DNA of 64,000 nucleotides from Flavobacteriaceae bacterium. Its GTDB lineage: Bacteria > Bacteroidota > Bacteroidia > Flavobacteriales > Flavobacteriaceae. The notes under the pieces are model-generated. The model was given only the letters and a program-made list of their open reading frames with translations. It was not told where the DNA came from and did no database searches. The translations under genes and the position numbers were made by a program. Below are positions 1 through 64,000 of the stretch, piece after piece. Location: assembly GCA_043557195.1 (NCBI GenBank), contig CP121314.1:4137582-4201581 (forward strand). Reading direction: 5' to 3'. Within the stretch, counting starts at the first letter, position 1. Each line of letters opens with the position of its first letter.

Positions 1-822
1 GGTGCATTTATCGAAGTTGCTGATGGTGTTGAAGGACTAATTCACGTTTCTGAAATGTCTTGGTCTACACATTTACGTTCGGCTCAAGATTTCGTTTCTG
101 TAGGAGACGAGGTAGAAGCTCAAATCTTAACTTTAGATAGAGAAGATCGTAAAATGTCTCTTGGTATTAAGCAATTAACGCCAGATCCATGGACAGATAT
201 TACATCTAAATACCCATTAGGCTCTAAGCACACTGGTATTGTACGTAACTTTACAAACTTTGGTGTTTTTGTTGAATTAGAAGAAGGTATCGACGGGTTA
301 ATTTATATCTCTGATTTATCTTGGACTAAGAAAATTAAGCACCCATCTGAGTTTTGTGCAGTTGGAGACAAGCTTGATGTTATTGTTCTTGAGTTGGATG
401 TTGAAGGTCGTAAATTAAGTTTAGGACACAAACAAACTACTGATAACCCTTGGGATAAGTACGAAACTGAATTTGCTTTAAATACAACACACACCGCTGC
501 AATCTCTGAAATAGTTGACAAAGGTGCTACAATAGAATTTAACGAAGATATCGTTGCTTTTGTACCACAACGTCACTTAGAGAAAGAAGATGGTAGCAAA
601 TTGAAGAAAGGTGAAGAAGCAGAATTCAAGATTATTGAATTTAACAAAGAGTTTAAACGTGTTGTAGCATCTCATGCTGCGATTCATAAAGCTGAAGAAG
701 CTGCAAACGTAAAAGCTGCTGCTAAAAAGCAAGCTTCACAAGCTGCAGAAGCAAAACCAACTTTAGGTGATGCTAACGATGCTTTACAAGCTCTTAAAGA
801 TAAAATGGACGGGAAGAAATAA
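1..822 (+). CDS. rpsA: 30S ribosomal protein S1, C-terminal part (5' end lies outside the window)
   Basis: The frame is open from base 1 (GAFIEVADGVEGLIHVSEMSW...). Repeated S1/OB-fold motifs (G.V..F..FG.FV.L..G..GL.H.S) and an alanine/lysine-rich tail are present. Confidence 0.9.
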   Translation, partial: GAFIEVADGVEGLIHVSEMSWSTHLRSAQDFVSVGDEVEAQILTLDREDRKMSLGIKQLTPDPWTDITSKYPLGSKHTGIVRNFTNFGVFVELEEGIDGLIYISDLSWTKKIKHPSEFCAVGDKLDVIVLELDVEGRKLSLGHKQTTDNPWDKYETEFALNTTHTAAISEIVDKGATIEFNEDIVAFVPQRHLEKEDGSKLKKGEEAEFKIIEFNKEFKRVVASHAAIHKAEEAANVKAAAKKQASQAAEAKPTLGDANDALQALKDKMDGKK

Positions 823-844
823 TTTTCTGTTGATTTAGATATTT

Positions 845-873
845 AAAAAGCGACCAAATTGGTCGCTTTTTTT
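845..873 (+). terminator. Rho-independent terminator after rpsA
   Basis: AGCGACC-aaatt-GGTCGCT hairpin followed by a T run, 25 nt after the stop codon. Confidence 0.75.
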
Positions 874-925
874 ATATGTCACTTCAAGTGATTCTGATTT
901 TTCTTCAGAATTATATCGAGAAGTT

Positions 926-1013
926 GGGCGTTACCCACAAGGGGTCGGGCTTTACGTTGCAAGTCCTCGCTCCGTGCCTCTGCTGTGGGCTTTCCACTGC
1001 AATCCCTAACGCG
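926..1013 (+). repeat. Intergenic repeat element, copy A (GGGCGTTACCC...GGGTCGGGCTTT...CAATCCCTAACGCG)
   Basis: Shares its terminal and internal blocks with copies at 6878-6992 (inverted) and 27279-27367. It is much more GC-rich than its surroundings. Confidence 0.7.
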
Positions 1014-1112
1014 AGTCAATCTGCTAGCATAAGTGTTAATTCTTAGATTGGATTTTATTTTGTTCGTTTAACGTTTAAAATAAAATGCATTTTACATAGT
1101 GCTGTAGTACGT

Positions 1113-1748
1113 TTAATTTAAATATTTTTCAATCTGTTCTTTATCCTTCAAATCAATCAGTTCAAGAGAGTTCCAGTCCATTAGTAGTAAACTCCATTTA
1201 TTGCCAATATCATTTAGAGCTTGTGCAAATTTTTCATCTTCAACATTGGGAGATCCAGCTATCCAAATCCCAGTCACAGTGTCAGATTCAAAATCAAAGA
1301 ATATTCCATTATAGTTTTTTCCGTACCCATATGTGTTGTCACTTTTCATTTCTCCTGGTCGAATTCCTGTTGAAACGTCAGTATATTTTTTAATAGGCAA
1401 CTCTGATAAAATCAAATCAAGTTCTTTTGGTTCAATTCCTCGTTGTTTTAATTTAAATCCATTTTCTTCTCTGACCATAATGTCTGTAAAACCTCCTCCA
1501 TCAAAATGCTTTTCGGCAAAGTATTGAACATTTTCAGCTTGTTTTATCAATTCGTTGAAATTCTCAGAAGGAACAATTTCTACTTGTCGATAATCATCCT
1601 CGTGATAAAAAATGGAATTAGCTATTTCAATTTGGTCTTGTTCAGGTTCTCTCTGTACTTGAGAACTTGAGTGCTTTGTATTTCTCTGTGAAACGATTAA
1701 AATGATTGCTCCAATTAAGATTACTGTTATGATTATTCCGATTTTCAT
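1113..1748 (-). CDS. Hypothetical protein with N-terminal transmembrane anchor
   Basis: 211-aa ORF with a hydrophobic N-terminus (MKIGIIITVILIGAIILIV). I recognised no family motif. Confidence 0.55.
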   Translation of the reverse strand: MKIGIIITVILIGAIILIVSQRNTKHSSSQVQREPEQDQIEIANSIFYHEDDYRQVEIVPSENFNELIKQAENVQYFAEKHFDGGGFTDIMVREENGFKLKQRGIEPKELDLILSELPIKKYTDVSTGIRPGEMKSDNTYGYGKNYNGIFFDFESDTVTGIWIAGSPNVEDEKFAQALNDIGNKWSLLLMDWNSLELIDLKDKEQIEKYLN

Positions 1749-1913
1749 TCTTTATGTGCTACAACTACCACGGATATACGGTGTTTTAATGAATTATATC
1801 AACGATTAACGAATTTCAACTTTTTTTCTGATAAAAGCAATAATAGAATTGTTAACTATTTCCTTTACTAATAGATTCTTGACTTTTCAGGAATCTCAGA
1901 AAATAAAGAATAC

Positions 1914-2231
1914 TTAAGAAATATAATTCCAAATATTCTTATACTTAGCCAATTGGCTATAGGTATTCAAAATCAATTGGTTTTCAGTAGCTTTTAAGGA
2001 AGGATCAGAAGTCAACACCTTTTTAGCGTAAAATCTCGCCAGCTGAAGAATGGCTTTATCTTTTACAATATCAGCTATTCGTAAGTTTAAAACACCTCTT
2101 TGTTGTGTACCCATAATATCTCCAGGGCCACGGAGTTTTAAATCCACGTCAGCAATTTCAAAACCATTATTGGAGCGTACCATGGTTTCTAAACGGGTTT
2201 TGCTGTCATTACTCAATTTATGGCTTGTCAT
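1914..2231 (-). pseudogene. Displaced duplicate of the recG 3' end (last 105 codons only)
   Basis: The translation MTSHKLSNDSKTRLETMVR...KNIWNYIS aligns colinearly with the C-terminus of RecG (4712-5029). I counted about 14 differences in 105 residues. No helicase core lies upstream. Confidence 0.85.
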
Positions 2232-2252
2232 TATAAAATCCATTTCTATGTA

Positions 2253-4484
2253 CTAATCTATTAAATCCAATAGCGCAGCTAATTCTTTACCATAATCTAT
2301 AAATGCAATGGTTTCATCTGTCCTAGCCAATTTAATTTTATCAAAAATGATTAATGCTTCGCCATTGCTTTCTAAATGATAAATCTGGTGATTTTCGAAA
2401 AAGCGAATGACTTCATCTGTAAAAAATGACCGAATTTCAGATTCCTTATTTCCCATAATCAGAAATTTTTTGGAAAAATCTGGATACATCTCAAAATCAA
2501 TATCTTTATAGCCCGTATATGCCATTACTCGGTCAAATAATTTTTCCAATACCCCTTCTTTTTCCATTGTGAAAACGGGTATTTTTTTATTCAACTTTAA
2601 GACCATTAGAGTGGTGTTAAAGGTCTCTGCCGCAAAAGCCGCACCTTCACTAAAAGTTATATCTGAAATTTCCCAAGACACGTTTGAATCTTTAAATGTT
2701 CCTTTGAGACAATTGTATTTACGTTCAATAGGTCTAATTTCAAAAAAGTGGAACTTTTTTAGATAAATCGTGTTCCAATCAGCTTGACTCTTATATTGAT
2801 AGTCTTTCTCGGTTGCTAAATTTCGTAATCTTTTTTGTCTTTGCGATAGTTTTTTAGCTGCAGAACCAGACAAGCTAATTTTTAAAGCTCTATTGTGCGT
2901 AGATGATGAAACATGCGAATCCAAGCCTGTTATAAAAACATTTCCGCCAGTAGCCCTTTGCGTTTTTAAATATTCCACTAGGTAATCCATATAGGTTATG
3001 CCGACTAATCTTGTTTCTGATAAATCAATATTGACATCTGCCCCTGAAGGAATTTGAGTCACTAGTTTATCTACTTTTATAATGCCTAAAAAATTCGCTA
3101 TTCCTCTAATTTTTAAATCGAAACTACCATCTGGCTTACTAATTAATTTTGTGCGGGACTTATAAACCATTTTAAAAAATTGAGGGATGGATAGCCTTGC
3201 CAATAACATGTGAATAATAAGTGCTAATAATAATCCACCAAGTAATCCTATTAATAAATTGGTGTAAATGGTTAAAACCATAGTGCCAACAAAGAATATT
3301 AATTGTTCAACACCTTGATTATAAATCTGTTTAAAAACGGCAGGCGAAGCTAATTTGAACCCAGTATAAACAAGTAAAATTGCAAAAGCGCATAGCGGTA
3401 CTTGTCTCATTATTGGGCTTAAGAGCACAATAAAAACTAACAATAAAAGTCCTTGATACATGTTGGACCACTTTGTCTTCGCGCCATTATGAATATTGAC
3501 CGTACTTCTAATAATCACAGCAATAATTGGCAGACCTCCAATTAGGCCAGCTACCATCGTACTCAATCCAATACCTGTCAAATCTTTATTTAAATCTGTC
3601 TTTCGCTTATAGGGATCAATTTTGTCAACGGCTTTGGCAATGGCCAGTGATTCAATACTTGTTATGATTAAAATAGATATTACTGTTGTCCAGAATTCAA
3701 TGGTATTAATTTTACTAAAATTAGGATGCATTATTGAATCCATAATGTTATTAGGAATATCTAACAATAAATTAGGTCCTACTTCATATGACATTCCAAA
3801 GAATGAAAGCGTATGCTGGTCGAAGAAATTGAAAACATAAACAAACGGAATGGAAAGGGCTATGACCCACATTGGCGCAGGCAAAATATGAAAAAACCGG
3901 TTACTAATTTTTGAATGAAATAATAATAAAAGTAAGCCCGCTAGAGCGATAATAACCACAAAAGGATTAGCTTTGGGTAAGTATACAATTGCATCAATAA
4001 GGTTTTGTATAATACTTGGACTATCAGAATGCGTACCCATGGCAACATGGATTTGTTTTGCAAAAATGATAATTCCTATGGCTGCCAAAAGGCCATGAAT
4101 TACAGAAGAATGGAAGATATCAGCTAATCGTCCTAATTTTAATAATCCCAATACCACTTGAATGGCGCCTGACACAACCACTGCCGCCAATACGTAATTA
4201 AAGGCTTGCCCTGAACCATCATCCATCAATGCAATTCCCAAAAGTATGACAGCAATAACTCCTTTGGCAGGTCCGTTGACCGATATATGGCCACCACGAT
4301 AAAGGGTTGTTACAACGCCACCCACAATTGCCGAAATAATACCTGACATCGCAGGTGCGCCCGCTGCCAAAGCAATACCTAAAGAAAGAGGTAACGCAAT
4401 GAGTGAGACACTCACCGCTGCGATTAAATCACTTTGCCAATTTTCAATTAATCCCTTAAAACCTTTCTTTGGTGTAATTTCCAT
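2253..4484 (-). CDS. SulP-family anion transporter (sulfate/bicarbonate permease type) with a STAS-like region and an extra C-terminal domain of about 200 aa
   Basis: Multi-pass membrane N-terminal 450 aa with SulP-like motifs (ALPLSLGIALAAGAP, SGIISAIVGG). A soluble tail follows, extending to 743 aa. Confidence 0.8.
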   Translation of the reverse strand: MEITPKKGFKGLIENWQSDLIAAVSVSLIALPLSLGIALAAGAPAMSGIISAIVGGVVTTLYRGGHISVNGPAKGVIAVILLGIALMDDGSGQAFNYVLAAVVVSGAIQVVLGLLKLGRLADIFHSSVIHGLLAAIGIIIFAKQIHVAMGTHSDSPSIIQNLIDAIVYLPKANPFVVIIALAGLLLLLFHSKISNRFFHILPAPMWVIALSIPFVYVFNFFDQHTLSFFGMSYEVGPNLLLDIPNNIMDSIMHPNFSKINTIEFWTTVISILIITSIESLAIAKAVDKIDPYKRKTDLNKDLTGIGLSTMVAGLIGGLPIIAVIIRSTVNIHNGAKTKWSNMYQGLLLLVFIVLLSPIMRQVPLCAFAILLVYTGFKLASPAVFKQIYNQGVEQLIFFVGTMVLTIYTNLLIGLLGGLLLALIIHMLLARLSIPQFFKMVYKSRTKLISKPDGSFDLKIRGIANFLGIIKVDKLVTQIPSGADVNIDLSETRLVGITYMDYLVEYLKTQRATGGNVFITGLDSHVSSSTHNRALKISLSGSAAKKLSQRQKRLRNLATEKDYQYKSQADWNTIYLKKFHFFEIRPIERKYNCLKGTFKDSNVSWEISDITFSEGAAFAAETFNTTLMVLKLNKKIPVFTMEKEGVLEKLFDRVMAYTGYKDIDFEMYPDFSKKFLIMGNKESEIRSFFTDEVIRFFENHQIYHLESNGEALIIFDKIKLARTDETIAFIDYGKELAALLDLID

Positions 4485-4711
4485 TAATTAACTATCAGTA
4501 TTTATACTTACAATATTCAATATGCTGTTAATTTACTTATTTTCAATAGGTAATGTTCTCAAAATGTGCCTAGTAGCTCCTTGTTTTTGCAAGAAAATTG
4601 CTGCCAGTGACTCGCGGATATGCGACGTTTTAATAACTTATATTCAATGTTAAGCCAATTTCGCTTTTTTTTCTGACATAATCAATTGCATAATACCTTT
4701 TAGTAGTTATA

Positions 4712-6814
4712 CTAACTTATATAATTCCAAATATTCTTGAATTTAACTAATTGAGAATACGTGTTTAAAATCACTTCATTATCAGGATTTCTAAGAGATG
4801 GATCTGAGTTTAAAACTTTTTTAGCATAGAATCTGGCTTGCTGTAAAATGGCTTTATCTTTTACAATATCAGCTATTCGTAAATTTAGCACACCACTTTG
4901 TTGCGTACCCATAATATCTCCAGGTCCGCGTAGTTTTAAATCTACTTCTGCAATTTCAAAACCATCGTTGGTACGCACCATAGTTTCTAATCGGGTTTTG
5001 CTATCATTACTCAATTTGTGACTAGTCATTAATATGCAATAACTCTGTTCTGCACCACGTCCTACACGTCCGCGTAATTGGTGCAACTGCGATAAGCCAA
5101 AACGTTCTGCACTTTCAATAATCATAACCGAAGCATTAGGCACATTTACACCAACTTCAATTACTGTAGTTGCTACCATAATGTGGGTTTTACCCTTTAT
5201 GAAGCGTTGCATTTCATAATCTTTATCAGCTGGTTTCATTTTACCATGAACAATAGAGATTTGGTATTCTGGTTTTGGAAAATCACGCTCTATACTGGCA
5301 TAACCGTCCATTAAATCCTTATAATCCAGAGCTTCACTTTCTTGAATCAATGGATATACAATGTAAATTTGTCTGCCTTTAGCTATTTCATCTCTAATAA
5401 ATCGAAATACATTTAGTCGATTAGAATCATACCGATGTACGGTTTTAATAGATTTTCGCCCCGGTGGCAATTCATCAATCACCGAAATGTCTAAATCGCC
5501 ATAAACTGACATGGCCAATGTCCGCGGTATAGGAGTAGCGGTCATCACAAGCACATTCGGAGGGAACTTATTTTTATGCCATAACTTACTTCTTTGTTTG
5601 ACTCCGAAGCGATGTTGTTCATCTATTATAGCAAGTCCTAAATTTGCGAATTTTACTTTGTCTTCTAATAAAGCATGAGTGCCTACTAAAATCTGTAATT
5701 GTCCATTTTCTAGGTTTGCATGAATTTCTTTTCGTATTGAAGTTTTAGTTGAACCTGTTAATAGTTTAATACTTATATTCAACATTCTACACCATTCTTC
5801 AAGCCCAGTAAAATGTTGTGTTGCTAAAATTTCAGTAGGTGCCATTAAGCAAGCTTGATAACCGTTATCAAGTGCCATGAGCATAGACATAAACGCCACT
5901 ATCGTTTTTCCAGAACCAACATCACCCTGTAACAATCGGTTCATTTGGGCATTACTTCCTAAATCGCCTCTAATCTCTTTTAAAACACGTTTTTGTGCAT
6001 TGGTTAATTCGAACGGCAAGTGGTCTTTAAAAAATGAGTTGAAATAATCGCCAACTGTTTCAAACTGAAAACCCTTAATTTTTGATTTGTGAATTAAGTT
6101 TTTAAGAATCAGCTGCAATTGAATATAGAACAGCTCCTCAAACTTCAACCTGTATTGTGCTTTTGCCAGTAACTCTTGTGTTTTTGGGAAATGTATATTT
6201 AATAAGGCTTCGGATTTATTGATCAACTTTAGTTCTGAAAGTATGGATGTCGATAGGGTTTCTACAAATCTCCCTTTAGTTTCTAAAAATAGCTGTTGTA
6301 CAATTTTACTAACTACACGATTACTAATACCTTTATTACTTAATTTCTCTGTAGAAGGGTAAATAGGCTGTATTCCTGAGCTCAAGCCTTTTTTATACTC
6401 ATCAATAGTTTCAATATCTGGATGTGGCATACTAAAGCGTCCACTAAACCAATTTGTTTTACCAAATATCACGTAAGGCGTATTGAGTTTTAAACTTTCT
6501 TTAATCCATTTTTGACCTCTAAACCACACCAATTCCATCGTTCCTGTATCGTCTTGAAATGTAGCTACTAAGCGTTTTCCACGTTTTTGCGCTACCTCTT
6601 TAAAGCCAGTGATTTTACCAACAACCTGTATTTCGGCACTATTTTGCTGAATTTCGTTTATTTTATAAAACCGCGTTCTGTCAATATATCTATTTGGGAA
6701 GAGGTTTAGCAGGTCCTGATAGGTGTGAATGTTAAGTTCCTTCCGTAGCAAATCTGCACGATTAGGACCAACACCTTTTAAATAGTCTATGGGAGTTTGT
6801 AGATTAACAGACAT
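4712..6814 (-). CDS. recG: ATP-dependent DNA helicase RecG
   Basis: 700 aa. Wedge/OB N-terminus, Walker A GDVGSGKT, DEQHRFG box, TATPIPRT, and QLHQLRGRVGRG motif VI. Confidence 0.95.
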   Translation of the reverse strand: MSVNLQTPIDYLKGVGPNRADLLRKELNIHTYQDLLNLFPNRYIDRTRFYKINEIQQNSAEIQVVGKITGFKEVAQKRGKRLVATFQDDTGTMELVWFRGQKWIKESLKLNTPYVIFGKTNWFSGRFSMPHPDIETIDEYKKGLSSGIQPIYPSTEKLSNKGISNRVVSKIVQQLFLETKGRFVETLSTSILSELKLINKSEALLNIHFPKTQELLAKAQYRLKFEELFYIQLQLILKNLIHKSKIKGFQFETVGDYFNSFFKDHLPFELTNAQKRVLKEIRGDLGSNAQMNRLLQGDVGSGKTIVAFMSMLMALDNGYQACLMAPTEILATQHFTGLEEWCRMLNISIKLLTGSTKTSIRKEIHANLENGQLQILVGTHALLEDKVKFANLGLAIIDEQHRFGVKQRSKLWHKNKFPPNVLVMTATPIPRTLAMSVYGDLDISVIDELPPGRKSIKTVHRYDSNRLNVFRFIRDEIAKGRQIYIVYPLIQESEALDYKDLMDGYASIERDFPKPEYQISIVHGKMKPADKDYEMQRFIKGKTHIMVATTVIEVGVNVPNASVMIIESAERFGLSQLHQLRGRVGRGAEQSYCILMTSHKLSNDSKTRLETMVRTNDGFEIAEVDLKLRGPGDIMGTQQSGVLNLRIADIVKDKAILQQARFYAKKVLNSDPSLRNPDNEVILNTYSQLVKFKNIWNYIS

Positions 6815-6877
6815 AGAGCGAATTTAAGCAAATGTGCTGTAAGTTGGAAGTTTAAAACTGGCTTTGGCGGATATGCA

Positions 6878-6992
6878 CGCGTTAGGGATTGAACGGCATG
6901 TTGGAGCTCCTTGCAGAGAGCGACTAGTGAAAGCCCGACCCAAGCACGTTAACTTGGTGAAATAGATGAAAATATCTTCTTGGGTAACGCCC
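6878..6992 (-). repeat. Intergenic repeat element, copy B (inverted orientation)
   Basis: The reverse complement reads GGGCGTTACCC...GGGTCGGGCTTTCAC...CAATCCCTAACGCG. Confidence 0.7.
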
Positions 6993-7090
6993 ATATAGAT
7001 ATTTTAAACTCTAATTATTTGCACTTTTACATCGGTATTTCTTAATAATGGTTAAATTTGGGCTTCTTTAAAAACAAACGCATTTAGTTG

Positions 7091-8779
7091 ATGAGAAAGC
7101 TTAACGAATTTATTTGGGAAACACATGGTATTCATGCTGGTACTGAACAAGATCATGTAAAACATGGTATCGATAAATTAGAAGATATTATTGATAAGGC
7201 TATTGAAGCTGGCAACCCAAGTATAACGTTTATTATACACTCACCAAGACTAACGAGTTTTAGATACATTGCAGAACGTGAGACGAATGTGAAGTTTATT
7301 CGTGGTAACCGTTCGTATTTAAATTACCCAAAGCGTATTGCAAATTTACGTCAGAAATACGACGGCAAAATCAATATCAAATACGGTGTGGAGTTAGAGT
7401 GGATGGGGCCAGATCTTGGTTTACAGTGGAGTCGTTCTAAGATTTTTCAGGCTGAGGATGCCGATTATGTGATTGGATCGGTACATTTTGCTCCTGAAGG
7501 TTTGCCTTACGATGGCTCTAAAGAAGAAGCACAGGAATTACTGAAGCTAAGAGGTAGTTTGGAAAATTATTGGGATGGGTATTTCAATGAAATGATTCAA
7601 ATGATTGAAAGTTTTGGTGATATGATTCAAATTATTGGTCATATTGATTTGCCAAAACTGAATGTAGATATGCCTGAGGCTTTAATTAATTTTGAAACGA
7701 GTTCTCATCCATTAGCAAATAAATTCCGTACGCTTTTAGAATTAATTGCGGATAGAAATTTGTCGCTAGATGTGAATATGGCTGGTGAGTTTAAAGGTGT
7801 AGGTGTATATCCAACTCAAAGTATTTTGAGATATGCCAACGAACTGCAAATACCTGTTTGTGTGGGTACTGATACGCATCATGTAAAGTACTATGGTCTC
7901 AATTACAAAGAAAGTTTAGAGTATATCCAAAAAGCAGGTTATGAGAGTTATGTAAGTTACTCTAAGCTTATTCCTGAGAATAGAACGATTTACGACGATC
8001 ATGATTTAAAAGTAAAATATACAGTTTTAAATAAGGGTATTGAGTTGCTAAATCAGCGTTTAGATGATACGCAGCGTCGTATTATCCCAGACTTTTCTTT
8101 TGGTGGTTCTTTTTCTGAATTTGTGGATTTGTATAGAAGTGCCACCAGTATGGGCGAATACAATGCTATAAGAATCAGAAAATTTGGAAAATCTATTACA
8201 GTTACCAATGAAATTCCAAAGAATACGCAACGTATTGTTAATGGTTTATTTTCTGAGCATCTGGATGAACCTGGAGTAATTTCTTCGCTGTTTAACACCT
8301 TAGCATCAGAAGGTATAAATGTAGAAACTGCACGTTTAAAATCTAATAATGATGGAACAGCAGTCGCATTTTTGTCAATTGATACTGATAACGGTAATGT
8401 CGCAAGTGCCATAGAATTTTTAAGAGGTACCGATGGAAGTCTTTTTAAAGATTTAACCTATAAAGAAAATGAAGTGCTACCCAACTATTACAGTAAAGGC
8501 GTTTACTTGTTGGAAATGGATGGTGTAAAATTAAACTTGGCTCTAAGTGAAAAAGTAATTCTAACCAAGCATCATAATGCGCCAGGAGTTTTATTGATAC
8601 TCTTATCAGCTTTAGCTTCTAAAAATATAAACATTAAAGACTTACGCCTTGGCAAGTTGAATAATAAAGGATATTCTGCTATTGCCGTAAATGGTGATAG
8701 TAATATTATCAGAAATCTTTTAACCAAGTTAGGTGATCAGTATTATGAAGCTAATTTGATTGAGTTTCATAGTTTTTAA
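7091..8779 (+). CDS. PHP-family (histidinol-phosphatase-like) hydrolase fused to C-terminal ACT-like domains
   Basis: N-terminal PHP-like metal-binding pattern (HAG...H, GSVHF, GHIDL, GTDTHH). The C-terminal 180 aa look like tandem ACT folds (GVISSLFNTLASEGINV, GVLLILLSALASKNINI). ATG at 7091 is preferred over TTG at 7088. Confidence 0.65.
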   Translation: MRKLNEFIWETHGIHAGTEQDHVKHGIDKLEDIIDKAIEAGNPSITFIIHSPRLTSFRYIAERETNVKFIRGNRSYLNYPKRIANLRQKYDGKINIKYGVELEWMGPDLGLQWSRSKIFQAEDADYVIGSVHFAPEGLPYDGSKEEAQELLKLRGSLENYWDGYFNEMIQMIESFGDMIQIIGHIDLPKLNVDMPEALINFETSSHPLANKFRTLLELIADRNLSLDVNMAGEFKGVGVYPTQSILRYANELQIPVCVGTDTHHVKYYGLNYKESLEYIQKAGYESYVSYSKLIPENRTIYDDHDLKVKYTVLNKGIELLNQRLDDTQRRIIPDFSFGGSFSEFVDLYRSATSMGEYNAIRIRKFGKSITVTNEIPKNTQRIVNGLFSEHLDEPGVISSLFNTLASEGINVETARLKSNNDGTAVAFLSIDTDNGNVASAIEFLRGTDGSLFKDLTYKENEVLPNYYSKGVYLLEMDGVKLNLALSEKVILTKHHNAPGVLLILLSALASKNINIKDLRLGKLNNKGYSAIAVNGDSNIIRNLLTKLGDQYYEANLIEFHSF

Positions 8780-8875
8780 CTGAAAAAACTTCTTAGTAAA
8801 ACTTATAAAATTAGATTCTTGATTTCTCGGGAATCTAATTTTGTTTTTGAAGCAATCTTTGATAGCTTTATCCGT

Positions 8876-10882
8876 ATGAAACGAACCTTTCTTTTCTTAT
8901 GTTTTTGTGTGAACTTTTTAGTTGCGCAACAAACGGAGTATGTTGATTTTAAAAAAGCAAGAGTAGGTATTGTTGAAGGGTTGGAAGATAGATTGGTTAA
9001 TGGAGAAGTTATATTTACTTTCGATGTTTTAAAAGCAACAGATTCTATTTTCATCAATGCTAGGAATATTGAATTTCAAATGGCTCAAATAGAAAAAGGT
9101 GTTTTGAGATTCAAAAAGGAAGAAGGAGGCTATTGGCTCTTTTCTAAATTTATTCCTTCTATTAATAATAAGTTATTTATTCTATACAAAGCCCAACCTA
9201 AGAAAGCATTGTATTTTTTGAAAAAAGACAACTTGCATCATATATGGTCTCAAGGGCAAGGTAAATACACTAGTAATTGGATACCAAGTTTTGATGACAT
9301 GAATGAAAAATTAGAATTTGACATTTCGGTAGTTTTCGAAGATGGCTATGAGGTAATTTCAAATGGTTCTTTAATAATGAAGGATAGTATAGATGGTTTT
9401 AACAGGTGGCACTACGATATGGAAAAACCTATGTCCAGTTATCTTGTGGGCCTCGTAATAGGAAAATACGATAAAAAAGTAAAATACTCCAAAAGCGGAG
9501 TGCCTTTAGAAATGTATTATTATCCAGAGGATTCCCTCAAATTTGAGCCTACATATCGTTATACAAAACAGATGTTTGATTTTTTTGAGGAAGAAATTGG
9601 TGTGCCTTATCCATGGCAAAACTACAAGATGGTGCCTGTAAAAGACTTTTTGTATGCTGGAATGGAGAATACAAGTCTCAATATTTATTCTGATGCTTTT
9701 GTGGTGGATTCTATTGCGTTTGTAGATAAAAATTTTGTAAACATCAATGCGCATGAATTGGCGCACCAATGGTTTGGTGATTTAGTAACGGCTACTTCAG
9801 GAACACATCATTGGCTTCAAGAAGGGTTTGCCACTTACTATGCGCTTCTGGCTGAAAAAGACATTTTTGGAGATGATTATTACTATTGGAGACTCTACGA
9901 ATATGCTCAAGAATTAAAAGCACAAGATGAAGCAGGAAAAAGTACTTCACTATTAAATCCAAAATCTAGTAGCACGACGTTTTATAAAAAAGGATGTTGG
10001 GTGCTGCATATGTTGCGAGAAAAGGTTGGAGATGAAGCTTTTAAAATTGCCATTAAAAATTATTTAGAAAAACATCAATTTAAAAATGTGGATACTGATG
10101 ATTTTATTTCTGAAGTAGAAAAGAGTAGTGGAGATGATTTGAGTGGGTTTGTGAATATGTGGCTTAAATCAGCAGAACTTAATTATAATAGAATGATTCA
10201 AGCAATAAGTTCTAATAAAAAAGTAAAGCAGTTGATTTCTTTTGATGAATTTGATGCTGAAATAAAAGTTAGTGAGGCAGGAGCAGTTTCGGGTGATATA
10301 GTAAATGTACTTCATGTTTTGAAAGCTTATTATGCGGATTTTGCATTTAGGGATAGCTTAAATACTAATAAAAGCGGCTATAAAGACGGTGAATCGATTA
10401 AGTTCTACAAAATAGCTTTTAATTCAAAAGACATAAAAGTTCGTCAAGCCATTGCTCAAAATTTAACTGATATCCCTTCAGAATTAAAAGAAGATTATGA
10501 ATCACTTTTAAACGATAAATCCTATATCACAATTGAGGCTGCATTATTTAATTTATGGCGGAATTTCCCTGAGGATAGAACGAAGTATCTAAATCAAACT
10601 AAAACTATTGTCGGTTTTAATGATAAAAATGTTCGAATATTATGGCTAACACTAGCATTGATTACTGAGGACTATGCGCCTGATAATAAATCAAAATACT
10701 TTCAAGAGCTAACGGGTTATACAGGTTCACAATATGGCTTTGAAGTGCGGCAGAATGCATTTCAGTATTTACATCAAATACAAGCCTGTAATGACAGTTG
10801 TAAAGAAAATCTAAAGCAAGCTGCAACACATCACAATTGGCGATTTAAGCAATTTGCAAAATCTCTTTTGGAACAGGAATAG
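8876..10882 (+). CDS. M1-family zinc metallopeptidase (aminopeptidase N-like), secreted
   Basis: GMEN exopeptidase motif (AGMENTS) and HELAHQWFGD...E zinc site. The signal peptide starts at the internal Met (MKRTFLFLCFCVNFLVAQ), so the start is moved from 8819 to 8876. Confidence 0.85.
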   Translation: MKRTFLFLCFCVNFLVAQQTEYVDFKKARVGIVEGLEDRLVNGEVIFTFDVLKATDSIFINARNIEFQMAQIEKGVLRFKKEEGGYWLFSKFIPSINNKLFILYKAQPKKALYFLKKDNLHHIWSQGQGKYTSNWIPSFDDMNEKLEFDISVVFEDGYEVISNGSLIMKDSIDGFNRWHYDMEKPMSSYLVGLVIGKYDKKVKYSKSGVPLEMYYYPEDSLKFEPTYRYTKQMFDFFEEEIGVPYPWQNYKMVPVKDFLYAGMENTSLNIYSDAFVVDSIAFVDKNFVNINAHELAHQWFGDLVTATSGTHHWLQEGFATYYALLAEKDIFGDDYYYWRLYEYAQELKAQDEAGKSTSLLNPKSSSTTFYKKGCWVLHMLREKVGDEAFKIAIKNYLEKHQFKNVDTDDFISEVEKSSGDDLSGFVNMWLKSAELNYNRMIQAISSNKKVKQLISFDEFDAEIKVSEAGAVSGDIVNVLHVLKAYYADFAFRDSLNTNKSGYKDGESIKFYKIAFNSKDIKVRQAIAQNLTDIPSELKEDYESLLNDKSYITIEAALFNLWRNFPEDRTKYLNQTKTIVGFNDKNVRILWLTLALITEDYAPDNKSKYFQELTGYTGSQYGFEVRQNAFQYLHQIQACNDSCKENLKQAATHHNWRFKQFAKSLLEQE

Positions 10883-10973
10883 GTTGAATAAGCCCTTGTC
10901 ATTCAGAACAAAGCAAAGAATCTGATTGTAAACTTATAGATGCTTCGATCGTATCTCCCTAAGAATAACACTA

Positions 10974-11978
10974 CTACTTTCTACGCTCATTATTAGTAGG
11001 GCTTCTACACACCAAACAATCCGCTAAATAAGTGATGGACAATTCGTAAATTCCATCTGTTCTTCCAATATTTGAAGTGTTGAAATCATAAGAAAATCCG
11101 AACCTTAAACGCTCAAACTCTAAACCTACAAGCGCATTAACTGAAGTTAACAGGTGACTATTTCCACTATTCTTAGCAGGATTAGTAACTGCCATAACGC
11201 CCAAAAAGAGCTTACTTAACTTTGCGGTTGCAGCTAAATCAAATCTGTTATAGGCACCTTGCTGCATATAATTTGCCGAAAGTATCATGTCGTTATAATC
11301 GTAATAGGGAAATTTGTAATTGGCATGTATGGTATAAAAAATATCTAACGGTACATTGCCATTATCAAAAAATGAAATGTTTGGTTGATTTAAATGTTTA
11401 ATTGCCGCACCCAACCACAAATCGGTACCATTCGCTCTATTTTTTTTATCAAAAACAAAACCTGCAGTAAAATCTATAAATCCTATACTGTTATTGGCAT
11501 TAGATGCAAAAGGATCTGCCGATGTTGCATTAACTGTTCCAGCGTTTATATTGATTTGATCGGATAGCACCAAATTTCTAAAATTGAACGATTTCATGCC
11601 GTAACCAACTTCTATAGCAGGTCTAAAATACCAATCGTTATTCAACCCAACGATATATGCAAAATTGCCATTAAACTGAAAATGATTATAACTAGTGCTA
11701 TTTTCACGCTGATTTAAAAAACTAAAACCAACGCCAATACCATCCTTGGCATTTTCTAACCATGTATTAAAAAAGGCATAGTTTGTATCTACCTGTAAAT
11801 CTAAATATGGCCATTGTGTGCGATGCATCACTCCAAAATAAGTAGCTTGCTCAAACCCTGAGAAGGCGGGATTCAAAGTTTCAGGCACCATAAAATACTG
11901 ACTGAAAATTGGGTCTTGCGCTTGTGCTTTAAAACAAAAGCAAGTGATAATCAAAATATAATAAAATCTTACTTTCAT
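10974..11978 (-). CDS. PorP/SprF-family type IX secretion system outer-membrane protein
   Basis: Signal peptide followed by the QDPIFSQYFMVPETLNPAFSG signature typical of PorP/SprF. It sits immediately downstream of a T9SS type-B cargo gene. Confidence 0.85.
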   Translation of the reverse strand: MKVRFYYILIITCFCFKAQAQDPIFSQYFMVPETLNPAFSGFEQATYFGVMHRTQWPYLDLQVDTNYAFFNTWLENAKDGIGVGFSFLNQRENSTSYNHFQFNGNFAYIVGLNNDWYFRPAIEVGYGMKSFNFRNLVLSDQININAGTVNATSADPFASNANNSIGFIDFTAGFVFDKKNRANGTDLWLGAAIKHLNQPNISFFDNGNVPLDIFYTIHANYKFPYYDYNDMILSANYMQQGAYNRFDLAATAKLSKLFLGVMAVTNPAKNSGNSHLLTSVNALVGLEFERLRFGFSYDFNTSNIGRTDGIYELSITYLADCLVCRSPTNNERRK

Positions 11979-11982
11979 TTCT

Positions 11983-14900
11983 TTATTTAATTAAAACAAC
12001 TACACCTTTACTGGTAATGGTTTCACCATAAAACGTATCTCCAGAAAACGTGTAATAATAATTTCCGTTTTCTGCATTTGAACCCTTGATTTTCCCATCC
12101 CATCCTCTAAGACTTTCACCTTCTTCAGAATACACCATGCTACCCCAAGTATCATAAATCTCAAACTTCATATTAGATAACGCAATTTGTGATGGTAAAA
12201 AGTAGTCGTTAAGCGCATCATCATTAGGGGTAAATGCATTAGGGACTATTAGGCTATAGCCTTTCTGAATATTTAAGGTTAATGTTCTGGTATACACACA
12301 ATCAAAAGGATACACTACAGTTTGTGTGACTATATAAGTTCCAACGGTTTTGTAGATATGAATAGGGTTTTCTTCACTTGAAAAATTACCATCACCAAAA
12401 TCCCAAGATATACCAACATAATCACCACTTGATGTGTTGGTAAATTGGATAGGGTCTTCAATAGAATAAAATCCGAAATTTGTAATAGCTTCTGAAGTTA
12501 AAGTGAAATTTGGATCTCCCAATTCTGGAATATCAACATTGTAAGAAAACGATATTGAGCAGCCAATGCTATCCGTTACATCTATAACTACCAAACCATT
12601 CACATCGGTTTGCATAATTTCATTATTTGCGCCACTAACTGTTCCGCTAGACCATGAGATTTGATAAGGCGGTACACCACCATTAGGTTGAGCTATAAAA
12701 GATTGATCGACAGTTTTAGCATCACAATTAAAATTGGTATCCGTTTCTACAGCAACTTCTAGAGGATCAAATCTGTTTATAGTAAAAGTATCTGAGATTT
12801 CACAATTGTTAGCATCAGTAACCGTAAGTGTATAATCTCCTGGAGGAATGTTATTCAAATCCTCAGTAGTAGCTCCGTTAGACCATGAATAGGTGAGAGG
12901 TTGGGTTCCTCCTGTAATAATTGCATTTATTGTCCCAGTATTTGCATCATCACAATCTAAGGCATCTGTTTTAGTACCAGAAATATTAAGCGCAGCAGGT
13001 TGGGTAATCACAAAGGTCTCGGTAATTACACAAGGTTTTCCATCGGTAATTGTAACCGTGTAAGTGCCTGGGCCAAGGTTGTTACGTTCTACACCTGCAG
13101 TTGGGTCGTCATCCCAATTCAAATCAATAGGTTCAATACCGCCTTCTAAATTAAGTACAATTCTAGCGTCATTAGTACCGAAACACGATACATTAGTTAT
13201 TTCTGGAGTAATTCTAAAAACAGGAGGTGCATCAATTACCACAGTGGCTTCTTTAATACAATCTGTAGCATCAGTTACGGTAATGACATAAGTACCTGGT
13301 GATAAATTATTTTGAACAAGCCCAGAGCCTAAATTACTCCAAGCTGTGGTATATGGTCCATTTCCGCCAGAAATATTATCAATGGTTATGGATGCATCAT
13401 TATCATTATAGCATTCAATTTCCGTGGCAGTTATATCAATTATAATCTCGTCTGTTTGGTCTATTATCACTTCCAATGTATCTGTACAATTAGAGCGATC
13501 TGTAACAGTTAAATTATAAGTTCCGGCAAATAGTCCTGTCAAATTTTGATTTGTACTTGCAAATCCGTTAGGTCCTGTCCAACTATATGTATAATCAAAT
13601 ACACCAGGTGATATCTCAAAAGGTCTTCCACCTGTGATATTTACATTAATTTCTCCGGTAGCTTCTCCAAAACAAATAACATCAACTTTAGTATTTAAAG
13701 TGGCTTGCAATTCTGGAGGTTCAATTACCGAAAAACTTTGAATAATTGGATTACAATTATTGGCATCAGTGACAGTTATTTCATAAGTTCCAGGTGGTAA
13801 ATTAGTTAAATCTTCATCTGTACTATATGGCGCACCATTTCTTGTCCAGCTATAAGTGTAAGGTACTGTACCACCAGAAACGTCAATACCGATAGCGCCA
13901 TCATCTTCTTGGAAACAAGAAATTGTTTCTGGATCAAAATCGGTCGTACTGAATATCAATTCATCAGGCTCTGTAATGGTGAATGTTTCAGAAAACGGAC
14001 AACCACCATCATCTAAAATAGACACTGTATAATCTCCTGGTGCTAAATTTGAAATATCTTCTGAAGTATTAGTATACCCATTTGGTCCTGTCCAATTGAT
14101 TTGATATGGATTTCCTGTCGGAAACGGCACACCTCCAGAAATTGTGATATCTAGAGCACCACCATTATCTAAATAACAACTACTATTCGTTTGAATGGAT
14201 GTGATACTTATCGAAGGATTTACAGTAATTACAACTTGAAAGTCAGTACCAACACAAGACCCTAAGGCAGGTGCAACTGTGTATGTTACTATTGACGGGT
14301 TTGTTGTAGTGTTAGTTAGTGTTTGACTTATTGATAGTTGAGGCGTTGTTTCTTGAGAAGCTCCAGTAATAGTCCCTGCAGGATTTATTACAGGGCTGGT
14401 CCATGTATAGGTTGTTCCCGTTGGTGCGGTATCACCTCCAGTACTATCTGGTGTTATGGTGAAAGCATTTCCGCTACAAATAATATCTGTTTTATCGCTA
14501 ATATCTGGTGTCTCATTAACGGTTTGTTCAGAAATTGTTGAGGTAATCTCTGTACAACCACCAGATGAAAATGTAATAATTGCATAATAATACACAGTAC
14601 CAACCGTTCCGGAGGGTGGTGTATATGTAGTTCCTATTTCACCAGCAATAGGAGTACCAGTTGTAGCATCATTTACAGTATTAGAATACCATTGAAACGT
14701 TGGCGTGCCAACACCGTTTGCGAATGCCACAGATAGTGTATTGAATGCTTCACCAAAACAAATAGTTTCTGAAATTGGCTGACTGGTAATTGTAGGCGCT
14801 TGGTTTATAATAACTTGAGAGACGTCGCTAACAACGCTACATCCAGGGTCAGGTTGTGTAATTTCAGCATAGTAATATAAAGTGCCAACCGCAGTGGTTG

Positions 14901-17900
14901 GAGGTGTGAAAGTGGCGTTAGTTGCTCCTGCAATTATAGCCCCACCAGTATTTACATTGGTTGTATTACTGTACCATTGAAATGTGTAATTTGTTCCCAA
15001 TCCACCAGTAACTTGAACTTCTAAATCTTGAGGTGTAGTCCCTTGACATAATTCTTGGCTTATAATAGGTTGAGATGTGATTGTTGGATCGTCTACAACA
15101 CTAATTTCGGCTACTTCGCTTGTTACAGGGGCACAACCACTGCCATTTGCTGTAACAGTAACGTAATAATAAAACGTTCCTAGAGTATTAAAAATAGGAG
15201 AGGTATAACTTATTCCTGTTTCACCTGGTATTGCTGTACCTCCAGTATTAGAATTTGTAGTATTTGAATACCATTGATATGTAATAGTTCCCGTGCCGCC
15301 AGAATGTGTTATGGTTAAATCTGTTGCAAAACTCCCTCCAACACATATATTTTGTATTGGGGTTGGATTGGTGTCTATTTGAATGCCCTCAACAACCTCA
15401 ATTCTAGCTGTGTTGGATATAATCTCATTACATCCAGCACCAGAGGTAAATGACGCTATCACATAATAATACGTTACACCAACAGGATTGTTTGGAGGTG
15501 TATACGTTGCATTTGTTTCACTGGCAATTGCAGTTCCTGTTGTAGTATCATTTACGGTATTTGAATACCATTGATAGCTAGGGGTTCCAGGACCATTTAC
15601 AGAGACAGCCAATTGATTAATAGGACCATTTAAACAAATAGTTTCAGGTTGTGGCTGACTTGTGAATTCTGGTGCAGGATCAACGGTGATGACCAAATTA
15701 ACAGGTGCGCCATCACAACCTCCGTTAGAAGGTGTTATCGTATAGGTAACATCTTCTGAAGTCGTATTAGAATTAAATATTGTTTGAACGGGTATAGTAC
15801 TAGTTGTACCATTTGCAATAAAACCTGTAACACCAGGAGGTGCAGTAGCAGACCATGTAAAGGTAGTTACTATAATATCTGATGTGAGATTGACTTCGGC
15901 TGTCGCTGTTCCAGAACAAATCGTTTGGGTTAAATCGGTATTTGTTATTGTTGGAATTTGAAAAATCTCAAAATCTTCAGTATCAGTCGTAGTTCCACAA
16001 CTTGATGTTACACTGAAACTTATTTGATAAACGCCAGGTGTATTGTAAACAATAGTTCCTGGATTTAATGTGGTTGCTGTAGCTGGTGTTCCACCTGGAA
16101 AACTCCAATTGTAAGTTACAGTTTCTGTAGCTGGCGCACAGGTATCAACTGTTGCAGTCGGGTTTATGGAAGCCGTACCACAAAAATCAGCAACAGCATC
16201 AATAGCAACAGTAGGGGGTTGTTTCACTTCAATTGTTTCAGAAACCGTATCACTTCCGCAGGTATTTGTAGTCGTTAGGGACAACGTATAAGTTCCAGCA
16301 CTAATAAATTCAAATGATGGATTAGCACTATTTTCATCTGTACCATTAGTAAAATTCCACTGCGGTACTCCTGTGCTACAAAAGCCTGATGTATAGGCTA
16401 CTTCCCATAAATACGTAACGCCACCACAACTTTCACTTAAATCTGTGGTATTTGTAGTTTGAACCTTTAAGGGAGAACACCCATTATTTGTATCTAAGGT
16501 AAACGCAGCTGTTAAATCAGCTTCAATACAAATGTTTTTAGTAATGGTATCGGTTACGCCACAGGAATTCTCAGCATAAAGAGATACTGTAAACGTACCC
16601 GTTGTGGTATATGTATGCGTAGGGTCTCTATCATTTGAAGTGTTACCATCACCAAAATCCCAATAATACCCATCATTGATACTACAATTATTACTGTAAC
16701 CATCAAGCGAAGTGTTATCAAATAAAACAGGAGTATTTACACAACTGGTTGGTGGCTCTTCAAAATCAACTTCTGGCCTTCGCAGAATAATAATTGGTCC
16801 TGCCGTTAGATTGGTTTGTCCGCATGATGTGGTAATGAATAAAAATACGGTATAACTTAAAGGACAACTTGTCTCGGTATAGGTATGTGGAATCGGGAAA
16901 TCTTGAGAACTAACAGGATCTGCAGCATTAAAATATGGAGAAGCTTCCAATTGAGCTTGTGTATAATTTTCAACCGTGCCATCACCAAAATCAACTTGAT
17001 AATTAGTATCTGGAGGATTAGTTGCCCATGAGCCTATTGCAAATTCAATAGGATCTACAGGTGTACATAAATTAACGGTATTCCCAGGATTTACAATAGC
17101 ACCAGTGGGGTTACTAGAATTCTTAATTAAGTAGGTTACAGTATTGTCACAATTCGTTCCATTTCCAGTAATTTCCATATTAAACGATCCTAATTGGGTA
17201 TAGGTATGTGTTGCAGGAAAGGTTACTCCTGTTTCTATAGGACTACCATCGCCCCAGTCAACGTCATAAGAATTTATACAAGGAGACACATTATCAATAC
17301 CAACATTAATTGTATAAGAAGGGTCTGTTGTGTTATTACCGCAATTATTAAAGGGATCAAATGGACTATCAACATCTTCAAACTGCAATATTGGTTTTTG
17401 CCTTACAGTTACTGATTTAATTATTGAAGTTGAGCAACCATTACTATCAGTAGCAGTTAAACCAACTTGAAAAATTTGATTACCACATCCTAAAGCTTCA
17501 AATATATGAGTAGGATTGTTACTTGTAGACGTATTACCATCTCCAAAACTCCAGTTATACGTAAAAGGACCAGCACCACTTGCCGATGGCGTAAAGTTAA
17601 TGGGCACACCTGAACAGACATTATTGTTATTAAATGAAAAATCCAGAGTAGGTAAATCATTAACAGTAATTGTAGCTGCACCTGTCTCAGTAGTTGTATC
17701 ACCGGTACTATCTTCTACTGAAACTAACCTGTAAACAAATGTTCCAGTAGATAATGTGCTTACAGTTAAATCAATAGAGTTATTAGAACCAATTGTAGAA
17801 ATGGTAAGATTTCCACCTCCATTAATAGTATAGGTGAATGTGTATGGTGCAACACCTCCTGAACCAGTAAATGTTATTTCGGGGTCTGGTGAGCTATTTA

Positions 17901-18060
17901 AACAAACTTCGGTTGTTCCAGATATTGAAGCCGATGGTGGTAGTGCTGAAAGCTCAGTTTTTATAAAGAATTGAGCTTTTGGGGTAATATCTTTTAAGGC
18001 AAAAAGAGATGCAATTATTACTGTAGAAAATAATGCAACAAGAAAAGGTTTCTTCAGCAT
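11983..18060 (-). CDS. Giant cell-surface adhesin: PKD domains, Ig-like YQWYSNT repeats, SprB-type repeats, and a T9SS type-B (gliding-motility) C-terminal sorting domain
   Basis: 2025 aa. PKD motifs (WDFGDGNTS..NPTHTY), SprB-like repeats (..GG..PY.Y.W.....T..L..L..G.Y.V.V.D..GC), and a C-terminal PNAFTPNDDALNDYF...VVLIK. Confidence 0.9.
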   Translation of the reverse strand: MLKKPFLVALFSTVIIASLFALKDITPKAQFFIKTELSALPPSASISGTTEVCLNSSPDPEITFTGSGGVAPYTFTYTINGGGNLTISTIGSNNSIDLTVSTLSTGTFVYRLVSVEDSTGDTTTETGAATITVNDLPTLDFSFNNNNVCSGVPINFTPSASGAGPFTYNWSFGDGNTSTSNNPTHIFEALGCGNQIFQVGLTATDSNGCSTSIIKSVTVRQKPILQFEDVDSPFDPFNNCGNNTTDPSYTINVGIDNVSPCINSYDVDWGDGSPIETGVTFPATHTYTQLGSFNMEITGNGTNCDNTVTYLIKNSSNPTGAIVNPGNTVNLCTPVDPIEFAIGSWATNPPDTNYQVDFGDGTVENYTQAQLEASPYFNAADPVSSQDFPIPHTYTETSCPLSYTVFLFITTSCGQTNLTAGPIIILRRPEVDFEEPPTSCVNTPVLFDNTSLDGYSNNCSINDGYYWDFGDGNTSNDRDPTHTYTTTGTFTVSLYAENSCGVTDTITKNICIEADLTAAFTLDTNNGCSPLKVQTTNTTDLSESCGGVTYLWEVAYTSGFCSTGVPQWNFTNGTDENSANPSFEFISAGTYTLSLTTTNTCGSDTVSETIEVKQPPTVAIDAVADFCGTASINPTATVDTCAPATETVTYNWSFPGGTPATATTLNPGTIVYNTPGVYQISFSVTSSCGTTTDTEDFEIFQIPTITNTDLTQTICSGTATAEVNLTSDIIVTTFTWSATAPPGVTGFIANGTTSTIPVQTIFNSNTTSEDVTYTITPSNGGCDGAPVNLVITVDPAPEFTSQPQPETICLNGPINQLAVSVNGPGTPSYQWYSNTVNDTTTGTAIASETNATYTPPNNPVGVTYYYVIASFTSGAGCNEIISNTARIEVVEGIQIDTNPTPIQNICVGGSFATDLTITHSGGTGTITYQWYSNTTNSNTGGTAIPGETGISYTSPIFNTLGTFYYYVTVTANGSGCAPVTSEVAEISVVDDPTITSQPIISQELCQGTTPQDLEVQVTGGLGTNYTFQWYSNTTNVNTGGAIIAGATNATFTPPTTAVGTLYYYAEITQPDPGCSVVSDVSQVIINQAPTITSQPISETICFGEAFNTLSVAFANGVGTPTFQWYSNTVNDATTGTPIAGEIGTTYTPPSGTVGTVYYYAIITFSSGGCTEITSTISEQTVNETPDISDKTDIICSGNAFTITPDSTGGDTAPTGTTYTWTSPVINPAGTITGASQETTPQLSISQTLTNTTTNPSIVTYTVAPALGSCVGTDFQVVITVNPSISITSIQTNSSCYLDNGGALDITISGGVPFPTGNPYQINWTGPNGYTNTSEDISNLAPGDYTVSILDDGGCPFSETFTITEPDELIFSTTDFDPETISCFQEDDGAIGIDVSGGTVPYTYSWTRNGAPYSTDEDLTNLPPGTYEITVTDANNCNPIIQSFSVIEPPELQATLNTKVDVICFGEATGEINVNITGGRPFEISPGVFDYTYSWTGPNGFASTNQNLTGLFAGTYNLTVTDRSNCTDTLEVIIDQTDEIIIDITATEIECYNDNDASITIDNISGGNGPYTTAWSNLGSGLVQNNLSPGTYVITVTDATDCIKEATVVIDAPPVFRITPEITNVSCFGTNDARIVLNLEGGIEPIDLNWDDDPTAGVERNNLGPGTYTVTITDGKPCVITETFVITQPAALNISGTKTDALDCDDANTGTINAIITGGTQPLTYSWSNGATTEDLNNIPPGDYTLTVTDANNCEISDTFTINRFDPLEVAVETDTNFNCDAKTVDQSFIAQPNGGVPPYQISWSSGTVSGANNEIMQTDVNGLVVIDVTDSIGCSISFSYNVDIPELGDPNFTLTSEAITNFGFYSIEDPIQFTNTSSGDYVGISWDFGDGNFSSEENPIHIYKTVGTYIVTQTVVYPFDCVYTRTLTLNIQKGYSLIVPNAFTPNDDALNDYFLPSQIALSNMKFEIYDTWGSMVYSEEGESLRGWDGKIKGSNAENGNYYYTFSGDTFYGETITSKGVVVLIK
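14490..15690 (-). repeat. Four tandem in-frame repeats of about 295 nt (about 98 aa) inside the adhesin gene
   Basis: Recurrent (Y/F)QWYSNT(V/T)N...TG(G/T)..I.G....(Y/F)T.P....G..YYY...............S at about 15575, 15275, 14980 and 14695. Confidence 0.6.
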
Positions 18061-18246
18061 GAATAAAAGTTAGGTTAATAGCGTCTCTAAAATATAGATT
18101 CTTTTTTAGCTTACATTGAAAATTTCGTGATAATGTAACTTTTATCTACAAAATACCCAGAATAGGGTACACAAAAACCACAATTGATACTATTCGCACT
18201 TTATAGTATTTTCGTAATCGTTATATTTAAGAATTAAAAAACACTT

Positions 18247-19164
18247 ATGAAAGCCCTAGTCATATCAGGAGGAGGAAGTAAAGGTGCCTATGCAGGCGGT
18301 GTTGCTCAATATTTAATGGAGGTTGAGGGGCGAGACTACGATATGTTTTTAGGAACATCTACAGGGAGTTTGTTGGTGCCACATCTCGCAGCAGGAGAAA
18401 TCGATAAAATTTATAATGTATACACGAATGTTACCCAACGCGATATTTTTAGCGTAAATCCGTTTACTATAAGAAAGAAAGGTAAAAGAGAATTCGTTTC
18501 CATTGATTTCTTAAATACACTTTGGCAGTTTATTAAAATGAAGCGCACCTTTGGCGAGAGTAAAGCTTTAAGACGCCACATTAAAAAACATTTTACTATT
18601 GACGAGTATCATAAAATTAAAGAAACGAAAGATGATGTTGTAGTAACAGTATCAAATTTGTCTAAAAATAGAGTAGAGTATAAGTCTATCAAAGATTATG
18701 ACTATGATGAGTTTTGTGAGTGGATTTGGATTTCTTGTAATTACATTCCGTTTATGTCGTTAGTTAAAAAAAATGAATTTGAATATGCTGATGGCGGTTT
18801 GGGATGCGTAATTCCCATTAGGGAAGCTATTTTACGAGGTGCAACTGAGGTCGATGCTATTGTTTTAGAGTCGGAAAGTATGGAATATAATAAAGTGTTA
18901 GGTAAGAATCCGTTTTCACTAATGATTAATCTATTTGGGCATTTATCTGACCAATTAGAACGTAATGATATTACCATTGGCAAATTGGCCGCTAAGAATA
19001 GAGATGTAGAGCTTAATTTATACTATACGCCATCAAAACTTACTGAAAACTCATTGATTTTCAACAAAAAGCTCATGAAATCATGGTGGGAACAAGGTTG
19101 GAATTACGCCAAAAATAAATGTGAGCAAGCAAGGTCTAACGAATTGCGTTTAGAGGATAAATAA
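18247..19164 (+). CDS. Patatin-like phospholipase
   Basis: GGGSKGAYAGG oxyanion motif, GTSTGS nucleophile elbow, and DGG catalytic Asp motif (YADGGLG). Confidence 0.85.
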   Translation: MKALVISGGGSKGAYAGGVAQYLMEVEGRDYDMFLGTSTGSLLVPHLAAGEIDKIYNVYTNVTQRDIFSVNPFTIRKKGKREFVSIDFLNTLWQFIKMKRTFGESKALRRHIKKHFTIDEYHKIKETKDDVVVTVSNLSKNRVEYKSIKDYDYDEFCEWIWISCNYIPFMSLVKKNEFEYADGGLGCVIPIREAILRGATEVDAIVLESESMEYNKVLGKNPFSLMINLFGHLSDQLERNDITIGKLAAKNRDVELNLYYTPSKLTENSLIFNKKLMKSWWEQGWNYAKNKCEQARSNELRLEDK

Positions 19165-19166
19165 AT

Positions 19167-19688
19167 TTACCACAATTCTCGAACCTCTTCTTTTAAAATT
19201 GAAATAGCTGCATCGCTAGGAGAATGGCGCTCCATCATTTCAGTTAATAACACTTCTCTAAGTTTATCAGCAGAATCTGTTTTTTCAGATAAATTAGCTT
19301 TTCTAATCAGTTGTACAGTTGCACTTTTTGCGGTACTTATTACACTCCAACATTTCTCACTTACATAAATTTGCTGGGTTAAATTATGCTCCATTTCTTG
19401 TTGAATATTTTGTATCAATAAAGCCTCGTAATCATCTTTATTTGAAGACATTGGCTTCACTCTTAATAACAATTTATTTGGAGATATACGTTCTAAAAAA
19501 AGTGTTAACCTTTCATAAGCCTGTAATCGCAAAGGAAGCGATGTGGTTTGTAAATCTTTCTTTAATAAAAACCTACGGCGACCATCTTCATTAGCAGTAT
19601 GTGTTTTAAAAAAATAGTAAGCGATTAGTCCGGTAACTAAAGCTGGAATAGTAAATAAAAATAAATCAATAATTCTGCTTGAATCCAT
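19167..19688 (-). CDS. Hypothetical membrane-anchored protein
   Basis: 173-aa ORF with one N-terminal TM helix. No recognisable motif. Confidence 0.55.
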   Translation of the reverse strand: MDSSRIIDLFLFTIPALVTGLIAYYFFKTHTANEDGRRRFLLKKDLQTTSLPLRLQAYERLTLFLERISPNKLLLRVKPMSSNKDDYEALLIQNIQQEMEHNLTQQIYVSEKCWSVISTAKSATVQLIRKANLSEKTDSADKLREVLLTEMMERHSPSDAAISILKEEVRELW

Positions 19689-19715
19689 ATCTGTTGGTTA
19701 ATAATATTTGGGCAA

Positions 19716-21269
19716 TTAACGTTTACCTCCCAAATATACACAATCTTTAAGATGTTGCATACCTTCAAAAGGTACTGGTGCTTTATTATACATATATGCT
19801 TTATCTAGTTCTTTTGATAAATTATGATCATCTACATTCATTTCTACATCAGTCATTTTAAACTGACAAGGATGCTCATAACCTGCTGCATGCGTAATTT
19901 CTATTAATTCTTTTCTAAAGGTCTTAAAGTATTGCGCCAAACGTACCGATTTTAAAGTTGGGTCAATACCATTTTGCAACCATTTACTTTGTGTTGCAAT
20001 ACCTGTCGGACAGCGATTGGTATGGCATATTTGAGCTTGTATACAACCAATACTTAACATAGCTTCACGCGCCACATTTATACAATCTACACCCATTGCA
20101 AATGCCATAGCTGCTTTTGCAGGAAAACCTAGTTTTCCACTACCAATAAACACCACACGATCGCATAAACCTTTAGATTTAAATAGTTTATAAACATCGG
20201 CAAACCCATAAACCCATGGTAAAGACACATGATCTGCAAAACTAGGTGGTGCAGCTCCAGTACCACCTTCACCACCATCAACAGTTATAAAATCGGGACC
20301 CTTTCCAGTTTTTATCATAATATCTGCTAGCTCTTCCCATTGTTCTAGTTTTCCAATGGCGGCTTTAATACCCACGGGCAGTCCTGTATTTTCAGCAATG
20401 GCTTCTATAAAACCTACCATTTCAGGCACAGATGAAAATGCTTTATGAGTAGGAGGAGAGAGTACAGTTTTACCAACTTCAACTCCACGTATTTCAGCTA
20501 TTTCTTTTGAAATCTTTTTTCCTGGAAGCACACCGCCTTTACCAGGTTTTGCACCTTGAGATAGTTTTACTTCAATAGCTCTAACGAAAGGATTATCTTC
20601 TACTAATTTCACCATCTTTTCCATTGAGAAACCACCATCTTTGGAGCGTACACCGAAATACCCTGTACCAAAGTGAAACATTACATCGCCACCATTACTA
20701 TGGTAAGGCGATAATCCTCCTTCACCTGTATTATGATAAGCATCTGCCATCGCAACACCTTTATTTAATGAGTCTACCGCTTTAGCAGAAAGTGAGCCAT
20801 AACTCATGGCAGACACATTAATTATAGAAGCAGGTCTATAAGGTCTTTTTCGCTTGTTGTATGCCCCAATAACTTTTGCACATGGTAAAAACGAATTGTC
20901 TATGGTATGTGGATGCCCTTCCTTTAGCCTAAAAGGCATCATAGCGTTATTTATAAAAATATGTTGGTGTGCATGTATATCTCTATCGGTTCCAAAACCT
21001 TCGTAGTTGTTTTCCTTTTTAGCAGAAGCATAAACCCAACCACGTTCAATACGGTTAAATGGTAATTCCTCCCTGTTATTAGCAACAAAATATTGACGCA
21101 TTTCCGGACCAATACTTTCTAACATATAACGAATATGCCCCACTAAAGGAAAATTATGAATAATAGTATGCTTTCTTTGAAAAATATCACGAAGTGCAAT
21201 CAAAAATAAAACGATGATAATCCACAACCACCAAGGCATATTTGACAATATATCTAAAACAGAATCCAT
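19716..21269 (-). CDS. FMN-binding glutamate synthase family protein (GltB domain-2-like oxidoreductase)
   Basis: N-terminal TM segment followed by a GltS FMN-domain pattern (GEGG, KLSQGAKPGKGG, DGGEGGTGAAP, CHTNRCPTGIATQ). Confidence 0.85.
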   Translation of the reverse strand: MDSVLDILSNMPWWLWIIIVLFLIALRDIFQRKHTIIHNFPLVGHIRYMLESIGPEMRQYFVANNREELPFNRIERGWVYASAKKENNYEGFGTDRDIHAHQHIFINNAMMPFRLKEGHPHTIDNSFLPCAKVIGAYNKRKRPYRPASIINVSAMSYGSLSAKAVDSLNKGVAMADAYHNTGEGGLSPYHSNGGDVMFHFGTGYFGVRSKDGGFSMEKMVKLVEDNPFVRAIEVKLSQGAKPGKGGVLPGKKISKEIAEIRGVEVGKTVLSPPTHKAFSSVPEMVGFIEAIAENTGLPVGIKAAIGKLEQWEELADIMIKTGKGPDFITVDGGEGGTGAAPPSFADHVSLPWVYGFADVYKLFKSKGLCDRVVFIGSGKLGFPAKAAMAFAMGVDCINVAREAMLSIGCIQAQICHTNRCPTGIATQSKWLQNGIDPTLKSVRLAQYFKTFRKELIEITHAAGYEHPCQFKMTDVEMNVDDHNLSKELDKAYMYNKAPVPFEGMQHLKDCVYLGGKR

Positions 21270-21399
21270 AGCAAGTATTTAAAAATAAGTCTAAATATAT
21301 TCAAAAATTAATTAAAATGAATTGTTTATAATTATTGATAATTCAAGCCAAATATGCCATAAACATTGGTTATTTTCACATGTTGAAAAAGAGGAAAAT

Positions 21400-23751
21400 T
21401 TGAAAGACTATTTAGATCAATTAAACAGCGCGCAATTAGAGCCTACCATACAAATTGAAGGCCCAATGATAGTAATTGCCGGTGCTGGTTCTGGGAAAAC
21501 TCGCGTGCTTACATACCGTATTGCTTACATGATGAGTAAAGGTATTGATCCGTTTAATATTTTGTCGCTGACCTTTACCAATAAGGCTGCTCGTGAAATG
21601 AAAGAGCGTATTGCATCCATAGTTGGTGCAAGCGAAGCAAAAAATATATGGATGGGAACATTCCATTCCGTTTTTGCCAAAATTTTACGTATTGAAGCCG
21701 ATAGATTGGGCTACCCAAGTAATTTTACTATTTACGATACTCAAGATTCGGATAGATTGATTGCTTCAATCATCAAGGAAATGAGTTTGGATAAGGATAT
21801 TTACAAATACAAACAGATTCGTTCTCGCATTTCTTCATATAAAAATAGTTTGATTACAGTTAGAGCTTACTTTCAAAATCCTGAATTGATTGAAGCCGAT
21901 GCTATGGCACGTCGCCCTAGAATGGGAGACATCTATAAGGAATATGTAGAGCGGTGTTTTAAGGCTGGCGCCATGGATTTTGATGATTTATTATTAAAAA
22001 CTAATGAGCTTTTAACACGTTATCCTGAGGTTTTGGCTAAATATCAAAACCGTTTTAAATACATTTTGGTCGATGAGTATCAAGACACCAACCATTCACA
22101 ATATTTAATTGTGAGGGCGTTGTCAGACAAGTTTCAAAATATATGTGTTGTGGGTGATGATGCGCAGAGTATTTATGCGTTCCGCGGCGCCAACATCAAT
22201 AACATCTTGAATTTTCAAAAGGATTATGATGATGTAAAAGTATTTCGATTAGAGCAGAATTACCGATCTACAAAGAATATTGTAAATGCTGCAAATTCTA
22301 TTATTGATAAAAACCAAACGAAGCTTGATAAAATTGTTTGGACTGCGAATGATGAGGGGGCAAAAATAAAAGTTAATCGCTCTTTAACCGATGGTGATGA
22401 AGGGCGTTATGTGGCGAGTACAATTTTTGAAACCAAAATGGAAGCGCATGTCCCGAATAGTGATTTTGCCGTATTGTATCGAACAAATGCACAATCACGT
22501 GCTATTGAAGATGCATTACGTAAACGCGACATTAAATATCGTATTTACGGTGGCTTATCATTTTATCAACGTAAGGAAATAAAAGATGTGTTATCATATT
22601 TACGATTAGTTATTAATCCTGCGGATGAAGAAGCTTTAAAACGCGTTATAAATTTCCCACCTCGTGGTATTGGACAAACTACGGTTGATAAACTTGTGGT
22701 AGCTGCCAACGGTTATGGAAAACCTATTTTTGATGTGATTAAAAACCTAGATAAGATTGATATCAAAATCAATTCAGGCACAAAAGCTAAGCTTGAAAAT
22801 TTCTCGACATTAATTGAGAGTTATCAAGTAATGAATCAAACTGCTGACGTTTTTGAACTTGCAGAACATGTAACTAGAAGTAGCGGTTTAATTAGAGAAT
22901 TTAATAAAGATGGTACACCTGAAGGTGTTGCCAGAATGGAAAATATTGAGGAGCTCCTTAATGGTATGAAAGATTTTGTGGAAGGACAAAGAGAACTTGC
23001 CGATGCTACTGGTTCTTTAGCAGAATTTTTAGAAGATGTGGCCTTGGCTACAGATTTAGATAGTGATAAAGGTGATAGCGACCATGTGGCCCTTATGACG
23101 ATTCACCTAGCAAAAGGATTGGAGTTTCCTTATGTATTTATTGTTGGATTGGAAGAAGATTTATTCCCAAGCGCGATGAGTATGAATACCCGAAGCGAAC
23201 TAGAGGAAGAGCGAAGGCTGTTTTATGTAGCATTAACACGAGCCGAAAAGCAAGCCTATTTAACTTATGCTTTGTCTCGATACCGCTGGGGGAAACTTAT
23301 TGATGCAGAACCAAGTAGGTTTATTGAAGAAATTGATGAACAATATTTGGATATAGTAACACCAATTGAAGAACGCCGCTATAACCCAATGCTTGATGCG
23401 AGTATTTTTGGAGATGTTGAACCCAATAAAACGGCTTCTCCAAATAAAATTCGGTATAAACCAGCAAAACAGTTTCAACCTAAAAAAGGGTCAGCTAAAA
23501 AAGAACCAGAAAAATTTCAAGTTTCAACTCCCAAAAACTTAAAACCTGTTTCTAAAAGCAGTAATGGTACTGCAAATTTGTTTGATAGTAAATTAGCTGT
23601 CGGTAATATTGTAAAACACATTCGCTTTGGGAAAGGTGAGGTACTTAAAATAGAAGGTAAAGGTGCAGATACCAAAGCCGAAATTAAGTTTGAAACAGGT
23701 GGGAATAAAAAGTTGTTGTTACGATTTGCTAAGTTGGAGGTGATTGGGTAG
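21400..23751 (+). CDS. UvrD/PcrA/Rep-family ATP-dependent DNA helicase
   Basis: AGAGSGKT Walker A, VDEYQDTN, QNYRS, and C-terminal helicase motifs. The start is uncertain: the ORF opens at 21322, while the in-frame TTG at 21400 gives the usual N-terminus (LKDYLDQLNSAQ). Confidence 0.85.
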   Translation: MKDYLDQLNSAQLEPTIQIEGPMIVIAGAGSGKTRVLTYRIAYMMSKGIDPFNILSLTFTNKAAREMKERIASIVGASEAKNIWMGTFHSVFAKILRIEADRLGYPSNFTIYDTQDSDRLIASIIKEMSLDKDIYKYKQIRSRISSYKNSLITVRAYFQNPELIEADAMARRPRMGDIYKEYVERCFKAGAMDFDDLLLKTNELLTRYPEVLAKYQNRFKYILVDEYQDTNHSQYLIVRALSDKFQNICVVGDDAQSIYAFRGANINNILNFQKDYDDVKVFRLEQNYRSTKNIVNAANSIIDKNQTKLDKIVWTANDEGAKIKVNRSLTDGDEGRYVASTIFETKMEAHVPNSDFAVLYRTNAQSRAIEDALRKRDIKYRIYGGLSFYQRKEIKDVLSYLRLVINPADEEALKRVINFPPRGIGQTTVDKLVVAANGYGKPIFDVIKNLDKIDIKINSGTKAKLENFSTLIESYQVMNQTADVFELAEHVTRSSGLIREFNKDGTPEGVARMENIEELLNGMKDFVEGQRELADATGSLAEFLEDVALATDLDSDKGDSDHVALMTIHLAKGLEFPYVFIVGLEEDLFPSAMSMNTRSELEEERRLFYVALTRAEKQAYLTYALSRYRWGKLIDAEPSRFIEEIDEQYLDIVTPIEERRYNPMLDASIFGDVEPNKTASPNKIRYKPAKQFQPKKGSAKKEPEKFQVSTPKNLKPVSKSSNGTANLFDSKLAVGNIVKHIRFGKGEVLKIEGKGADTKAEIKFETGGNKKLLLRFAKLEVIG

Positions 23752-23754
23752 TCG

Positions 23755-24723
23755 CTACTTCACCATATAAACCGAATTAATATGCCCCTCGCCATCATAT
23801 TCCCTAACAGGGTTATCAGGATCGGTTAGCCATTTGCCATCTACAATAAATTTATAATGATGTTTACCACCAGATAATGGAAGCGAATACACCCAACCAT
23901 CGGCTGTTCTTTCCATCTTTAAGTCATGCTCGTTCCAATTATTAAACGAACCTGCTAATATCACTTCTCTTGCCTCAGGATAACCCACTAAAGCAAAAGT
24001 GGTATATTCTTGAATATCTAAAACAGAATTGTATTCATTATATTCATTAGGTGTTTTACTTGGGTTATGTGGGTCTTCCATCCAATTACCATCCACAATA
24101 AAGCGATATTGGTATACATCTGGTTTCATCTGCAATGTCAATTCCCACCCATAATCTGTTTTATTCATTTTAAACACATGCTCATTCCACTTGTTGAACG
24201 AACCCGCTAGAATCACTTCTTTAGCATTCTTAAACCCTTTTAACTTAAACGTTGCATTACCATTTTCAGAAGGATACGCAGTATACATTTTTAGATTATA
24301 TACACCTCGTATCTTTTTTCCATTCTTGATAGCTTTAGCCACATTGCCATCGTTCCGTGAAGGTTCTGCCCAATAGGCATCATTTACGACAAATTTAAAT
24401 TCCCAAGCAAACGCATCATTAAAATCAGCAACACTCTTTTTAAGTTCATAAATATACTTGTCAACCTTTTGCATTTTCCACCCCTCACGAGACCAGAGGT
24501 TAAACTCTCCAGAAACAGCTACACGATGTATATCAAAATCACCAAATTCTAAACGTTGTCCCGTATGTTCTTTCGTAAACTTAGAATAATCTCTAACATC
24601 AAATCGAAATGTAACCGAATCATTCTCAATTTTATAACCTTTGAATGTTTCTTTTTGAGCAAAAACATTCAAACTTATAAAAGTGAAAATTACTAGAACA
24701 ATATGTGTTTTCAATAGTTTCAT
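23755..24723 (-). CDS. Secreted protein with three CBM48/AMPK-beta-type glycogen-binding (E-set) domains
   Basis: Signal peptide, then three repeats of the V.(L/V)(A/S)G.FN.W......M........W......L..G...Y(K/R)F(I/V)VDG.W..DP.NP pattern. Confidence 0.65.
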   Translation of the reverse strand: MKLLKTHIVLVIFTFISLNVFAQKETFKGYKIENDSVTFRFDVRDYSKFTKEHTGQRLEFGDFDIHRVAVSGEFNLWSREGWKMQKVDKYIYELKKSVADFNDAFAWEFKFVVNDAYWAEPSRNDGNVAKAIKNGKKIRGVYNLKMYTAYPSENGNATFKLKGFKNAKEVILAGSFNKWNEHVFKMNKTDYGWELTLQMKPDVYQYRFIVDGNWMEDPHNPSKTPNEYNEYNSVLDIQEYTTFALVGYPEAREVILAGSFNNWNEHDLKMERTADGWVYSLPLSGGKHHYKFIVDGKWLTDPDNPVREYDGEGHINSVYMVK

Positions 24724-25685
24724 TTAGTATTCAACGGGTAATCTATAAAATATAATTTTTCTTTCTTATAATTAATAATAGTACGCTTTTGAGCAAAAAA
24801 TTCATAACCCAAAATACCATCCAATTGTACACCAAAGGCTTCATTCATCTGGTTTAAATTAGTTAAAACCGTATACATTGGGCCAAAATAAATATTATCA
24901 TTCAATTTTACACGATGTAATTTCCCTGCCAGAACTCGAATTGTTTTTCCGCTTGCGCCATCTAATTTTAATCGTTTTTTAGGGATAAAATATCGTAATG
25001 CTTTTTTATTTACACTCTTATTTATCTGATTAAACTCTGCTGCAGAATCTATGCCTAATCTTACTTTTTGATTATTGATGAAGCCATTAACTACTATGGT
25101 ATGCTTTTTTAGTTTGAAATCTATACTATCTACTATTTTTTCGAGATATACCTTATCATTTAAAGGCGCACCTGTTTTATCAACTTTAGTTAAGGTTATT
25201 TGATTTAAATGTAAATCAACAAAAATCTCATAATCTTTTAAGATACTATACCCAATGATGCCTAGGAGTTTTATTTTTTTGCTTTTCTCAATGTGTGATA
25301 AATTAATGACGTCTGATACTTTATTATGAAGTTTGAAGCCATTCAAGTTAAACTCATCAATTTGCTTTTCAAAAGAATTATCTAAAGCCGCATTTACTCC
25401 TGAAGTACTTGTTTGCTTCTTTTGGAAGGCATAAAGATTATCAAAATGAACACTGTTAAGTATTAGTGCTTCAGAACCTGTGTCAATTATAAAATTCCCT
25501 TTAATGTCTTTTAACTCAGCTTCAACAACAATTAAATGATCCACCAATTTAAAGGGGATACGCGTAGTATATTGATTTAAAACTTCTGCATTTGGAAAAA
25601 CAATTGGAGGAGTGGCTTTAGTATTTGCATTTGCAGAATAAATACATACTAGAAAAAAGAATACGATGTGCCAAAGCCTTTTCAT
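24720..25685 (-). CDS. Retropepsin-like aspartyl protease family protein, secreted
   Basis: Signal peptide. IIDTGSEALIL and GIDSAAEF are DTG/DSA-type motifs in two lobes. There is a 4-nt overlap with the downstream gene. Confidence 0.55.
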   Translation of the reverse strand: MKRLWHIVFFFLVCIYSANANTKATPPIVFPNAEVLNQYTTRIPFKLVDHLIVVEAELKDIKGNFIIDTGSEALILNSVHFDNLYAFQKKQTSTSGVNAALDNSFEKQIDEFNLNGFKLHNKVSDVINLSHIEKSKKIKLLGIIGYSILKDYEIFVDLHLNQITLTKVDKTGAPLNDKVYLEKIVDSIDFKLKKHTIVVNGFINNQKVRLGIDSAAEFNQINKSVNKKALRYFIPKKRLKLDGASGKTIRVLAGKLHRVKLNDNIYFGPMYTVLTNLNQMNEAFGVQLDGILGYEFFAQKRTIINYKKEKLYFIDYPLNTK

Positions 25686-25727
25686 ATAATAAAGACTACC
25701 AGAAAGTTAAAATGTTACATTATAATA

Positions 25728-26597
25728 CTATAAATGTGTTTCAATAAATGCTTTTAGCTTATTCCAAGTATCTAAAAGTTCTAATCCTACCCAACCGTGA
25801 CCTGCATTTTCATATAAAGTGAACTGATGAGTAATATTCAACGATTGTAATTTATCTCGTAAATCTGTGCCTTGGGTTGTTGGGATTAAGGGATCTTGTC
25901 CGCCATAAAATAAAACAGTTGGTGGCGCACTTGTAGTAACCTGATGAAACGGACTTACCTCTTGCAGAAAGTTTGTTGAAGGTTCAATTCCAAAAACGTC
26001 TATTAAGTTTTGCAATACGGGGTCAGTATTGTTCAAATACGCGGGGTCAGTAAAATTAGTAGGCCCCACAATGCTGCAAACCATATCTACTTTTGCATTA
26101 TCATCAAAAGCATAACTCCATAAAAGCGATAAATGTGCGCCTGCGCTGGTGCCGATAAACCCTATATCTTCAGAAATTGAATATTTACTTTTATTCTCTT
26201 TTAAAAAATTTACAACGCTTGTAATATCTTCAATCTGCATTGGATATGGTGGATTATCAGCGTCAGCCAATCGATAATTCATATTTACAACAGCAATATC
26301 CGTAAGTTCTTGTGTTACTAATAATTTAATAGCATCCATATCGGCTTTACTACCAGAAGTCCAACCTCCACCATGAATCAATATTACAGTTTTTGTAGCC
26401 AATGTTCTATTTGCTGGAAGGTATAAATCAAATTTTTGACGGTCCGCTGTTCCATAAGGTATATTAAGTTCTTCATAAATTTTACTCGTGTCTAGAGTAT
26501 CATTTGAAATTTCAGGACTATCAGCAGATTCATTAGAGCAAGAGGTGTTTATACCCACAAACAAAATACTAACAAAAAGCAACTTTAATATTTTCAT
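25728..26597 (-). CDS. Alpha/beta hydrolase (esterase/lipase-type) lipoprotein
   Basis: Lipobox (INTSC), HGGGW oxyanion motif, GTSAGAH nucleophile elbow, and C-terminal GHGW. Confidence 0.8.
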   Translation of the reverse strand: MKILKLLFVSILFVGINTSCSNESADSPEISNDTLDTSKIYEELNIPYGTADRQKFDLYLPANRTLATKTVILIHGGGWTSGSKADMDAIKLLVTQELTDIAVVNMNYRLADADNPPYPMQIEDITSVVNFLKENKSKYSISEDIGFIGTSAGAHLSLLWSYAFDDNAKVDMVCSIVGPTNFTDPAYLNNTDPVLQNLIDVFGIEPSTNFLQEVSPFHQVTTSAPPTVLFYGGQDPLIPTTQGTDLRDKLQSLNITHQFTLYENAGHGWVGLELLDTWNKLKAFIETHL

Positions 26598-26644
26598 GAC
26601 ATTTTTTTTAATTACTTTGTAAACGTTGGCACAAGATAAATATT

Positions 26645-27265
26645 ATGGCGGAGTTTATCAGAATATATGAAGAGAACCCTAATCCGAAAGAGATTGATAG
26701 GGTGGTGAAGGTGCTTAAAAAAGGCGGCCTTATTATTTATCCAACCGATACTGTTTATGGCTTAGGTTGCGACATCACCAATCTTAGAGCTTTAGAAAAA
26801 GTAGCCCGAATAAAAGGTGTAAAGCTCGAAAAATCCAACTTTTCCTTTGTTTGCCATGATTTAAGCAACCTAAGTGACTATGTGAAACAAATAGACACAT
26901 CTACCTTTAAAATACTTAAACGGGCCCTTCCTGGAGCATACACGTTTATACTTCCGGGTTCTAAGTCCTTGCCAAATCCGTTTAAAAAACGAAAAACAGT
27001 GGGTATTAGGGTGCCAGATAACAATATCGCTTTAGAGATAGTAAAACAATTGGGCAATCCTATTATATCAACATCTATTCATGACGAAGATGAAATCTTA
27101 GAGTATACCACCGATCCTGAATTAATTCTCGAAAAATGGGATAATCTTGTAGATTTGGTTATTGATGGTGGTTATGGCGATAACGAACCGTCTACCGTAA
27201 TAGATTTATCTGAAGACGCACCAACAGTTATTAGAGAAGGTAAGGGGAGTTTAGAAATTTTTTAA
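26645..27265 (+). CDS. tsaC: L-threonylcarbamoyladenylate synthase (YrdC/TsaC family)
   Basis: 206 aa with the YrdC-domain pattern (IIYPTDTVYGLGCD, GIRVPDN, STVID..., IREG). Confidence 0.8.
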   Translation: MAEFIRIYEENPNPKEIDRVVKVLKKGGLIIYPTDTVYGLGCDITNLRALEKVARIKGVKLEKSNFSFVCHDLSNLSDYVKQIDTSTFKILKRALPGAYTFILPGSKSLPNPFKKRKTVGIRVPDNNIALEIVKQLGNPIISTSIHDEDEILEYTTDPELILEKWDNLVDLVIDGGYGDNEPSTVIDLSEDAPTVIREGKGSLEIF

Positions 27266-27278
27266 ATTGTTTATTTTT

Positions 27279-27367
27279 GGGCGCTACCCAACCAGGGTCG
27301 GGCTTTCCGCTAATAGTTTTGGCTCGATGCACGCCTCGCCAAAAGCTGCCGCTGCAATCCCTAGCGC
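27279..27367 (+). repeat. Intergenic repeat element, copy C
   Basis: GGGCGCTACCCAACCAGGGTCGGGCTTTCCGC...TTTTGGC/GCCAAAA internal hairpin...GCTGCAATCCCTAGCGC. Confidence 0.65.
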
Positions 27368-27423
27368 AATTACCGCTATAACTTTGATACCAAGGGCAAT
27401 TTTTCAGACAACGTATTAAATCA

Positions 27424-27457
27424 AAATAAAAAAGCCCAATCAGTTAGATTGAGCTTT
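27424..27457 (-). terminator. Rho-independent terminator after the OmpA-family gene
   Basis: On the minus strand: AAAGCTCAATCT-aact-GATTGGGCTTT (one mismatch) followed by a T run. Confidence 0.55.
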
Positions 27458-27482
27458 TAAATATATTTTGAAAAAACTGTTA

Positions 27483-28322
27483 TTAGTTACCTCCAGCTTC
27501 AAGGTTTTTCATTTCCTTTTCAACTAAATCATAGAACTGATCTAATTTTGGAAGCACTACAATTCTGGTACGTCTGTTTGTTGCTCTGTTTTCAGCAGTG
27601 TCATTATCAACCAAAGGTACATAAGAACTACGTCCTGCAGCTATTAAACGTCCTGGGTTAACTTCTAATTCTTCTAACACACGAATAATTGATGTCGCAC
27701 GCTTTACACTTAAATCCCAGTTGTCAATTAAAACACCACTTGAATAAGATCTACTATCTGTATGTCCTTCAACCATACATTCAAAATCAGGCTTCGCGTT
27801 TACAACTTTAGCAACTTTAGCTAATACTTCCTTAGCTTTTGTTGTTACGTTATAACTACCACTTTTAAATAATAATTTATCTGATATAGAGATGAATACA
27901 ACACCTTTTTCAACATTTACTTCAATATCAGGATCATTAATTCCAACTTCACGCTTAAAGCTAGTCACTAAAGCAAGTGTAACACTATCCTTTTGAGTTA
28001 GAGCGTCTTGCAAGCGTGTAATTTTTAAATCCTTTTCTTTAAGGCTTTCTAACGTTTTCTCAACGTTACTAGCACCTTTAGCAGAAATTATTCCAAGATT
28101 ATCATTAGCTTCTTTTAAATCTTTAACTCTTTCTTCTAAAACAGATACTTTAGCTGTTGCAGAAGCTCTTTCTTCCAAACATGAGTTTAATTTTACTGTT
28201 GCAGAATTTAATAAATCTTGTGTTTCTTTTTGCTTTTCCTCTAATGCTAAAAATTCTTTTTTAGACACACAAGAACTCAATACAAATAGCATTGATAAGC
28301 TAAGTAGTAATACTTTTTTCAT
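27483..28322 (-). CDS. OmpA/MotB-family lipoprotein with coiled-coil N-terminal half
   Basis: Lipobox (LSSC) and a heptad-rich region. The C-terminal OmpA-like peptidoglycan-binding motif reads GHTDS...N..LS..RA......L.......GRS...P......ENR..NRRTRIV. Confidence 0.8.
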   Translation of the reverse strand: MKKVLLLSLSMLFVLSSCVSKKEFLALEEKQKETQDLLNSATVKLNSCLEERASATAKVSVLEERVKDLKEANDNLGIISAKGASNVEKTLESLKEKDLKITRLQDALTQKDSVTLALVTSFKREVGINDPDIEVNVEKGVVFISISDKLLFKSGSYNVTTKAKEVLAKVAKVVNAKPDFECMVEGHTDSRSYSSGVLIDNWDLSVKRATSIIRVLEELEVNPGRLIAAGRSSYVPLVDNDTAENRATNRRTRIVVLPKLDQFYDLVEKEMKNLEAGGN

Positions 28323-28430
28323 AATTAATAATATAGGTTTTTCGGATTAAATAATTGCTAATTGATTTCGACAAAAGTATATAAAAAACGGATGAATTAA
28401 GAACTGTTAACAAAACTTTTACTAACCGAG

Positions 28431-29420
28431 TTATAAACTTTTGTAATACCTTTTTCTATTTACGAAATAATGCCAAACTATGGATGTTTTTTGATAGTGT
28501 TTTATTTTGCTTTTGGCCTCTTTTCTTTTCTTAAGAAACTCAGGAAGATATTTATAAAAACTAAAGTGTGCTTTTAGTATTGCCAAGAAATGGGCAAATT
28601 TAAATTCAAACAAAAACTTTATTCCAGCGATACCATCTAAAACTAACCTAGTAAAAACTAAGAGAAATATATTCCCTTGCGCATTTTTAACCAAAGTAAA
28701 CAGGCTATTTCTAAAGTTCAAAAATGTTTTTCTAGGATTGCTATTGCTTAGGGTGGCACCACCAACATGATATACAGAGGAGTTACCATTGTAAAGAACT
28801 TGATGCCCTTTGTTTTTAGCACGCCAGCATAAATCTATTTCTTCCATGTGTGCAAAAAACAATTCGTCAAAACCATTCAGGTCATTATAAACCTTACTTC
28901 TTATAAACAAACAAGCGCCAGACGCCCAAAAAATAGATGCTTCATCATCAAACTGTCCATTATCTTTTTCTACAGTGTTAAAAATTCTGCCCCTACAATA
29001 AGGATATCCAAACTTGTCAATAAATCCGCCTGCAGCTCCTGCATATTCAAAAAACTTCCTTTGCTTGTAGTCTAAAAGTTTAGGTTGTATTATGGCAACT
29101 TGTGGATTGCTTTCAAAACTTTTTTTAATAGGTAACAACCAATCTTTAGTAACTTCAACATCACTATTTAAAAGGCAAAAAATATCAGCATCTACATGCT
29201 GTAAGGCATCATTATAGCCTTTAGCAAAACCGCCATTGCTTTTATTTTTAATAATTTTAATATCTGGAAAAGTAGAGTTTAAAAAAGGGATAGAATCATC
29301 GGTTGAAGCATTGTCTGCCACATAAATATCCGCGTCTTTAGAATATCTAATAACAGAAGGTAAAAACTGCTCTAAAAGCGCTTTTCCATTCCAATTTAAT
29401 ATAACAACAGCAATTTTCAT
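28431..29420 (-). CDS. Family 2 glycosyltransferase
   Basis: N-terminal VVILNWNG, DNASTD, GFAKGYN, and NSD/DxD-like motifs. Confidence 0.8.
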   Translation of the reverse strand: MKIAVVILNWNGKALLEQFLPSVIRYSKDADIYVADNASTDDSIPFLNSTFPDIKIIKNKSNGGFAKGYNDALQHVDADIFCLLNSDVEVTKDWLLPIKKSFESNPQVAIIQPKLLDYKQRKFFEYAGAAGGFIDKFGYPYCRGRIFNTVEKDNGQFDDEASIFWASGACLFIRSKVYNDLNGFDELFFAHMEEIDLCWRAKNKGHQVLYNGNSSVYHVGGATLSNSNPRKTFLNFRNSLFTLVKNAQGNIFLLVFTRLVLDGIAGIKFLFEFKFAHFLAILKAHFSFYKYLPEFLKKRKEAKSKIKHYQKTSIVWHYFVNRKRYYKSL

Positions 29421-29863
29421 CTTCTATACTCAGGAATATCTTTTAAAAATTGATATTTTTCATTTTCGAAATCCATCTGACAATAATAGTGATTTAATCC
29501 GTTAGTCACCATTAAGTAGTCTGCATTAAGTGCTAAATTATAGCGTGCAACTTGGTCAAAAACCTTTTGATTAATTTCAATTTTGGGAGCTTTACATTCT
29601 ATAATAAGATGTATATCGCCATTTGGTTTAAACACAATTATATCGTAGCGTTTGCTTAAACCATGCACCTTTAATTCCTTTTCAACATTAATTAATGATT
29701 TTGGATATTTTTTTTCATCAACTAAAAAATGAACACAATTTTGGCGTACCCATTCTTCAGGTTGTAACACCACAAACTTTTTACGAATGATGTCAAAAAT
29801 TAGAACTTTATTTTCGCTATTTTTGAATCGAAATTGATATGTTGGGAAATTCAATTTATGCAC
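29417..29863 (-). CDS. Type I restriction enzyme HsdR N-terminal-domain-like (PD-(D/E)xK fold) protein
   Basis: 148 aa with the pattern E..VRQ........Y.........E......R.DI(I/V)....G......IEcK. There is a 4-nt overlap with the GT2 gene. Confidence 0.55.
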   Translation of the reverse strand: MHKLNFPTYQFRFKNSENKVLIFDIIRKKFVVLQPEEWVRQNCVHFLVDEKKYPKSLINVEKELKVHGLSKRYDIIVFKPNGDIHLIIECKAPKIEINQKVFDQVARYNLALNADYLMVTNGLNHYYCQMDFENEKYQFLKDIPEYRR

Positions 29864-29925
29864 CTCACAAATGTATTATTATAATAGCATTTTAGGTAGG
29901 TTTCCCTAAAAATTTTCTTTAGACT

Positions 29926-30930
29926 TTGGACGAGGTTAAACAATTAGTTACGGATATAAAAAATGGAAATCTTAAACCCATTTACTTTTTAATGGGAGAG
30001 GAGGCATATTATATCGACAAAATCTCAGATTTTATAGAAGACACTATTCTAACGGAAGAGGAGAGAGGTTTTAACCAAATGATATTATACGGTAGGGATA
30101 TTTCTATTGAAGACATTGTGAGTAATGCGAAGCGATATCCAATGATGGCAGAATATCAAGTAGTTATCATTAAGGAAGCCCAAGATTTATCTCGTACTAT
30201 TGAAAAATTAGCATCTTATGCTGAGCACCCACAACCCACAACAGTCCTTGTAGTAAATTACAAATACAAAAAAATTGATAAGCGTAAAGCACTATACAAA
30301 GCCATTAAAAAAAGCGGTGTGGTTTATGAGAGTAAAAAGCTTTATGAAAATCAAGTAGCTGATTGGATACGGCGCATATTATCTCCAAAAGGCTATTCTA
30401 TAACACCAAAAGCTGCCCAAATGCTAGTGGAGTTTTTAGGTACAGACTTAAGCAAAATCAATAATGAGCTAGAGAAACTACAAATTATATTACCAAAGAA
30501 TAGCCAGATAACACCAGAGTTAATTGAAGAAAATATTGGTATTAGCAAAGATTATAACAACTTTGAATTACGAAAAGCTATTGGAGATAAGAACGTTGTA
30601 AAAGCACATCAAATAGTCAATTATTTTGCTGAAAACCCAAAAGACAACCCCATGGTGGTAACGGTTTCATTACTATTTAACTTTTTTTCACAGTTATTAC
30701 ATTTTCATGGTTTAAAAGATAAATCTCCAAGGAGTGTCGCTTCTGCACTTCGTATCAACCCATATTTTGTAAATGAATATGTGGCAGCAGCACGTAATTA
30801 CCCCATGCGAAAAGTAAGCACCGTAGTTTCTACGCTAAGAGATTTTGATGTAAAAAGTAAAGGTGTAGGAGCAAATGCTGTACCTCAAGGAGATTTGTTA
30901 AAAGAATTGTTAGTTAGAATTTTAAATTAA
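29926..30930 (+). CDS. holA: DNA polymerase III delta subunit
   Basis: 334 aa with a HolA-like N-terminus (IYFLMGEEAYYID...). The apparent start codon is TTG. Confidence 0.75.
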   Translation: MDEVKQLVTDIKNGNLKPIYFLMGEEAYYIDKISDFIEDTILTEEERGFNQMILYGRDISIEDIVSNAKRYPMMAEYQVVIIKEAQDLSRTIEKLASYAEHPQPTTVLVVNYKYKKIDKRKALYKAIKKSGVVYESKKLYENQVADWIRRILSPKGYSITPKAAQMLVEFLGTDLSKINNELEKLQIILPKNSQITPELIEENIGISKDYNNFELRKAIGDKNVVKAHQIVNYFAENPKDNPMVVTVSLLFNFFSQLLHFHGLKDKSPRSVASALRINPYFVNEYVAAARNYPMRKVSTVVSTLRDFDVKSKGVGANAVPQGDLLKELLVRILN

Positions 30931-31595
30931 TGGAAGTTGCTATTCACGAAAGTTGGAAATCGCATTTAAATTCGGAGTTTGAAAAACCATATTTTAAAGA
31001 TTTAGTCAATTTTGTCAAGCAAGAGTATAAGACTCATCAATGTTTTCCTCCTGGAAAGGAAATTTTTAATGCTTTTAATTATTGTCATTTTAGTGATGTA
31101 AAAGTGGTTATTATTGGTCAAGATCCGTATCATGGTCCTAGACAAGCCAATGGTTTATGTTTTTCTGTAAAGGATGGAGTTCCACATCCACCATCACTCA
31201 TAAATATTTTTAGAGAAATTGAATCTGATTTAGGAAATCCTTACCCAAAAAGTGGTGATTTATCTCGTTGGGCTAAGCAAGGGGTACTATTACTTAATGC
31301 CACCCTAACCGTAAGAGCACATCAAGCCGGAAGCCATCAAAAAAAAGGTTGGGAAACCTTTACTGATGCAGTGATTAAAACGGTAAGTTCTAAAAAAGAA
31401 GGTGTTGTTTTTTTGCTTTGGGGCGGATTTGCAAAAAAAAAGTCAAAATTAATTGATACTGGAAAGCATCATATACTAACTTCAGGTCACCCCTCACCTT
31501 TGAGCGCTAATAGAGGCTATTGGTTTGGTAATACACATTTTAGCAAAACGAATGAATTGCTGAATATGACTGGTGAAAATGAAATAAAATGGTAA
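30930..31595 (+). CDS. ung: Uracil-DNA glycosylase
   Basis: GQDPYHGP water-activating loop, LLLN, and HPSPLSA motifs. There is a 1-nt overlap with holA. Confidence 0.95.
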   Translation: MEVAIHESWKSHLNSEFEKPYFKDLVNFVKQEYKTHQCFPPGKEIFNAFNYCHFSDVKVVIIGQDPYHGPRQANGLCFSVKDGVPHPPSLINIFREIESDLGNPYPKSGDLSRWAKQGVLLLNATLTVRAHQAGSHQKKGWETFTDAVIKTVSSKKEGVVFLLWGGFAKKKSKLIDTGKHHILTSGHPSPLSANRGYWFGNTHFSKTNELLNMTGENEIKW

Positions 31596-31601
31596 ACCCC
31601 C

Positions 31602-31784
31602 TTAACTTCCTGTAGGAGCAAGGTTTTCGTTTATTTCCAGAAGCACTCTATTCGATTTAAGAACAATAGGTTTTCTATCAAGTTTATTCACTTTTACAGT
31701 TTTATTGCAACTGAATTTAAGCAACAGAAGATTAATTAAAACCAAACAAGAAATAACAATAGTAGTTGTTAATAACATAGGCAA
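31602..31784 (-). CDS. Small hypothetical membrane protein
   Basis: 60-aa ORF with a single TM helix. Weak support. Confidence 0.3.
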   Translation of the reverse strand: MPMLLTTTIVISCLVLINLLLLKFSCNKTVKVNKLDRKPIVLKSNRVLLEINENLAPTGS

Positions 31785-32045
31785 TTTAGATTTAGTTCGG
31801 TAAAAGTATTAAAAAAATCGTTAAAGTGCAAATTTTAACAATTTTATATAAACCTTAATACAAATTTAGCAAATAAAATACTACACGTCTATAAGTAGAA
31901 CTACTTAATTTTCACTTTTATTAATTTGTTTTAAATACACTAGCTGATTTAATATTCTTTCAATATTTTCTTTTCATATTATTATTTTAATAACTCCAAG
32001 GTGCTTTACAAAATATAATTTATTTTTGACCAAAATATTATAAGT

Positions 32046-32885
32046 ATGATCACACCAGAATGGGTAACCGTAAAAGAATATGAAGACATCACTTATAAAA
32101 AAAGCGATGGTGTAGCAAGAATTGCGTTCAATAGACCAAATGTAAGAAATGCATTTAGACCGAAAACTACAAGTGAGCTTTATGATGCGTTTTATGATGC
32201 TAATGAAGACACTTCTATTGGCGTTGTTTTGCTTTCTGCAGAAGGACCATCAACCAAAGATGGTGTGTATTCGTTTTGTAGCGGAGGAGACCAAAAGGCT
32301 AGAGGGCATCAGGGTTATGTAGGAGAAGATGGTTATCATCGTTTAAATATTTTAGAAGTTCAACGTTTAATTAGGTTTATGCCTAAGGCTGTAATTGCCG
32401 TTGTTCCGGGATGGGCAGTTGGCGGCGGACATAGTTTACATGTAGTTTGTGATTTAACGCTAGCAAGTAAAGAGCATGCCATTTTTAAACAAACAGACGC
32501 TGATGTTACAAGTTTTGATGGCGGGTATGGTTCAGCTTATTTGGCAAAAATGGTAGGTCAGAAAAAAGCTCGGGAAATTTTCTTTTTAGGAAGGAATTAC
32601 TCTGCTCAGGAAGCCTATGAAATGGGAATGGTAAATGCAGTAATTCCCCATGCGGAATTGGAAAACACTGCTTATGAATGGGCTCAAGAAATTCTAGCTA
32701 AGTCTCCAACATCTATTAAAATGCTTAAATTTGCGATGAATTTAACTGATGATGGCATGGTAGGGCAACAGGTTTTTGCAGGTGAAGCCACACGATTAGC
32801 TTATATGACAGAAGAGGCAAAAGAAGGGCGCAATGCATTTTTAGAAAAGCGCAAGCCTAATTTCGAAAAAAAATGGATTCCATAA
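32046..32885 (+). CDS. menB: 1,4-dihydroxy-2-naphthoyl-CoA synthase
   Basis: Crotonase fold with MenB signatures (FCSGGDQ..RG..GY, VPGWAVGGGH, DGGYGS). Confidence 0.95.
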   Translation: MITPEWVTVKEYEDITYKKSDGVARIAFNRPNVRNAFRPKTTSELYDAFYDANEDTSIGVVLLSAEGPSTKDGVYSFCSGGDQKARGHQGYVGEDGYHRLNILEVQRLIRFMPKAVIAVVPGWAVGGGHSLHVVCDLTLASKEHAIFKQTDADVTSFDGGYGSAYLAKMVGQKKAREIFFLGRNYSAQEAYEMGMVNAVIPHAELENTAYEWAQEILAKSPTSIKMLKFAMNLTDDGMVGQQVFAGEATRLAYMTEEAKEGRNAFLEKRKPNFEKKWIP

Positions 32886-33787
32886 TGAAAAACCTTTCAG
32901 TTTGGATTTCAGCAATGCGATTACGAACATTACCTTTATCTGTTTCAGGTATTGTAATTGCATCTAGTTTCGCAGAGTATAATGGATGTTTTGATTGGAC
33001 GGTATTCTGTTTAGCCATTCTTACAACCATTAGTCTACAAATCCTTTCTAATTTGGCCAATGATTATGGTGATGGCGTAAAAGGTACTGATGGCACCAAT
33101 AGAATTGGTCCAGAGCGGGCGATACAAAGTGGTAAAATAACGCCATTTGCGATGTTTGAGGCTATTAAGCTAAATATTCTTGTTTGTATAGTATTCTCAT
33201 TTCTTTTGATTTTTACAGCCTTTGGATCTCAGCATTTCTGGCTAACATTGTTGTTTTTTGGTTTAGGAATCAGCTCCGTTATTGCTGCTATTAGATATAC
33301 TATAGGTGGTAAAGCCTATGGCTATCGGGGACTAGGTGACGTGTTTGTATTCATTTTTTTTGGTCTTATTAGTGTTATTGGATGTTATGTGCTTTACGCT
33401 AAAAAAGTGGACCATGTTGTATTTCTTCCAGCTGTAACCATCGGACTTTTATCTGTAGCTGTCCTTAATTTAAATAATATGAGGGACATCAATTCTGATT
33501 TGGCTTCAGGAAAAATGACTTTGGCTGCAAAACTTGGTATTTCTAAAGCTAAAAAATATCATTTCTTCTTGATCATATTTGCTATCATTATATCAGTACT
33601 TTTTGGAATACTTTATTATACGTCACCATATAATTTGATATACTTTCTGGCCTATATACCTCTAATAATGCATTTAAATACTGTTAAGAATACTGAGGAA
33701 GCCTCAGCACTAGATCCAGAACTGAAAAAGGTAGCGTTATCAACATTTTTACTTGCGGTTTTACTAGCTGTTGGACATTTGTTGTAG
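32885..33787 (+). CDS. menA: 1,4-dihydroxy-2-naphthoate polyprenyltransferase
   Basis: UbiA-family membrane protein (NDYGDGVKGTD, RDI.SD). The ATG overlaps the menB stop (TAATG). Confidence 0.9.
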   Translation: MKNLSVWISAMRLRTLPLSVSGIVIASSFAEYNGCFDWTVFCLAILTTISLQILSNLANDYGDGVKGTDGTNRIGPERAIQSGKITPFAMFEAIKLNILVCIVFSFLLIFTAFGSQHFWLTLLFFGLGISSVIAAIRYTIGGKAYGYRGLGDVFVFIFFGLISVIGCYVLYAKKVDHVVFLPAVTIGLLSVAVLNLNNMRDINSDLASGKMTLAAKLGISKAKKYHFFLIIFAIIISVLFGILYYTSPYNLIYFLAYIPLIMHLNTVKNTEEASALDPELKKVALSTFLLAVLLAVGHLL

Positions 33788-33838
33788 TGGTTTTATTAGA
33801 AAAAATCCCTAATTTTAGTAAAAGAAAATTAATTACTT

Positions 33839-34516
33839 ATGAAAATCACATTTTACGGTCATGCAAGCTTAGGACTAGAAATTGACAACTTTAATGTTCT
33901 TGTAGATCCTTTTATCTCTGGTAACCCAAAGGCAAGTCATATTGATATTGAGACGCTTAAGGCTGATTATATTTTGGTAACTCATGCACATCAAGATCAT
34001 ATTTTGGATGTTGAAGCCATTGCAAAACGAACAGGAGCCACACTAATATCCAATTATGAAATTGTAACACATTATGAAGCCAAGGGCCTAAAAGGACATC
34101 CAATGAATCATGGTGGCTCATGGCAATTCGATTTTGGCAAAGTAAAATATGTAAACGCTATACATACGTCTTCATTCCCTGACGGCTCGTATGGAGGTCA
34201 ACCAGGAGGATTCATTATTGAAACTAACAAGAAAACACTTTATATCGCTGGTGATACTGCCCTCACTTATGATATGAAATTAATTGGTAAGGCTTACGAT
34301 TTAGATTTAGCAGTATTGCCTATTGGAGATAACTTTACAATGGGTGTTGACGATGCAATTATAGCTTCTGATTTTATTAAATGTGATAGTATTTTGGGTT
34401 ATCATTACGACACATTTGGCTATATTGAAATAGACAAAGTTAGGGCAAAGGCTAAATTTGATACAGAATCGAAATCATTAACACTTTTAGATATTGGAGC
34501 ATCAATTGAAATATAA
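33839..34516 (+). CDS. Metal-dependent hydrolase, MBL fold (UPF0173-like)
   Basis: THAHQDH metal-binding motif, in a soluble protein of about 225 aa. Confidence 0.75.
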   Translation: MKITFYGHASLGLEIDNFNVLVDPFISGNPKASHIDIETLKADYILVTHAHQDHILDVEAIAKRTGATLISNYEIVTHYEAKGLKGHPMNHGGSWQFDFGKVKYVNAIHTSSFPDGSYGGQPGGFIIETNKKTLYIAGDTALTYDMKLIGKAYDLDLAVLPIGDNFTMGVDDAIIASDFIKCDSILGYHYDTFGYIEIDKVRAKAKFDTESKSLTLLDIGASIEI

Positions 34517-34519
34517 CAT

Positions 34520-35212
34520 ATGAAGAAATACATTATTTCGTTTATTGTAATTTTTTGTTGCTTTTACAAAACATCTGCACAAATAGACCAATCTAAAACA
34601 GGTGCTTGGTATATGTATTTTTACAAACACCAGTTCAAGAATAGTCAATTTGGAATTCAAGGTGATTTACAATATAGAAATTGGAATACTATAGGCGATT
34701 TAGAACAACTACTCATTCGTTCTGGGCTTACTTTTACTCCAAAAAAGGCAAACGTATTACTAACTTTAGGCTATGCTAATATTACTACCGGTCAGTTTGG
34801 TGATAGCGATGCTACAGTTTCGGAAAGTAGAATTTATCAAGAAGCATTTATTCCACAAAAACTTGGAAATAGATTGTATTTAGCACACCGATTTCGATAT
34901 GAGCAACGGTTTGTTGAAAATCAAGACTTTAGAACCCGGTACAGGTATAACTTGTTTCTAAATATTCCACTCAACCAGAAAGCTTTAATAGATAAAACCT
35001 TTTATTTGGCGTTGTACAATGAACTATTCATCAACGGGCAAACCGAGATTGGAGATAATAATACTGTAGAGCTATTTGATAGAAACAGAACCTACTTAGG
35101 ACTAGGCTATGTGGTTAAACCAAGTATGAAATTTCAGGTGGGATGGATGAATCAAAAAACGGTAAATTGGGGTAAAGGCCAACTGCAGTTAAGCTTTCAT
35201 CATACTTTTTAA
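34520..35212 (+). CDS. Outer-membrane beta-barrel-like protein (DUF2490-like)
   Basis: Signal peptide, alternating aromatic/polar beta-strand pattern, and a C-terminal aromatic residue. Confidence 0.5.
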   Translation: MKKYIISFIVIFCCFYKTSAQIDQSKTGAWYMYFYKHQFKNSQFGIQGDLQYRNWNTIGDLEQLLIRSGLTFTPKKANVLLTLGYANITTGQFGDSDATVSESRIYQEAFIPQKLGNRLYLAHRFRYEQRFVENQDFRTRYRYNLFLNIPLNQKALIDKTFYLALYNELFINGQTEIGDNNTVELFDRNRTYLGLGYVVKPSMKFQVGWMNQKTVNWGKGQLQLSFHHTF

Positions 35213-35218
35213 ATAATA

Positions 35219-36253
35219 ATGACGGCAACTTACCATAACTACATTCTCAATTTCAAACAAGCAAGTGGTACATCTAGAGGGGTTTTAAAAACTAAGGAGA
35301 CTTGGATTTTAATTATTCAAAATGAAGAAAAAGAAGGCATAGGGGAGTGCGGTATGTTCAGAGGCTTGTCCGTTGATGACCGCCCAGATTTTGAAGACAA
35401 AATAAAATGGGCCTGCACCAACATTAATAAAGGTTTAGAATTTCTAATTTCTGAATTAACGGAATTTCCAAGTATTCAATTTGGATTAGAAATGGCTTTT
35501 AAATCACTACAAAGTCAAGATAAGTTTAATTTGTTTCCTTCGGATTTTACAAAAGGCAACGCTTCAATCCCTATTAACGGTTTGATATGGATGGGAAGTG
35601 AAGCATTTATGAAACAGCAAATCAAAGATAAAATTGAAGCAGGTTTCCATTGTATAAAACTAAAAATTGGAGCTATTGATTTTCAAACGGAACTAAATCT
35701 CTTGAAAACTATTAGAAAGCAATTTACTTCAAAAGATATAGAATTACGTGTTGATGCTAATGGTGCTTTTAATCCAAATGAAGCTTTAGAGAAACTTAAA
35801 CGACTCTCTGAATTTGATCTGCATTCCATAGAACAACCCATTAAACAAGGGCAAATTGATGATATGGCTTTGTTATGTAAGCAAGCACCTTTACCTATTG
35901 CTTTAGACGAAGAATTAATTGGCGTTTTTGGTGTAACAAAAAAAACTGAATTACTACAAACTATTCGTCCGCAATATATTATATTGAAACCCACTTTAAT
36001 TGGTGGTTTTAATGGTAGTGATGAATGGATTAATAGTGCTGAAAATGACAATATAGGATGGTGGATTACCAGTGCTTTAGAAAGTAACATAGGCTTAAAC
36101 GCAATAGCGCAATATACCTATGATACGCAAAGTAAAATGCCGCAAGGGTTGGGAACAGGAAGTTTATTTACTAATAATTTTGACTCGCCCTTATATGTTG
36201 AAGAAGGCCGTTTACACTACGATAGAAGAAAAAACTGGAAAATAAATTTATAA
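35219..36253 (+). CDS. menC: o-Succinylbenzoate synthase (enolase superfamily)
   Basis: Enolase-superfamily pattern (KLKIG, RVDANGAF, EQP, ALDEEL) in a men-gene context. Confidence 0.7.
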   Translation: MTATYHNYILNFKQASGTSRGVLKTKETWILIIQNEEKEGIGECGMFRGLSVDDRPDFEDKIKWACTNINKGLEFLISELTEFPSIQFGLEMAFKSLQSQDKFNLFPSDFTKGNASIPINGLIWMGSEAFMKQQIKDKIEAGFHCIKLKIGAIDFQTELNLLKTIRKQFTSKDIELRVDANGAFNPNEALEKLKRLSEFDLHSIEQPIKQGQIDDMALLCKQAPLPIALDEELIGVFGVTKKTELLQTIRPQYIILKPTLIGGFNGSDEWINSAENDNIGWWITSALESNIGLNAIAQYTYDTQSKMPQGLGTGSLFTNNFDSPLYVEEGRLHYDRRKNWKINL

Positions 36254-36256
36254 ATT

Positions 36257-37216
36257 ATGTACATAGAACAAGCTTATAAAGGATTAACAGATGCATGGCG
36301 ATACATTGTGGGTGGTGCAATTATCTTCATAGCGTGGCAAATTTTAGGATCTATACCATTAATTGCAGGATTGTTTTTAAATATGGATGGTTTTGAAAAT
36401 TTCCCAACCGATATTTCTGGAATGGTGGAACTATTAGGGGGAAATCTTTTTTTATTCCTGATGCTTATTTCGTTTGCCATTGGACTTATTGGTGTTTTTA
36501 TAAGTTTTAAGTATTTACATAAGTTGTCATTTACACAATTTACTACAACGAGATCAAAAATTGATTGGAAACGATTCTGGTTTGTTTTCATTTTATGGGG
36601 AGGTGTCACTAGTGGATTAGTGCTACTTGATTATTTTTATATTACTCCTGAAAACTATGTATGGAATTTTAAACTAGAACCTTTTTTGATTCTTTTAGCT
36701 ATTGGCATTTTTCTGTTACCGTTACAAACGAGCTTTGAGGAATATGCTTTCAGAGGCTACGGTATGCATTTTTTGGGTACTATAGCAAAAAACAGATGGT
36801 TGCCCTTAATAATCACTTCGGTAGCTTTTGGGGTAATGCATATTTTTAACCCGGAAGTGGAAAAATTAGGCTACATTATAATGGTATATTACATAGGTAC
36901 AGGATTCTTTTTAGGGATTATAACATTAATGGATGAAGGGTTAGAATTGGCCTTAGGGTTCCATTTTGCCAACAATTTATTCACGGCACTTTTAGTTACC
37001 ACAGATTGGACTGTATTACAAACCGACAGTATACTAAAGGATATCAGCGATCCATCAGAAATGGTGATTTCAGAAATACTTGTGCCAGTATTCGTAGTGT
37101 TCCCAATATTGCTTTTTATTTTATCAAAAAAATACAAATGGACCAATTGGAAAGACAAGCTATTCGGTCCCGTAATTGAGCCACCAAAAGAAGATTATAA
37201 AATTTTAGAAGAATAG
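36257..37216 (+). CDS. CPBP-family intramembrane glutamic endopeptidase (CAAX protease-like)
   Basis: Polytopic membrane protein with EEYAFRG, FGVMH and HFANN motifs. Confidence 0.8.
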   Translation: MYIEQAYKGLTDAWRYIVGGAIIFIAWQILGSIPLIAGLFLNMDGFENFPTDISGMVELLGGNLFLFLMLISFAIGLIGVFISFKYLHKLSFTQFTTTRSKIDWKRFWFVFILWGGVTSGLVLLDYFYITPENYVWNFKLEPFLILLAIGIFLLPLQTSFEEYAFRGYGMHFLGTIAKNRWLPLIITSVAFGVMHIFNPEVEKLGYIIMVYYIGTGFFLGIITLMDEGLELALGFHFANNLFTALLVTTDWTVLQTDSILKDISDPSEMVISEILVPVFVVFPILLFILSKKYKWTNWKDKLFGPVIEPPKEDYKILEE

Positions 37217-37225
37217 AAATTTACT

Positions 37226-38302
37226 ATGACTCCAGATTATACCAAAGTTCACAACAGGTTTAAATTAGAAGGATTTCATTACAACCGTGAGGATTTAATG
37301 GAAGTTGCTTACAGTTTTATAAAAGAAGGATATCCTTATCAGCAGCAATTAGGCCTTTTCCTATTAGATTGGTTAGATAATAAAGATTATATAAAGGTAA
37401 AAACATCAGGCTCTACAGGGAAGCCTAAAATGCTAAAAATCAAAAAGCAGGCTATGATTAATTCTGCCATCACTACTGGTGATTTTTTTGATTTAACCCC
37501 TGGAAAAAAAGTTTTGAATTGCTTACCCTCAAACTTTATAGCTGGAAAGATGATGATGGTTAGAGCCATTGTTTTAGGACTTGAAGTAGACATGGTAGTA
37601 CCGTCGGCTTTACCAAGAATAGATTATGAAAAAGACTATGACTTTTGTGCATTCACACCAATGCAACTCAAAAATTTTGCGAAATATTTAAAATCTATTA
37701 AAACAGTAATAGTAGGAGGAGGGCGTGTTTCAAATCATATAAAATCTTTAATAAAAGATAAAAAGCCACAAGTTTATGAGACTTATGGAATGACGGAAAC
37801 AGTGTCTCATATTGCTGTAAAAAAGCTAAATAATTTTGTAGGTGACGATACCGATAAATATTTCACAACATTACCTGGTATCAATATTTCTAAAGATGAT
37901 AGAGGATGCTTAGTGATTGATGCCCCAAAGCTTTCTGATGAAACCATTGTGACAAATGATTTGGTTGAAATTTATTCTGATAACCTATTTGAATGGATTG
38001 GACGTTTTGATAATATGATTAACACTGGTGGTATTAAAGTATTTCCAGAAAAAATAGAGGAGAAGCTGCAGGATAAAATGGACGGGCGACAATTTTTTAT
38101 CTATGGAATTGAAGATGATACTTTAGGTGAAAAAATAATAATGGTAATTGAAGGCTCAGAAAAGGATATAGATGACACCTTGTTTGATGCTTTAGATAAG
38201 TTCGAAAAACCAAAAGATATTTTCTTTACTAGAAAGTTTAAAGAAACCGCATCAGGAAAAATTCATAGAGCTAACACGATTAAATCTATTTTAGAAGCAT
38301 AA
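37226..38302 (+). CDS. menE: AMP-dependent ligase, probable o-succinylbenzoate-CoA ligase
   Basis: TSGSTGKPK AMP-binding motif, YGMTET, GD, and C-terminal SGKI. It is a short (358 aa) MenE-like form in a men context. Confidence 0.65.
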   Translation: MTPDYTKVHNRFKLEGFHYNREDLMEVAYSFIKEGYPYQQQLGLFLLDWLDNKDYIKVKTSGSTGKPKMLKIKKQAMINSAITTGDFFDLTPGKKVLNCLPSNFIAGKMMMVRAIVLGLEVDMVVPSALPRIDYEKDYDFCAFTPMQLKNFAKYLKSIKTVIVGGGRVSNHIKSLIKDKKPQVYETYGMTETVSHIAVKKLNNFVGDDTDKYFTTLPGINISKDDRGCLVIDAPKLSDETIVTNDLVEIYSDNLFEWIGRFDNMINTGGIKVFPEKIEEKLQDKMDGRQFFIYGIEDDTLGEKIIMVIEGSEKDIDDTLFDALDKFEKPKDIFFTRKFKETASGKIHRANTIKSILEA

Positions 38303-38336
38303 AAAAATCCGAATCTTAAAGATTCGGATTTTTGTT
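38301..38336. terminator. Bidirectional rho-independent terminator between convergent menE-like and yebC-family genes
   Basis: Perfect 10-bp stem AATCCGAATC-ttaaa-GATTCGGATT, with an A run upstream and a T run downstream. Confidence 0.8.
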
Positions 38337-38350
38337 TTATATCAGAAAAA

Positions 38351-39097
38351 CTAATCTGTAGTTTCTTCCATGGTGTGATACACGTTTTGCACATCATCAT
38401 CTTCCTCGAGTTTTTCTAGTAACTTTTCTACATCAGCAGCTTGTTCAGCAGATAACGGTTTTGTTACTTGTGGAATGCGCTCAAAACCTGATGATAATAT
38501 TTCAATATTGTTGTCTTCTAAATACGATTGGATTTTACCAAAGCTTTCAAAAGGCGCATAAATCATCACGCTATTAACCTCATTGCCATCAGCATCTTCA
38601 TCGGTATCTTCAAAAATTTCTTCAACACCAAAATCAATCAACTCTAATTCTAATTCTTCTAAATCGAGTGCTTCACCTTTAATTTTAAAATTGCAGGTAT
38701 GATCAAACATAAACACTACAGAACCTGATGTTCCTAAACTTCCGTCACACTTATTAAAATAGCTACGAACATTGGCAACAGTTCTGGTATTATTATCCGT
38801 AGCTGTTTCAACCAACACTGCTATACCATGAGGCGCATAGCCTTCAAAAACTACTTCTTTATAATCCCCTTGATTTTTATCACTCGCACGTTTTATGGCC
38901 CGCTCAATATTATCTTTTGGCATGTTTACGGACTTTGCATTCTGTATGACTGCACGTAAACGAGAATTACTATCAGGATCAGGACCTCCTTCTTTTACCG
39001 CCATAACAATGTCTTTACCAATACGCGTAAAGGCTTTACTCATAGCAGACCAACGTTTCATTTTTCTTGCTTTCCTAAATTCAAAAGCTCTTCCCAT
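38351..39097 (-). CDS. YebC/PmpR-family DNA-binding transcriptional regulator
   Basis: MGRAFEFRKARKMKRW...GGPDP..N.RLR..I..AK..NMPKD.I.RAI is the diagnostic N-terminus. Confidence 0.95.
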   Translation of the reverse strand: MGRAFEFRKARKMKRWSAMSKAFTRIGKDIVMAVKEGGPDPDSNSRLRAVIQNAKSVNMPKDNIERAIKRASDKNQGDYKEVVFEGYAPHGIAVLVETATDNNTRTVANVRSYFNKCDGSLGTSGSVVFMFDHTCNFKIKGEALDLEELELELIDFGVEEIFEDTDEDADGNEVNSVMIYAPFESFGKIQSYLEDNNIEILSSGFERIPQVTKPLSAEQAADVEKLLEKLEEDDDVQNVYHTMEETTD

Positions 39098-39226
39098 AGT
39101 TTTAAGTTAAATAAGTTGTGAGTATTAAAGTGCCAAAAGTTATATATTTTCCAAGGCACGCAAATTTAAAAAATATTGCATTAATATTTAAGTACTGTTT
39201 AATGTGACTGTGACTGCCTACTAGAA

Positions 39227-39520
39227 TTACTCATCAACAGGTTCTACTATCATTTCTATCGCTTCTGCCAATTTAAAATCCTTATTGGTGACACCACCTG
39301 CATCATGAGTTGATAATGATATAGAAAGCACGTTGTAAACATTGGACCAATTAGGATGATGATTTAAAGCTTCACACTCAAAAGCAATTCTGCTCATTGC
39401 ACTAAAACAATCCTTAAAATTTTCAAATTCAAACTCTGCATGAATGGCATTATCAAAGTATTCCCAATCAGGGAATCGCAATAATTTCTTTTCTATATCT
39501 TGTTCTGAAAGTTTACTCAT
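39227..39520 (-). CDS. 4a-hydroxytetrahydrobiopterin dehydratase (pterin-4-alpha-carbinolamine dehydratase)
   Basis: 97 aa with the E..NHHP.W.NVYN.(V/L)...L.TH motif. Confidence 0.85.
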   Translation of the reverse strand: MSKLSEQDIEKKLLRFPDWEYFDNAIHAEFEFENFKDCFSAMSRIAFECEALNHHPNWSNVYNVLSISLSTHDAGGVTNKDFKLAEAIEMIVEPVDE

Positions 39521-39581
39521 AATTATCCATCATTTTTTCTTTGACTCAACTAATATACCCATTTCAATAGTTAAAATCAAC

Positions 39582-40412
39582 CTACAACTTTAATTCTTCA
39601 AGGATTTTTTGACTGTTAAGCTGAAGATGTTTTGGCAGTTTATTAAACTTGGGTAAAACAGCTAAATACCTATCATCATTAGTCGTGTACACTCTTTTAT
39701 AATGTGCCTTTTCGTTTAATTCTAAAGATGTTATAATATCTTTAATAAACTCATCATGATGTACCAAATCAGAACTTCCTAAATGAAACACACCGTATTT
39801 ATTTCTATTGATGATATAGTGAATTTGTTGCGTTACTTTAGAATCTGTAGTAACGTTCATTATCAAATTTGGGAAAATTTCAATAGGTTCTTTTTCCTTT
39901 ATATGTTGAAGCATTTCATTAATTCTCGGAGACTGATTACCAAAAACCATAGGTAATCTCAAAATTGCAACTTGTTTCTTTGGCAAGCGCAATAACATGT
40001 TTTCAATCTTTATTTTGAAATGCCCATAAACACTATTACTCAAGGTTTTATCTTGCTCATAACTTGGGTATTTACTGTAAGCGTCAAAAACATTAGCAGA
40101 AGATAGAAACAGTAATTTTATGTTTTGTACATATATGTATTCTGAAAGATGTTGATGTAATAACACCTGTTTAGAAAAATCACCACGCAATGCCGAAATT
40201 ATTATTGTTGGCTTTACAATATTCAGGATCTCGTAGATATCATCTTCTTCAAAATTATACTGAAAGAAATGATGGTTTTTTTCTAGTTGTTTATTTGAAG
40301 TGCTATAGGTTGCAAAGGTTCTGAAATAGGAGCAGAGTTCCTTGTAAATAGCGCCACCCAAAAAACCACTACCACCAAGTATTAATATTTTATGTTTATA
40401 GGCCTCCTTCAT
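39582..40412 (-). CDS. NAD(P)-dependent sugar-nucleotide epimerase/reductase-like protein (RmlD-like)
   Basis: N-terminal Rossmann motif ILILGGSGFLGGAIY and an SDR-extended-like length. Confidence 0.6.
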   Translation of the reverse strand: MKEAYKHKILILGGSGFLGGAIYKELCSYFRTFATYSTSNKQLEKNHHFFQYNFEEDDIYEILNIVKPTIIISALRGDFSKQVLLHQHLSEYIYVQNIKLLFLSSANVFDAYSKYPSYEQDKTLSNSVYGHFKIKIENMLLRLPKKQVAILRLPMVFGNQSPRINEMLQHIKEKEPIEIFPNLIMNVTTDSKVTQQIHYIINRNKYGVFHLGSSDLVHHDEFIKDIITSLELNEKAHYKRVYTTNDDRYLAVLPKFNKLPKHLQLNSQKILEELKL

Positions 40413-40436
40413 TCGCTTTCTACACCAAAATACGGT

Positions 40437-41519
40437 TTAGCCCTTGTAAAATGGTAGCTTTACAACAGTTGCAGGTACTGCTTTTTTTCTAATTTGAATA
40501 TTGATTTTACTACCAGCATCAGCAAAAATAGGAGGGACGTAACCCAAACCAATACCTTTACCTAATGAAGGGGCCATAGTGCCAGAAGTAACGTTTCCGA
40601 TGGTGTTTCCATTACCATCTACAATATCGTAACCATGACGTGGAATACCGCGGTCATCCAATTCAAAACCGACTAATTTACGTTCTGGTCCGCGTTCTTT
40701 TTCAGATTTAAGCGCTTCAGAATTTGTAAAATCTTTGGTGAATTTGGTAATCCAACCCAATCCAGCTTCAATGGGAGAGGTGGTGTCATCAATATCGTTG
40801 CCGTAAAGACAATAGCCCATTTCTAAACGCAGTGTGTCTCGTGCAGCAAGCCCAATAGGCTTTATGCCATAATTTGCACCAGCTTCTAATACTTTATTCC
40901 AAATTTGTTCAACCTCGCTGTTTTTACAATAAATTTCGAAACCACCGCTACCAGTGTAGCCTGTAGCCGAAATAATTACATAATCAATCCCTGCAAAATC
41001 GCCAACCACAAAATTGTAGAATTTAATTGCAGATAAATCTTCACTGGTTAAAGCTTGCATCGCTTCAACCGCCTTTGGGCCTTGAATAGCGAGTAGGGAA
41101 TAGTCCGCACTCAAATCGCGCATAGTAGCGCCAACATCGTTTTTAGACTGAATCCAATTCCAATCTTTTTCGATATTACTAGCGTTAACCACTAGAAGAT
41201 ACGTTTCTTCTTTAATGCGATAGATAATTAAATCGTCCACAATACCGCCTGTATCATTAGGTAAACAGCTGTATTGCGCTTTACCAATGGTAAGTTTTGA
41301 AGCATCGTTACTAGACACGTTTTGAATAAGTTCTAATGCATGCGGACCTTCAATTAAAAATTCACCCATATGCGACACATCAAACACACCAACGCCGTTT
41401 CGTACGGTTTCATGTTCTAGATTCACACCTTCGTATTGTACAGGCATATTATAACCGGCAAAAGGCACCATTTTAGCACCAAGCGCTTCATGAATTTTAG
41501 ATAAGGCTGTATTTTTCAT
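40437..41519 (-). CDS. gcvT: Glycine cleavage system aminomethyltransferase T
   Basis: 360 aa with FAGY.MPVQY, DVSHMG, RD.LRLE and GYV motifs. Confidence 0.95.
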
Positions 41520-41750
41520 AGCATTTAATTATCTTTTGTAAGTATGTAAACTATAAGGAAGCACATTAGTAAAATGCAAAAACCAACAATAATTCTATGT
41601 TTTGGTTTAAAGAAGGAAATAATGTTTTCAAAAAAATTCCCTAAAAACTTTATAATGCCAACTAATATGTCTTCCATAAATGTGGTACACAAATGTATTG
41701 AAATTAAAAAGATTTTTAAATGTGAAAAGGGGAAGTATTTTGGAGACGTG

Positions 41751-41853
<103 letters not shown>

Positions 41854-41934
41854 TCCCAGAAGCATTTGTTTTCATAAGTATAATTGGAACTTGGGTCATT
41901 AAACTAATAAGCGGTTTGCTTCGCAGCGTTTTTA

Positions 41935-41990
41935 AAACATTATGTATCTATAATTAGCCGTTATGTAAAATAGCCGCTACCAAGCGCTCG
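41935..41990 (+). repeat. Island junction repeat, left-arm copy (R1a)
   Basis: Matches the right end of the R4 module (57308-57362), including the core TTATGTAAAATAG. Confidence 0.6.
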
Positions 41991-42402
41991 ATTGTTTTAT
42001 AAAATCAAATTGCTCTGGCAATTTATTTTACACACAATTTTCCAACGCTTGCCAACGCCAAAATAAAAGCTAACCTTTTTGCTCTTATTAAAAATCGCGT
42101 ATTCGATAAAATGTACGTAATAAAAAATTTTAGACGATTCTCGTGAGCTTGCCACAAGAGCATAAATTTTAAGAAAAATAAAATTCTATGCACTTGTTAT
42201 ATGTAGAACTTCAATTAATCATTTTTTCCTTATTTCATTATCTTTTGTCTTGAAACAAAAGAAACAAAAATTCAAGGCTGCATATAATTTTGGAAACAAT
42301 TAACGGCTCATTCGCTATATTTTAGGAAACATTGTAATTCGTTAAGATTGTTTTGAAATCCATTGTATAATTGAAATTCTAAAGAAACTATATTACTAAA
42401 CC

Positions 42403-42490
42403 CCTAAAATATGGACGCTCATTTCTCCTATTGTTTTAACCAAAATTTTATGAGGCCAAGGTAAACATCGAGATTCTATTTTACATAATA
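42403..42490 (+). repeat. Island junction repeat, right-arm copy (R1b)
   Basis: CTAAAATATGGACGCTCA...CCAAAATTTTATGAGGCCAAG...TTCTATTTTACATAATA aligns with 46693-46779. Confidence 0.6.
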
Positions 42491-42539
42491 TTATAATTTC
42501 ATATAGCCTTATATTATGAAAAATGAAGTTTAAATTAGA

Positions 42540-42668
42540 TCACTTTCTTTTGCGTTTAGGCGGCTTTAGTGATGGCGTGTTTCCTGGTGTGTCCTTGTTG
42601 TCACGTGCTCGCCTATCTGGTTTTCCAGTAGATTTTGCAATTCTCTTCGGTCCTGGTTTAAGTCCCAT
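42540..42668 (-). CDS. Possible small, highly basic 42-aa protein downstream of the S8 protease gene
   Basis: Hand translation gives MGLKPGPKRIAKSTGKPDRRARDNKDTPGNTPSLKPPKRKRK*. It is below the ORF-track cutoff, and the segment is more GC-rich than its surroundings. No homology was assessed. Confidence 0.2.
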   Translation of the reverse strand: MGLKPGPKRIAKSTGKPDRRARDNKDTPGNTPSLKPPKRKRK

Positions 42669-42744
42669 AATTTTTGTTTTTAATTAATAATTCAAATATT
42701 TAATCACTTTCTTTTTAATAGCATTTCGTTATGCTTTAATTGGT

Positions 42745-45111
42745 CTAATTATTTTTACCTTTAACATCAATTCTAATCTCTTCTCTTAATTTAATGTTAG
42801 AGTGTAAAAAGTTTCTATCTGCCAACAATCTCGATACTTCATTGTAAACTTGATGTTGCCCTTTGGTATCTCTAATTGTAACGACTAAAGTAAAATCTTG
42901 ATTTAAAACCTCTCCATCTTCTTTTGATCTAGTTTCTGCAAAATCACGATATGTTCCTTTTATTTTAGCATACCACTTTCTATTACTTGCTAAACTATCT
43001 CTTTGTCTTGCATCTTTCATTTCACTTAAATTAACCGAATATTTTTTTACTGGCTGATACTTTTTTCCATAATTCAGTAATACTCTTTCTCTTGCGTAAT
43101 CACTTTCTGTGTCTTTTATATAGGCACTTTTGTAATTAGAATCCAAAAGTACATTTTGGGTGTCATCTGGCCCAAAAGGGTTTAATATATTAGATTTAGT
43201 AGTATCTCTATCTTTTATGTTTTCATATGTACCAAACATTAAGTCTAAATTAGATTGACAATACTCTGCTCCTTGTTTTTCTCTTAAAACTGGTTGAGCA
43301 ACTAAAGTAACTTTTACTTCTCCATAAAAGTGCCCATCATCATCAATTAAACTTTCAGGAAATGGAAAGTCAAGAATCTCGATAAATTCACCTTTATTTA
43401 TGTTTTCTTGAAGAATTAAGGTAATTTCATGAGGATCGTTATAAATAATCTCATCGGCCGATGATGCTATTCCAAAACCCATTTGATTGACTTTTTCATT
43501 AATAGGAAAATTTACACCTAATGGATATTTCGCTGAATGTATTGCTAAAGCCTTAAGCAATGTAGGATTAAATTTTTCTCTTACTTTAAAATTTAGTTCA
43601 GATAACAACGATGTAACTCTAGGTGTTGAAAAACTTGTACCTATTATTTTTACTGGAGCTCCATCTGGCGCAATTGCTTTTACTCCATTTTCTACTCTTC
43701 TACCTCCATTCATACCAGCGTTGCCTCCATAAGAAACTAAATCTGGCTTTATACTATTTGCTGGTCCAGGACCAATACGAGTAAAAGGAGATGGATGATT
43801 TACATCAGCTATATCATTTCCATTTTTAGAATGTGCAATTGAACCAACCACTAAAGAACGAATTGAATCACCAGATCTTGCTATTCTGCTTTTAGGAAAA
43901 CCTCTTTCAAAATTTCTACAGTTCCCTGTGGACTTGCAAATAATTACCTCATTAGATATTTGAATATCGTCAAGTGCTTTCCCGAAATCAGAAAAGTCAT
44001 TTAAATCTGCTTCAGATTTAGTTCCTAAAGATAGGTTCCAGATTTTAATATCAGAATTCTTTTTTATTGCTTCTCTAATATTTGCAATTAACTCATCTTC
44101 ATCTATGCTTTCTTTAGTTTCATCTGGAAAAACAGTTGCATCAAAAAGTTTACAACCTGAATTTCCAGTCCATTTTTCTCCTTCTAAATCATCACCATAA
44201 ATAATAATACTTGAAACACAAGAACCATGTGTTGGATTGACTAAATCTTCAGGATAAGACGAGAAATTTCTATCAAGAAGCCAAGGACTTAAGTACTGAT
44301 TCTTTGCTATACCTGAATCAAGAACTCCAATTATTGGGTATTCTTCATCTTTGATAGGTTCTTTTACTTCAATGTCCTGTCCAGAATTTAGCAAGTCCAT
44401 ACCAACACTATATTTTGGCATAAATGTTATGGATTCTAAAGCTTCAAAATCACTAATGCTATCTAATTGGGCTTTGGTAGCGTTTTTAATTTTATAAATT
44501 ATTAAGCCAGAAGAATAATTTGCTTCTACCACATCAATACTCTTTTGCTTACAGTACTTTTCAAATGATATTTTGACAGCATTATTTATTTCATAATTCA
44601 AAAAATCTATGAGAGAAATTTTTACTGTCTCATTTTTTTTATTTTCTTCAATATCAGCAATAAAAGGTTCGAATATTTCTATTGTTTCGACAGCAGAAAT
44701 GGCTTTAGGGTTTCTATGATAATTATTAATGTTTTTCTTAATGACTTTGCTATCTTCAATACTGTCAACTTTTACTATAGCACTATTTGAATCAATAAAA
44801 CCAATTATATTATTTTTTGAAAATTGTCCATTAAATAGCTTTTGAATATCTTGTCTGTGTGATTTTGCAATGGCATTATCATCAATATCAATACGTAATG
44901 TAGCAGGAATAAAACTCCTTGTGTTATCTCGGTTTTCAAAAAAAGTATCTAATTCACTTAAAGGCTCTAAAAGACTATTTGCTCTTTCTTGAAGTTCTTC
45001 TCCATGAAGTTGCCATTTAGGAATTGTTTTACTGCCTCCACCTTCGACTCTCCTATCGTCTACTTTCTGTCTTTTCTGAAATAATTTTACAGGTAAATTC
45101 TTTTTAGCCAT
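42745..45111 (-). CDS. Cytoplasmic S8-family subtilisin-like serine protease with large N- and C-terminal extensions (IetS-like)
   Basis: Catalytic triad contexts IGVLDSGI (Asp), NPTHGSCVSSII (His) and IIGTSFSTPRVTS (Ser). There is no signal peptide (MAKKNLPVKLFQKRQK...). The ATG lies 1 nt after the stop of the upstream ATPase gene. Confidence 0.85.
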   Translation of the reverse strand: MAKKNLPVKLFQKRQKVDDRRVEGGGSKTIPKWQLHGEELQERANSLLEPLSELDTFFENRDNTRSFIPATLRIDIDDNAIAKSHRQDIQKLFNGQFSKNNIIGFIDSNSAIVKVDSIEDSKVIKKNINNYHRNPKAISAVETIEIFEPFIADIEENKKNETVKISLIDFLNYEINNAVKISFEKYCKQKSIDVVEANYSSGLIIYKIKNATKAQLDSISDFEALESITFMPKYSVGMDLLNSGQDIEVKEPIKDEEYPIIGVLDSGIAKNQYLSPWLLDRNFSSYPEDLVNPTHGSCVSSIIIYGDDLEGEKWTGNSGCKLFDATVFPDETKESIDEDELIANIREAIKKNSDIKIWNLSLGTKSEADLNDFSDFGKALDDIQISNEVIICKSTGNCRNFERGFPKSRIARSGDSIRSLVVGSIAHSKNGNDIADVNHPSPFTRIGPGPANSIKPDLVSYGGNAGMNGGRRVENGVKAIAPDGAPVKIIGTSFSTPRVTSLLSELNFKVREKFNPTLLKALAIHSAKYPLGVNFPINEKVNQMGFGIASSADEIIYNDPHEITLILQENINKGEFIEILDFPFPESLIDDDGHFYGEVKVTLVAQPVLREKQGAEYCQSNLDLMFGTYENIKDRDTTKSNILNPFGPDDTQNVLLDSNYKSAYIKDTESDYARERVLLNYGKKYQPVKKYSVNLSEMKDARQRDSLASNRKWYAKIKGTYRDFAETRSKEDGEVLNQDFTLVVTIRDTKGQHQVYNEVSRLLADRNFLHSNIKLREEIRIDVKGKNN

Positions 45112-45112
45112 C

Positions 45113-46201
45113 TTATTCTACATTTAATGCGTTTCTAACTTGTCTTATTGAAATATCTAGGTAATTAGCTATTTGTTTTTGAGGTATATGGCTCTCATTT
45201 AAAAAGCGTATCATTTCTTCTGGTGTAAATCTGTTATTGTTCTTATACTTGAAGTATTCAGAAAAAATTTCATCGTATTCGAATTCTTTATTTTTAATAA
45301 TTGAATTATAAAATGCACTATTTATTATCTTAATAATTTCAGAATGTGAGAAATCGTTTAAGTAAGAAGAAAGTGTATCAAATTTCTTATCTTCTATATC
45401 TAATTTAGAATCTACCTTGTCAAAATAACTTCCAATTAGATTTTTAATTTCTTCAGAACTTGGCTTGTTTACATTAATTACTTTTTCAAACCTTCTCCAG
45501 ATAGCACTATCTAATAATTGCTCATGGTTTGTTGCTGCTATTAATATGCCAGTCTCTAGAAAATCGTCAATATTTTGCAATAAGCTGTTTATTACTCTTT
45601 TTAATTCACCAGTTTCATGATTATCGTCTCTTGCTTTTGCAATTGCATCAAATTCATCTAGAAATAAAATACAAGGTTTACTCTTTGCATAATCAAATAA
45701 TTTTCTAATATTTTTTGCCGTATTACCTAGAAGTGATGATATCAAAGAATCAAACCTAGCTACTACAATAGGTATATCAAGTTCTTTAGCTATATGTTTG
45801 GCTAATGTCGTTTTACCACAACCTGGAGGTCCATAAAGCAACAATGATAAATTCATTTGTAAACCTTTACTTTTTATTTCATTTTTAGAATTAACTAAAG
45901 AGATGAAATTGTTTACTGGATTTTGGATACTTTCAGAAATTGAAATATCTAATTTTATATCTCGAGGAAGAATTACATCTGCAATGTTTAACCTTGTATC
46001 ATTATCTACAGGTGCATCAAATAATTGGTCTTTGAAAACAGGAATTGCTGTTGAGCCTTCAATAGTCTTTATTATTTTATCAGCAAGTTTATCTGCTCCA
46101 TCTTCTCTTAACTTTTTAGCCAAGTGTTTAGAATAACTAATAACCTTTTTTGGGTCTTGATTAAGACCTCCTTCAATTATTTTAATGAGCTCTGTATACA
46201 T
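45113..46201 (-). CDS. AAA+ ATPase with a C-terminal helix-turn-helix-like tail (IetA-like)
   Basis: Walker A LLLYGPPGCGKTT (aa 124-131 = GPPGCGKT), Walker B ILFLDEFDAI, sensor-1 AATNH, RRF arginine region, and C-terminal QKQIANYLDISIRQVRNAL. Confidence 0.85.
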   Translation of the reverse strand: MYTELIKIIEGGLNQDPKKVISYSKHLAKKLREDGADKLADKIIKTIEGSTAIPVFKDQLFDAPVDNDTRLNIADVILPRDIKLDISISESIQNPVNNFISLVNSKNEIKSKGLQMNLSLLLYGPPGCGKTTLAKHIAKELDIPIVVARFDSLISSLLGNTAKNIRKLFDYAKSKPCILFLDEFDAIAKARDDNHETGELKRVINSLLQNIDDFLETGILIAATNHEQLLDSAIWRRFEKVINVNKPSSEEIKNLIGSYFDKVDSKLDIEDKKFDTLSSYLNDFSHSEIIKIINSAFYNSIIKNKEFEYDEIFSEYFKYKNNNRFTPEEMIRFLNESHIPQKQIANYLDISIRQVRNALNVE

Positions 46202-46232
46202 GTATCTGTAATATTATTTTTGATTTACGTTA

Positions 46233-46240
46233 CAAATATA
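46233..46240 (-). promoter_or_regulatory. Candidate Bacteroidota -7 promoter box upstream of the ATPase gene
   Basis: The minus strand reads TATATTTG, matching the TAnnTTTG consensus, 32 nt upstream of the ATG at 46201. No clear -33 TTTG element is present. Confidence 0.3.
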
Positions 46241-46358
46241 TGTAAAAATGTAATATAAATACATTAAAACGCAATATTTTTATACATAATCGTAATAATT
46301 GTTTTTGATTGTGTGGTGATTATTAGTTACTACATTGACAAATAGAGCTTTATAATCC

Positions 46359-46777
46359 ATTCCACACACATTATGCTTCCCTCCTACGTCGTCGCATAAA
46401 AAGTGTTCCATTAACATTGTAGAAGAAACTTTTAGAATAAATTTTTGAAGAAACTGTAGTAACAACTTTCGCTTTTAACCAAAGCTCAAGTTACACTTCG
46501 ACTTCGCTCAGTGCAGGCTCCACGCAGAACATTATAGTACATTATACAACAATAAGCATAATAGCGCTTTTGGGCGATATTTGACATTATTGCAGATATA
46601 ACAACACATAGTGTTTTATATCGTTTGCAATTATGTCAAGCTAATTGTGGCATAGTTAGACAAATTAAAATGCATCTATAATTAGCCGTTATGTAAAATA
46701 TAGACGCTCACTTCGCCTTAATGTTTTACCAAAATTTTATGAGACCAAGTTTAACATCAAAATTCTATTTTACATAA
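46359..46777 (+). repeat. Island inter-module repeat R2 (conserved non-coding module plus 89-bp palindromic junction)
   Basis: Colinear with 56945-57343, with identical runs of 75 and 84 nt by manual alignment. It lacks a segment of about 56 nt that R3 and R4 carry. It ends with TTATGTAAAAT (46689) ... ATTTTACATAA (46767). Confidence 0.8.
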
Positions 46778-46811
46778 TAAAGTTCGTTAATTAATATTCA
46801 AACAACTTAAA

Positions 46812-47390
46812 CTATGATCTAACTCTATCTATTTTACGAAACCCAATTATTTTTTCTTTTACAAGAGGAATTCTTATCAAAAATCCAATACCCACAATTA
46901 TAGCATAAATTAGCCAAGTTTTTTCTAAAAGGGCTACATGTAATAAACTTAGAAATATAGCTACATAAGAGAAGCTTTGTAATTTTTTCCAATTTACTTT
47001 TAGTCGCTTCATGGATTTTCTATTGGATGTAAAAAATAAAGGAATTAAGATTAAAACTGCTATAAATCCTGCAATATAGTTGACTTGTGTAAACGTTTCA
47101 ATAAATCCTTCTGCTACAATAAAAATAATGAAATGTAAAAAACTCCAAACTGCAGTTGCAATACCCATGGCCTGCCTTACAAAAAGATTATTGATGCCAA
47201 AGAGAATAAAAAACGGTGTACATGTTAATACGGCTGTCATCCAACGTATGGCAAACTCTCCTGAAATATGGTACAACATATCTAAATTCTCCTCACCTCC
47301 TTCTAAGGTCATCTTCAATAATGGAATCATGGGTAGTAGCGCTAATATTGTAACAATCATCCATCCATAATTCTTTTTTATAAACTTCAT
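46812..47390 (-). CDS. Small polytopic membrane protein (possibly a ferric-reductase-like/YedZ-like heme-binding TM domain)
   Basis: 192 aa, about 5-6 TM helices, with conserved-looking His residues in TM segments (SFLHFIIF, SLLHVALL). The family call is tentative. Confidence 0.45.
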   Translation of the reverse strand: MKFIKKNYGWMIVTILALLPMIPLLKMTLEGGEENLDMLYHISGEFAIRWMTAVLTCTPFFILFGINNLFVRQAMGIATAVWSFLHFIIFIVAEGFIETFTQVNYIAGFIAVLILIPLFFTSNRKSMKRLKVNWKKLQSFSYVAIFLSLLHVALLEKTWLIYAIIVGIGFLIRIPLVKEKIIGFRKIDRVRS

Positions 47391-47397
47391 ATTAATA

Positions 47398-48027
47398 TTA
47401 TTTCCTAATAGTGATTAATACAACCTTACCATTAAATTGAGGTTGTAACTGATACTTATGATTTTCACCAATGGTTGCTAAAAATTCTTTTGTTTCCTTC
47501 ATATCTGCATTATCAACATAAATTATTGTTTGAGAATGAAAATTTGGTTCAAGCATTTGAAATATAGGTAAGTATAAATCTTTCCAACCATCTAACAACA
47601 ATAAGTCAATGGGTTCATCATAATTTTTTAAGGTATCTAGAGCGTCACCTATTCTTACCTCAATATGTTTGCTCACTCCTGCCCTTTCAAAGTTTTCAAT
47701 TGCTTTTTTCGCTTTAGATTCAAGTAATTCTGTGGTAATTATACGTCCACCAGTTTCAATGACACCTTGAGCTAAAAATAGCGTAGATATACCAAATGAA
47801 GTTCCAAATTCTACAATCTTCTTTATGCTATTTTCTTTGATAATGCATTTTAAATCTTCTCCTTGTTCTTTCGAAATGGATAGGTAAGCATCTTTGAAAT
47901 CTAAAGGTTGCATTGGCCTAAAAACGCTTTTTGCAGCACCTTTCATCATTTTTAGCATGTCGTATTTTGAATCTTCAAAGAGTTCGTTTATGGTTGTTGT
48001 GATTCGATTTTGCTGTAAGGTTATCAT
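47398..48027 (-). CDS. Class I SAM-dependent O-methyltransferase (family 3-like)
   Basis: Motif I VEFGTSFGIST, followed by LLLDGWKDLY, which is typical of caffeoyl-CoA-type OMTs. Confidence 0.75.
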   Translation of the reverse strand: MITLQQNRITTTINELFEDSKYDMLKMMKGAAKSVFRPMQPLDFKDAYLSISKEQGEDLKCIIKENSIKKIVEFGTSFGISTLFLAQGVIETGGRIITTELLESKAKKAIENFERAGVSKHIEVRIGDALDTLKNYDEPIDLLLLDGWKDLYLPIFQMLEPNFHSQTIIYVDNADMKETKEFLATIGENHKYQLQPQFNGKVVLITIRK

Positions 48028-48099
48028 ACTTTCTGTTTTAAAAAAGAAGGAATATCAAAAGTATTTTGATATTCCTTCATGCTATTAATCACTAATTAA

Positions 48100-49566
48100 T
48101 TAAAATTTTCCGTTAGTATTCTTCCACTCAGATTCTGCCGGAATTGGCGCAATGACATCCCAATGTTCTACTATTTGTCCATCTTCTATTCTAAACAAAT
48201 CGTAAAAAGCAGTGTGTTCACCTTTGCCAAACTTGCCTTCACTCATACTTAAAACAAAGTTGCCTTGTCCCATGACTTTATGAAGTTTTGTATATTCCAT
48301 AACCAATCCATTTTCAGCAAAATATTGCATTGCCGCACCAAAGCCTTCTAATCCATCTGCTACTGCTGGGTTATGCTGAATGTAGTTTTTAGGATTAATA
48401 TAGGTTGCTACTTTATCCATTTCGTGATTTAATAAGACATTGGTTATAAAATCTGTAACTACTGTTTTATTAGTTTCTGTTTTATCTAAATCTGTAATTT
48501 CAGTTGCTCCATCAAATTGCGTTCTACCACTTGGATTCGGTTTTTGAACTGGTAATAAATTATCCCAGTGTTCTACAATTAAACCATCTTCAAAACGAAA
48601 TACATCAAAACCCGCTTTTGGTCCAAAAAAATCATATTCTGTATGCGTAAACACATAATCTCCATCTTCAAAAGCTCTAACAACATTGGCCTTAAAACCG
48701 CCTTCTGGCGCATGATGCATAACGTCGCCAAAACCTGCTAATCCGTCTCCAACAGCTAAATTATGCTGAATGTATTTGTTAGGGTTTATATACGAAATTG
48801 GTGTTTGATCTCCAGTATTAAAACTGTTTAATAATGCGACTACTTTGTCTTTGTTTGATAATTCCATCTTTGTGTTTTTTAATGAGTTAAGTGTTTGATA
48901 ACGTCCCATTGAAATGGACGATTGATTCATCATACCCATAAATTCTTTGGATATGGCATTGTTCATAAATGGTTGTAAGGCTGCATCAGAATGGCTTTTG
49001 TTATCCCAATAAACAGCAACAATTTGCTCCCCATTTTCATTGACACCAGTAATGCGTTGTAAAAATCCAGGTTGTTTGGCTGTAAAGCCTTTTTCTACTC
49101 TTTTATTAATTTTATTAAATGCCTTCATGTCAATATCTGTTTTTGTTTCAAAAGACATGACTTCAATAAAATTACTTTTAGTAGCATTAAATTTGTCTTC
49201 AATAACATAACGAGACATTTTCATAGAAGAACCTTCAATCATAGAAGCATAATCTGCTACAGAAGGATCTGTCATAAATTTTTCCATTGATGCTTTGGCA
49301 TTTTCAAGAGTTTCCCAATTAACCAAAACAACATATTCTCCATTTTCATTTATCCCACTTTGGCGGCTAATAAATCCTGGTTGTTTATTAGTAAAGGTGC
49401 TTTCAATTTCGGCATCTAATGTGTTAAAAGCCAAAGTATTTGTGATAGATTTTGTTTTAAAAGTAGTTACCTCTAAAACAGATTCAGTTTTAGTTTCGGA
49501 ACAACTACTTACAAGTAATAGGATTACTCCTATTAGAATTAATTTCGATTTAAAATACATCATCAT
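48100..49566 (-). CDS. Lipoprotein with two ABM/Dabb-like domains followed by two SnoaL/NTF2-like domains
   Basis: Internal duplications: two copies of (T)NKQPGF(I/L).R..G(I/V)NENGE..V.V.W, and two copies of YINPK/NKYIQHN.AV.DGL.GFG...F(R/F)(F/I)EDG.IVEHWD. The lipobox (LLVSSC) follows the internal Met cluster at 49566. Confidence 0.6.
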   Translation of the reverse strand: MMMYFKSKLILIGVILLLVSSCSETKTESVLEVTTFKTKSITNTLAFNTLDAEIESTFTNKQPGFISRQSGINENGEYVVLVNWETLENAKASMEKFMTDPSVADYASMIEGSSMKMSRYVIEDKFNATKSNFIEVMSFETKTDIDMKAFNKINKRVEKGFTAKQPGFLQRITGVNENGEQIVAVYWDNKSHSDAALQPFMNNAISKEFMGMMNQSSISMGRYQTLNSLKNTKMELSNKDKVVALLNSFNTGDQTPISYINPNKYIQHNLAVGDGLAGFGDVMHHAPEGGFKANVVRAFEDGDYVFTHTEYDFFGPKAGFDVFRFEDGLIVEHWDNLLPVQKPNPSGRTQFDGATEITDLDKTETNKTVVTDFITNVLLNHEMDKVATYINPKNYIQHNPAVADGLEGFGAAMQYFAENGLVMEYTKLHKVMGQGNFVLSMSEGKFGKGEHTAFYDLFRIEDGQIVEHWDVIAPIPAESEWKNTNGKF

Positions 49567-49667
49567 TTTTATTTTTGTGTTAATTATTAATACTGCAAAG
49601 ATGTTGTAATGCTTTAGTATTAAGATTATCAAAATGATGATAAAAATGGTAAAAGTGTAACCAGATA

Positions 49668-50546
49668 TTATTTTCGTTCTCTAAATTTGAGTGGTGTAAA
49701 AGACGTGTTTTTTCTGAAAAACTTAACCATATTAGCAGGTTCCTCAAATCCTGTTTTATGGCTTATTTCTTTAACAGACAGTGACGTTGTGACTAAGTAG
49801 CGTTTGATTTCAATGGTCACAAAATCATCAATAAAGGTTTTGACAGTTTTGCCGGTTAATTTCTTAACAATATCATTTAAAAACTTATAAGAAATAAACA
49901 ATTTTGAAGCATAGTTCCTTGAGCTTCTTGTGTTTATGTATTCTTTTTCTAATATATCTTTAAATGCTGAAAATTTTTCTAGCCACTGTATATTGATATC
50001 CTTAACAGACTGATTTTCTTTAGTTCGCTCTGCTTTGAGCAGTAAGACATGCAGCAGGTTACTTAAAATCTCTGATTTACCAAAACCGTTAGGAAACGTG
50101 TATTCATTATGTAGATTATCTGCTATACTAATAAGCTTATCATTATCCAATTCGTTTTGATGGATAACAGGTGTTTCAATATGGTAATTAAATAACCTGT
50201 TTAGATTGAGGCTACTTAATAAGTAATGAGATTTATCTACAAATGAGCTATTGAAAATAATACAATACCCCTCAGCATATTTCAATTCATTGGTAAAATG
50301 ATGTGTCTGATTTTTAGCAATAAAAATAGAACTTCCTTCGACTAGCGTATAAGATTTAAAATCGACAACATGTGAATACGAATTTTTGGTTACAATTAGA
50401 ATAAGATGAAATAAAATTCTATGTGAAGAAAAGGGATCGTGGGTAGAAATTAGACTTAACTTGTGGTATGTTTCGGCAAAAGTCATGACTTCAATATCTA
50501 ATTCGATATTAGATTTAAAGGCAATTTTAGGTAAATCATGTGTCAT
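49668..50546 (-). CDS. AraC-family transcriptional regulator
   Basis: The C-terminal double HTH (YASKLFISYKFLNDIVKKLTGKTVKTFI...SVKEISHKTGFEEPANMVKFFRKNT) and the N-terminal cupin-like ligand domain both fit AraC. Confidence 0.85.
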   Translation of the reverse strand: MTHDLPKIAFKSNIELDIEVMTFAETYHKLSLISTHDPFSSHRILFHLILIVTKNSYSHVVDFKSYTLVEGSSIFIAKNQTHHFTNELKYAEGYCIIFNSSFVDKSHYLLSSLNLNRLFNYHIETPVIHQNELDNDKLISIADNLHNEYTFPNGFGKSEILSNLLHVLLLKAERTKENQSVKDINIQWLEKFSAFKDILEKEYINTRSSRNYASKLFISYKFLNDIVKKLTGKTVKTFIDDFVTIEIKRYLVTTSLSVKEISHKTGFEEPANMVKFFRKNTSFTPLKFRERK

Positions 50547-50584
50547 ATTACAAATGTATGAAATTCACATATTCATTTTAATTT

Positions 50585-50828
50585 CACACATTATGCTTCC
50601 CTCCTACGTCGTCGCATAACAAGTGTTTATTCACGAGGTTAATATTGTTTTAGAGGAGTTCATGCATCTCGTAAACTCGATGTCATTAACATCGTAGAAG
50701 AAACTTAAGAGAATAATTTTTTTAAGAAACTGTAGTAACAACTTTCGCTTTTACAAAAGCTCAAGATACATAACGCGGAACATTATGATACAGATTAATC
50801 ATTATCATAATCAGTCATTATGTAAAAT
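50585..50828 (+). repeat. Island inter-module repeat R3 (shortened variant)
   Basis: The first 215 nt or so are colinear with R4, including a 63-nt identical run. The remainder is deleted or diverged. It ends at the core TTATGTAAAAT (50818). Confidence 0.75.
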
Positions 50829-50864
50829 GTCTTTGTAACACTAAAACCGTAAAACAAATTATAA

Positions 50865-52133
50865 TTATTTCGAAGAAATTTTAAATATTTCCTTTCGTGT
50901 AAGAAAAACATAAAGTAAACCACCTAAAATAAAAGAATCAATAAAATATGCGTGTGTAAGTTGAAACACTTCAAAATAAGTAAATATTGTAATAATTGAA
51001 CTAATGATCCAACTTATTAATGCTGAAAATTCCCATTCTTTAATTTCTTTTAGCCTATAATTCTGTTTTCTAACAAAGAAAAAATTGATAATATAAATAG
51101 CTGAAATTGCTGGAGCAAAAACACCCATTAAATCAAGAAAATCAAATAAATAATCTGAAAATCCCAATAATGCTAATGCTATACCAAAGCTACCCATAAC
51201 TATTGCCATTTTTTTATAGCTCCAATTAGTCTTAACAGTGGAAAACGTTAATGTTGTTGAATATAAATTTGAAGCATTACCAACCCAAGTAGATACTAGT
51301 AATAGAAAGAAAGCTGGCAGTACTAAATCTAAACCTTTCATGATTTTTATAATATCTACTTCTCCACTCATAATGGATGGAATAGCACTAAACAATAAAG
51401 CAATTGGAAATCCTATAGTAATGCCCAAAACAGCTATTAAACTTTGTTTGTCATTATGAATAAAACGGGAAAAATCCGCCATTAATACTGGAAATAATAT
51501 AGATGAACCTACTAAAATTGATGTGGCTTGGAATAAGCTCATTGTTGGGTCTTCTGGCACAAAAGCTACAACTTCTGCAAATGAGATATCTTGAAACGAT
51601 TTGTAAACAACATATCCTAAAAACAGTGTTAATAAAGGTACGGCAACATTTGCAAGTTTTTCTAGGCTTTTAATACCATAAACAGTTGTTATTATTATTA
51701 ATGCACCAATAACTATAATTATTGGCCATTCAGGAATATTGATTTTTAAGGTTTCGGATGCTGTATCTTTTACTGCAATAGCAAGTAACTCTAATGATAC
51801 TGAAAACCATCCTAAAAGTGTAATACCAAATATAGTATTCATTATTTTTGCGCCTTTACGACCAAAACTAAAGTGTAATATCATATAAGTTGATAATCTA
51901 GAACGATTACCAATAATGGTTGTAGCCATACACATTAGGGTTAAAACCAATGTTGAAATACCAAAGGCCCATAATGCTTTTTCAAACCCTACTGCTAATG
52001 TTACTTCAGAACCTAAATATAAAATAGGCAAGGTTAAACCTGTACCAGCAATAATCAACGCTACCAACCAACCAGAAATGAAATCTTTAGGTTGCACTTT
52101 GGTAGTTGTGTATTGACTATTTTCTTCTGACAT
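50865..52133 (-). CDS. NCS1-family (cytosine/purine/allantoin-type) permease
   Basis: 422 aa, about 12 TM helices, with a CodB-like layout. The assignment is from general pattern only. Confidence 0.65.
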   Translation of the reverse strand: MSEENSQYTTTKVQPKDFISGWLVALIIAGTGLTLPILYLGSEVTLAVGFEKALWAFGISTLVLTLMCMATTIIGNRSRLSTYMILHFSFGRKGAKIMNTIFGITLLGWFSVSLELLAIAVKDTASETLKINIPEWPIIIVIGALIIITTVYGIKSLEKLANVAVPLLTLFLGYVVYKSFQDISFAEVVAFVPEDPTMSLFQATSILVGSSILFPVLMADFSRFIHNDKQSLIAVLGITIGFPIALLFSAIPSIMSGEVDIIKIMKGLDLVLPAFFLLLVSTWVGNASNLYSTTLTFSTVKTNWSYKKMAIVMGSFGIALALLGFSDYLFDFLDLMGVFAPAISAIYIINFFFVRKQNYRLKEIKEWEFSALISWIISSIITIFTYFEVFQLTHAYFIDSFILGGLLYVFLTRKEIFKISSK

Positions 52134-52134
52134 T

Positions 52135-53172
52135 TTAATTCGTTAAAAGCTTTTGAGCTAAAGATCTTAATTTATGATGACAAATTTGTCCATTTGCAAA
52201 TATTTGAATCTCATCAAAATAAAGATTGACTTTTGTAACAACACCATCAAAATGTGAAGCTGCTTCTTGCCCAAATGGAGGCATATCTATAGCACTTGTA
52301 TGTCCAAATCCAAAATCAACACCACCCCAAATACGCTCGTCTTCTACTAACTCATAAGATAATTCAGTGACTTTTGGATTTAAACCAATCATATTATGAG
52401 AAATTTTATACATGTTTTCATCATTAAAAGCCGCTAAATAAGTTTTAAATTCTTCTGCAGACTTCCCTCCTTTTACATCTATTATTTTTCCGTTTTTCAT
52501 TATAAATTCTAGTGTGTCATCTTCTGCAAACTGTAAATGATCGAATACAATAGAGCCATTCATACTGCCTAGTTTAGGAACTACATTTACAAACCCTGGC
52601 GCAGTACCAAATTTTGGTTGCGAATAATCTCCATCGTCAACATCAAAAGCATAATTTAAATCAATTTCATAAGATACATCTGTACCATTATTGCTCGTAA
52701 TTCTAACTGATTTTGAAGCCATAACCATAGTCCTAACTTCATTTAATAATACTTTAAGACGCTGAATATCAAAACCAGTAAAAACACGATCTAATGATTG
52801 AATCGTGCTATCTGCAATAATTAAATAACGTAGTTGTTTATTTTCTTTCATTGCAGTTTCCCATATATCGGAATAAAGTAATACGATTGAATTTGCTTCA
52901 ATCCAGACATCTACATTGCAAAGTGCTGCGGTTATTGCTTTTGAAGGCCAATCTTTCATACCAGCTTGACTATCGTTTTCCGCCTTTGGTATTTGTATAA
53001 TTAATGGCAATCCTCCAGCGTTTTTAGTAGCTACAAATAAAGCATCAATTATAGCTGTATCTGAACCAAAGTCTACTGTTATAGCCACTGTTTCGCCTTT
53101 TTTAATTTGGAACATATCTTCCATTAGTGTTTTGGAAAAACGTGTCTGTAATAATTGCTTGTCTGTTGTCAT
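52135..53172 (-). CDS. M29 aminopeptidase-like / NicX-like metalloenzyme family protein
   Basis: 345-aa soluble protein whose overall pattern resembles the aminopeptidase T/NicX fold (GHTS...H near the C-terminus). Tentative. Confidence 0.35.
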   Translation of the reverse strand: MTTDKQLLQTRFSKTLMEDMFQIKKGETVAITVDFGSDTAIIDALFVATKNAGGLPLIIQIPKAENDSQAGMKDWPSKAITAALCNVDVWIEANSIVLLYSDIWETAMKENKQLRYLIIADSTIQSLDRVFTGFDIQRLKVLLNEVRTMVMASKSVRITSNNGTDVSYEIDLNYAFDVDDGDYSQPKFGTAPGFVNVVPKLGSMNGSIVFDHLQFAEDDTLEFIMKNGKIIDVKGGKSAEEFKTYLAAFNDENMYKISHNMIGLNPKVTELSYELVEDERIWGGVDFGFGHTSAIDMPPFGQEAASHFDGVVTKVNLYFDEIQIFANGQICHHKLRSLAQKLLTN

Positions 53173-53240
53173 AAACTTGAAAAAAAGAGGGAACTCTACA
53201 TTCCCTCTAATTAGAACTAATCAAATTATTTAATTTACAC

Positions 53241-55598
53241 TTAAAATTTTATTGAAATAGCTGTGCCTACTGATAATGGTTGACCTCTCCATGCAACATC
53301 ATCTGGACTACCAACAAATTCTCCAGGAGAAAACTCTTGATAATATTGCTTATCTGTTAAGTTTTTACCCCAAATATCTAGTTTCCAATTTTTATAACTT
53401 AATCCAATACGAGCGTCTAATAATGAATAAGCATCTGTAGTATGAATTGCTAAATTACTTTCGTGCCAATAGGTCTTTCCTGTAGTGTCTAGGTTTAAAA
53501 AGCCATTAAAATTTAAATTATCTGTTAGTTTAAACGAAGATTCCATACCAATTCCAAAAGAGCTTACAGGTACAAAAGGCGTTTTCTTTCCATTGTAAGA
53601 AGTATTATCTGTAAATGTTCCGTCTGTTCCTCCTGTAGTACCTCCATCTACAATTTCTGCATCAGCCATACCAAAGTTGGCAAAAACATCTAACCAATTA
53701 GTGAGTCGTGCACGCGTTTCTAATTCTAATCCAAATATTTTGGTTTCGTCATAATTATAAACACCAGCAATAAAGGTATTCAAATCTAATATGTATTGCT
53801 GTTGGTTATTTAATTTTGATGAAAATACAGAACCATTAAAAATTAAACGGTCATTCCAGGATGTAGTTTTAAATCCTAGTTCATAATTATCTGAAGTTTC
53901 ATCATCGAACTCTCTATTAAATAAATCGGTAGCATCTGCATTGTAACCACCATTACGATAACCTTTACCGTAGTTTGCATAAAACAATACGTTTTTTGAT
54001 GCTTGATAAGATAGTGATACTTTAGGTTGAAACTCATTATTATCTCTTTCTGAAGACGTGACAAATAAGTCATCTACTTGACTAAATTTATCTATATCAT
54101 ATCTAAATCCGACAGAAGCTGTTAGCTTTTCGGTTAATTTATAATCAGCAAAACCAAATAGCGCTATGGTTTTAATTTCATTTACATAATCTGCAACATC
54201 ATATTCTGCAGGACCAAATTCTGCATCTACTCCATCTGCACCATTTTGATAAACATCTTTTTCCACTTTTTGATAAAAACCACCTAAACTCCAATCTAAT
54301 TTAGTATCTGTATTTGTATTATTAATTCGTAATTCTTGATTGAATGTTTTGGTTGTCGCTTCCTCGCCTTGCGTAAATAAATCAAGGTCTATAAAATCTA
54401 AATCACCAAATGTGGAACGTTCTACTTTGTTAATAGACGTAATACTTTGCAGTTTTACGTTTCCTAAATTATAATCCATTTTAAAATTTCCGTAATTGTT
54501 AATCATATCAGACTTACCAAGGACATCGGCTACGATTACATTATTGCCTTCTTTTGGATTTGGATCTAAAACACCACCTGGGAATTCGCCATCAAAACCT
54601 ATTGGATTTACAGAATAATAGGTTGCTCCACCATCAATTTTAAAATGCTGATAGGTTGCGGAAACTGTAAAATCACTAGTCAATCTTGCTTTTATTTGAC
54701 CTCTGATATTAAAGTTATCAGAGAAGTCAACTTTTTGGTCTAAAAACTCATTGGTTAATAATCCATCAAAAGTTTTGTACTGTGTAGAAAAACGATAAAA
54801 CACTTTGTCTTTAGAAATAGCTCCAGAAGACACAAATTGCCCAAGTAAACTTCCGCCATTTCCAATACCGAATTTTAGTCTATTAGACCCTTTATTTGTT
54901 GGTTCTTTAGTATAAATATTTACTGCTCCACCAATTGCATTTTTTCCATATAAAGCACCTTGAGGTCCTTTTACAACTTCTACTAAAGCTAAGTCATATA
55001 AATCCTGACTTAATAAACTTGGGTCAGGAATAGTAACACCATCAACAACAAAAGCCAAAGGTGCATCTCCACCTCTAACCTGCGGAATACCTCTAACGGT
55101 TATAAAATTAAGACCAACTGCTTGTGCAGAATTGAATTTTAAGTTTGGAACTAATGTCGAGAATGAGCTTACATCTGAAATACCTGCACTTTCAATTCCC
55201 TCAGCATTTAGTGCAGTAACAGATTCTGGTGTAACCTGAATAGACTCTGTTCGCTTTCTAGATTTACCTACTACTCCATTAAAACCTCTAATAACGACTT
55301 CGTCTAATGATTCTGCTGATTCATTTAACGTGACCTCAATTTGACTTTTTTCAGAAACAGAAATTTCTTGAGATTCAAAACCTATAAAAGAAAATTCTAA
55401 AACTGCATCGTTTGAAGACACATTAATTTCAAAATTCCCATTAAAGTCTGAAATGACTCCATTTGTTGTTCCTTTTTCAATAATGTTTACTCCTGGAATT
55501 GGTTCTCCTTGTTTATCAGTTACATTACCAGAAATAGTAGTTTGCGAAAAAGATAATGTCATTGTCAATAAGAATAACAGTAATATAGTATGTTTCAT
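53241..55598 (-). CDS. TonB-dependent outer-membrane receptor with CarboxypepD_reg N-terminal domain
   Basis: Signal peptide, ISGNVTDKQGEPIPGVNII...SDFNGNFEI, plug domain (ITVRGIP), beta-barrel repeats, and a terminal F. Confidence 0.9.
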   Translation of the reverse strand: MKHTILLLFLLTMTLSFSQTTISGNVTDKQGEPIPGVNIIEKGTTNGVISDFNGNFEINVSSNDAVLEFSFIGFESQEISVSEKSQIEVTLNESAESLDEVVIRGFNGVVGKSRKRTESIQVTPESVTALNAEGIESAGISDVSSFSTLVPNLKFNSAQAVGLNFITVRGIPQVRGGDAPLAFVVDGVTIPDPSLLSQDLYDLALVEVVKGPQGALYGKNAIGGAVNIYTKEPTNKGSNRLKFGIGNGGSLLGQFVSSGAISKDKVFYRFSTQYKTFDGLLTNEFLDQKVDFSDNFNIRGQIKARLTSDFTVSATYQHFKIDGGATYYSVNPIGFDGEFPGGVLDPNPKEGNNVIVADVLGKSDMINNYGNFKMDYNLGNVKLQSITSINKVERSTFGDLDFIDLDLFTQGEEATTKTFNQELRINNTNTDTKLDWSLGGFYQKVEKDVYQNGADGVDAEFGPAEYDVADYVNEIKTIALFGFADYKLTEKLTASVGFRYDIDKFSQVDDLFVTSSERDNNEFQPKVSLSYQASKNVLFYANYGKGYRNGGYNADATDLFNREFDDETSDNYELGFKTTSWNDRLIFNGSVFSSKLNNQQQYILDLNTFIAGVYNYDETKIFGLELETRARLTNWLDVFANFGMADAEIVDGGTTGGTDGTFTDNTSYNGKKTPFVPVSSFGIGMESSFKLTDNLNFNGFLNLDTTGKTYWHESNLAIHTTDAYSLLDARIGLSYKNWKLDIWGKNLTDKQYYQEFSPGEFVGSPDDVAWRGQPLSVGTAISIKF

Positions 55599-55717
55599 GG
55601 TTTATGGATTAGTTTTAAGATATTTCATTTTAATAAAAGTAGTATTCAAATATTAATTATTATTAATGCTAATTATTAAAAATATTTTTAATAATTTTAT
55701 TTAATAAATAGGAATTT

Positions 55718-56938
55718 ATGAAATCAAGCTCATTACTGTTAACTCCTGAATACTTCAAGATTATATTAGACAAAGTATACGAAACTTTTATGTCTAAGCA
55801 TAACCTTAATAAGCTTCCTAAAGCTTTGCAATTATATGGTTATGGTGCTTTTAATGATGATAAGCCAAGTTTGAAGAAAGATTTTGAAGACATTGGTTCT
55901 GAATTTATTAACGGGAAATACCTTTATGACAAATCACGAGAACTTGAAAAAGGCAAGCCAATAATTAAACTTAATCAACATTATAAAGACATCATTTTGC
56001 TTTATATAGGTTGTAAAGATTTTGATGTCTTTCTTGAAGAAAATAAATCATCTGTTATCGAGTATGAGAAACAGTATGATTTAATTTATAAAGATAATGA
56101 GGACATAACTTACTATTATTTAAATTACTATTTTGGAGAAGACGATACGATATTAAAAGGGCAAACTATTATTTCTAATAATTGGAAAAAAATTCAGCAT
56201 ATTTTTATATATCCTTTAGAAGATGGGACTTTTAGAGAACATTACAGTAATGGAACTATTAAGCGTCAAGGAGATACTTTAACCATTAAAACTAATACGC
56301 TTTCTGGTGACAGATATATTGAAGGCGCAAGTGAGATTTATTATATAGGTCATAAATCACCATCAAATATAAATTATCTTATTGGTACGTATTGTACTTT
56401 CGATATTTTCACAAATACTGTTGCAGGACGTTCAATTCTTGAAAAATGTGAGAGTAAACAAGTAATGGAAGCGCAATCTAAGACGTCTTTTATTCCACCA
56501 TATATAGCTTTAGAAATTAGAAATAAACGTATTGTTAATAAAAGTTTTGTCCCTAGAAATGCTTTGGAGTTATCGAGCAATAGTCCTTATGCTTCACTAT
56601 ACGGTAAATTACCTGGAACCTATGAGTTGAATTTTAATTTTGATAGTGGCTTTAAAGAGACTTTAAAATTCAAAATATTACCAACAAATTATCAAATAAT
56701 AACGTTAACTGATAATGTGTATATAGAAAAAGATAGATTTGAATTGCTAAACAAAGGATCAGTAATAAATTTTAGATTTAGTTTTTCAGGCATAATAGCT
56801 CTAGAGAGAGTAAATATATATTTCAAAACCTATTATTTAAAAGATGAAAAAGGTACACAAGAAGGTGTTTTTAGTGGTATTGATAATGAAAACAGACTAA
56901 TAAACGGTAGCTTGGTTGTAAATTATGTTCAGAATTAA
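55718..56938 (+). CDS. Orphan cytoplasmic hypothetical protein (406 aa)
   Basis: Long, AT-rich ORF with no signal peptide and no motif I recognise. It is the only plus-strand gene in the island. Confidence 0.55.
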   Translation: MKSSSLLLTPEYFKIILDKVYETFMSKHNLNKLPKALQLYGYGAFNDDKPSLKKDFEDIGSEFINGKYLYDKSRELEKGKPIIKLNQHYKDIILLYIGCKDFDVFLEENKSSVIEYEKQYDLIYKDNEDITYYYLNYYFGEDDTILKGQTIISNNWKKIQHIFIYPLEDGTFREHYSNGTIKRQGDTLTIKTNTLSGDRYIEGASEIYYIGHKSPSNINYLIGTYCTFDIFTNTVAGRSILEKCESKQVMEAQSKTSFIPPYIALEIRNKRIVNKSFVPRNALELSSNSPYASLYGKLPGTYELNFNFDSGFKETLKFKILPTNYQIITLTDNVYIEKDRFELLNKGSVINFRFSFSGIIALERVNIYFKTYYLKDEKGTQEGVFSGIDNENRLINGSLVVNYVQN

Positions 56939-56944
56939 TTATAA

Positions 56945-57362
56945 CATTCCACTCGCATCATGCTTCACTCCTACATCGTCGCATAAAAAGTGTTTATTCA
57001 CGAGGTTAATATTGTTTTAGAGGAGTTCATGCATCTCGTAAACTCGATGTCAATAACATTGTAGAAGAAACTTTAAGGAATAAATTTTTTTTAAGAAACT
57101 CTAGAAAGAACTTTCGCTTTTAACCAAAGCTCAAGTTACACTTCGACTTCGCTCAGTGCAGGCTCCACGCAGAACATTATAGTCATTTTACAACAATTAG
57201 CGAAATAGCGCTTTTAGGCGATATTTGACGTAATTGCAGATATAACAACACATAGTGTTTTATATCGTTTGCAATTATGTCAAGCTAATTGTGGCATAGT
57301 TAGACAAATTAAAATGTATCTATAATTTGACGTTATGTAAAATAGCCGCTGCCAAACGCTAG
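56945..57362 (+). repeat. Island inter-module repeat R4 (full-length copy, ending in the right boundary direct repeat)
   Basis: Colinear with R2 and with the 5' part of R3. Core TTATGTAAAAT at 57333, followed by AGCCGCTGCCAAACGCT as at 41972. Confidence 0.8.
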
Positions 57363-57378
57363 AAGAGCTTCGTTGGGT

Positions 57379-58638
57379 TTAATATTCGCAGCTACAAATA
57401 CCTTTGTTGGTAGCAATCCATACTTTCCCATCATTAGCCACATAACCGCCCATGATTTTGTTGGAGGGTAATTGATTTTTTTTGTTGAATACTTGCCATT
57501 GGCCGTCCTTTAATCGTTTTACGCCATTTTTATTTGAAAGGGCCCATACACCGCCGTCCTTATCTTCAAGTATACCAAAAACTTTGGGCATGTCCTTTTG
57601 GATGGTCCATGCATTGCCATCTTTTATTTCCAATCCTTTATGGGTCGGTACCCAAATTCTATTTTGACTATCTATATACGCATTTGCACTTAAAAACTGT
57701 TTCTTTAAACGTTCCCATTGTCCCGAACCATCAAGCATATATACGCCGTTTGACATACTGAGTACTATGTCGTTATCTTTTGTTTCTGTAAACCCCAAAG
57801 GGATCCATGTTCGTTCTGGTAATCCGTTTTTTCTATTGTAGGTGGTCCATTGCCCGCCATTGAACATGGCAGCTCGAGCAGGTGCCGCAAGCCATAAATG
57901 TTTCTTGCTGTCTGTATATTTCACGCTTATTACACGATTTGATATTTTATAACCTTCATCTTTCTGTACTTCGTGAAAGGTGCCATTTTCAAAATAAAAA
58001 AGACCATTTTGTGCAAAAAAATAGAGCTTTCCGTTTTCGTCTTCATGAAACCCCTTAACAAATTCACAACTGAGGCAGGGCATGTCTTTAGCTTTATAAA
58101 CTGTCCATTCTTCATTGGATAACCGTAGGAGCGCTCCTTTTGCAAATATATCCGAGGTCTCAGCACCCGATGCGTTTGATGATACTGCAAGCCATATATC
58201 TCCATTTTTAGATTCGAACATTCTGGTTACCACTGGCGCTTTAAAGCCCATATCTTTTGTGCGCATAGACTGCCACTGTTTGCCATCATAACGCACTACG
58301 CCATCATTGAACTTATGCAAAAAAGCTGGACCATATATGACTTCAGGGTTACTACCTACCCATACCCGGTTTTTACTATCTACCATATAGGAAGAGATGC
58401 TTTTATTCATTGGATTTTTCTTGTTATCAAGTTTTTTCCAATGCGTGCCATCAAAAATATTAATACCTCGGTCCGTTATTATCCATAAAGAACCATCTAC
58501 ATATTCAAATACACCTAGGGTTCTGTAATCATCCATTAAGAGCAGCTGTTCATCAGTATAACACGTCCATTTTTCCTGAGCATTACAATAAAATTGGATA
58601 AAAAAAGCAAGGCAAAATAAACGAAGAAAGGTTTTCAT
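57379..58638 (-). CDS. Secreted beta-propeller protein with two-component-regulator-propeller (Reg_prop)-like repeats
   Basis: Signal peptide, then about 8 repeats of (V/L)W(I/V/L)..... G(I/L/V)..(F/L).(D/N)G.W pattern. Confidence 0.6.
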   Translation of the reverse strand: MKTFLRLFCLAFFIQFYCNAQEKWTCYTDEQLLLMDDYRTLGVFEYVDGSLWIITDRGINIFDGTHWKKLDNKKNPMNKSISSYMVDSKNRVWVGSNPEVIYGPAFLHKFNDGVVRYDGKQWQSMRTKDMGFKAPVVTRMFESKNGDIWLAVSSNASGAETSDIFAKGALLRLSNEEWTVYKAKDMPCLSCEFVKGFHEDENGKLYFFAQNGLFYFENGTFHEVQKDEGYKISNRVISVKYTDSKKHLWLAAPARAAMFNGGQWTTYNRKNGLPERTWIPLGFTETKDNDIVLSMSNGVYMLDGSGQWERLKKQFLSANAYIDSQNRIWVPTHKGLEIKDGNAWTIQKDMPKVFGILEDKDGGVWALSNKNGVKRLKDGQWQVFNKKNQLPSNKIMGGYVANDGKVWIATNKGICSCEY

Positions 58639-58845
58639 ATAGCACTGTGATTAGAAATGTAATATACTGAAATTTAATTACTTAAAGAAATATTACTTCA
58701 ACAGATTTCTATTCCGAATGTATGATGCTTCCCTCACATAGCACGTCTTAGCTCGGTACTAGCCAGTTGTATAAAACAAGTATTCATCCTCCACTGCTTT
58801 GCAATGAATTAGACCTTTGTTATTAAGCAATTATTAACTTCTTAA

Positions 58846-58882
58846 AACAAAAAAGCGAGCACCTAAAAATAAGTCCTCGCTT
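58846..58882 (-). terminator. Possible terminator after the VKA-repeat lipoprotein gene
   Basis: On the minus strand: AGCGAG...(16-nt loop)...CTCGCT followed by TTTTTTG. The loop is large, so confidence is modest. Confidence 0.4.
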
Positions 58883-58909
58883 TCCATATTACTAATGCTT
58901 TAACTATAT

Positions 58910-60079
58910 CTATTGGCTAATGGCCTTTAAGTGTGCATACACAGGATTACCTTTAATCCGCATTTCAATTTTTCTTTCAAAAATCTTAATACCTTTTACG
59001 GCGTTAAGCTTGCCATCTGGCGAAAAGGCTTTTACCGCATAGAGCTCGCCATTTTCAGTAACAGCTTTTACGTTAATGATGTTTCCTTCACGACTGACAC
59101 CTTTTATATCGAGTTTTACGTTGTCTTCGGTTATGGCTTTAATGTCGTAAATAGTGCCATCTGCCCCAATGGCTTTTACAGGTGCATATTCATCTTCGCT
59201 GTCCATTATTTTAACCGGCAATTCTGCCTCCCCCTCGAATGCCTTAATATTCATAAAACTGTGCTGTTTAGAATCCTGAGTAGCTTTTACATCCAACATA
59301 TTGCCTTCGGCATCAAAAGCTTTTATGTCTAGGTTTTTACCATCGGTGGTTACGGCCTTAACATTCCAAATAATTCTTTTAAAATTAGGCTCGTATGGTG
59401 GCTTTGTACTATTTTTCTTTGGCATTACAAAGTTATCTTCGTTTGGTGCGGGATGCATTGCTTTTACGTGAGCGTAAATTTCGTGTCCCCTTGAGGTCAT
59501 TTCCTTATCCTGAGGGTTAATCTTTATGCCCTTAATATCATTGAGTTTTCCGGAAGGCGACATGGCTTTTACACCATAGAACTTTCCTTTTTTGGTAACA
59601 GCTTTCATTACAATAATATTTCCATGCCTTACAACGCCAATAATTTGATGCTGCTCTCCTTCTGGTGTTAAGGCCTTGAGTATATAGGCGTTTCCATTGC
59701 TATTAATGGCTACAACGGGACTGAACTGTTTTTTGCTTACCAGTATTTTAATAGGTAACCGCTCCCCTTCCATAAATGCTTTTACATTTAGCAATTGGTC
59801 TTGATTGGAGTTTTGAATAGCCTTTATGTCGAAAGCTTTTCCTTGGTCGTCAAAGGCTTTAACATCTAAGCTTTTTCCATCGGGTTGAATGGCTTTTACA
59901 TTCCAATAGATTGTGTTAAACGTATCAGCATCGTCGTTGTCATCGGTATCATCTAATTCAGTTTCATTATTATTAGCCTTTGAAGTGCTATTATTGCAAG
60001 ATGCAAGCACAAATAAGAATCCAAGAATAAAGAAACTATAACGGGTAATTTTGAGGCATGATTGGATTGAATTTTTCAT
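58910..60079 (-). CDS. Lipoprotein built from an internally duplicated array of short (V/I)KA-x-x-x-(D/E)G repeats
   Basis: Lipobox (VLASC) and an acidic linker (DDTDDNDDAD). Two colinear halves of about 160 aa follow (IYWNVKAIQPDGKSLDVKAFD... and IIWNVKAVTTDGKNLDIKAFD...). Confidence 0.7.
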   Translation of the reverse strand: MKNSIQSCLKITRYSFFILGFLFVLASCNNSTSKANNNETELDDTDDNDDADTFNTIYWNVKAIQPDGKSLDVKAFDDQGKAFDIKAIQNSNQDQLLNVKAFMEGERLPIKILVSKKQFSPVVAINSNGNAYILKALTPEGEQHQIIGVVRHGNIIVMKAVTKKGKFYGVKAMSPSGKLNDIKGIKINPQDKEMTSRGHEIYAHVKAMHPAPNEDNFVMPKKNSTKPPYEPNFKRIIWNVKAVTTDGKNLDIKAFDAEGNMLDVKATQDSKQHSFMNIKAFEGEAELPVKIMDSEDEYAPVKAIGADGTIYDIKAITEDNVKLDIKGVSREGNIINVKAVTENGELYAVKAFSPDGKLNAVKGIKIFERKIEMRIKGNPVYAHLKAISQ

Positions 60080-60243
60080 AATTAATATAACTTTAGAATT
60101 AGCCTAAATTATGAAAAGATGACACCATTTTTTATGATATTCGTCATGTAACACTTGCGTATATTGATGCTGCTGAACTCTTTAGGTGATTCGGTATAAA
60201 AACTCCTTCTCTTAGAGTCAAGAAACTATTGCCAAACCAAGTT

Positions 60244-61806
60244 TTAGTTTTTAATAAACTTGATAGTTTGTTCAGGATTATTACTATGAATATTTACCAA
60301 ATATACACCTCTACCTAATGAAGAAACATCGTAACTGTCTTGAATTGTATTAAAAACTTTAACAACGTTTCCTAAAATACTGCGCACTTCTACCCTTTCA
60401 ATAAGCGCATTAGTTTTTATGGTGAATTTTGAATTTGAAGGATTTGGAAACAATTTAATTTCGGAATAATAAATATTCTCAATACTGGATAATGTTGGAT
60501 CTTTATACTTGTATAGATTACCTGTACTAAAAAACAATTCACTGTTATGTACCGTCATTTTTCTGGAGTTAATAATATTTGGATAAGATCCGCCAATTTG
60601 TTGCGTGCCAGAAGGTGAGCCATCAGAACTCCAAAGTTTTATGACAGATGAGCTATTAGTAGCCTGAAAATATAATTTGTCATTGTAATCTATTAAATGT
60701 GTAATGTTTGCTGAAGTGCTAGGATTAACAACTAGCTCCATGGTATTTGCCGAAGTACCATCAGTAACCCATAGTTGATTACCAATACCACCACCATTCG
60801 CTTTAAAAAACAATTTTGAATTAGAAACTGTTAGATTGGTTGGATTAGAATCTGCTATACCAGGATTAATATTCCGAACCATTGAGGTGCCAATAATGGT
60901 TGTACCATTGGTAGACCACAATTCTCTACCATTATTGCCATCGTCAGCAGAAAAATATAAGCGACCGTTATATTCTTTAAAATCTGAAGGATTACTATCT
61001 CCATTGATATTTATATTTCTTAAAAGTGCACCACTACCTACTGTACCGTTAGACCTATAAAGTTCTCCAAAAGCATTGAAATAAATATTATTGTTGAAAG
61101 CTGTAATTTCTTGTGGATTACTACTTCCTGCTCCTAAATCTTTTACCAAAACAGTTCCTGATGCTGTACCGTCTGTCATCCATAATTCACGACCACTTGT
61201 GCCATCATCAGCTGAAAAATAGAGTTTACTATTTAACAAGCAGAAACCTAAAGGAAAAGAACTTGCAGCGCCTGGATTTATATCTTTTAACATAGTTGTT
61301 CCAGAAGAGGTACCGTCTGAAATCCATAATTCTTTTCCATTTACATCGTCTGAAGCTGCAAATATGAGACTGCCATTTAAAACGTACAAACCCTCTATTA
61401 AACTAGAGTTTCCATTACCGTTTATATCTTTTACAAGCACAGTACCACCATTGGTACCATCAGTCTTCCATAGTTCAAAGTTGTTACCACCATTCTTTGC
61501 TACAAAAAAAACAGTGGCATTAATTTCAGTAAATCTTCCTTGATCAGAACCACTATCACTATTTGCAGGAGCTATAAAGCTAGGATTGATATCCTTTAAT
61601 TTAAAAGTTCCGGATGAAGTACCATCGCTTATATAAGGTTCAGTATCATTAATACCCGGATTATCATCGGCATAAAGTAATAGTCCATGACTGGTTGAGG
61701 TGATACTATGTGCCTTTCCGTTAGTTGAAAAAAAAACGACTTGCGACACTTGAGCTTGAGAAATAATTGAAATTAATAAGAATAGAAAAAAGTAATTTTT
61801 TTTCAT
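60244..61806 (-). CDS. ELWxxDGT-repeat protein with T9SS type-A C-terminal sorting domain
   Basis: Repeats ELWKTDGTNGGT, ELWISDGTSSGT, ELWMTDGTASGT, ELWSTNGT, QLWVTDGTSANT and KLWSSDGSPSGT. The C-terminus (KLFPNPSNSKFTI...GVYLVNIH...IKFIKN) fits a type-A sorting domain. Confidence 0.8.
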   Translation of the reverse strand: MKKNYFFLFLLISIISQAQVSQVVFFSTNGKAHSITSTSHGLLLYADDNPGINDTEPYISDGTSSGTFKLKDINPSFIAPANSDSGSDQGRFTEINATVFFVAKNGGNNFELWKTDGTNGGTVLVKDINGNGNSSLIEGLYVLNGSLIFAASDDVNGKELWISDGTSSGTTMLKDINPGAASSFPLGFCLLNSKLYFSADDGTSGRELWMTDGTASGTVLVKDLGAGSSNPQEITAFNNNIYFNAFGELYRSNGTVGSGALLRNININGDSNPSDFKEYNGRLYFSADDGNNGRELWSTNGTTIIGTSMVRNINPGIADSNPTNLTVSNSKLFFKANGGGIGNQLWVTDGTSANTMELVVNPSTSANITHLIDYNDKLYFQATNSSSVIKLWSSDGSPSGTQQIGGSYPNIINSRKMTVHNSELFFSTGNLYKYKDPTLSSIENIYYSEIKLFPNPSNSKFTIKTNALIERVEVRSILGNVVKVFNTIQDSYDVSSLGRGVYLVNIHSNNPEQTIKFIKN

Positions 61807-61939
61807 AATAAATAGGTTTTAAGTATGAATTGGACTCAAATATATCTACCTATAACCATGAAAAAAGGGATGAGTTTATAATTGCTAGGTAATAATTGAT
61901 AAATGAATGTAATTTGGTAATAGCTGCTAATAAGGGACT

Positions 61940-62650
61940 TTAATTTAAAGCGTCTAAAAAATCGGAAACTAGTTTTACTTTTCTAGAAGATACAGGAATT
62001 TTGTCACCGTTTTTCATGATTATTCCCGTTTGAATGTGTCTGTTAAACAATTTTATATGATTCACGTTAACTAAATGGGTATTATGCACCCTGTAAAAGT
62101 TAAATTTTTCCAATAAATCCGTAAAATGTTTTAAGTTTTTTGATGCGGTATAAATGGTTTCAGTAGTTATTATTTTGGTGTAAGCACCGTCTGCTTCGCA
62201 CCGTATAATGTCATTAACATCAAGCAATATAGTGGTGTCTTGATTTTTGATAACTATTTTATCAATGTTATTAGATACGCTTTGAGAAGATGTATTCTCA
62301 GCTTGTAAATGATTAATAATTCGTATTAAATCGAAAGGGTTGATAGGTTTTAACAAATAGTCATATGGCCTATGTTTTATAGCTTCAATAGCATAATCTT
62401 TGTGCGCCGTTATAAAAATAAGTTTGAAATTAACTTCTGAAAAAAGAGCTAGCAAATCTAAACCTGTACCATCCCCCATTTCCATATCGAGCAATACAAC
62501 ATCTGGCTTAAAATCTATAATCAATTGATATGCAGATAAAACACTATTAGCTTGTTTAGTATTAAATGTGCTTTTAAAATTATGCGTAATAATAGCCTCA
62601 ATAGCATCTCTAGCAGCTTTATTATCATCTATAATGGCTATTTTTTGCAT
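61940..62650 (-). CDS. LytR/AlgR-family response regulator (REC plus LytTR DNA-binding domain)
   Basis: REC domain with DVVLLDMEMGDGTG, followed by a C-terminal LytTR pattern (FYRVHNTHLVN...PVSSRK). Confidence 0.9.
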   Translation of the reverse strand: MQKIAIIDDNKAARDAIEAIITHNFKSTFNTKQANSVLSAYQLIIDFKPDVVLLDMEMGDGTGLDLLALFSEVNFKLIFITAHKDYAIEAIKHRPYDYLLKPINPFDLIRIINHLQAENTSSQSVSNNIDKIVIKNQDTTILLDVNDIIRCEADGAYTKIITTETIYTASKNLKHFTDLLEKFNFYRVHNTHLVNVNHIKLFNRHIQTGIIMKNGDKIPVSSRKVKLVSDFLDALN

Positions 62651-62652
62651 AT

Positions 62653-64000
62653 CTATAAAATAGGAAGTTTTATAATAACTTGATAGGTGTTGTTTATTAT
62701 GCCGTAAGTTAAAAAATCTTTTGAAAGTTTATTTTTAGGATACGTATTAATAATACGCTGCTCTACCATTTGGTTGGAACGCGACTTATGCTTTTTATCT
62801 TCTTGCTTTACAATAGCTTCTCCATTATCGGTTATTTTAATTATAAGCTCATCACTCTTTTTTGAAACATGTATACTAATTTCAGCAGGTTTTTTAAGGT
62901 TGGCAAAGCCATGAATAAAACAGTTTTCTATAAAAGTTTGTGTAATTAATGCCGGAATGGATGCTGTTTTTAAAGACGCATCATTTTTAATTTTAAGATG
63001 TAGCGGTATATCCATTTTAAGTTCTTGAACATGGCAATATTGTTTGATAAAATTTAATTCTTCTTCAAGCGTCCAATTTGTATCAAAAGTAGAGTTTAAA
63101 ATATCTCTTATCATTTGAGACAAATCAGAGAGATATGCAGCAGCTTTGTTGGGGTCTGTTTTATCATATAAAAAAGGATAAATGGCATTTATACTATTGG
63201 AAATAAAATGCGGATTGAGTTGAGACCTATGTAAAGCAGCTTTTGTTTTAGCAAGGTTTAATTCTGATGCTAATATTTTATTCTTTCGTTTAAAATATAG
63301 AAAACTAAAAACACCAATACCTATTAAGCCTATAATACTTATGATAAAATAATTAGTTTTAGCCGTGTTTTTTATGGTTTCATTTTCTAGTTTTTGAGCT
63401 ATAATTTTTGATTCCTTTTTTTCGGTTTGGTATTTTATTTCTAGCTCGTTTAAAGCTTTAATTTGTCTTTCTTCTTTTGCTTTATCGTAATGCTCAGTCA
63501 TGATTTCATAATATTGGAGTGCTAAATCATGAATATTGGCAGTTTTACATATATAATAAGCTAAATGGTATCGTTCAGCTTGTTTATAAAAATTTGGCTC
63601 TTTTGAAATATCTTGTAGAATAGAATCTTTATAAAGTAAAGCTCTTGTTATATTGTTCTCTTTCAAGTAAACGTATGCCATTTTATTATATAAATTAAAT
63701 AAACTTGTTTGGTCTATTTTATCTCTGTAAGTCAACGCTTCATTATAATATATTTTGGCATCATAAATTTTATCATCAATAAAGTACATTTTACCTTTAG
63801 TTCCTAGAAGGTATGCTAATAACGAAGCATTATTAACCGATTTCCCATAATTAATTCCTTTTTCGGTGTAGTATAAAACGGAGTCTTTTAAGACTATGTT
63901 ATCAGGATTTCTAAATCGTTTTCTTTCAAAATAATCTACCATCGAAGAATAAATACCACTTTTAATACTTGCTGATATTTCAGTGTTTTTATTTTCAATA
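62653..64000 (-). CDS. LytS/YehU-type sensor histidine kinase with TPR-like N-terminal region (5' end outside the window)
   Basis: His_kinase motif RSQLNPHFISNSINAIY and a GHKL-like C-terminus. The reading frame stays open upstream of the Met at 63942 to the window edge. Confidence 0.85.
   Translation of the reverse strand, partial: IENKNTEISASIKSGIYSSMVDYFERKRFRNPDNIVLKDSVLYYTEKGINYGKSVNNASLLAYLLGTKGKMYFIDDKIYDAKIYYNEALTYRDKIDQTSLFNLYNKMAYVYLKENNITRALLYKDSILQDISKEPNFYKQAERYHLAYYICKTANIHDLALQYYEIMTEHYDKAKEERQIKALNELEIKYQTEKKESKIIAQKLENETIKNTAKTNYFIISIIGLIGIGVFSFLYFKRKNKILASELNLAKTKAALHRSQLNPHFISNSINAIYPFLYDKTDPNKAAAYLSDLSQMIRDILNSTFDTNWTLEEELNFIKQYCHVQELKMDIPLHLKIKNDASLKTASIPALITQTFIENCFIHGFANLKKPAEISIHVSKKSDELIIKITDNGEAIVKQEDKKHKSRSNQMVEQRIINTYPKNKLSKDFLTYGIINNTYQVIIKLPIL

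Follow-up and report, generated by a model that had tools for sequence, protein, structure and literature searches.

Gao et al. 2020 reportedly described IetAS, also named IteAS, as an anti-phage system. On Ti/Ri plasmids, IetA and IetS form a toxin–antitoxin pair (Yamamoto et al. 2009, as relayed in PMC13069673 and PMC8562856), and in pTiC58 the protease is the toxin and the ATPase the antitoxin of a pair that stabilizes the plasmid (PMC13069673). Protease activity is needed for IetAS defence, and construction of an ietA mutant was not possible (PMC13069673). The E. coli and B. cereus homologues confer phage protection (PMC13069673; 10.1101/2022.08.27.505566), and B. cereus ietAS gives an abortive-infection phenotype that is triggered by yosG of phage SPbeta (10.1101/2022.08.27.505566). 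A Mycoplasma pair of an AAA-ATPase and an S8 protease, of 353 and 757 aa, is a functional toxin–antitoxin system (PMC8562856).

Here we analyse a pair of adjoining genes in a 64,000-nt stretch of a Flavobacteriaceae chromosome (the window; features in Table 1). The source annotations are generic, AAA family ATPase and S8 family peptidase, and PGAP naming would be likewise generic, so that labels of this kind in Flavobacteriaceae here conceal an IetAS module. We consider it very probable that the pair is a canonical IetAS, in which an ATPase would restrain a toxic protease, serving both abortive infection and addiction, and that it was acquired recently as a unit of ~4 kb. Membership in the family is directly supported. 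The PADLOC IetA profile PDLC02196 matches the ATPase with E=9.3e-136 (protein residues 1–360, profile 3–369 of 374) and the IetS profile PDLC02201 matches the protease with E=0 and 1134 bits (protein 1–783, profile 1–779 of 781), and because both matches are full-length, chance is excluded. The NCBIfam IteA and IteS models (NF042959 and NF042956) are the best family matches, for IetS the sole one, and align nearly full length with the flanks included. They stay below the equivalog cut-offs (356 versus 510 bits for IteA, 358.8 versus 900 bits for IteS), which, given the nearly full-length alignments, reflects clade divergence and not a different architecture; by these scores, the clade of the present pair has diverged from the curated models. 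Residues 1–780 of IetS are matched by a PGAP-named iteS, and full-length PHROG families are known for IetA and for IetS.

An earlier note, made from the letters of the window, had proposed a two-gene ATPase and S8-protease module of the IetAS type, with extra domains that might mark an uncharacterized variant. The first part is borne out by the end-to-end PADLOC matches, the co-conservation of the pair and its variable, acquired site. The second is not: regions outside AAA and S8 do exist as described, with Pfam covering only residues 120–244 of the ATPase and 258–528 of the protease, but the IetA and IetS profiles span 1–360 of 362 and 1–783 of 788 residues, so that the "extra domains" belong to the standard build of the family. 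The pair is best classed as an ordinary IetAS (IteAS) member with family-standard flanking domains.

Table 1 Features of the ietAS locus (positions in the window)
Feature	Position	Strand	Basis or remark
Repeat element X, ~735 nt, non-coding	41756..42490	+	borders cassette on downstream side
Basic 42-aa micro-gene	42540..42668	-	76 nt downstream of ietS
ietS, 788-aa S8 subtilase	42745..45111	-	ORF call
β-rich C-terminal domain, IetS residues ~546-788	42748..43476	-	AF2 strands
S8 catalytic domain, IetS residues ~258-545	43477..44340	-	Pfam PF00082 E=1.5e-27
IetS-specific N-terminal region, residues 1-245	44377..45111	-	conservation, AF2 secondary structure
ietA, 362-aa AAA+ ATPase	45113..46201	-	ORF call
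HTH-like three-helix C-terminal tail, IetA residues 327-359, including IANYLDISIRQVRNAL	45125..45223	-	AF2 helices
Walker B ILFLDEFD, IetA residues 178-185	45647..45670	-	sequence motif
Pore-loop-1 equivalent SSLLGNT, IetA residues 155-161	45719..45739	-	HMMER alignment
Walker A GPPGCGKT, IetA residues 124-131	45809..45832	-	sequence motif
Non-coding region travelling with cassette, upstream of ietA	46202..46493	-	shared DNA
Putative -7 promoter box TATATTTG	46233..46240	-	fits TAnnTTTG
Upstream repeat block (repeat Y and copy of X right end)	46350..46779	+	repeat comparison

The locus has the same two genes, order, translational coupling and full-length architectures as IetAS/IteAS (Gao et al. 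2020), and its IetS, at 27.7% identity to the IteS of Dongshaea, belongs to a diverged Bacteroidota clade. For the Ti/Ri plasmids the comparison was made with the homologues on pRi_26-59, whose identity to the pTiC58 proteins is not assumed. There, a 374-aa ATPase is followed after a 1-nt gap by a 752-aa S8 protease, an arrangement as seen here. The pRi_26-59 IetA is 33% identical from residue 5 on and has a PVDxxSRL motif and a terminal HTH-like tail; its IetS aligns in the catalytic and C-terminal domains (24% identity, E=7e-29), while the N-terminal ~240 aa are too diverged for BLAST. The Ti/Ri pair is plasmid-borne, whereas the present pair is chromosomal. By its description, Mycoplasma TA132/133 (PMC8562856) has like sizes, the antitoxin gene first, no intergenic region and a chromosomal location; flanking direct repeats are reported for it, and it comes from a different phylum. 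The ietHAS system (Liu-DS4; PMC13069673) shares the IetA and IetS core but adds an SNF2 helicase, and as no SNF2 helicase ORF lies next to ietAS here, the locus is not of that type.

In IetA, a helical N-terminal domain (~1–110) precedes the AAA core with its lid (~118–320) and the tail. The AF2 model has a pLDDT of 83.6, and its top matches by Foldseek and in the PDB are p97, FtsH, Vps4, PAN and Rix7. Walker A and B, sensor 1 and the Arg fingers are all intact, with AATNH at residues 222–226 and WRRF at 235–238. In alignments of 37–38 homologues reaching down to ~47–48% identity, G124, P126, G127, G129–T131, L179, F180, D182–D185, A222–H226 and W235–F238 are invariant, as is a PVDxxxRL-type motif at residues 64–71, and P125, C128, I178 and L181 are nearly so (at least 90%). 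The pore-loop-1 equivalent is family-invariant at S155–G159 and T161 and pairs with KYVG in Rix7 D2, having Leu where an aromatic residue is usual, which weakens the picture of a simple threading unfoldase. The HTH-like tail seen in the earlier note is supported: AF2 predicts helices at 327–336, 341–348 and 352–359 (block-mean pLDDT >90 up to residue 360), sub-threshold Pfam matches to Sigma70_r4_2, HTH_11, HTH_8 and HTH_23 all fall in the same place, and R353, Q354 and N357 are invariant. It does not set the locus apart, since such tails also end the IetA of the Rhizobium pRi type (ARILGVSRQAIYAYL) and of Dongshaea. Secondary PADLOC matches of IetA include TRIP13 (E=8e-18). In CBASS, Trip13 is an ATP-dependent AAA+ negative regulator of an immune effector, and the analogy would lie in an AAA+ remodeller that holds such an effector off by ATP; unlike in Trip13-HORMA, there is no HORMA protein and no cyclase here, and the effector would be a protease.

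Pfam Peptidase_S8 matches IetS at residues 258–528, and the catalytic D265 (VLDSGI), H295 (HGSCVSS) and S493 (GTSFSTP) and the oxyanion N397 are invariant in the homologue alignments. The motifs quoted earlier for both proteins are thus intact, with the catalytic and most Walker residues invariant. The N-terminus of IetS (MAKKNLPVKLFQKRQKVDDRRVEGGGSK), read from the sequence, is highly charged and without a hydrophobic core, and so it has no signal peptide; a lipobox is also absent from it. This places IetS in the cytoplasm, in line with the intracellular protease first proposed. A strongly conserved peptide at residues 6–26, LPxKxFxKR..D.R..EGGG, is largely invariant across the sampled Bacteroidota clade. 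In the AF2 model (pLDDT 83.1, pTM 0.87) it is followed by a long helix (37–59) and by two β-α-β-β-α-β units ahead of the catalytic domain (~70–146 and 163–230), which are closed by a conserved FMPKY (230–234) whose Tyr234 lies 31 residues ahead of D265. Among 1.84 billion representatives searched, the N-terminal region matched solely N-terminal regions, in proteins of ~750–820 aa or in fragments starting at residue 1. It has no Pfam family; Inhibitor_I9 was missing from the Pfam matches of IetS at E values as high as 10, and the hhalign probability with subtilisin propeptides was <1%. On whole-chain summaries, the top Foldseek matches of IetS are 3afg (3e-18), 5fax, 1r6v, 3whi, PCSK9 and EpiP, with mature subtilisins weaker at ~4e-9; the leading matches are pro-forms and multi-domain subtilases, of which 3afg and 1r6v bear extra domains. 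Pro-subtilisins, PCSK9 and Tk-SP offer a structural analogy, the best Foldseek matches being subtilases in which a propeptide, a C-terminal β domain or both are retained, but IetS differs in being cytoplasmic and in having an N-terminal region of ~245 aa with two units and without detectable similarity in sequence to I9 propeptides. The β-rich C-terminal domain aligns with the C-terminal part of Rhizobium-type IetS.

Co-conservation of the pair is directly supported, with ietA lying directly upstream of ietS on the same strand here and in six further contexts. At the junction (...GAA TAA g ATG GCT...) 1 nt separates stop from start, as the earlier note had read, and the same gap is found in Winogradskyella eckloniae, a Salegentibacter conjugative transposon, a Sphingobacterium integrase island and Rhizobium pRi; on a Dongshaea plasmid the two genes overlap. 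The -7 promoter consensus of Bacteroidetes is TAnnTTTG. Judged by this published consensus, TATATTTG, placed 31 nt before the ietA ATG inside an invariant block (TATATTTGTAAC.TAAA), is probably the ietA promoter element, and the box does not vary among four ietAS loci, one of them a Sphingobacterium locus with just 50% IetA identity.

Over 42403..46408 the DNA identity with W. eckloniae is 96.5%, whereas the adjoining GcvT reaches only 85% protein identity. None of 80 gcvT loci of related Flavobacteriaceae carries ietAS, and synteny is retained only on the far side of gcvT from ietAS. Together, the ~4-kb cassette at 96.5%, the GcvT at 85% and the 0/80 loci point to a cassette that came in recently by horizontal transfer, at a synteny break and variable spot upstream of gcvT. 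Conjugative transposons, plasmids and integrase islands also carry the pair, and the module moves between genera as one piece of ~4 kb. The non-coding stretch upstream of ietA is common with W. eckloniae as far as 46408, and as far as 46493 with the Salegentibacter conjugative transposon, and takes in the first ~145 nt of repeat Y. The repeated junction modules reported earlier around the cassette are also real, with X-derived and Y copies on the flanks. The ends of repeat X are marked by direct copies of a core, TTCTATTTTACATAATA; repeat Y (46350–46700) has more copies at 50585–50770 and 56939–57363; and an 86-nt copy of the X right end (46694–46779, 87% identical to 42405–42490) holds a third core. 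In another locus (L112), an ietAS allele that is 56–59% diverged sits within the same non-coding framework, itself 82–88% identical. The proposal of an AT-rich cassette of its own fared less well: its GC content is indeed lower (30.0% versus a window-wide 33.5%, among the lowest 4.3% of 4-kb segments), but its distinctness is modest, as the GC3 of its genes (0.165–0.171, versus 0.23–0.29 in adjacent genes) is equalled by two nearby genes. Around the cassette lie genes for an O-methyltransferase, a SnoaL-like protein, an AraC regulator, a permease and GcvT, the next gene upstream on the ietAS strand encodes a 192-aa membrane protein without a Pfam match, and no recognizable defence island was found among the neighbouring genes.

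Going by the literature on homologues, free IetS, an intracellular subtilisin-type protease, would be toxic, and IetA, an AAA+ of the classical clade, would spend ATP on keeping it harmless. A phage product would upset the IetA–IetS balance and release the protease, and released IetS would then stop the growth of the infected cell or kill it before phage exit. The same pair would also act as a toxin–antitoxin addiction cassette, here as a self-contained ~4-kb unit with its own conserved promoter box, placed upstream of gcvT between non-coding repeats. What is said of toxin and antitoxin, of the required protease site, of abortive infection and of a phage-protein trigger is all carried over from homologues, and anti-phage activity in the present host would be an extrapolation from them.

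It is conceivable, if doubtful, that the cassette is instead a selfish addiction remnant of a mobile element, which persists because losing the pair kills the cell and has no useful anti-phage role here. IetAS was first described, in the accounts given by PMC13069673 and PMC8562856, as a plasmid-stabilizing toxin–antitoxin pair, with chromosomal toxin–antitoxin homologues in Mycoplasma; the cassette is solitary, with no defence genes adjoining, is flanked by repeat elements and resembles a fragment of a conjugative transposon, elements in which ietAS and the micro-gene are found. However, addiction and defence are compatible roles, as the protective E. coli and B. cereus homologues illustrate, neither gene is disrupted, the active sites are invariant and the promoter box is conserved, and the divergent alleles in one shared framework (L112) suggest turnover under selection, which is typical of defence genes.

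The canonical reading can be extended to a zymogen. The N-terminal region of IetS may be a tandem propeptide-like autoinhibitory module, as the predicted fold suggests, whose units would plug the active site, and peptide 6–26 may be the handle through which IetA acts. The HTH tail of IetA may bind DNA and so tie control of IetS to it, either to autoregulate the operon, in the manner of classical antitoxins, or to sense phage DNA. The cassette may further have moved, or had its alleles swapped, through the flanking X and Y repeats, and the micro-gene may have a role in mobile defence slots of this sort. We regard these bolder readings (IetS zymogen with IetA–DNA control, repeat-mediated mobility and micro-gene role) as rather improbable; if true, the zymogen reading would be the first concrete mechanism for IetAS. 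The present comparison names targets for mutagenesis, namely peptide 6–26 and the two propeptide-like units ending in FMPKY in IetS, and in IetA the pore loop without an aromatic residue and the HTH-like tail that is conserved from Rhizobium plasmids to Bacteroidota, all of them family-wide features and none peculiar to the present locus.

A distinct IetAS variant, made so by extra domains or by the micro-gene as a third component, is very unlikely. The micro-gene lies on the ietS strand, 76 nt on and with no terminator predicted in between, and it accompanies ietAS in W. eckloniae and in the loci L110, L151 and L164, and a diverged ietAS in L112. Against this, the family profiles cover the flanking domains. 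Of the ietAS loci, those of Salegentibacter, Sphingobacterium, Dongshaea and Rhizobium lack the micro-gene, Xanthomonas, Aliarcobacter and Aquimarina have it without ietAS, and in contigs of conjugative transposons a three-gene Multi_ubiq/ThiF system comes between it and ietS. The micro-gene adjoins the ietAS module and is at most a candidate member. It is hardly credible that the pair is a protease, housekeeping or exported, and its dedicated chaperone, in the service of quality control or nutrition and unrelated to defence or addiction: Flavobacteriaceae S8 proteases are often secreted degradative enzymes and AAA+ proteins of the IetA clade commonly serve proteases (FtsH, PAN), but IetS lacks both signal peptide and lipobox, the pair is patchily distributed and horizontally transferred (missing at the 80 related loci, yet known from plasmids, conjugative transposons and phage families), and the full-length matches to defence models are specific.

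The 42-aa micro-gene is conserved across phyla. Its arrangement with ietAS recurs in elements with TraG, TraM, DUF932, SSB and RadC.

We find that the AAA+ ATPase and S8 protease genes (here ietA and ietS) form, as judged from sequence, a canonical IetAS module of a diverged Bacteroidota clade. The IetAS-like assignment proposed in the earlier note is borne out by the PADLOC models, which match end to end: IetA (PDLC02196) with E=9e-136 over residues 1-360 of 362, and IetS (PDLC02201) with 1134 bits over residues 1-783 of 788. NCBIfam IteA/IteS are the top family matches of both proteins and the sole family match for IetS; the alignments are nearly full length, yet the scores stay under the strict equivalog cut-offs (356 against 510 and 359 against 900). 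A Dongshaea marina plasmid gene, named iteS by PGAP, aligns to IetS residues 1-780 at 27.7% identity, and both proteins have full-length PHROG families.

Pfam matches only AAA (residues 120-244 of the ATPase) and Peptidase_S8 (258-528 of the protease), and these bounds reproduce the flank sizes first given: about 110 aa at the ATPase N-terminus and some 250 aa at either end of the protease, with another stretch of about 40 aa at the ATPase C-terminus. The earlier note saw in these flanks extra domains that might mark an uncharacterised variant. We reject a new variant, because the PADLOC and NCBIfam models and the PGAP-named iteS align nearly end to end, so that the flanks lie within the family profiles and are the family's own architecture. 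When IetS residues 1-245 were searched against all 1.84 billion representative proteins, only 243 clusters matched, and the best matches listed are either proteins of about 750-820 aa matched at their N-terminus, hence IetS-sized, or shorter, presumably fragmentary proteins, in most of which the match begins within the first residues. A Rhizobium pRi homologue aligns with the N-terminal domain of the ATPase from residue 5, including the PVDxxSRL motif, and the HTH-like tail is also found in the Rhizobium pRi IetA (ARILGVSRQAIYAYL) and in Dongshaea.

Features of the ietAS cassette and its flanks.
Feature	Position	Strand	Basis or remark
ietA product, 362 aa	45113..46201	-	ORF
ietS product, 788 aa	42745..45111	-	ORF
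Conserved N-terminal peptide LPxKxFxKR..D.R..EGGG (IetS residues 6-26)	45034..45096	-	alignment
Micro-gene, 42 aa, very basic, MGLKPGPKRIAKSTGKPDRRARDNKDTPGNTPSLKPPKRKRK	42540..42668	-	76 nt after ietS
Element X, non-coding repeat, ~735 nt	41756-42490	+	repeat comparison
Repeat Y, ~350-430 nt, 3 copies at 90-93% identity	46350-46779, 50585-50770, 56939-57363		repeat comparison

All ATPase and protease motifs quoted before are present in their stated contexts: Walker A at 124-131, Walker B at 178-185, AATNH at 222-226 and WRRF at 235-238 in IetA, and D265, H295 and S493 with the oxyanion N397 in IetS. Across 37-38 aligned homologues, the most distant at about 47-48% identity, the catalytic and most Walker residues are invariant and four Walker positions (P125, C128, I178 and L181) nearly so. 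IetS should be cytoplasmic, as predicted earlier from its missing signal peptide, because its N-terminus is highly charged and without a hydrophobic core. The junction reads GAA TAA g ATG, a 1-nt gap. Co-occurrence of the pair likewise extends to other genomes, since every context examined has an ATPase gene (product 362-374 aa) immediately before the protease gene. The 1-nt gap recurs on the Winogradskyella eckloniae chromosome, in a Salegentibacter conjugative transposon beside TraG, TraM and RteC, in a Sphingobacterium integrase island and on a Rhizobium Ri plasmid; on the Dongshaea plasmid the two genes overlap.

The IetA model (pLDDT 83.6) consists of an N-terminal three-helix bundle and a classical AAA core with lid, and its closest solved relatives are p97, Rix7, FtsH, Vps4 and PAN. 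At the pore-loop-1 position IetA has SLLG where Rix7 D2 has KYVG, so the loop is without the usual aromatic residue. The description of the tail as HTH-like agrees with three confidently modelled helices at 327-359 and with weak HTH matches there, the only meaningful result of Pfam searches on isolated N- and C-terminal fragments. For IetS (pLDDT 83.1, pTM 0.87), the model runs from the conserved N-terminal peptide through a long helix and two β-α-β-β-α-β units to the catalytic domain, with a β-rich domain at the C-terminus. A search of PDB chains with the IetS sequence at E up to 0.01 gave no match, hence no solved IetS. The top Foldseek matches are pro-form or multi-domain subtilases (ProN-Tk-SP at 3e-18, SubHal, fervidolysin, pro-subtilisin E, PCSK9 and EpiP), whereas mature subtilisins reach only about 4e-9. 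The second β-α-β-β-α-β unit ends in a conserved FMPKY, and Tyr234 precedes D265 by 31 residues, a spacing equal to that from the propeptide P1 Tyr to D32 in subtilisin BPN'. No sequence method supports an I9 assignment of these units, and hhalign found no signal between the two or against the propeptides of subtilisins BPN' and E. We hypothesize from the model that they would form a propeptide-like module. Conservation across IetS residues 1-26 is close to that of the catalytic domain: L6, P7, K9, F11, K13, R14, D18, R20 and E23 do not vary among 38 sequences, and part of the motif can be made out in the Dongshaea IteS. Peptide 6-26 may serve IetA as a handle or act as a pseudosubstrate.

According to PMC13069673, IetAS was originally known as a toxin-antitoxin pair stabilising pTiC58, with a serine protease as toxin and an AAA-ATPase as antitoxin, and its phage defence was discovered after this role. 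The Bacillus cereus ietAS has an abortive-infection phenotype and turns toxic on expression of phage SPbeta yosG (10.1101/2022.08.27.505566), and in Mycoplasma, homologues of 353 and 757 aa make up functional toxin-antitoxin pairs that are encoded on the chromosome and, like the cassette described here, flanked by direct repeats (PMC8562856). In our working model, the N-terminal module of IetS, together with IetA working in an ATP-dependent manner, would keep the protease inactive. Once phage DNA or a phage product disturbed IetA, the freed protease would arrest the cell. The locus is of modest interest, mainly through this question of the family's mechanism.

The approximately 4-kb cassette lies on the chromosome upstream of gcvT. 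Region 42403..46408 has 96.5% DNA identity to W. eckloniae, and 42763..46493 has 80% to the Salegentibacter element, whereas for the adjacent GcvT, protein identity is only 85% to W. eckloniae and 90% at best among the species genomes returned; the closest genome found by neighbour proteins is Hyunsoonleella pacifica (GcvT 90%, YebC 96%). None of the 80 Flavobacteriaceae gcvT loci fetched has ietAS at gcvT, which places the pair in a variable region, as anticipated. Many of them keep the order gcvT-epimerase-PCD-YebC on one side; on the other, the window's genes are found in none, and in all 80 gene order breaks directly upstream of gcvT (window region 41520..46811). The genes for a 192-aa membrane protein, an O-methyltransferase, a 510-aa SnoaL-like protein and AraC are at the gcvT locus in 0 of the 80. 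Cassette identity set against GcvT divergence, together with the 80 loci lacking ietAS, argues that the cassette was recently acquired horizontally, at a break in synteny. The cassette, previously called AT-rich, is indeed lower in GC than the window (30.0% vs 33.5%; GC3 about 0.17), but only mildly so. A SnoaL-like homologue, 61% identical, adjoins the W. eckloniae ietAS at a different locus.

The flanks, which the earlier note described as repeated junction modules, are a mosaic of repeats. Three cores lie in a single orientation (41756, 42474 and 46763), with element X, the repeat downstream of ietS, between the first two; the second and third bound a 4289-nt unit of micro-gene, ietS, ietA, promoter region, repeat Y (the repeat upstream of ietA) and an 86-nt repeat of X's right end. 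Element X is widespread in marine Flavobacteriaceae metagenomes: no fewer than 27 full-length copies (74-94% identity) occur among 80 marine-metagenome loci, only four of which adjoin ietS. Most copies have direct repeats of the core, TTCTATTTTACATAATA (the terminal 17-18 nt of X), at their borders, and the sequences farther out are diverse. X also carries a subterminal hairpin on the left, variable in its loop, as well as the core in inverted form, TATTATGTAAAATA, and an internal stem in which changes are compensatory. No ORF is kept in more than half of the copies, Rfam has no match for the element and no recombinase was seen near it. A 56-nt segment is missing at 46408 from the Y copy upstream of ietA; the initial ~145 nt of Y accompanies ietAS at five comparison loci (L001, L002, L110, L112 and L151), and X and Y have common modules, for example ...CTATAATTAGCCGTTATGTAAAATA. 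In the metagenome contig L112, one of the four X loci adjoining ietS (7283-12173, against window 41756-46700), a framework of 82-88% DNA identity keeps the order Y-like, X, micro-gene, ietS, ietA, Y-like, with different surrounding genes. Because the enclosed IetS and IetA have diverged to 56% and 59% protein identity, this suggests allele exchange or replacement between conserved non-coding flanks. An integron attC is rejected, given that the inverted cores are wrongly arranged on inspection and no integrase is among the neighbours examined, as is a phage att site for the 86-nt repeat, of which five viral contigs match 12-mers only and not the body. A tRNA-linked island is dismissed because the window has no tRNA genes.

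Four loci, one of them at just 50% protein identity, share an invariant box, TATATTTGTAAC.TAAA, placed 31 nt before the start of ietA. The box agrees with TAnnTTTG, the Bacteroidetes -7 promoter consensus, and hence the cassette probably carries its own promoter. A near-palindrome, TTACATATATTTGTAA, surrounds the box inside 46202-46300. A sigma-70/terminator scan stayed at background level and is uninformative for a Bacteroidota genome, and no Rfam family matches region 40000-48500 at E up to 0.1.

The gcvT-ietS interval, about 1.2 kb, has no credible gene except the micro-gene. We consider this one truly coding, because 10 of its 11 substitutions relative to L112 are silent, and because conserved DNA does not extend beyond the ORF, in which codon use is adapted to the host (GC-rich in Xanthomonas). 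It has no family in Pfam, NCBIfam or PHROG, and no occurrence of its peptide KPGPKRIAK was found in the literature. The product recurs at 80-100% identity in 292 clusters (Flavobacteriaceae, Bacteroidales, Xanthomonas and Aliarcobacter), and the gene lies mostly in mobile or variable regions, adjoining an integrase, resolvase or transposase. In conjugative-transposon contigs it follows ietAS and Multi_ubiq/ThiF and precedes DUF932, SSB and RadC. In such contexts (L002/L003 10927-13252; L180 2355-4647), a three-gene cluster of Multi_ubiq, a 119-aa protein and ThiF (E1-like) comes directly after ietAS; it may be a ubiquitin-like defence system, and its position suggests a cargo or defence slot in conjugative transposons.
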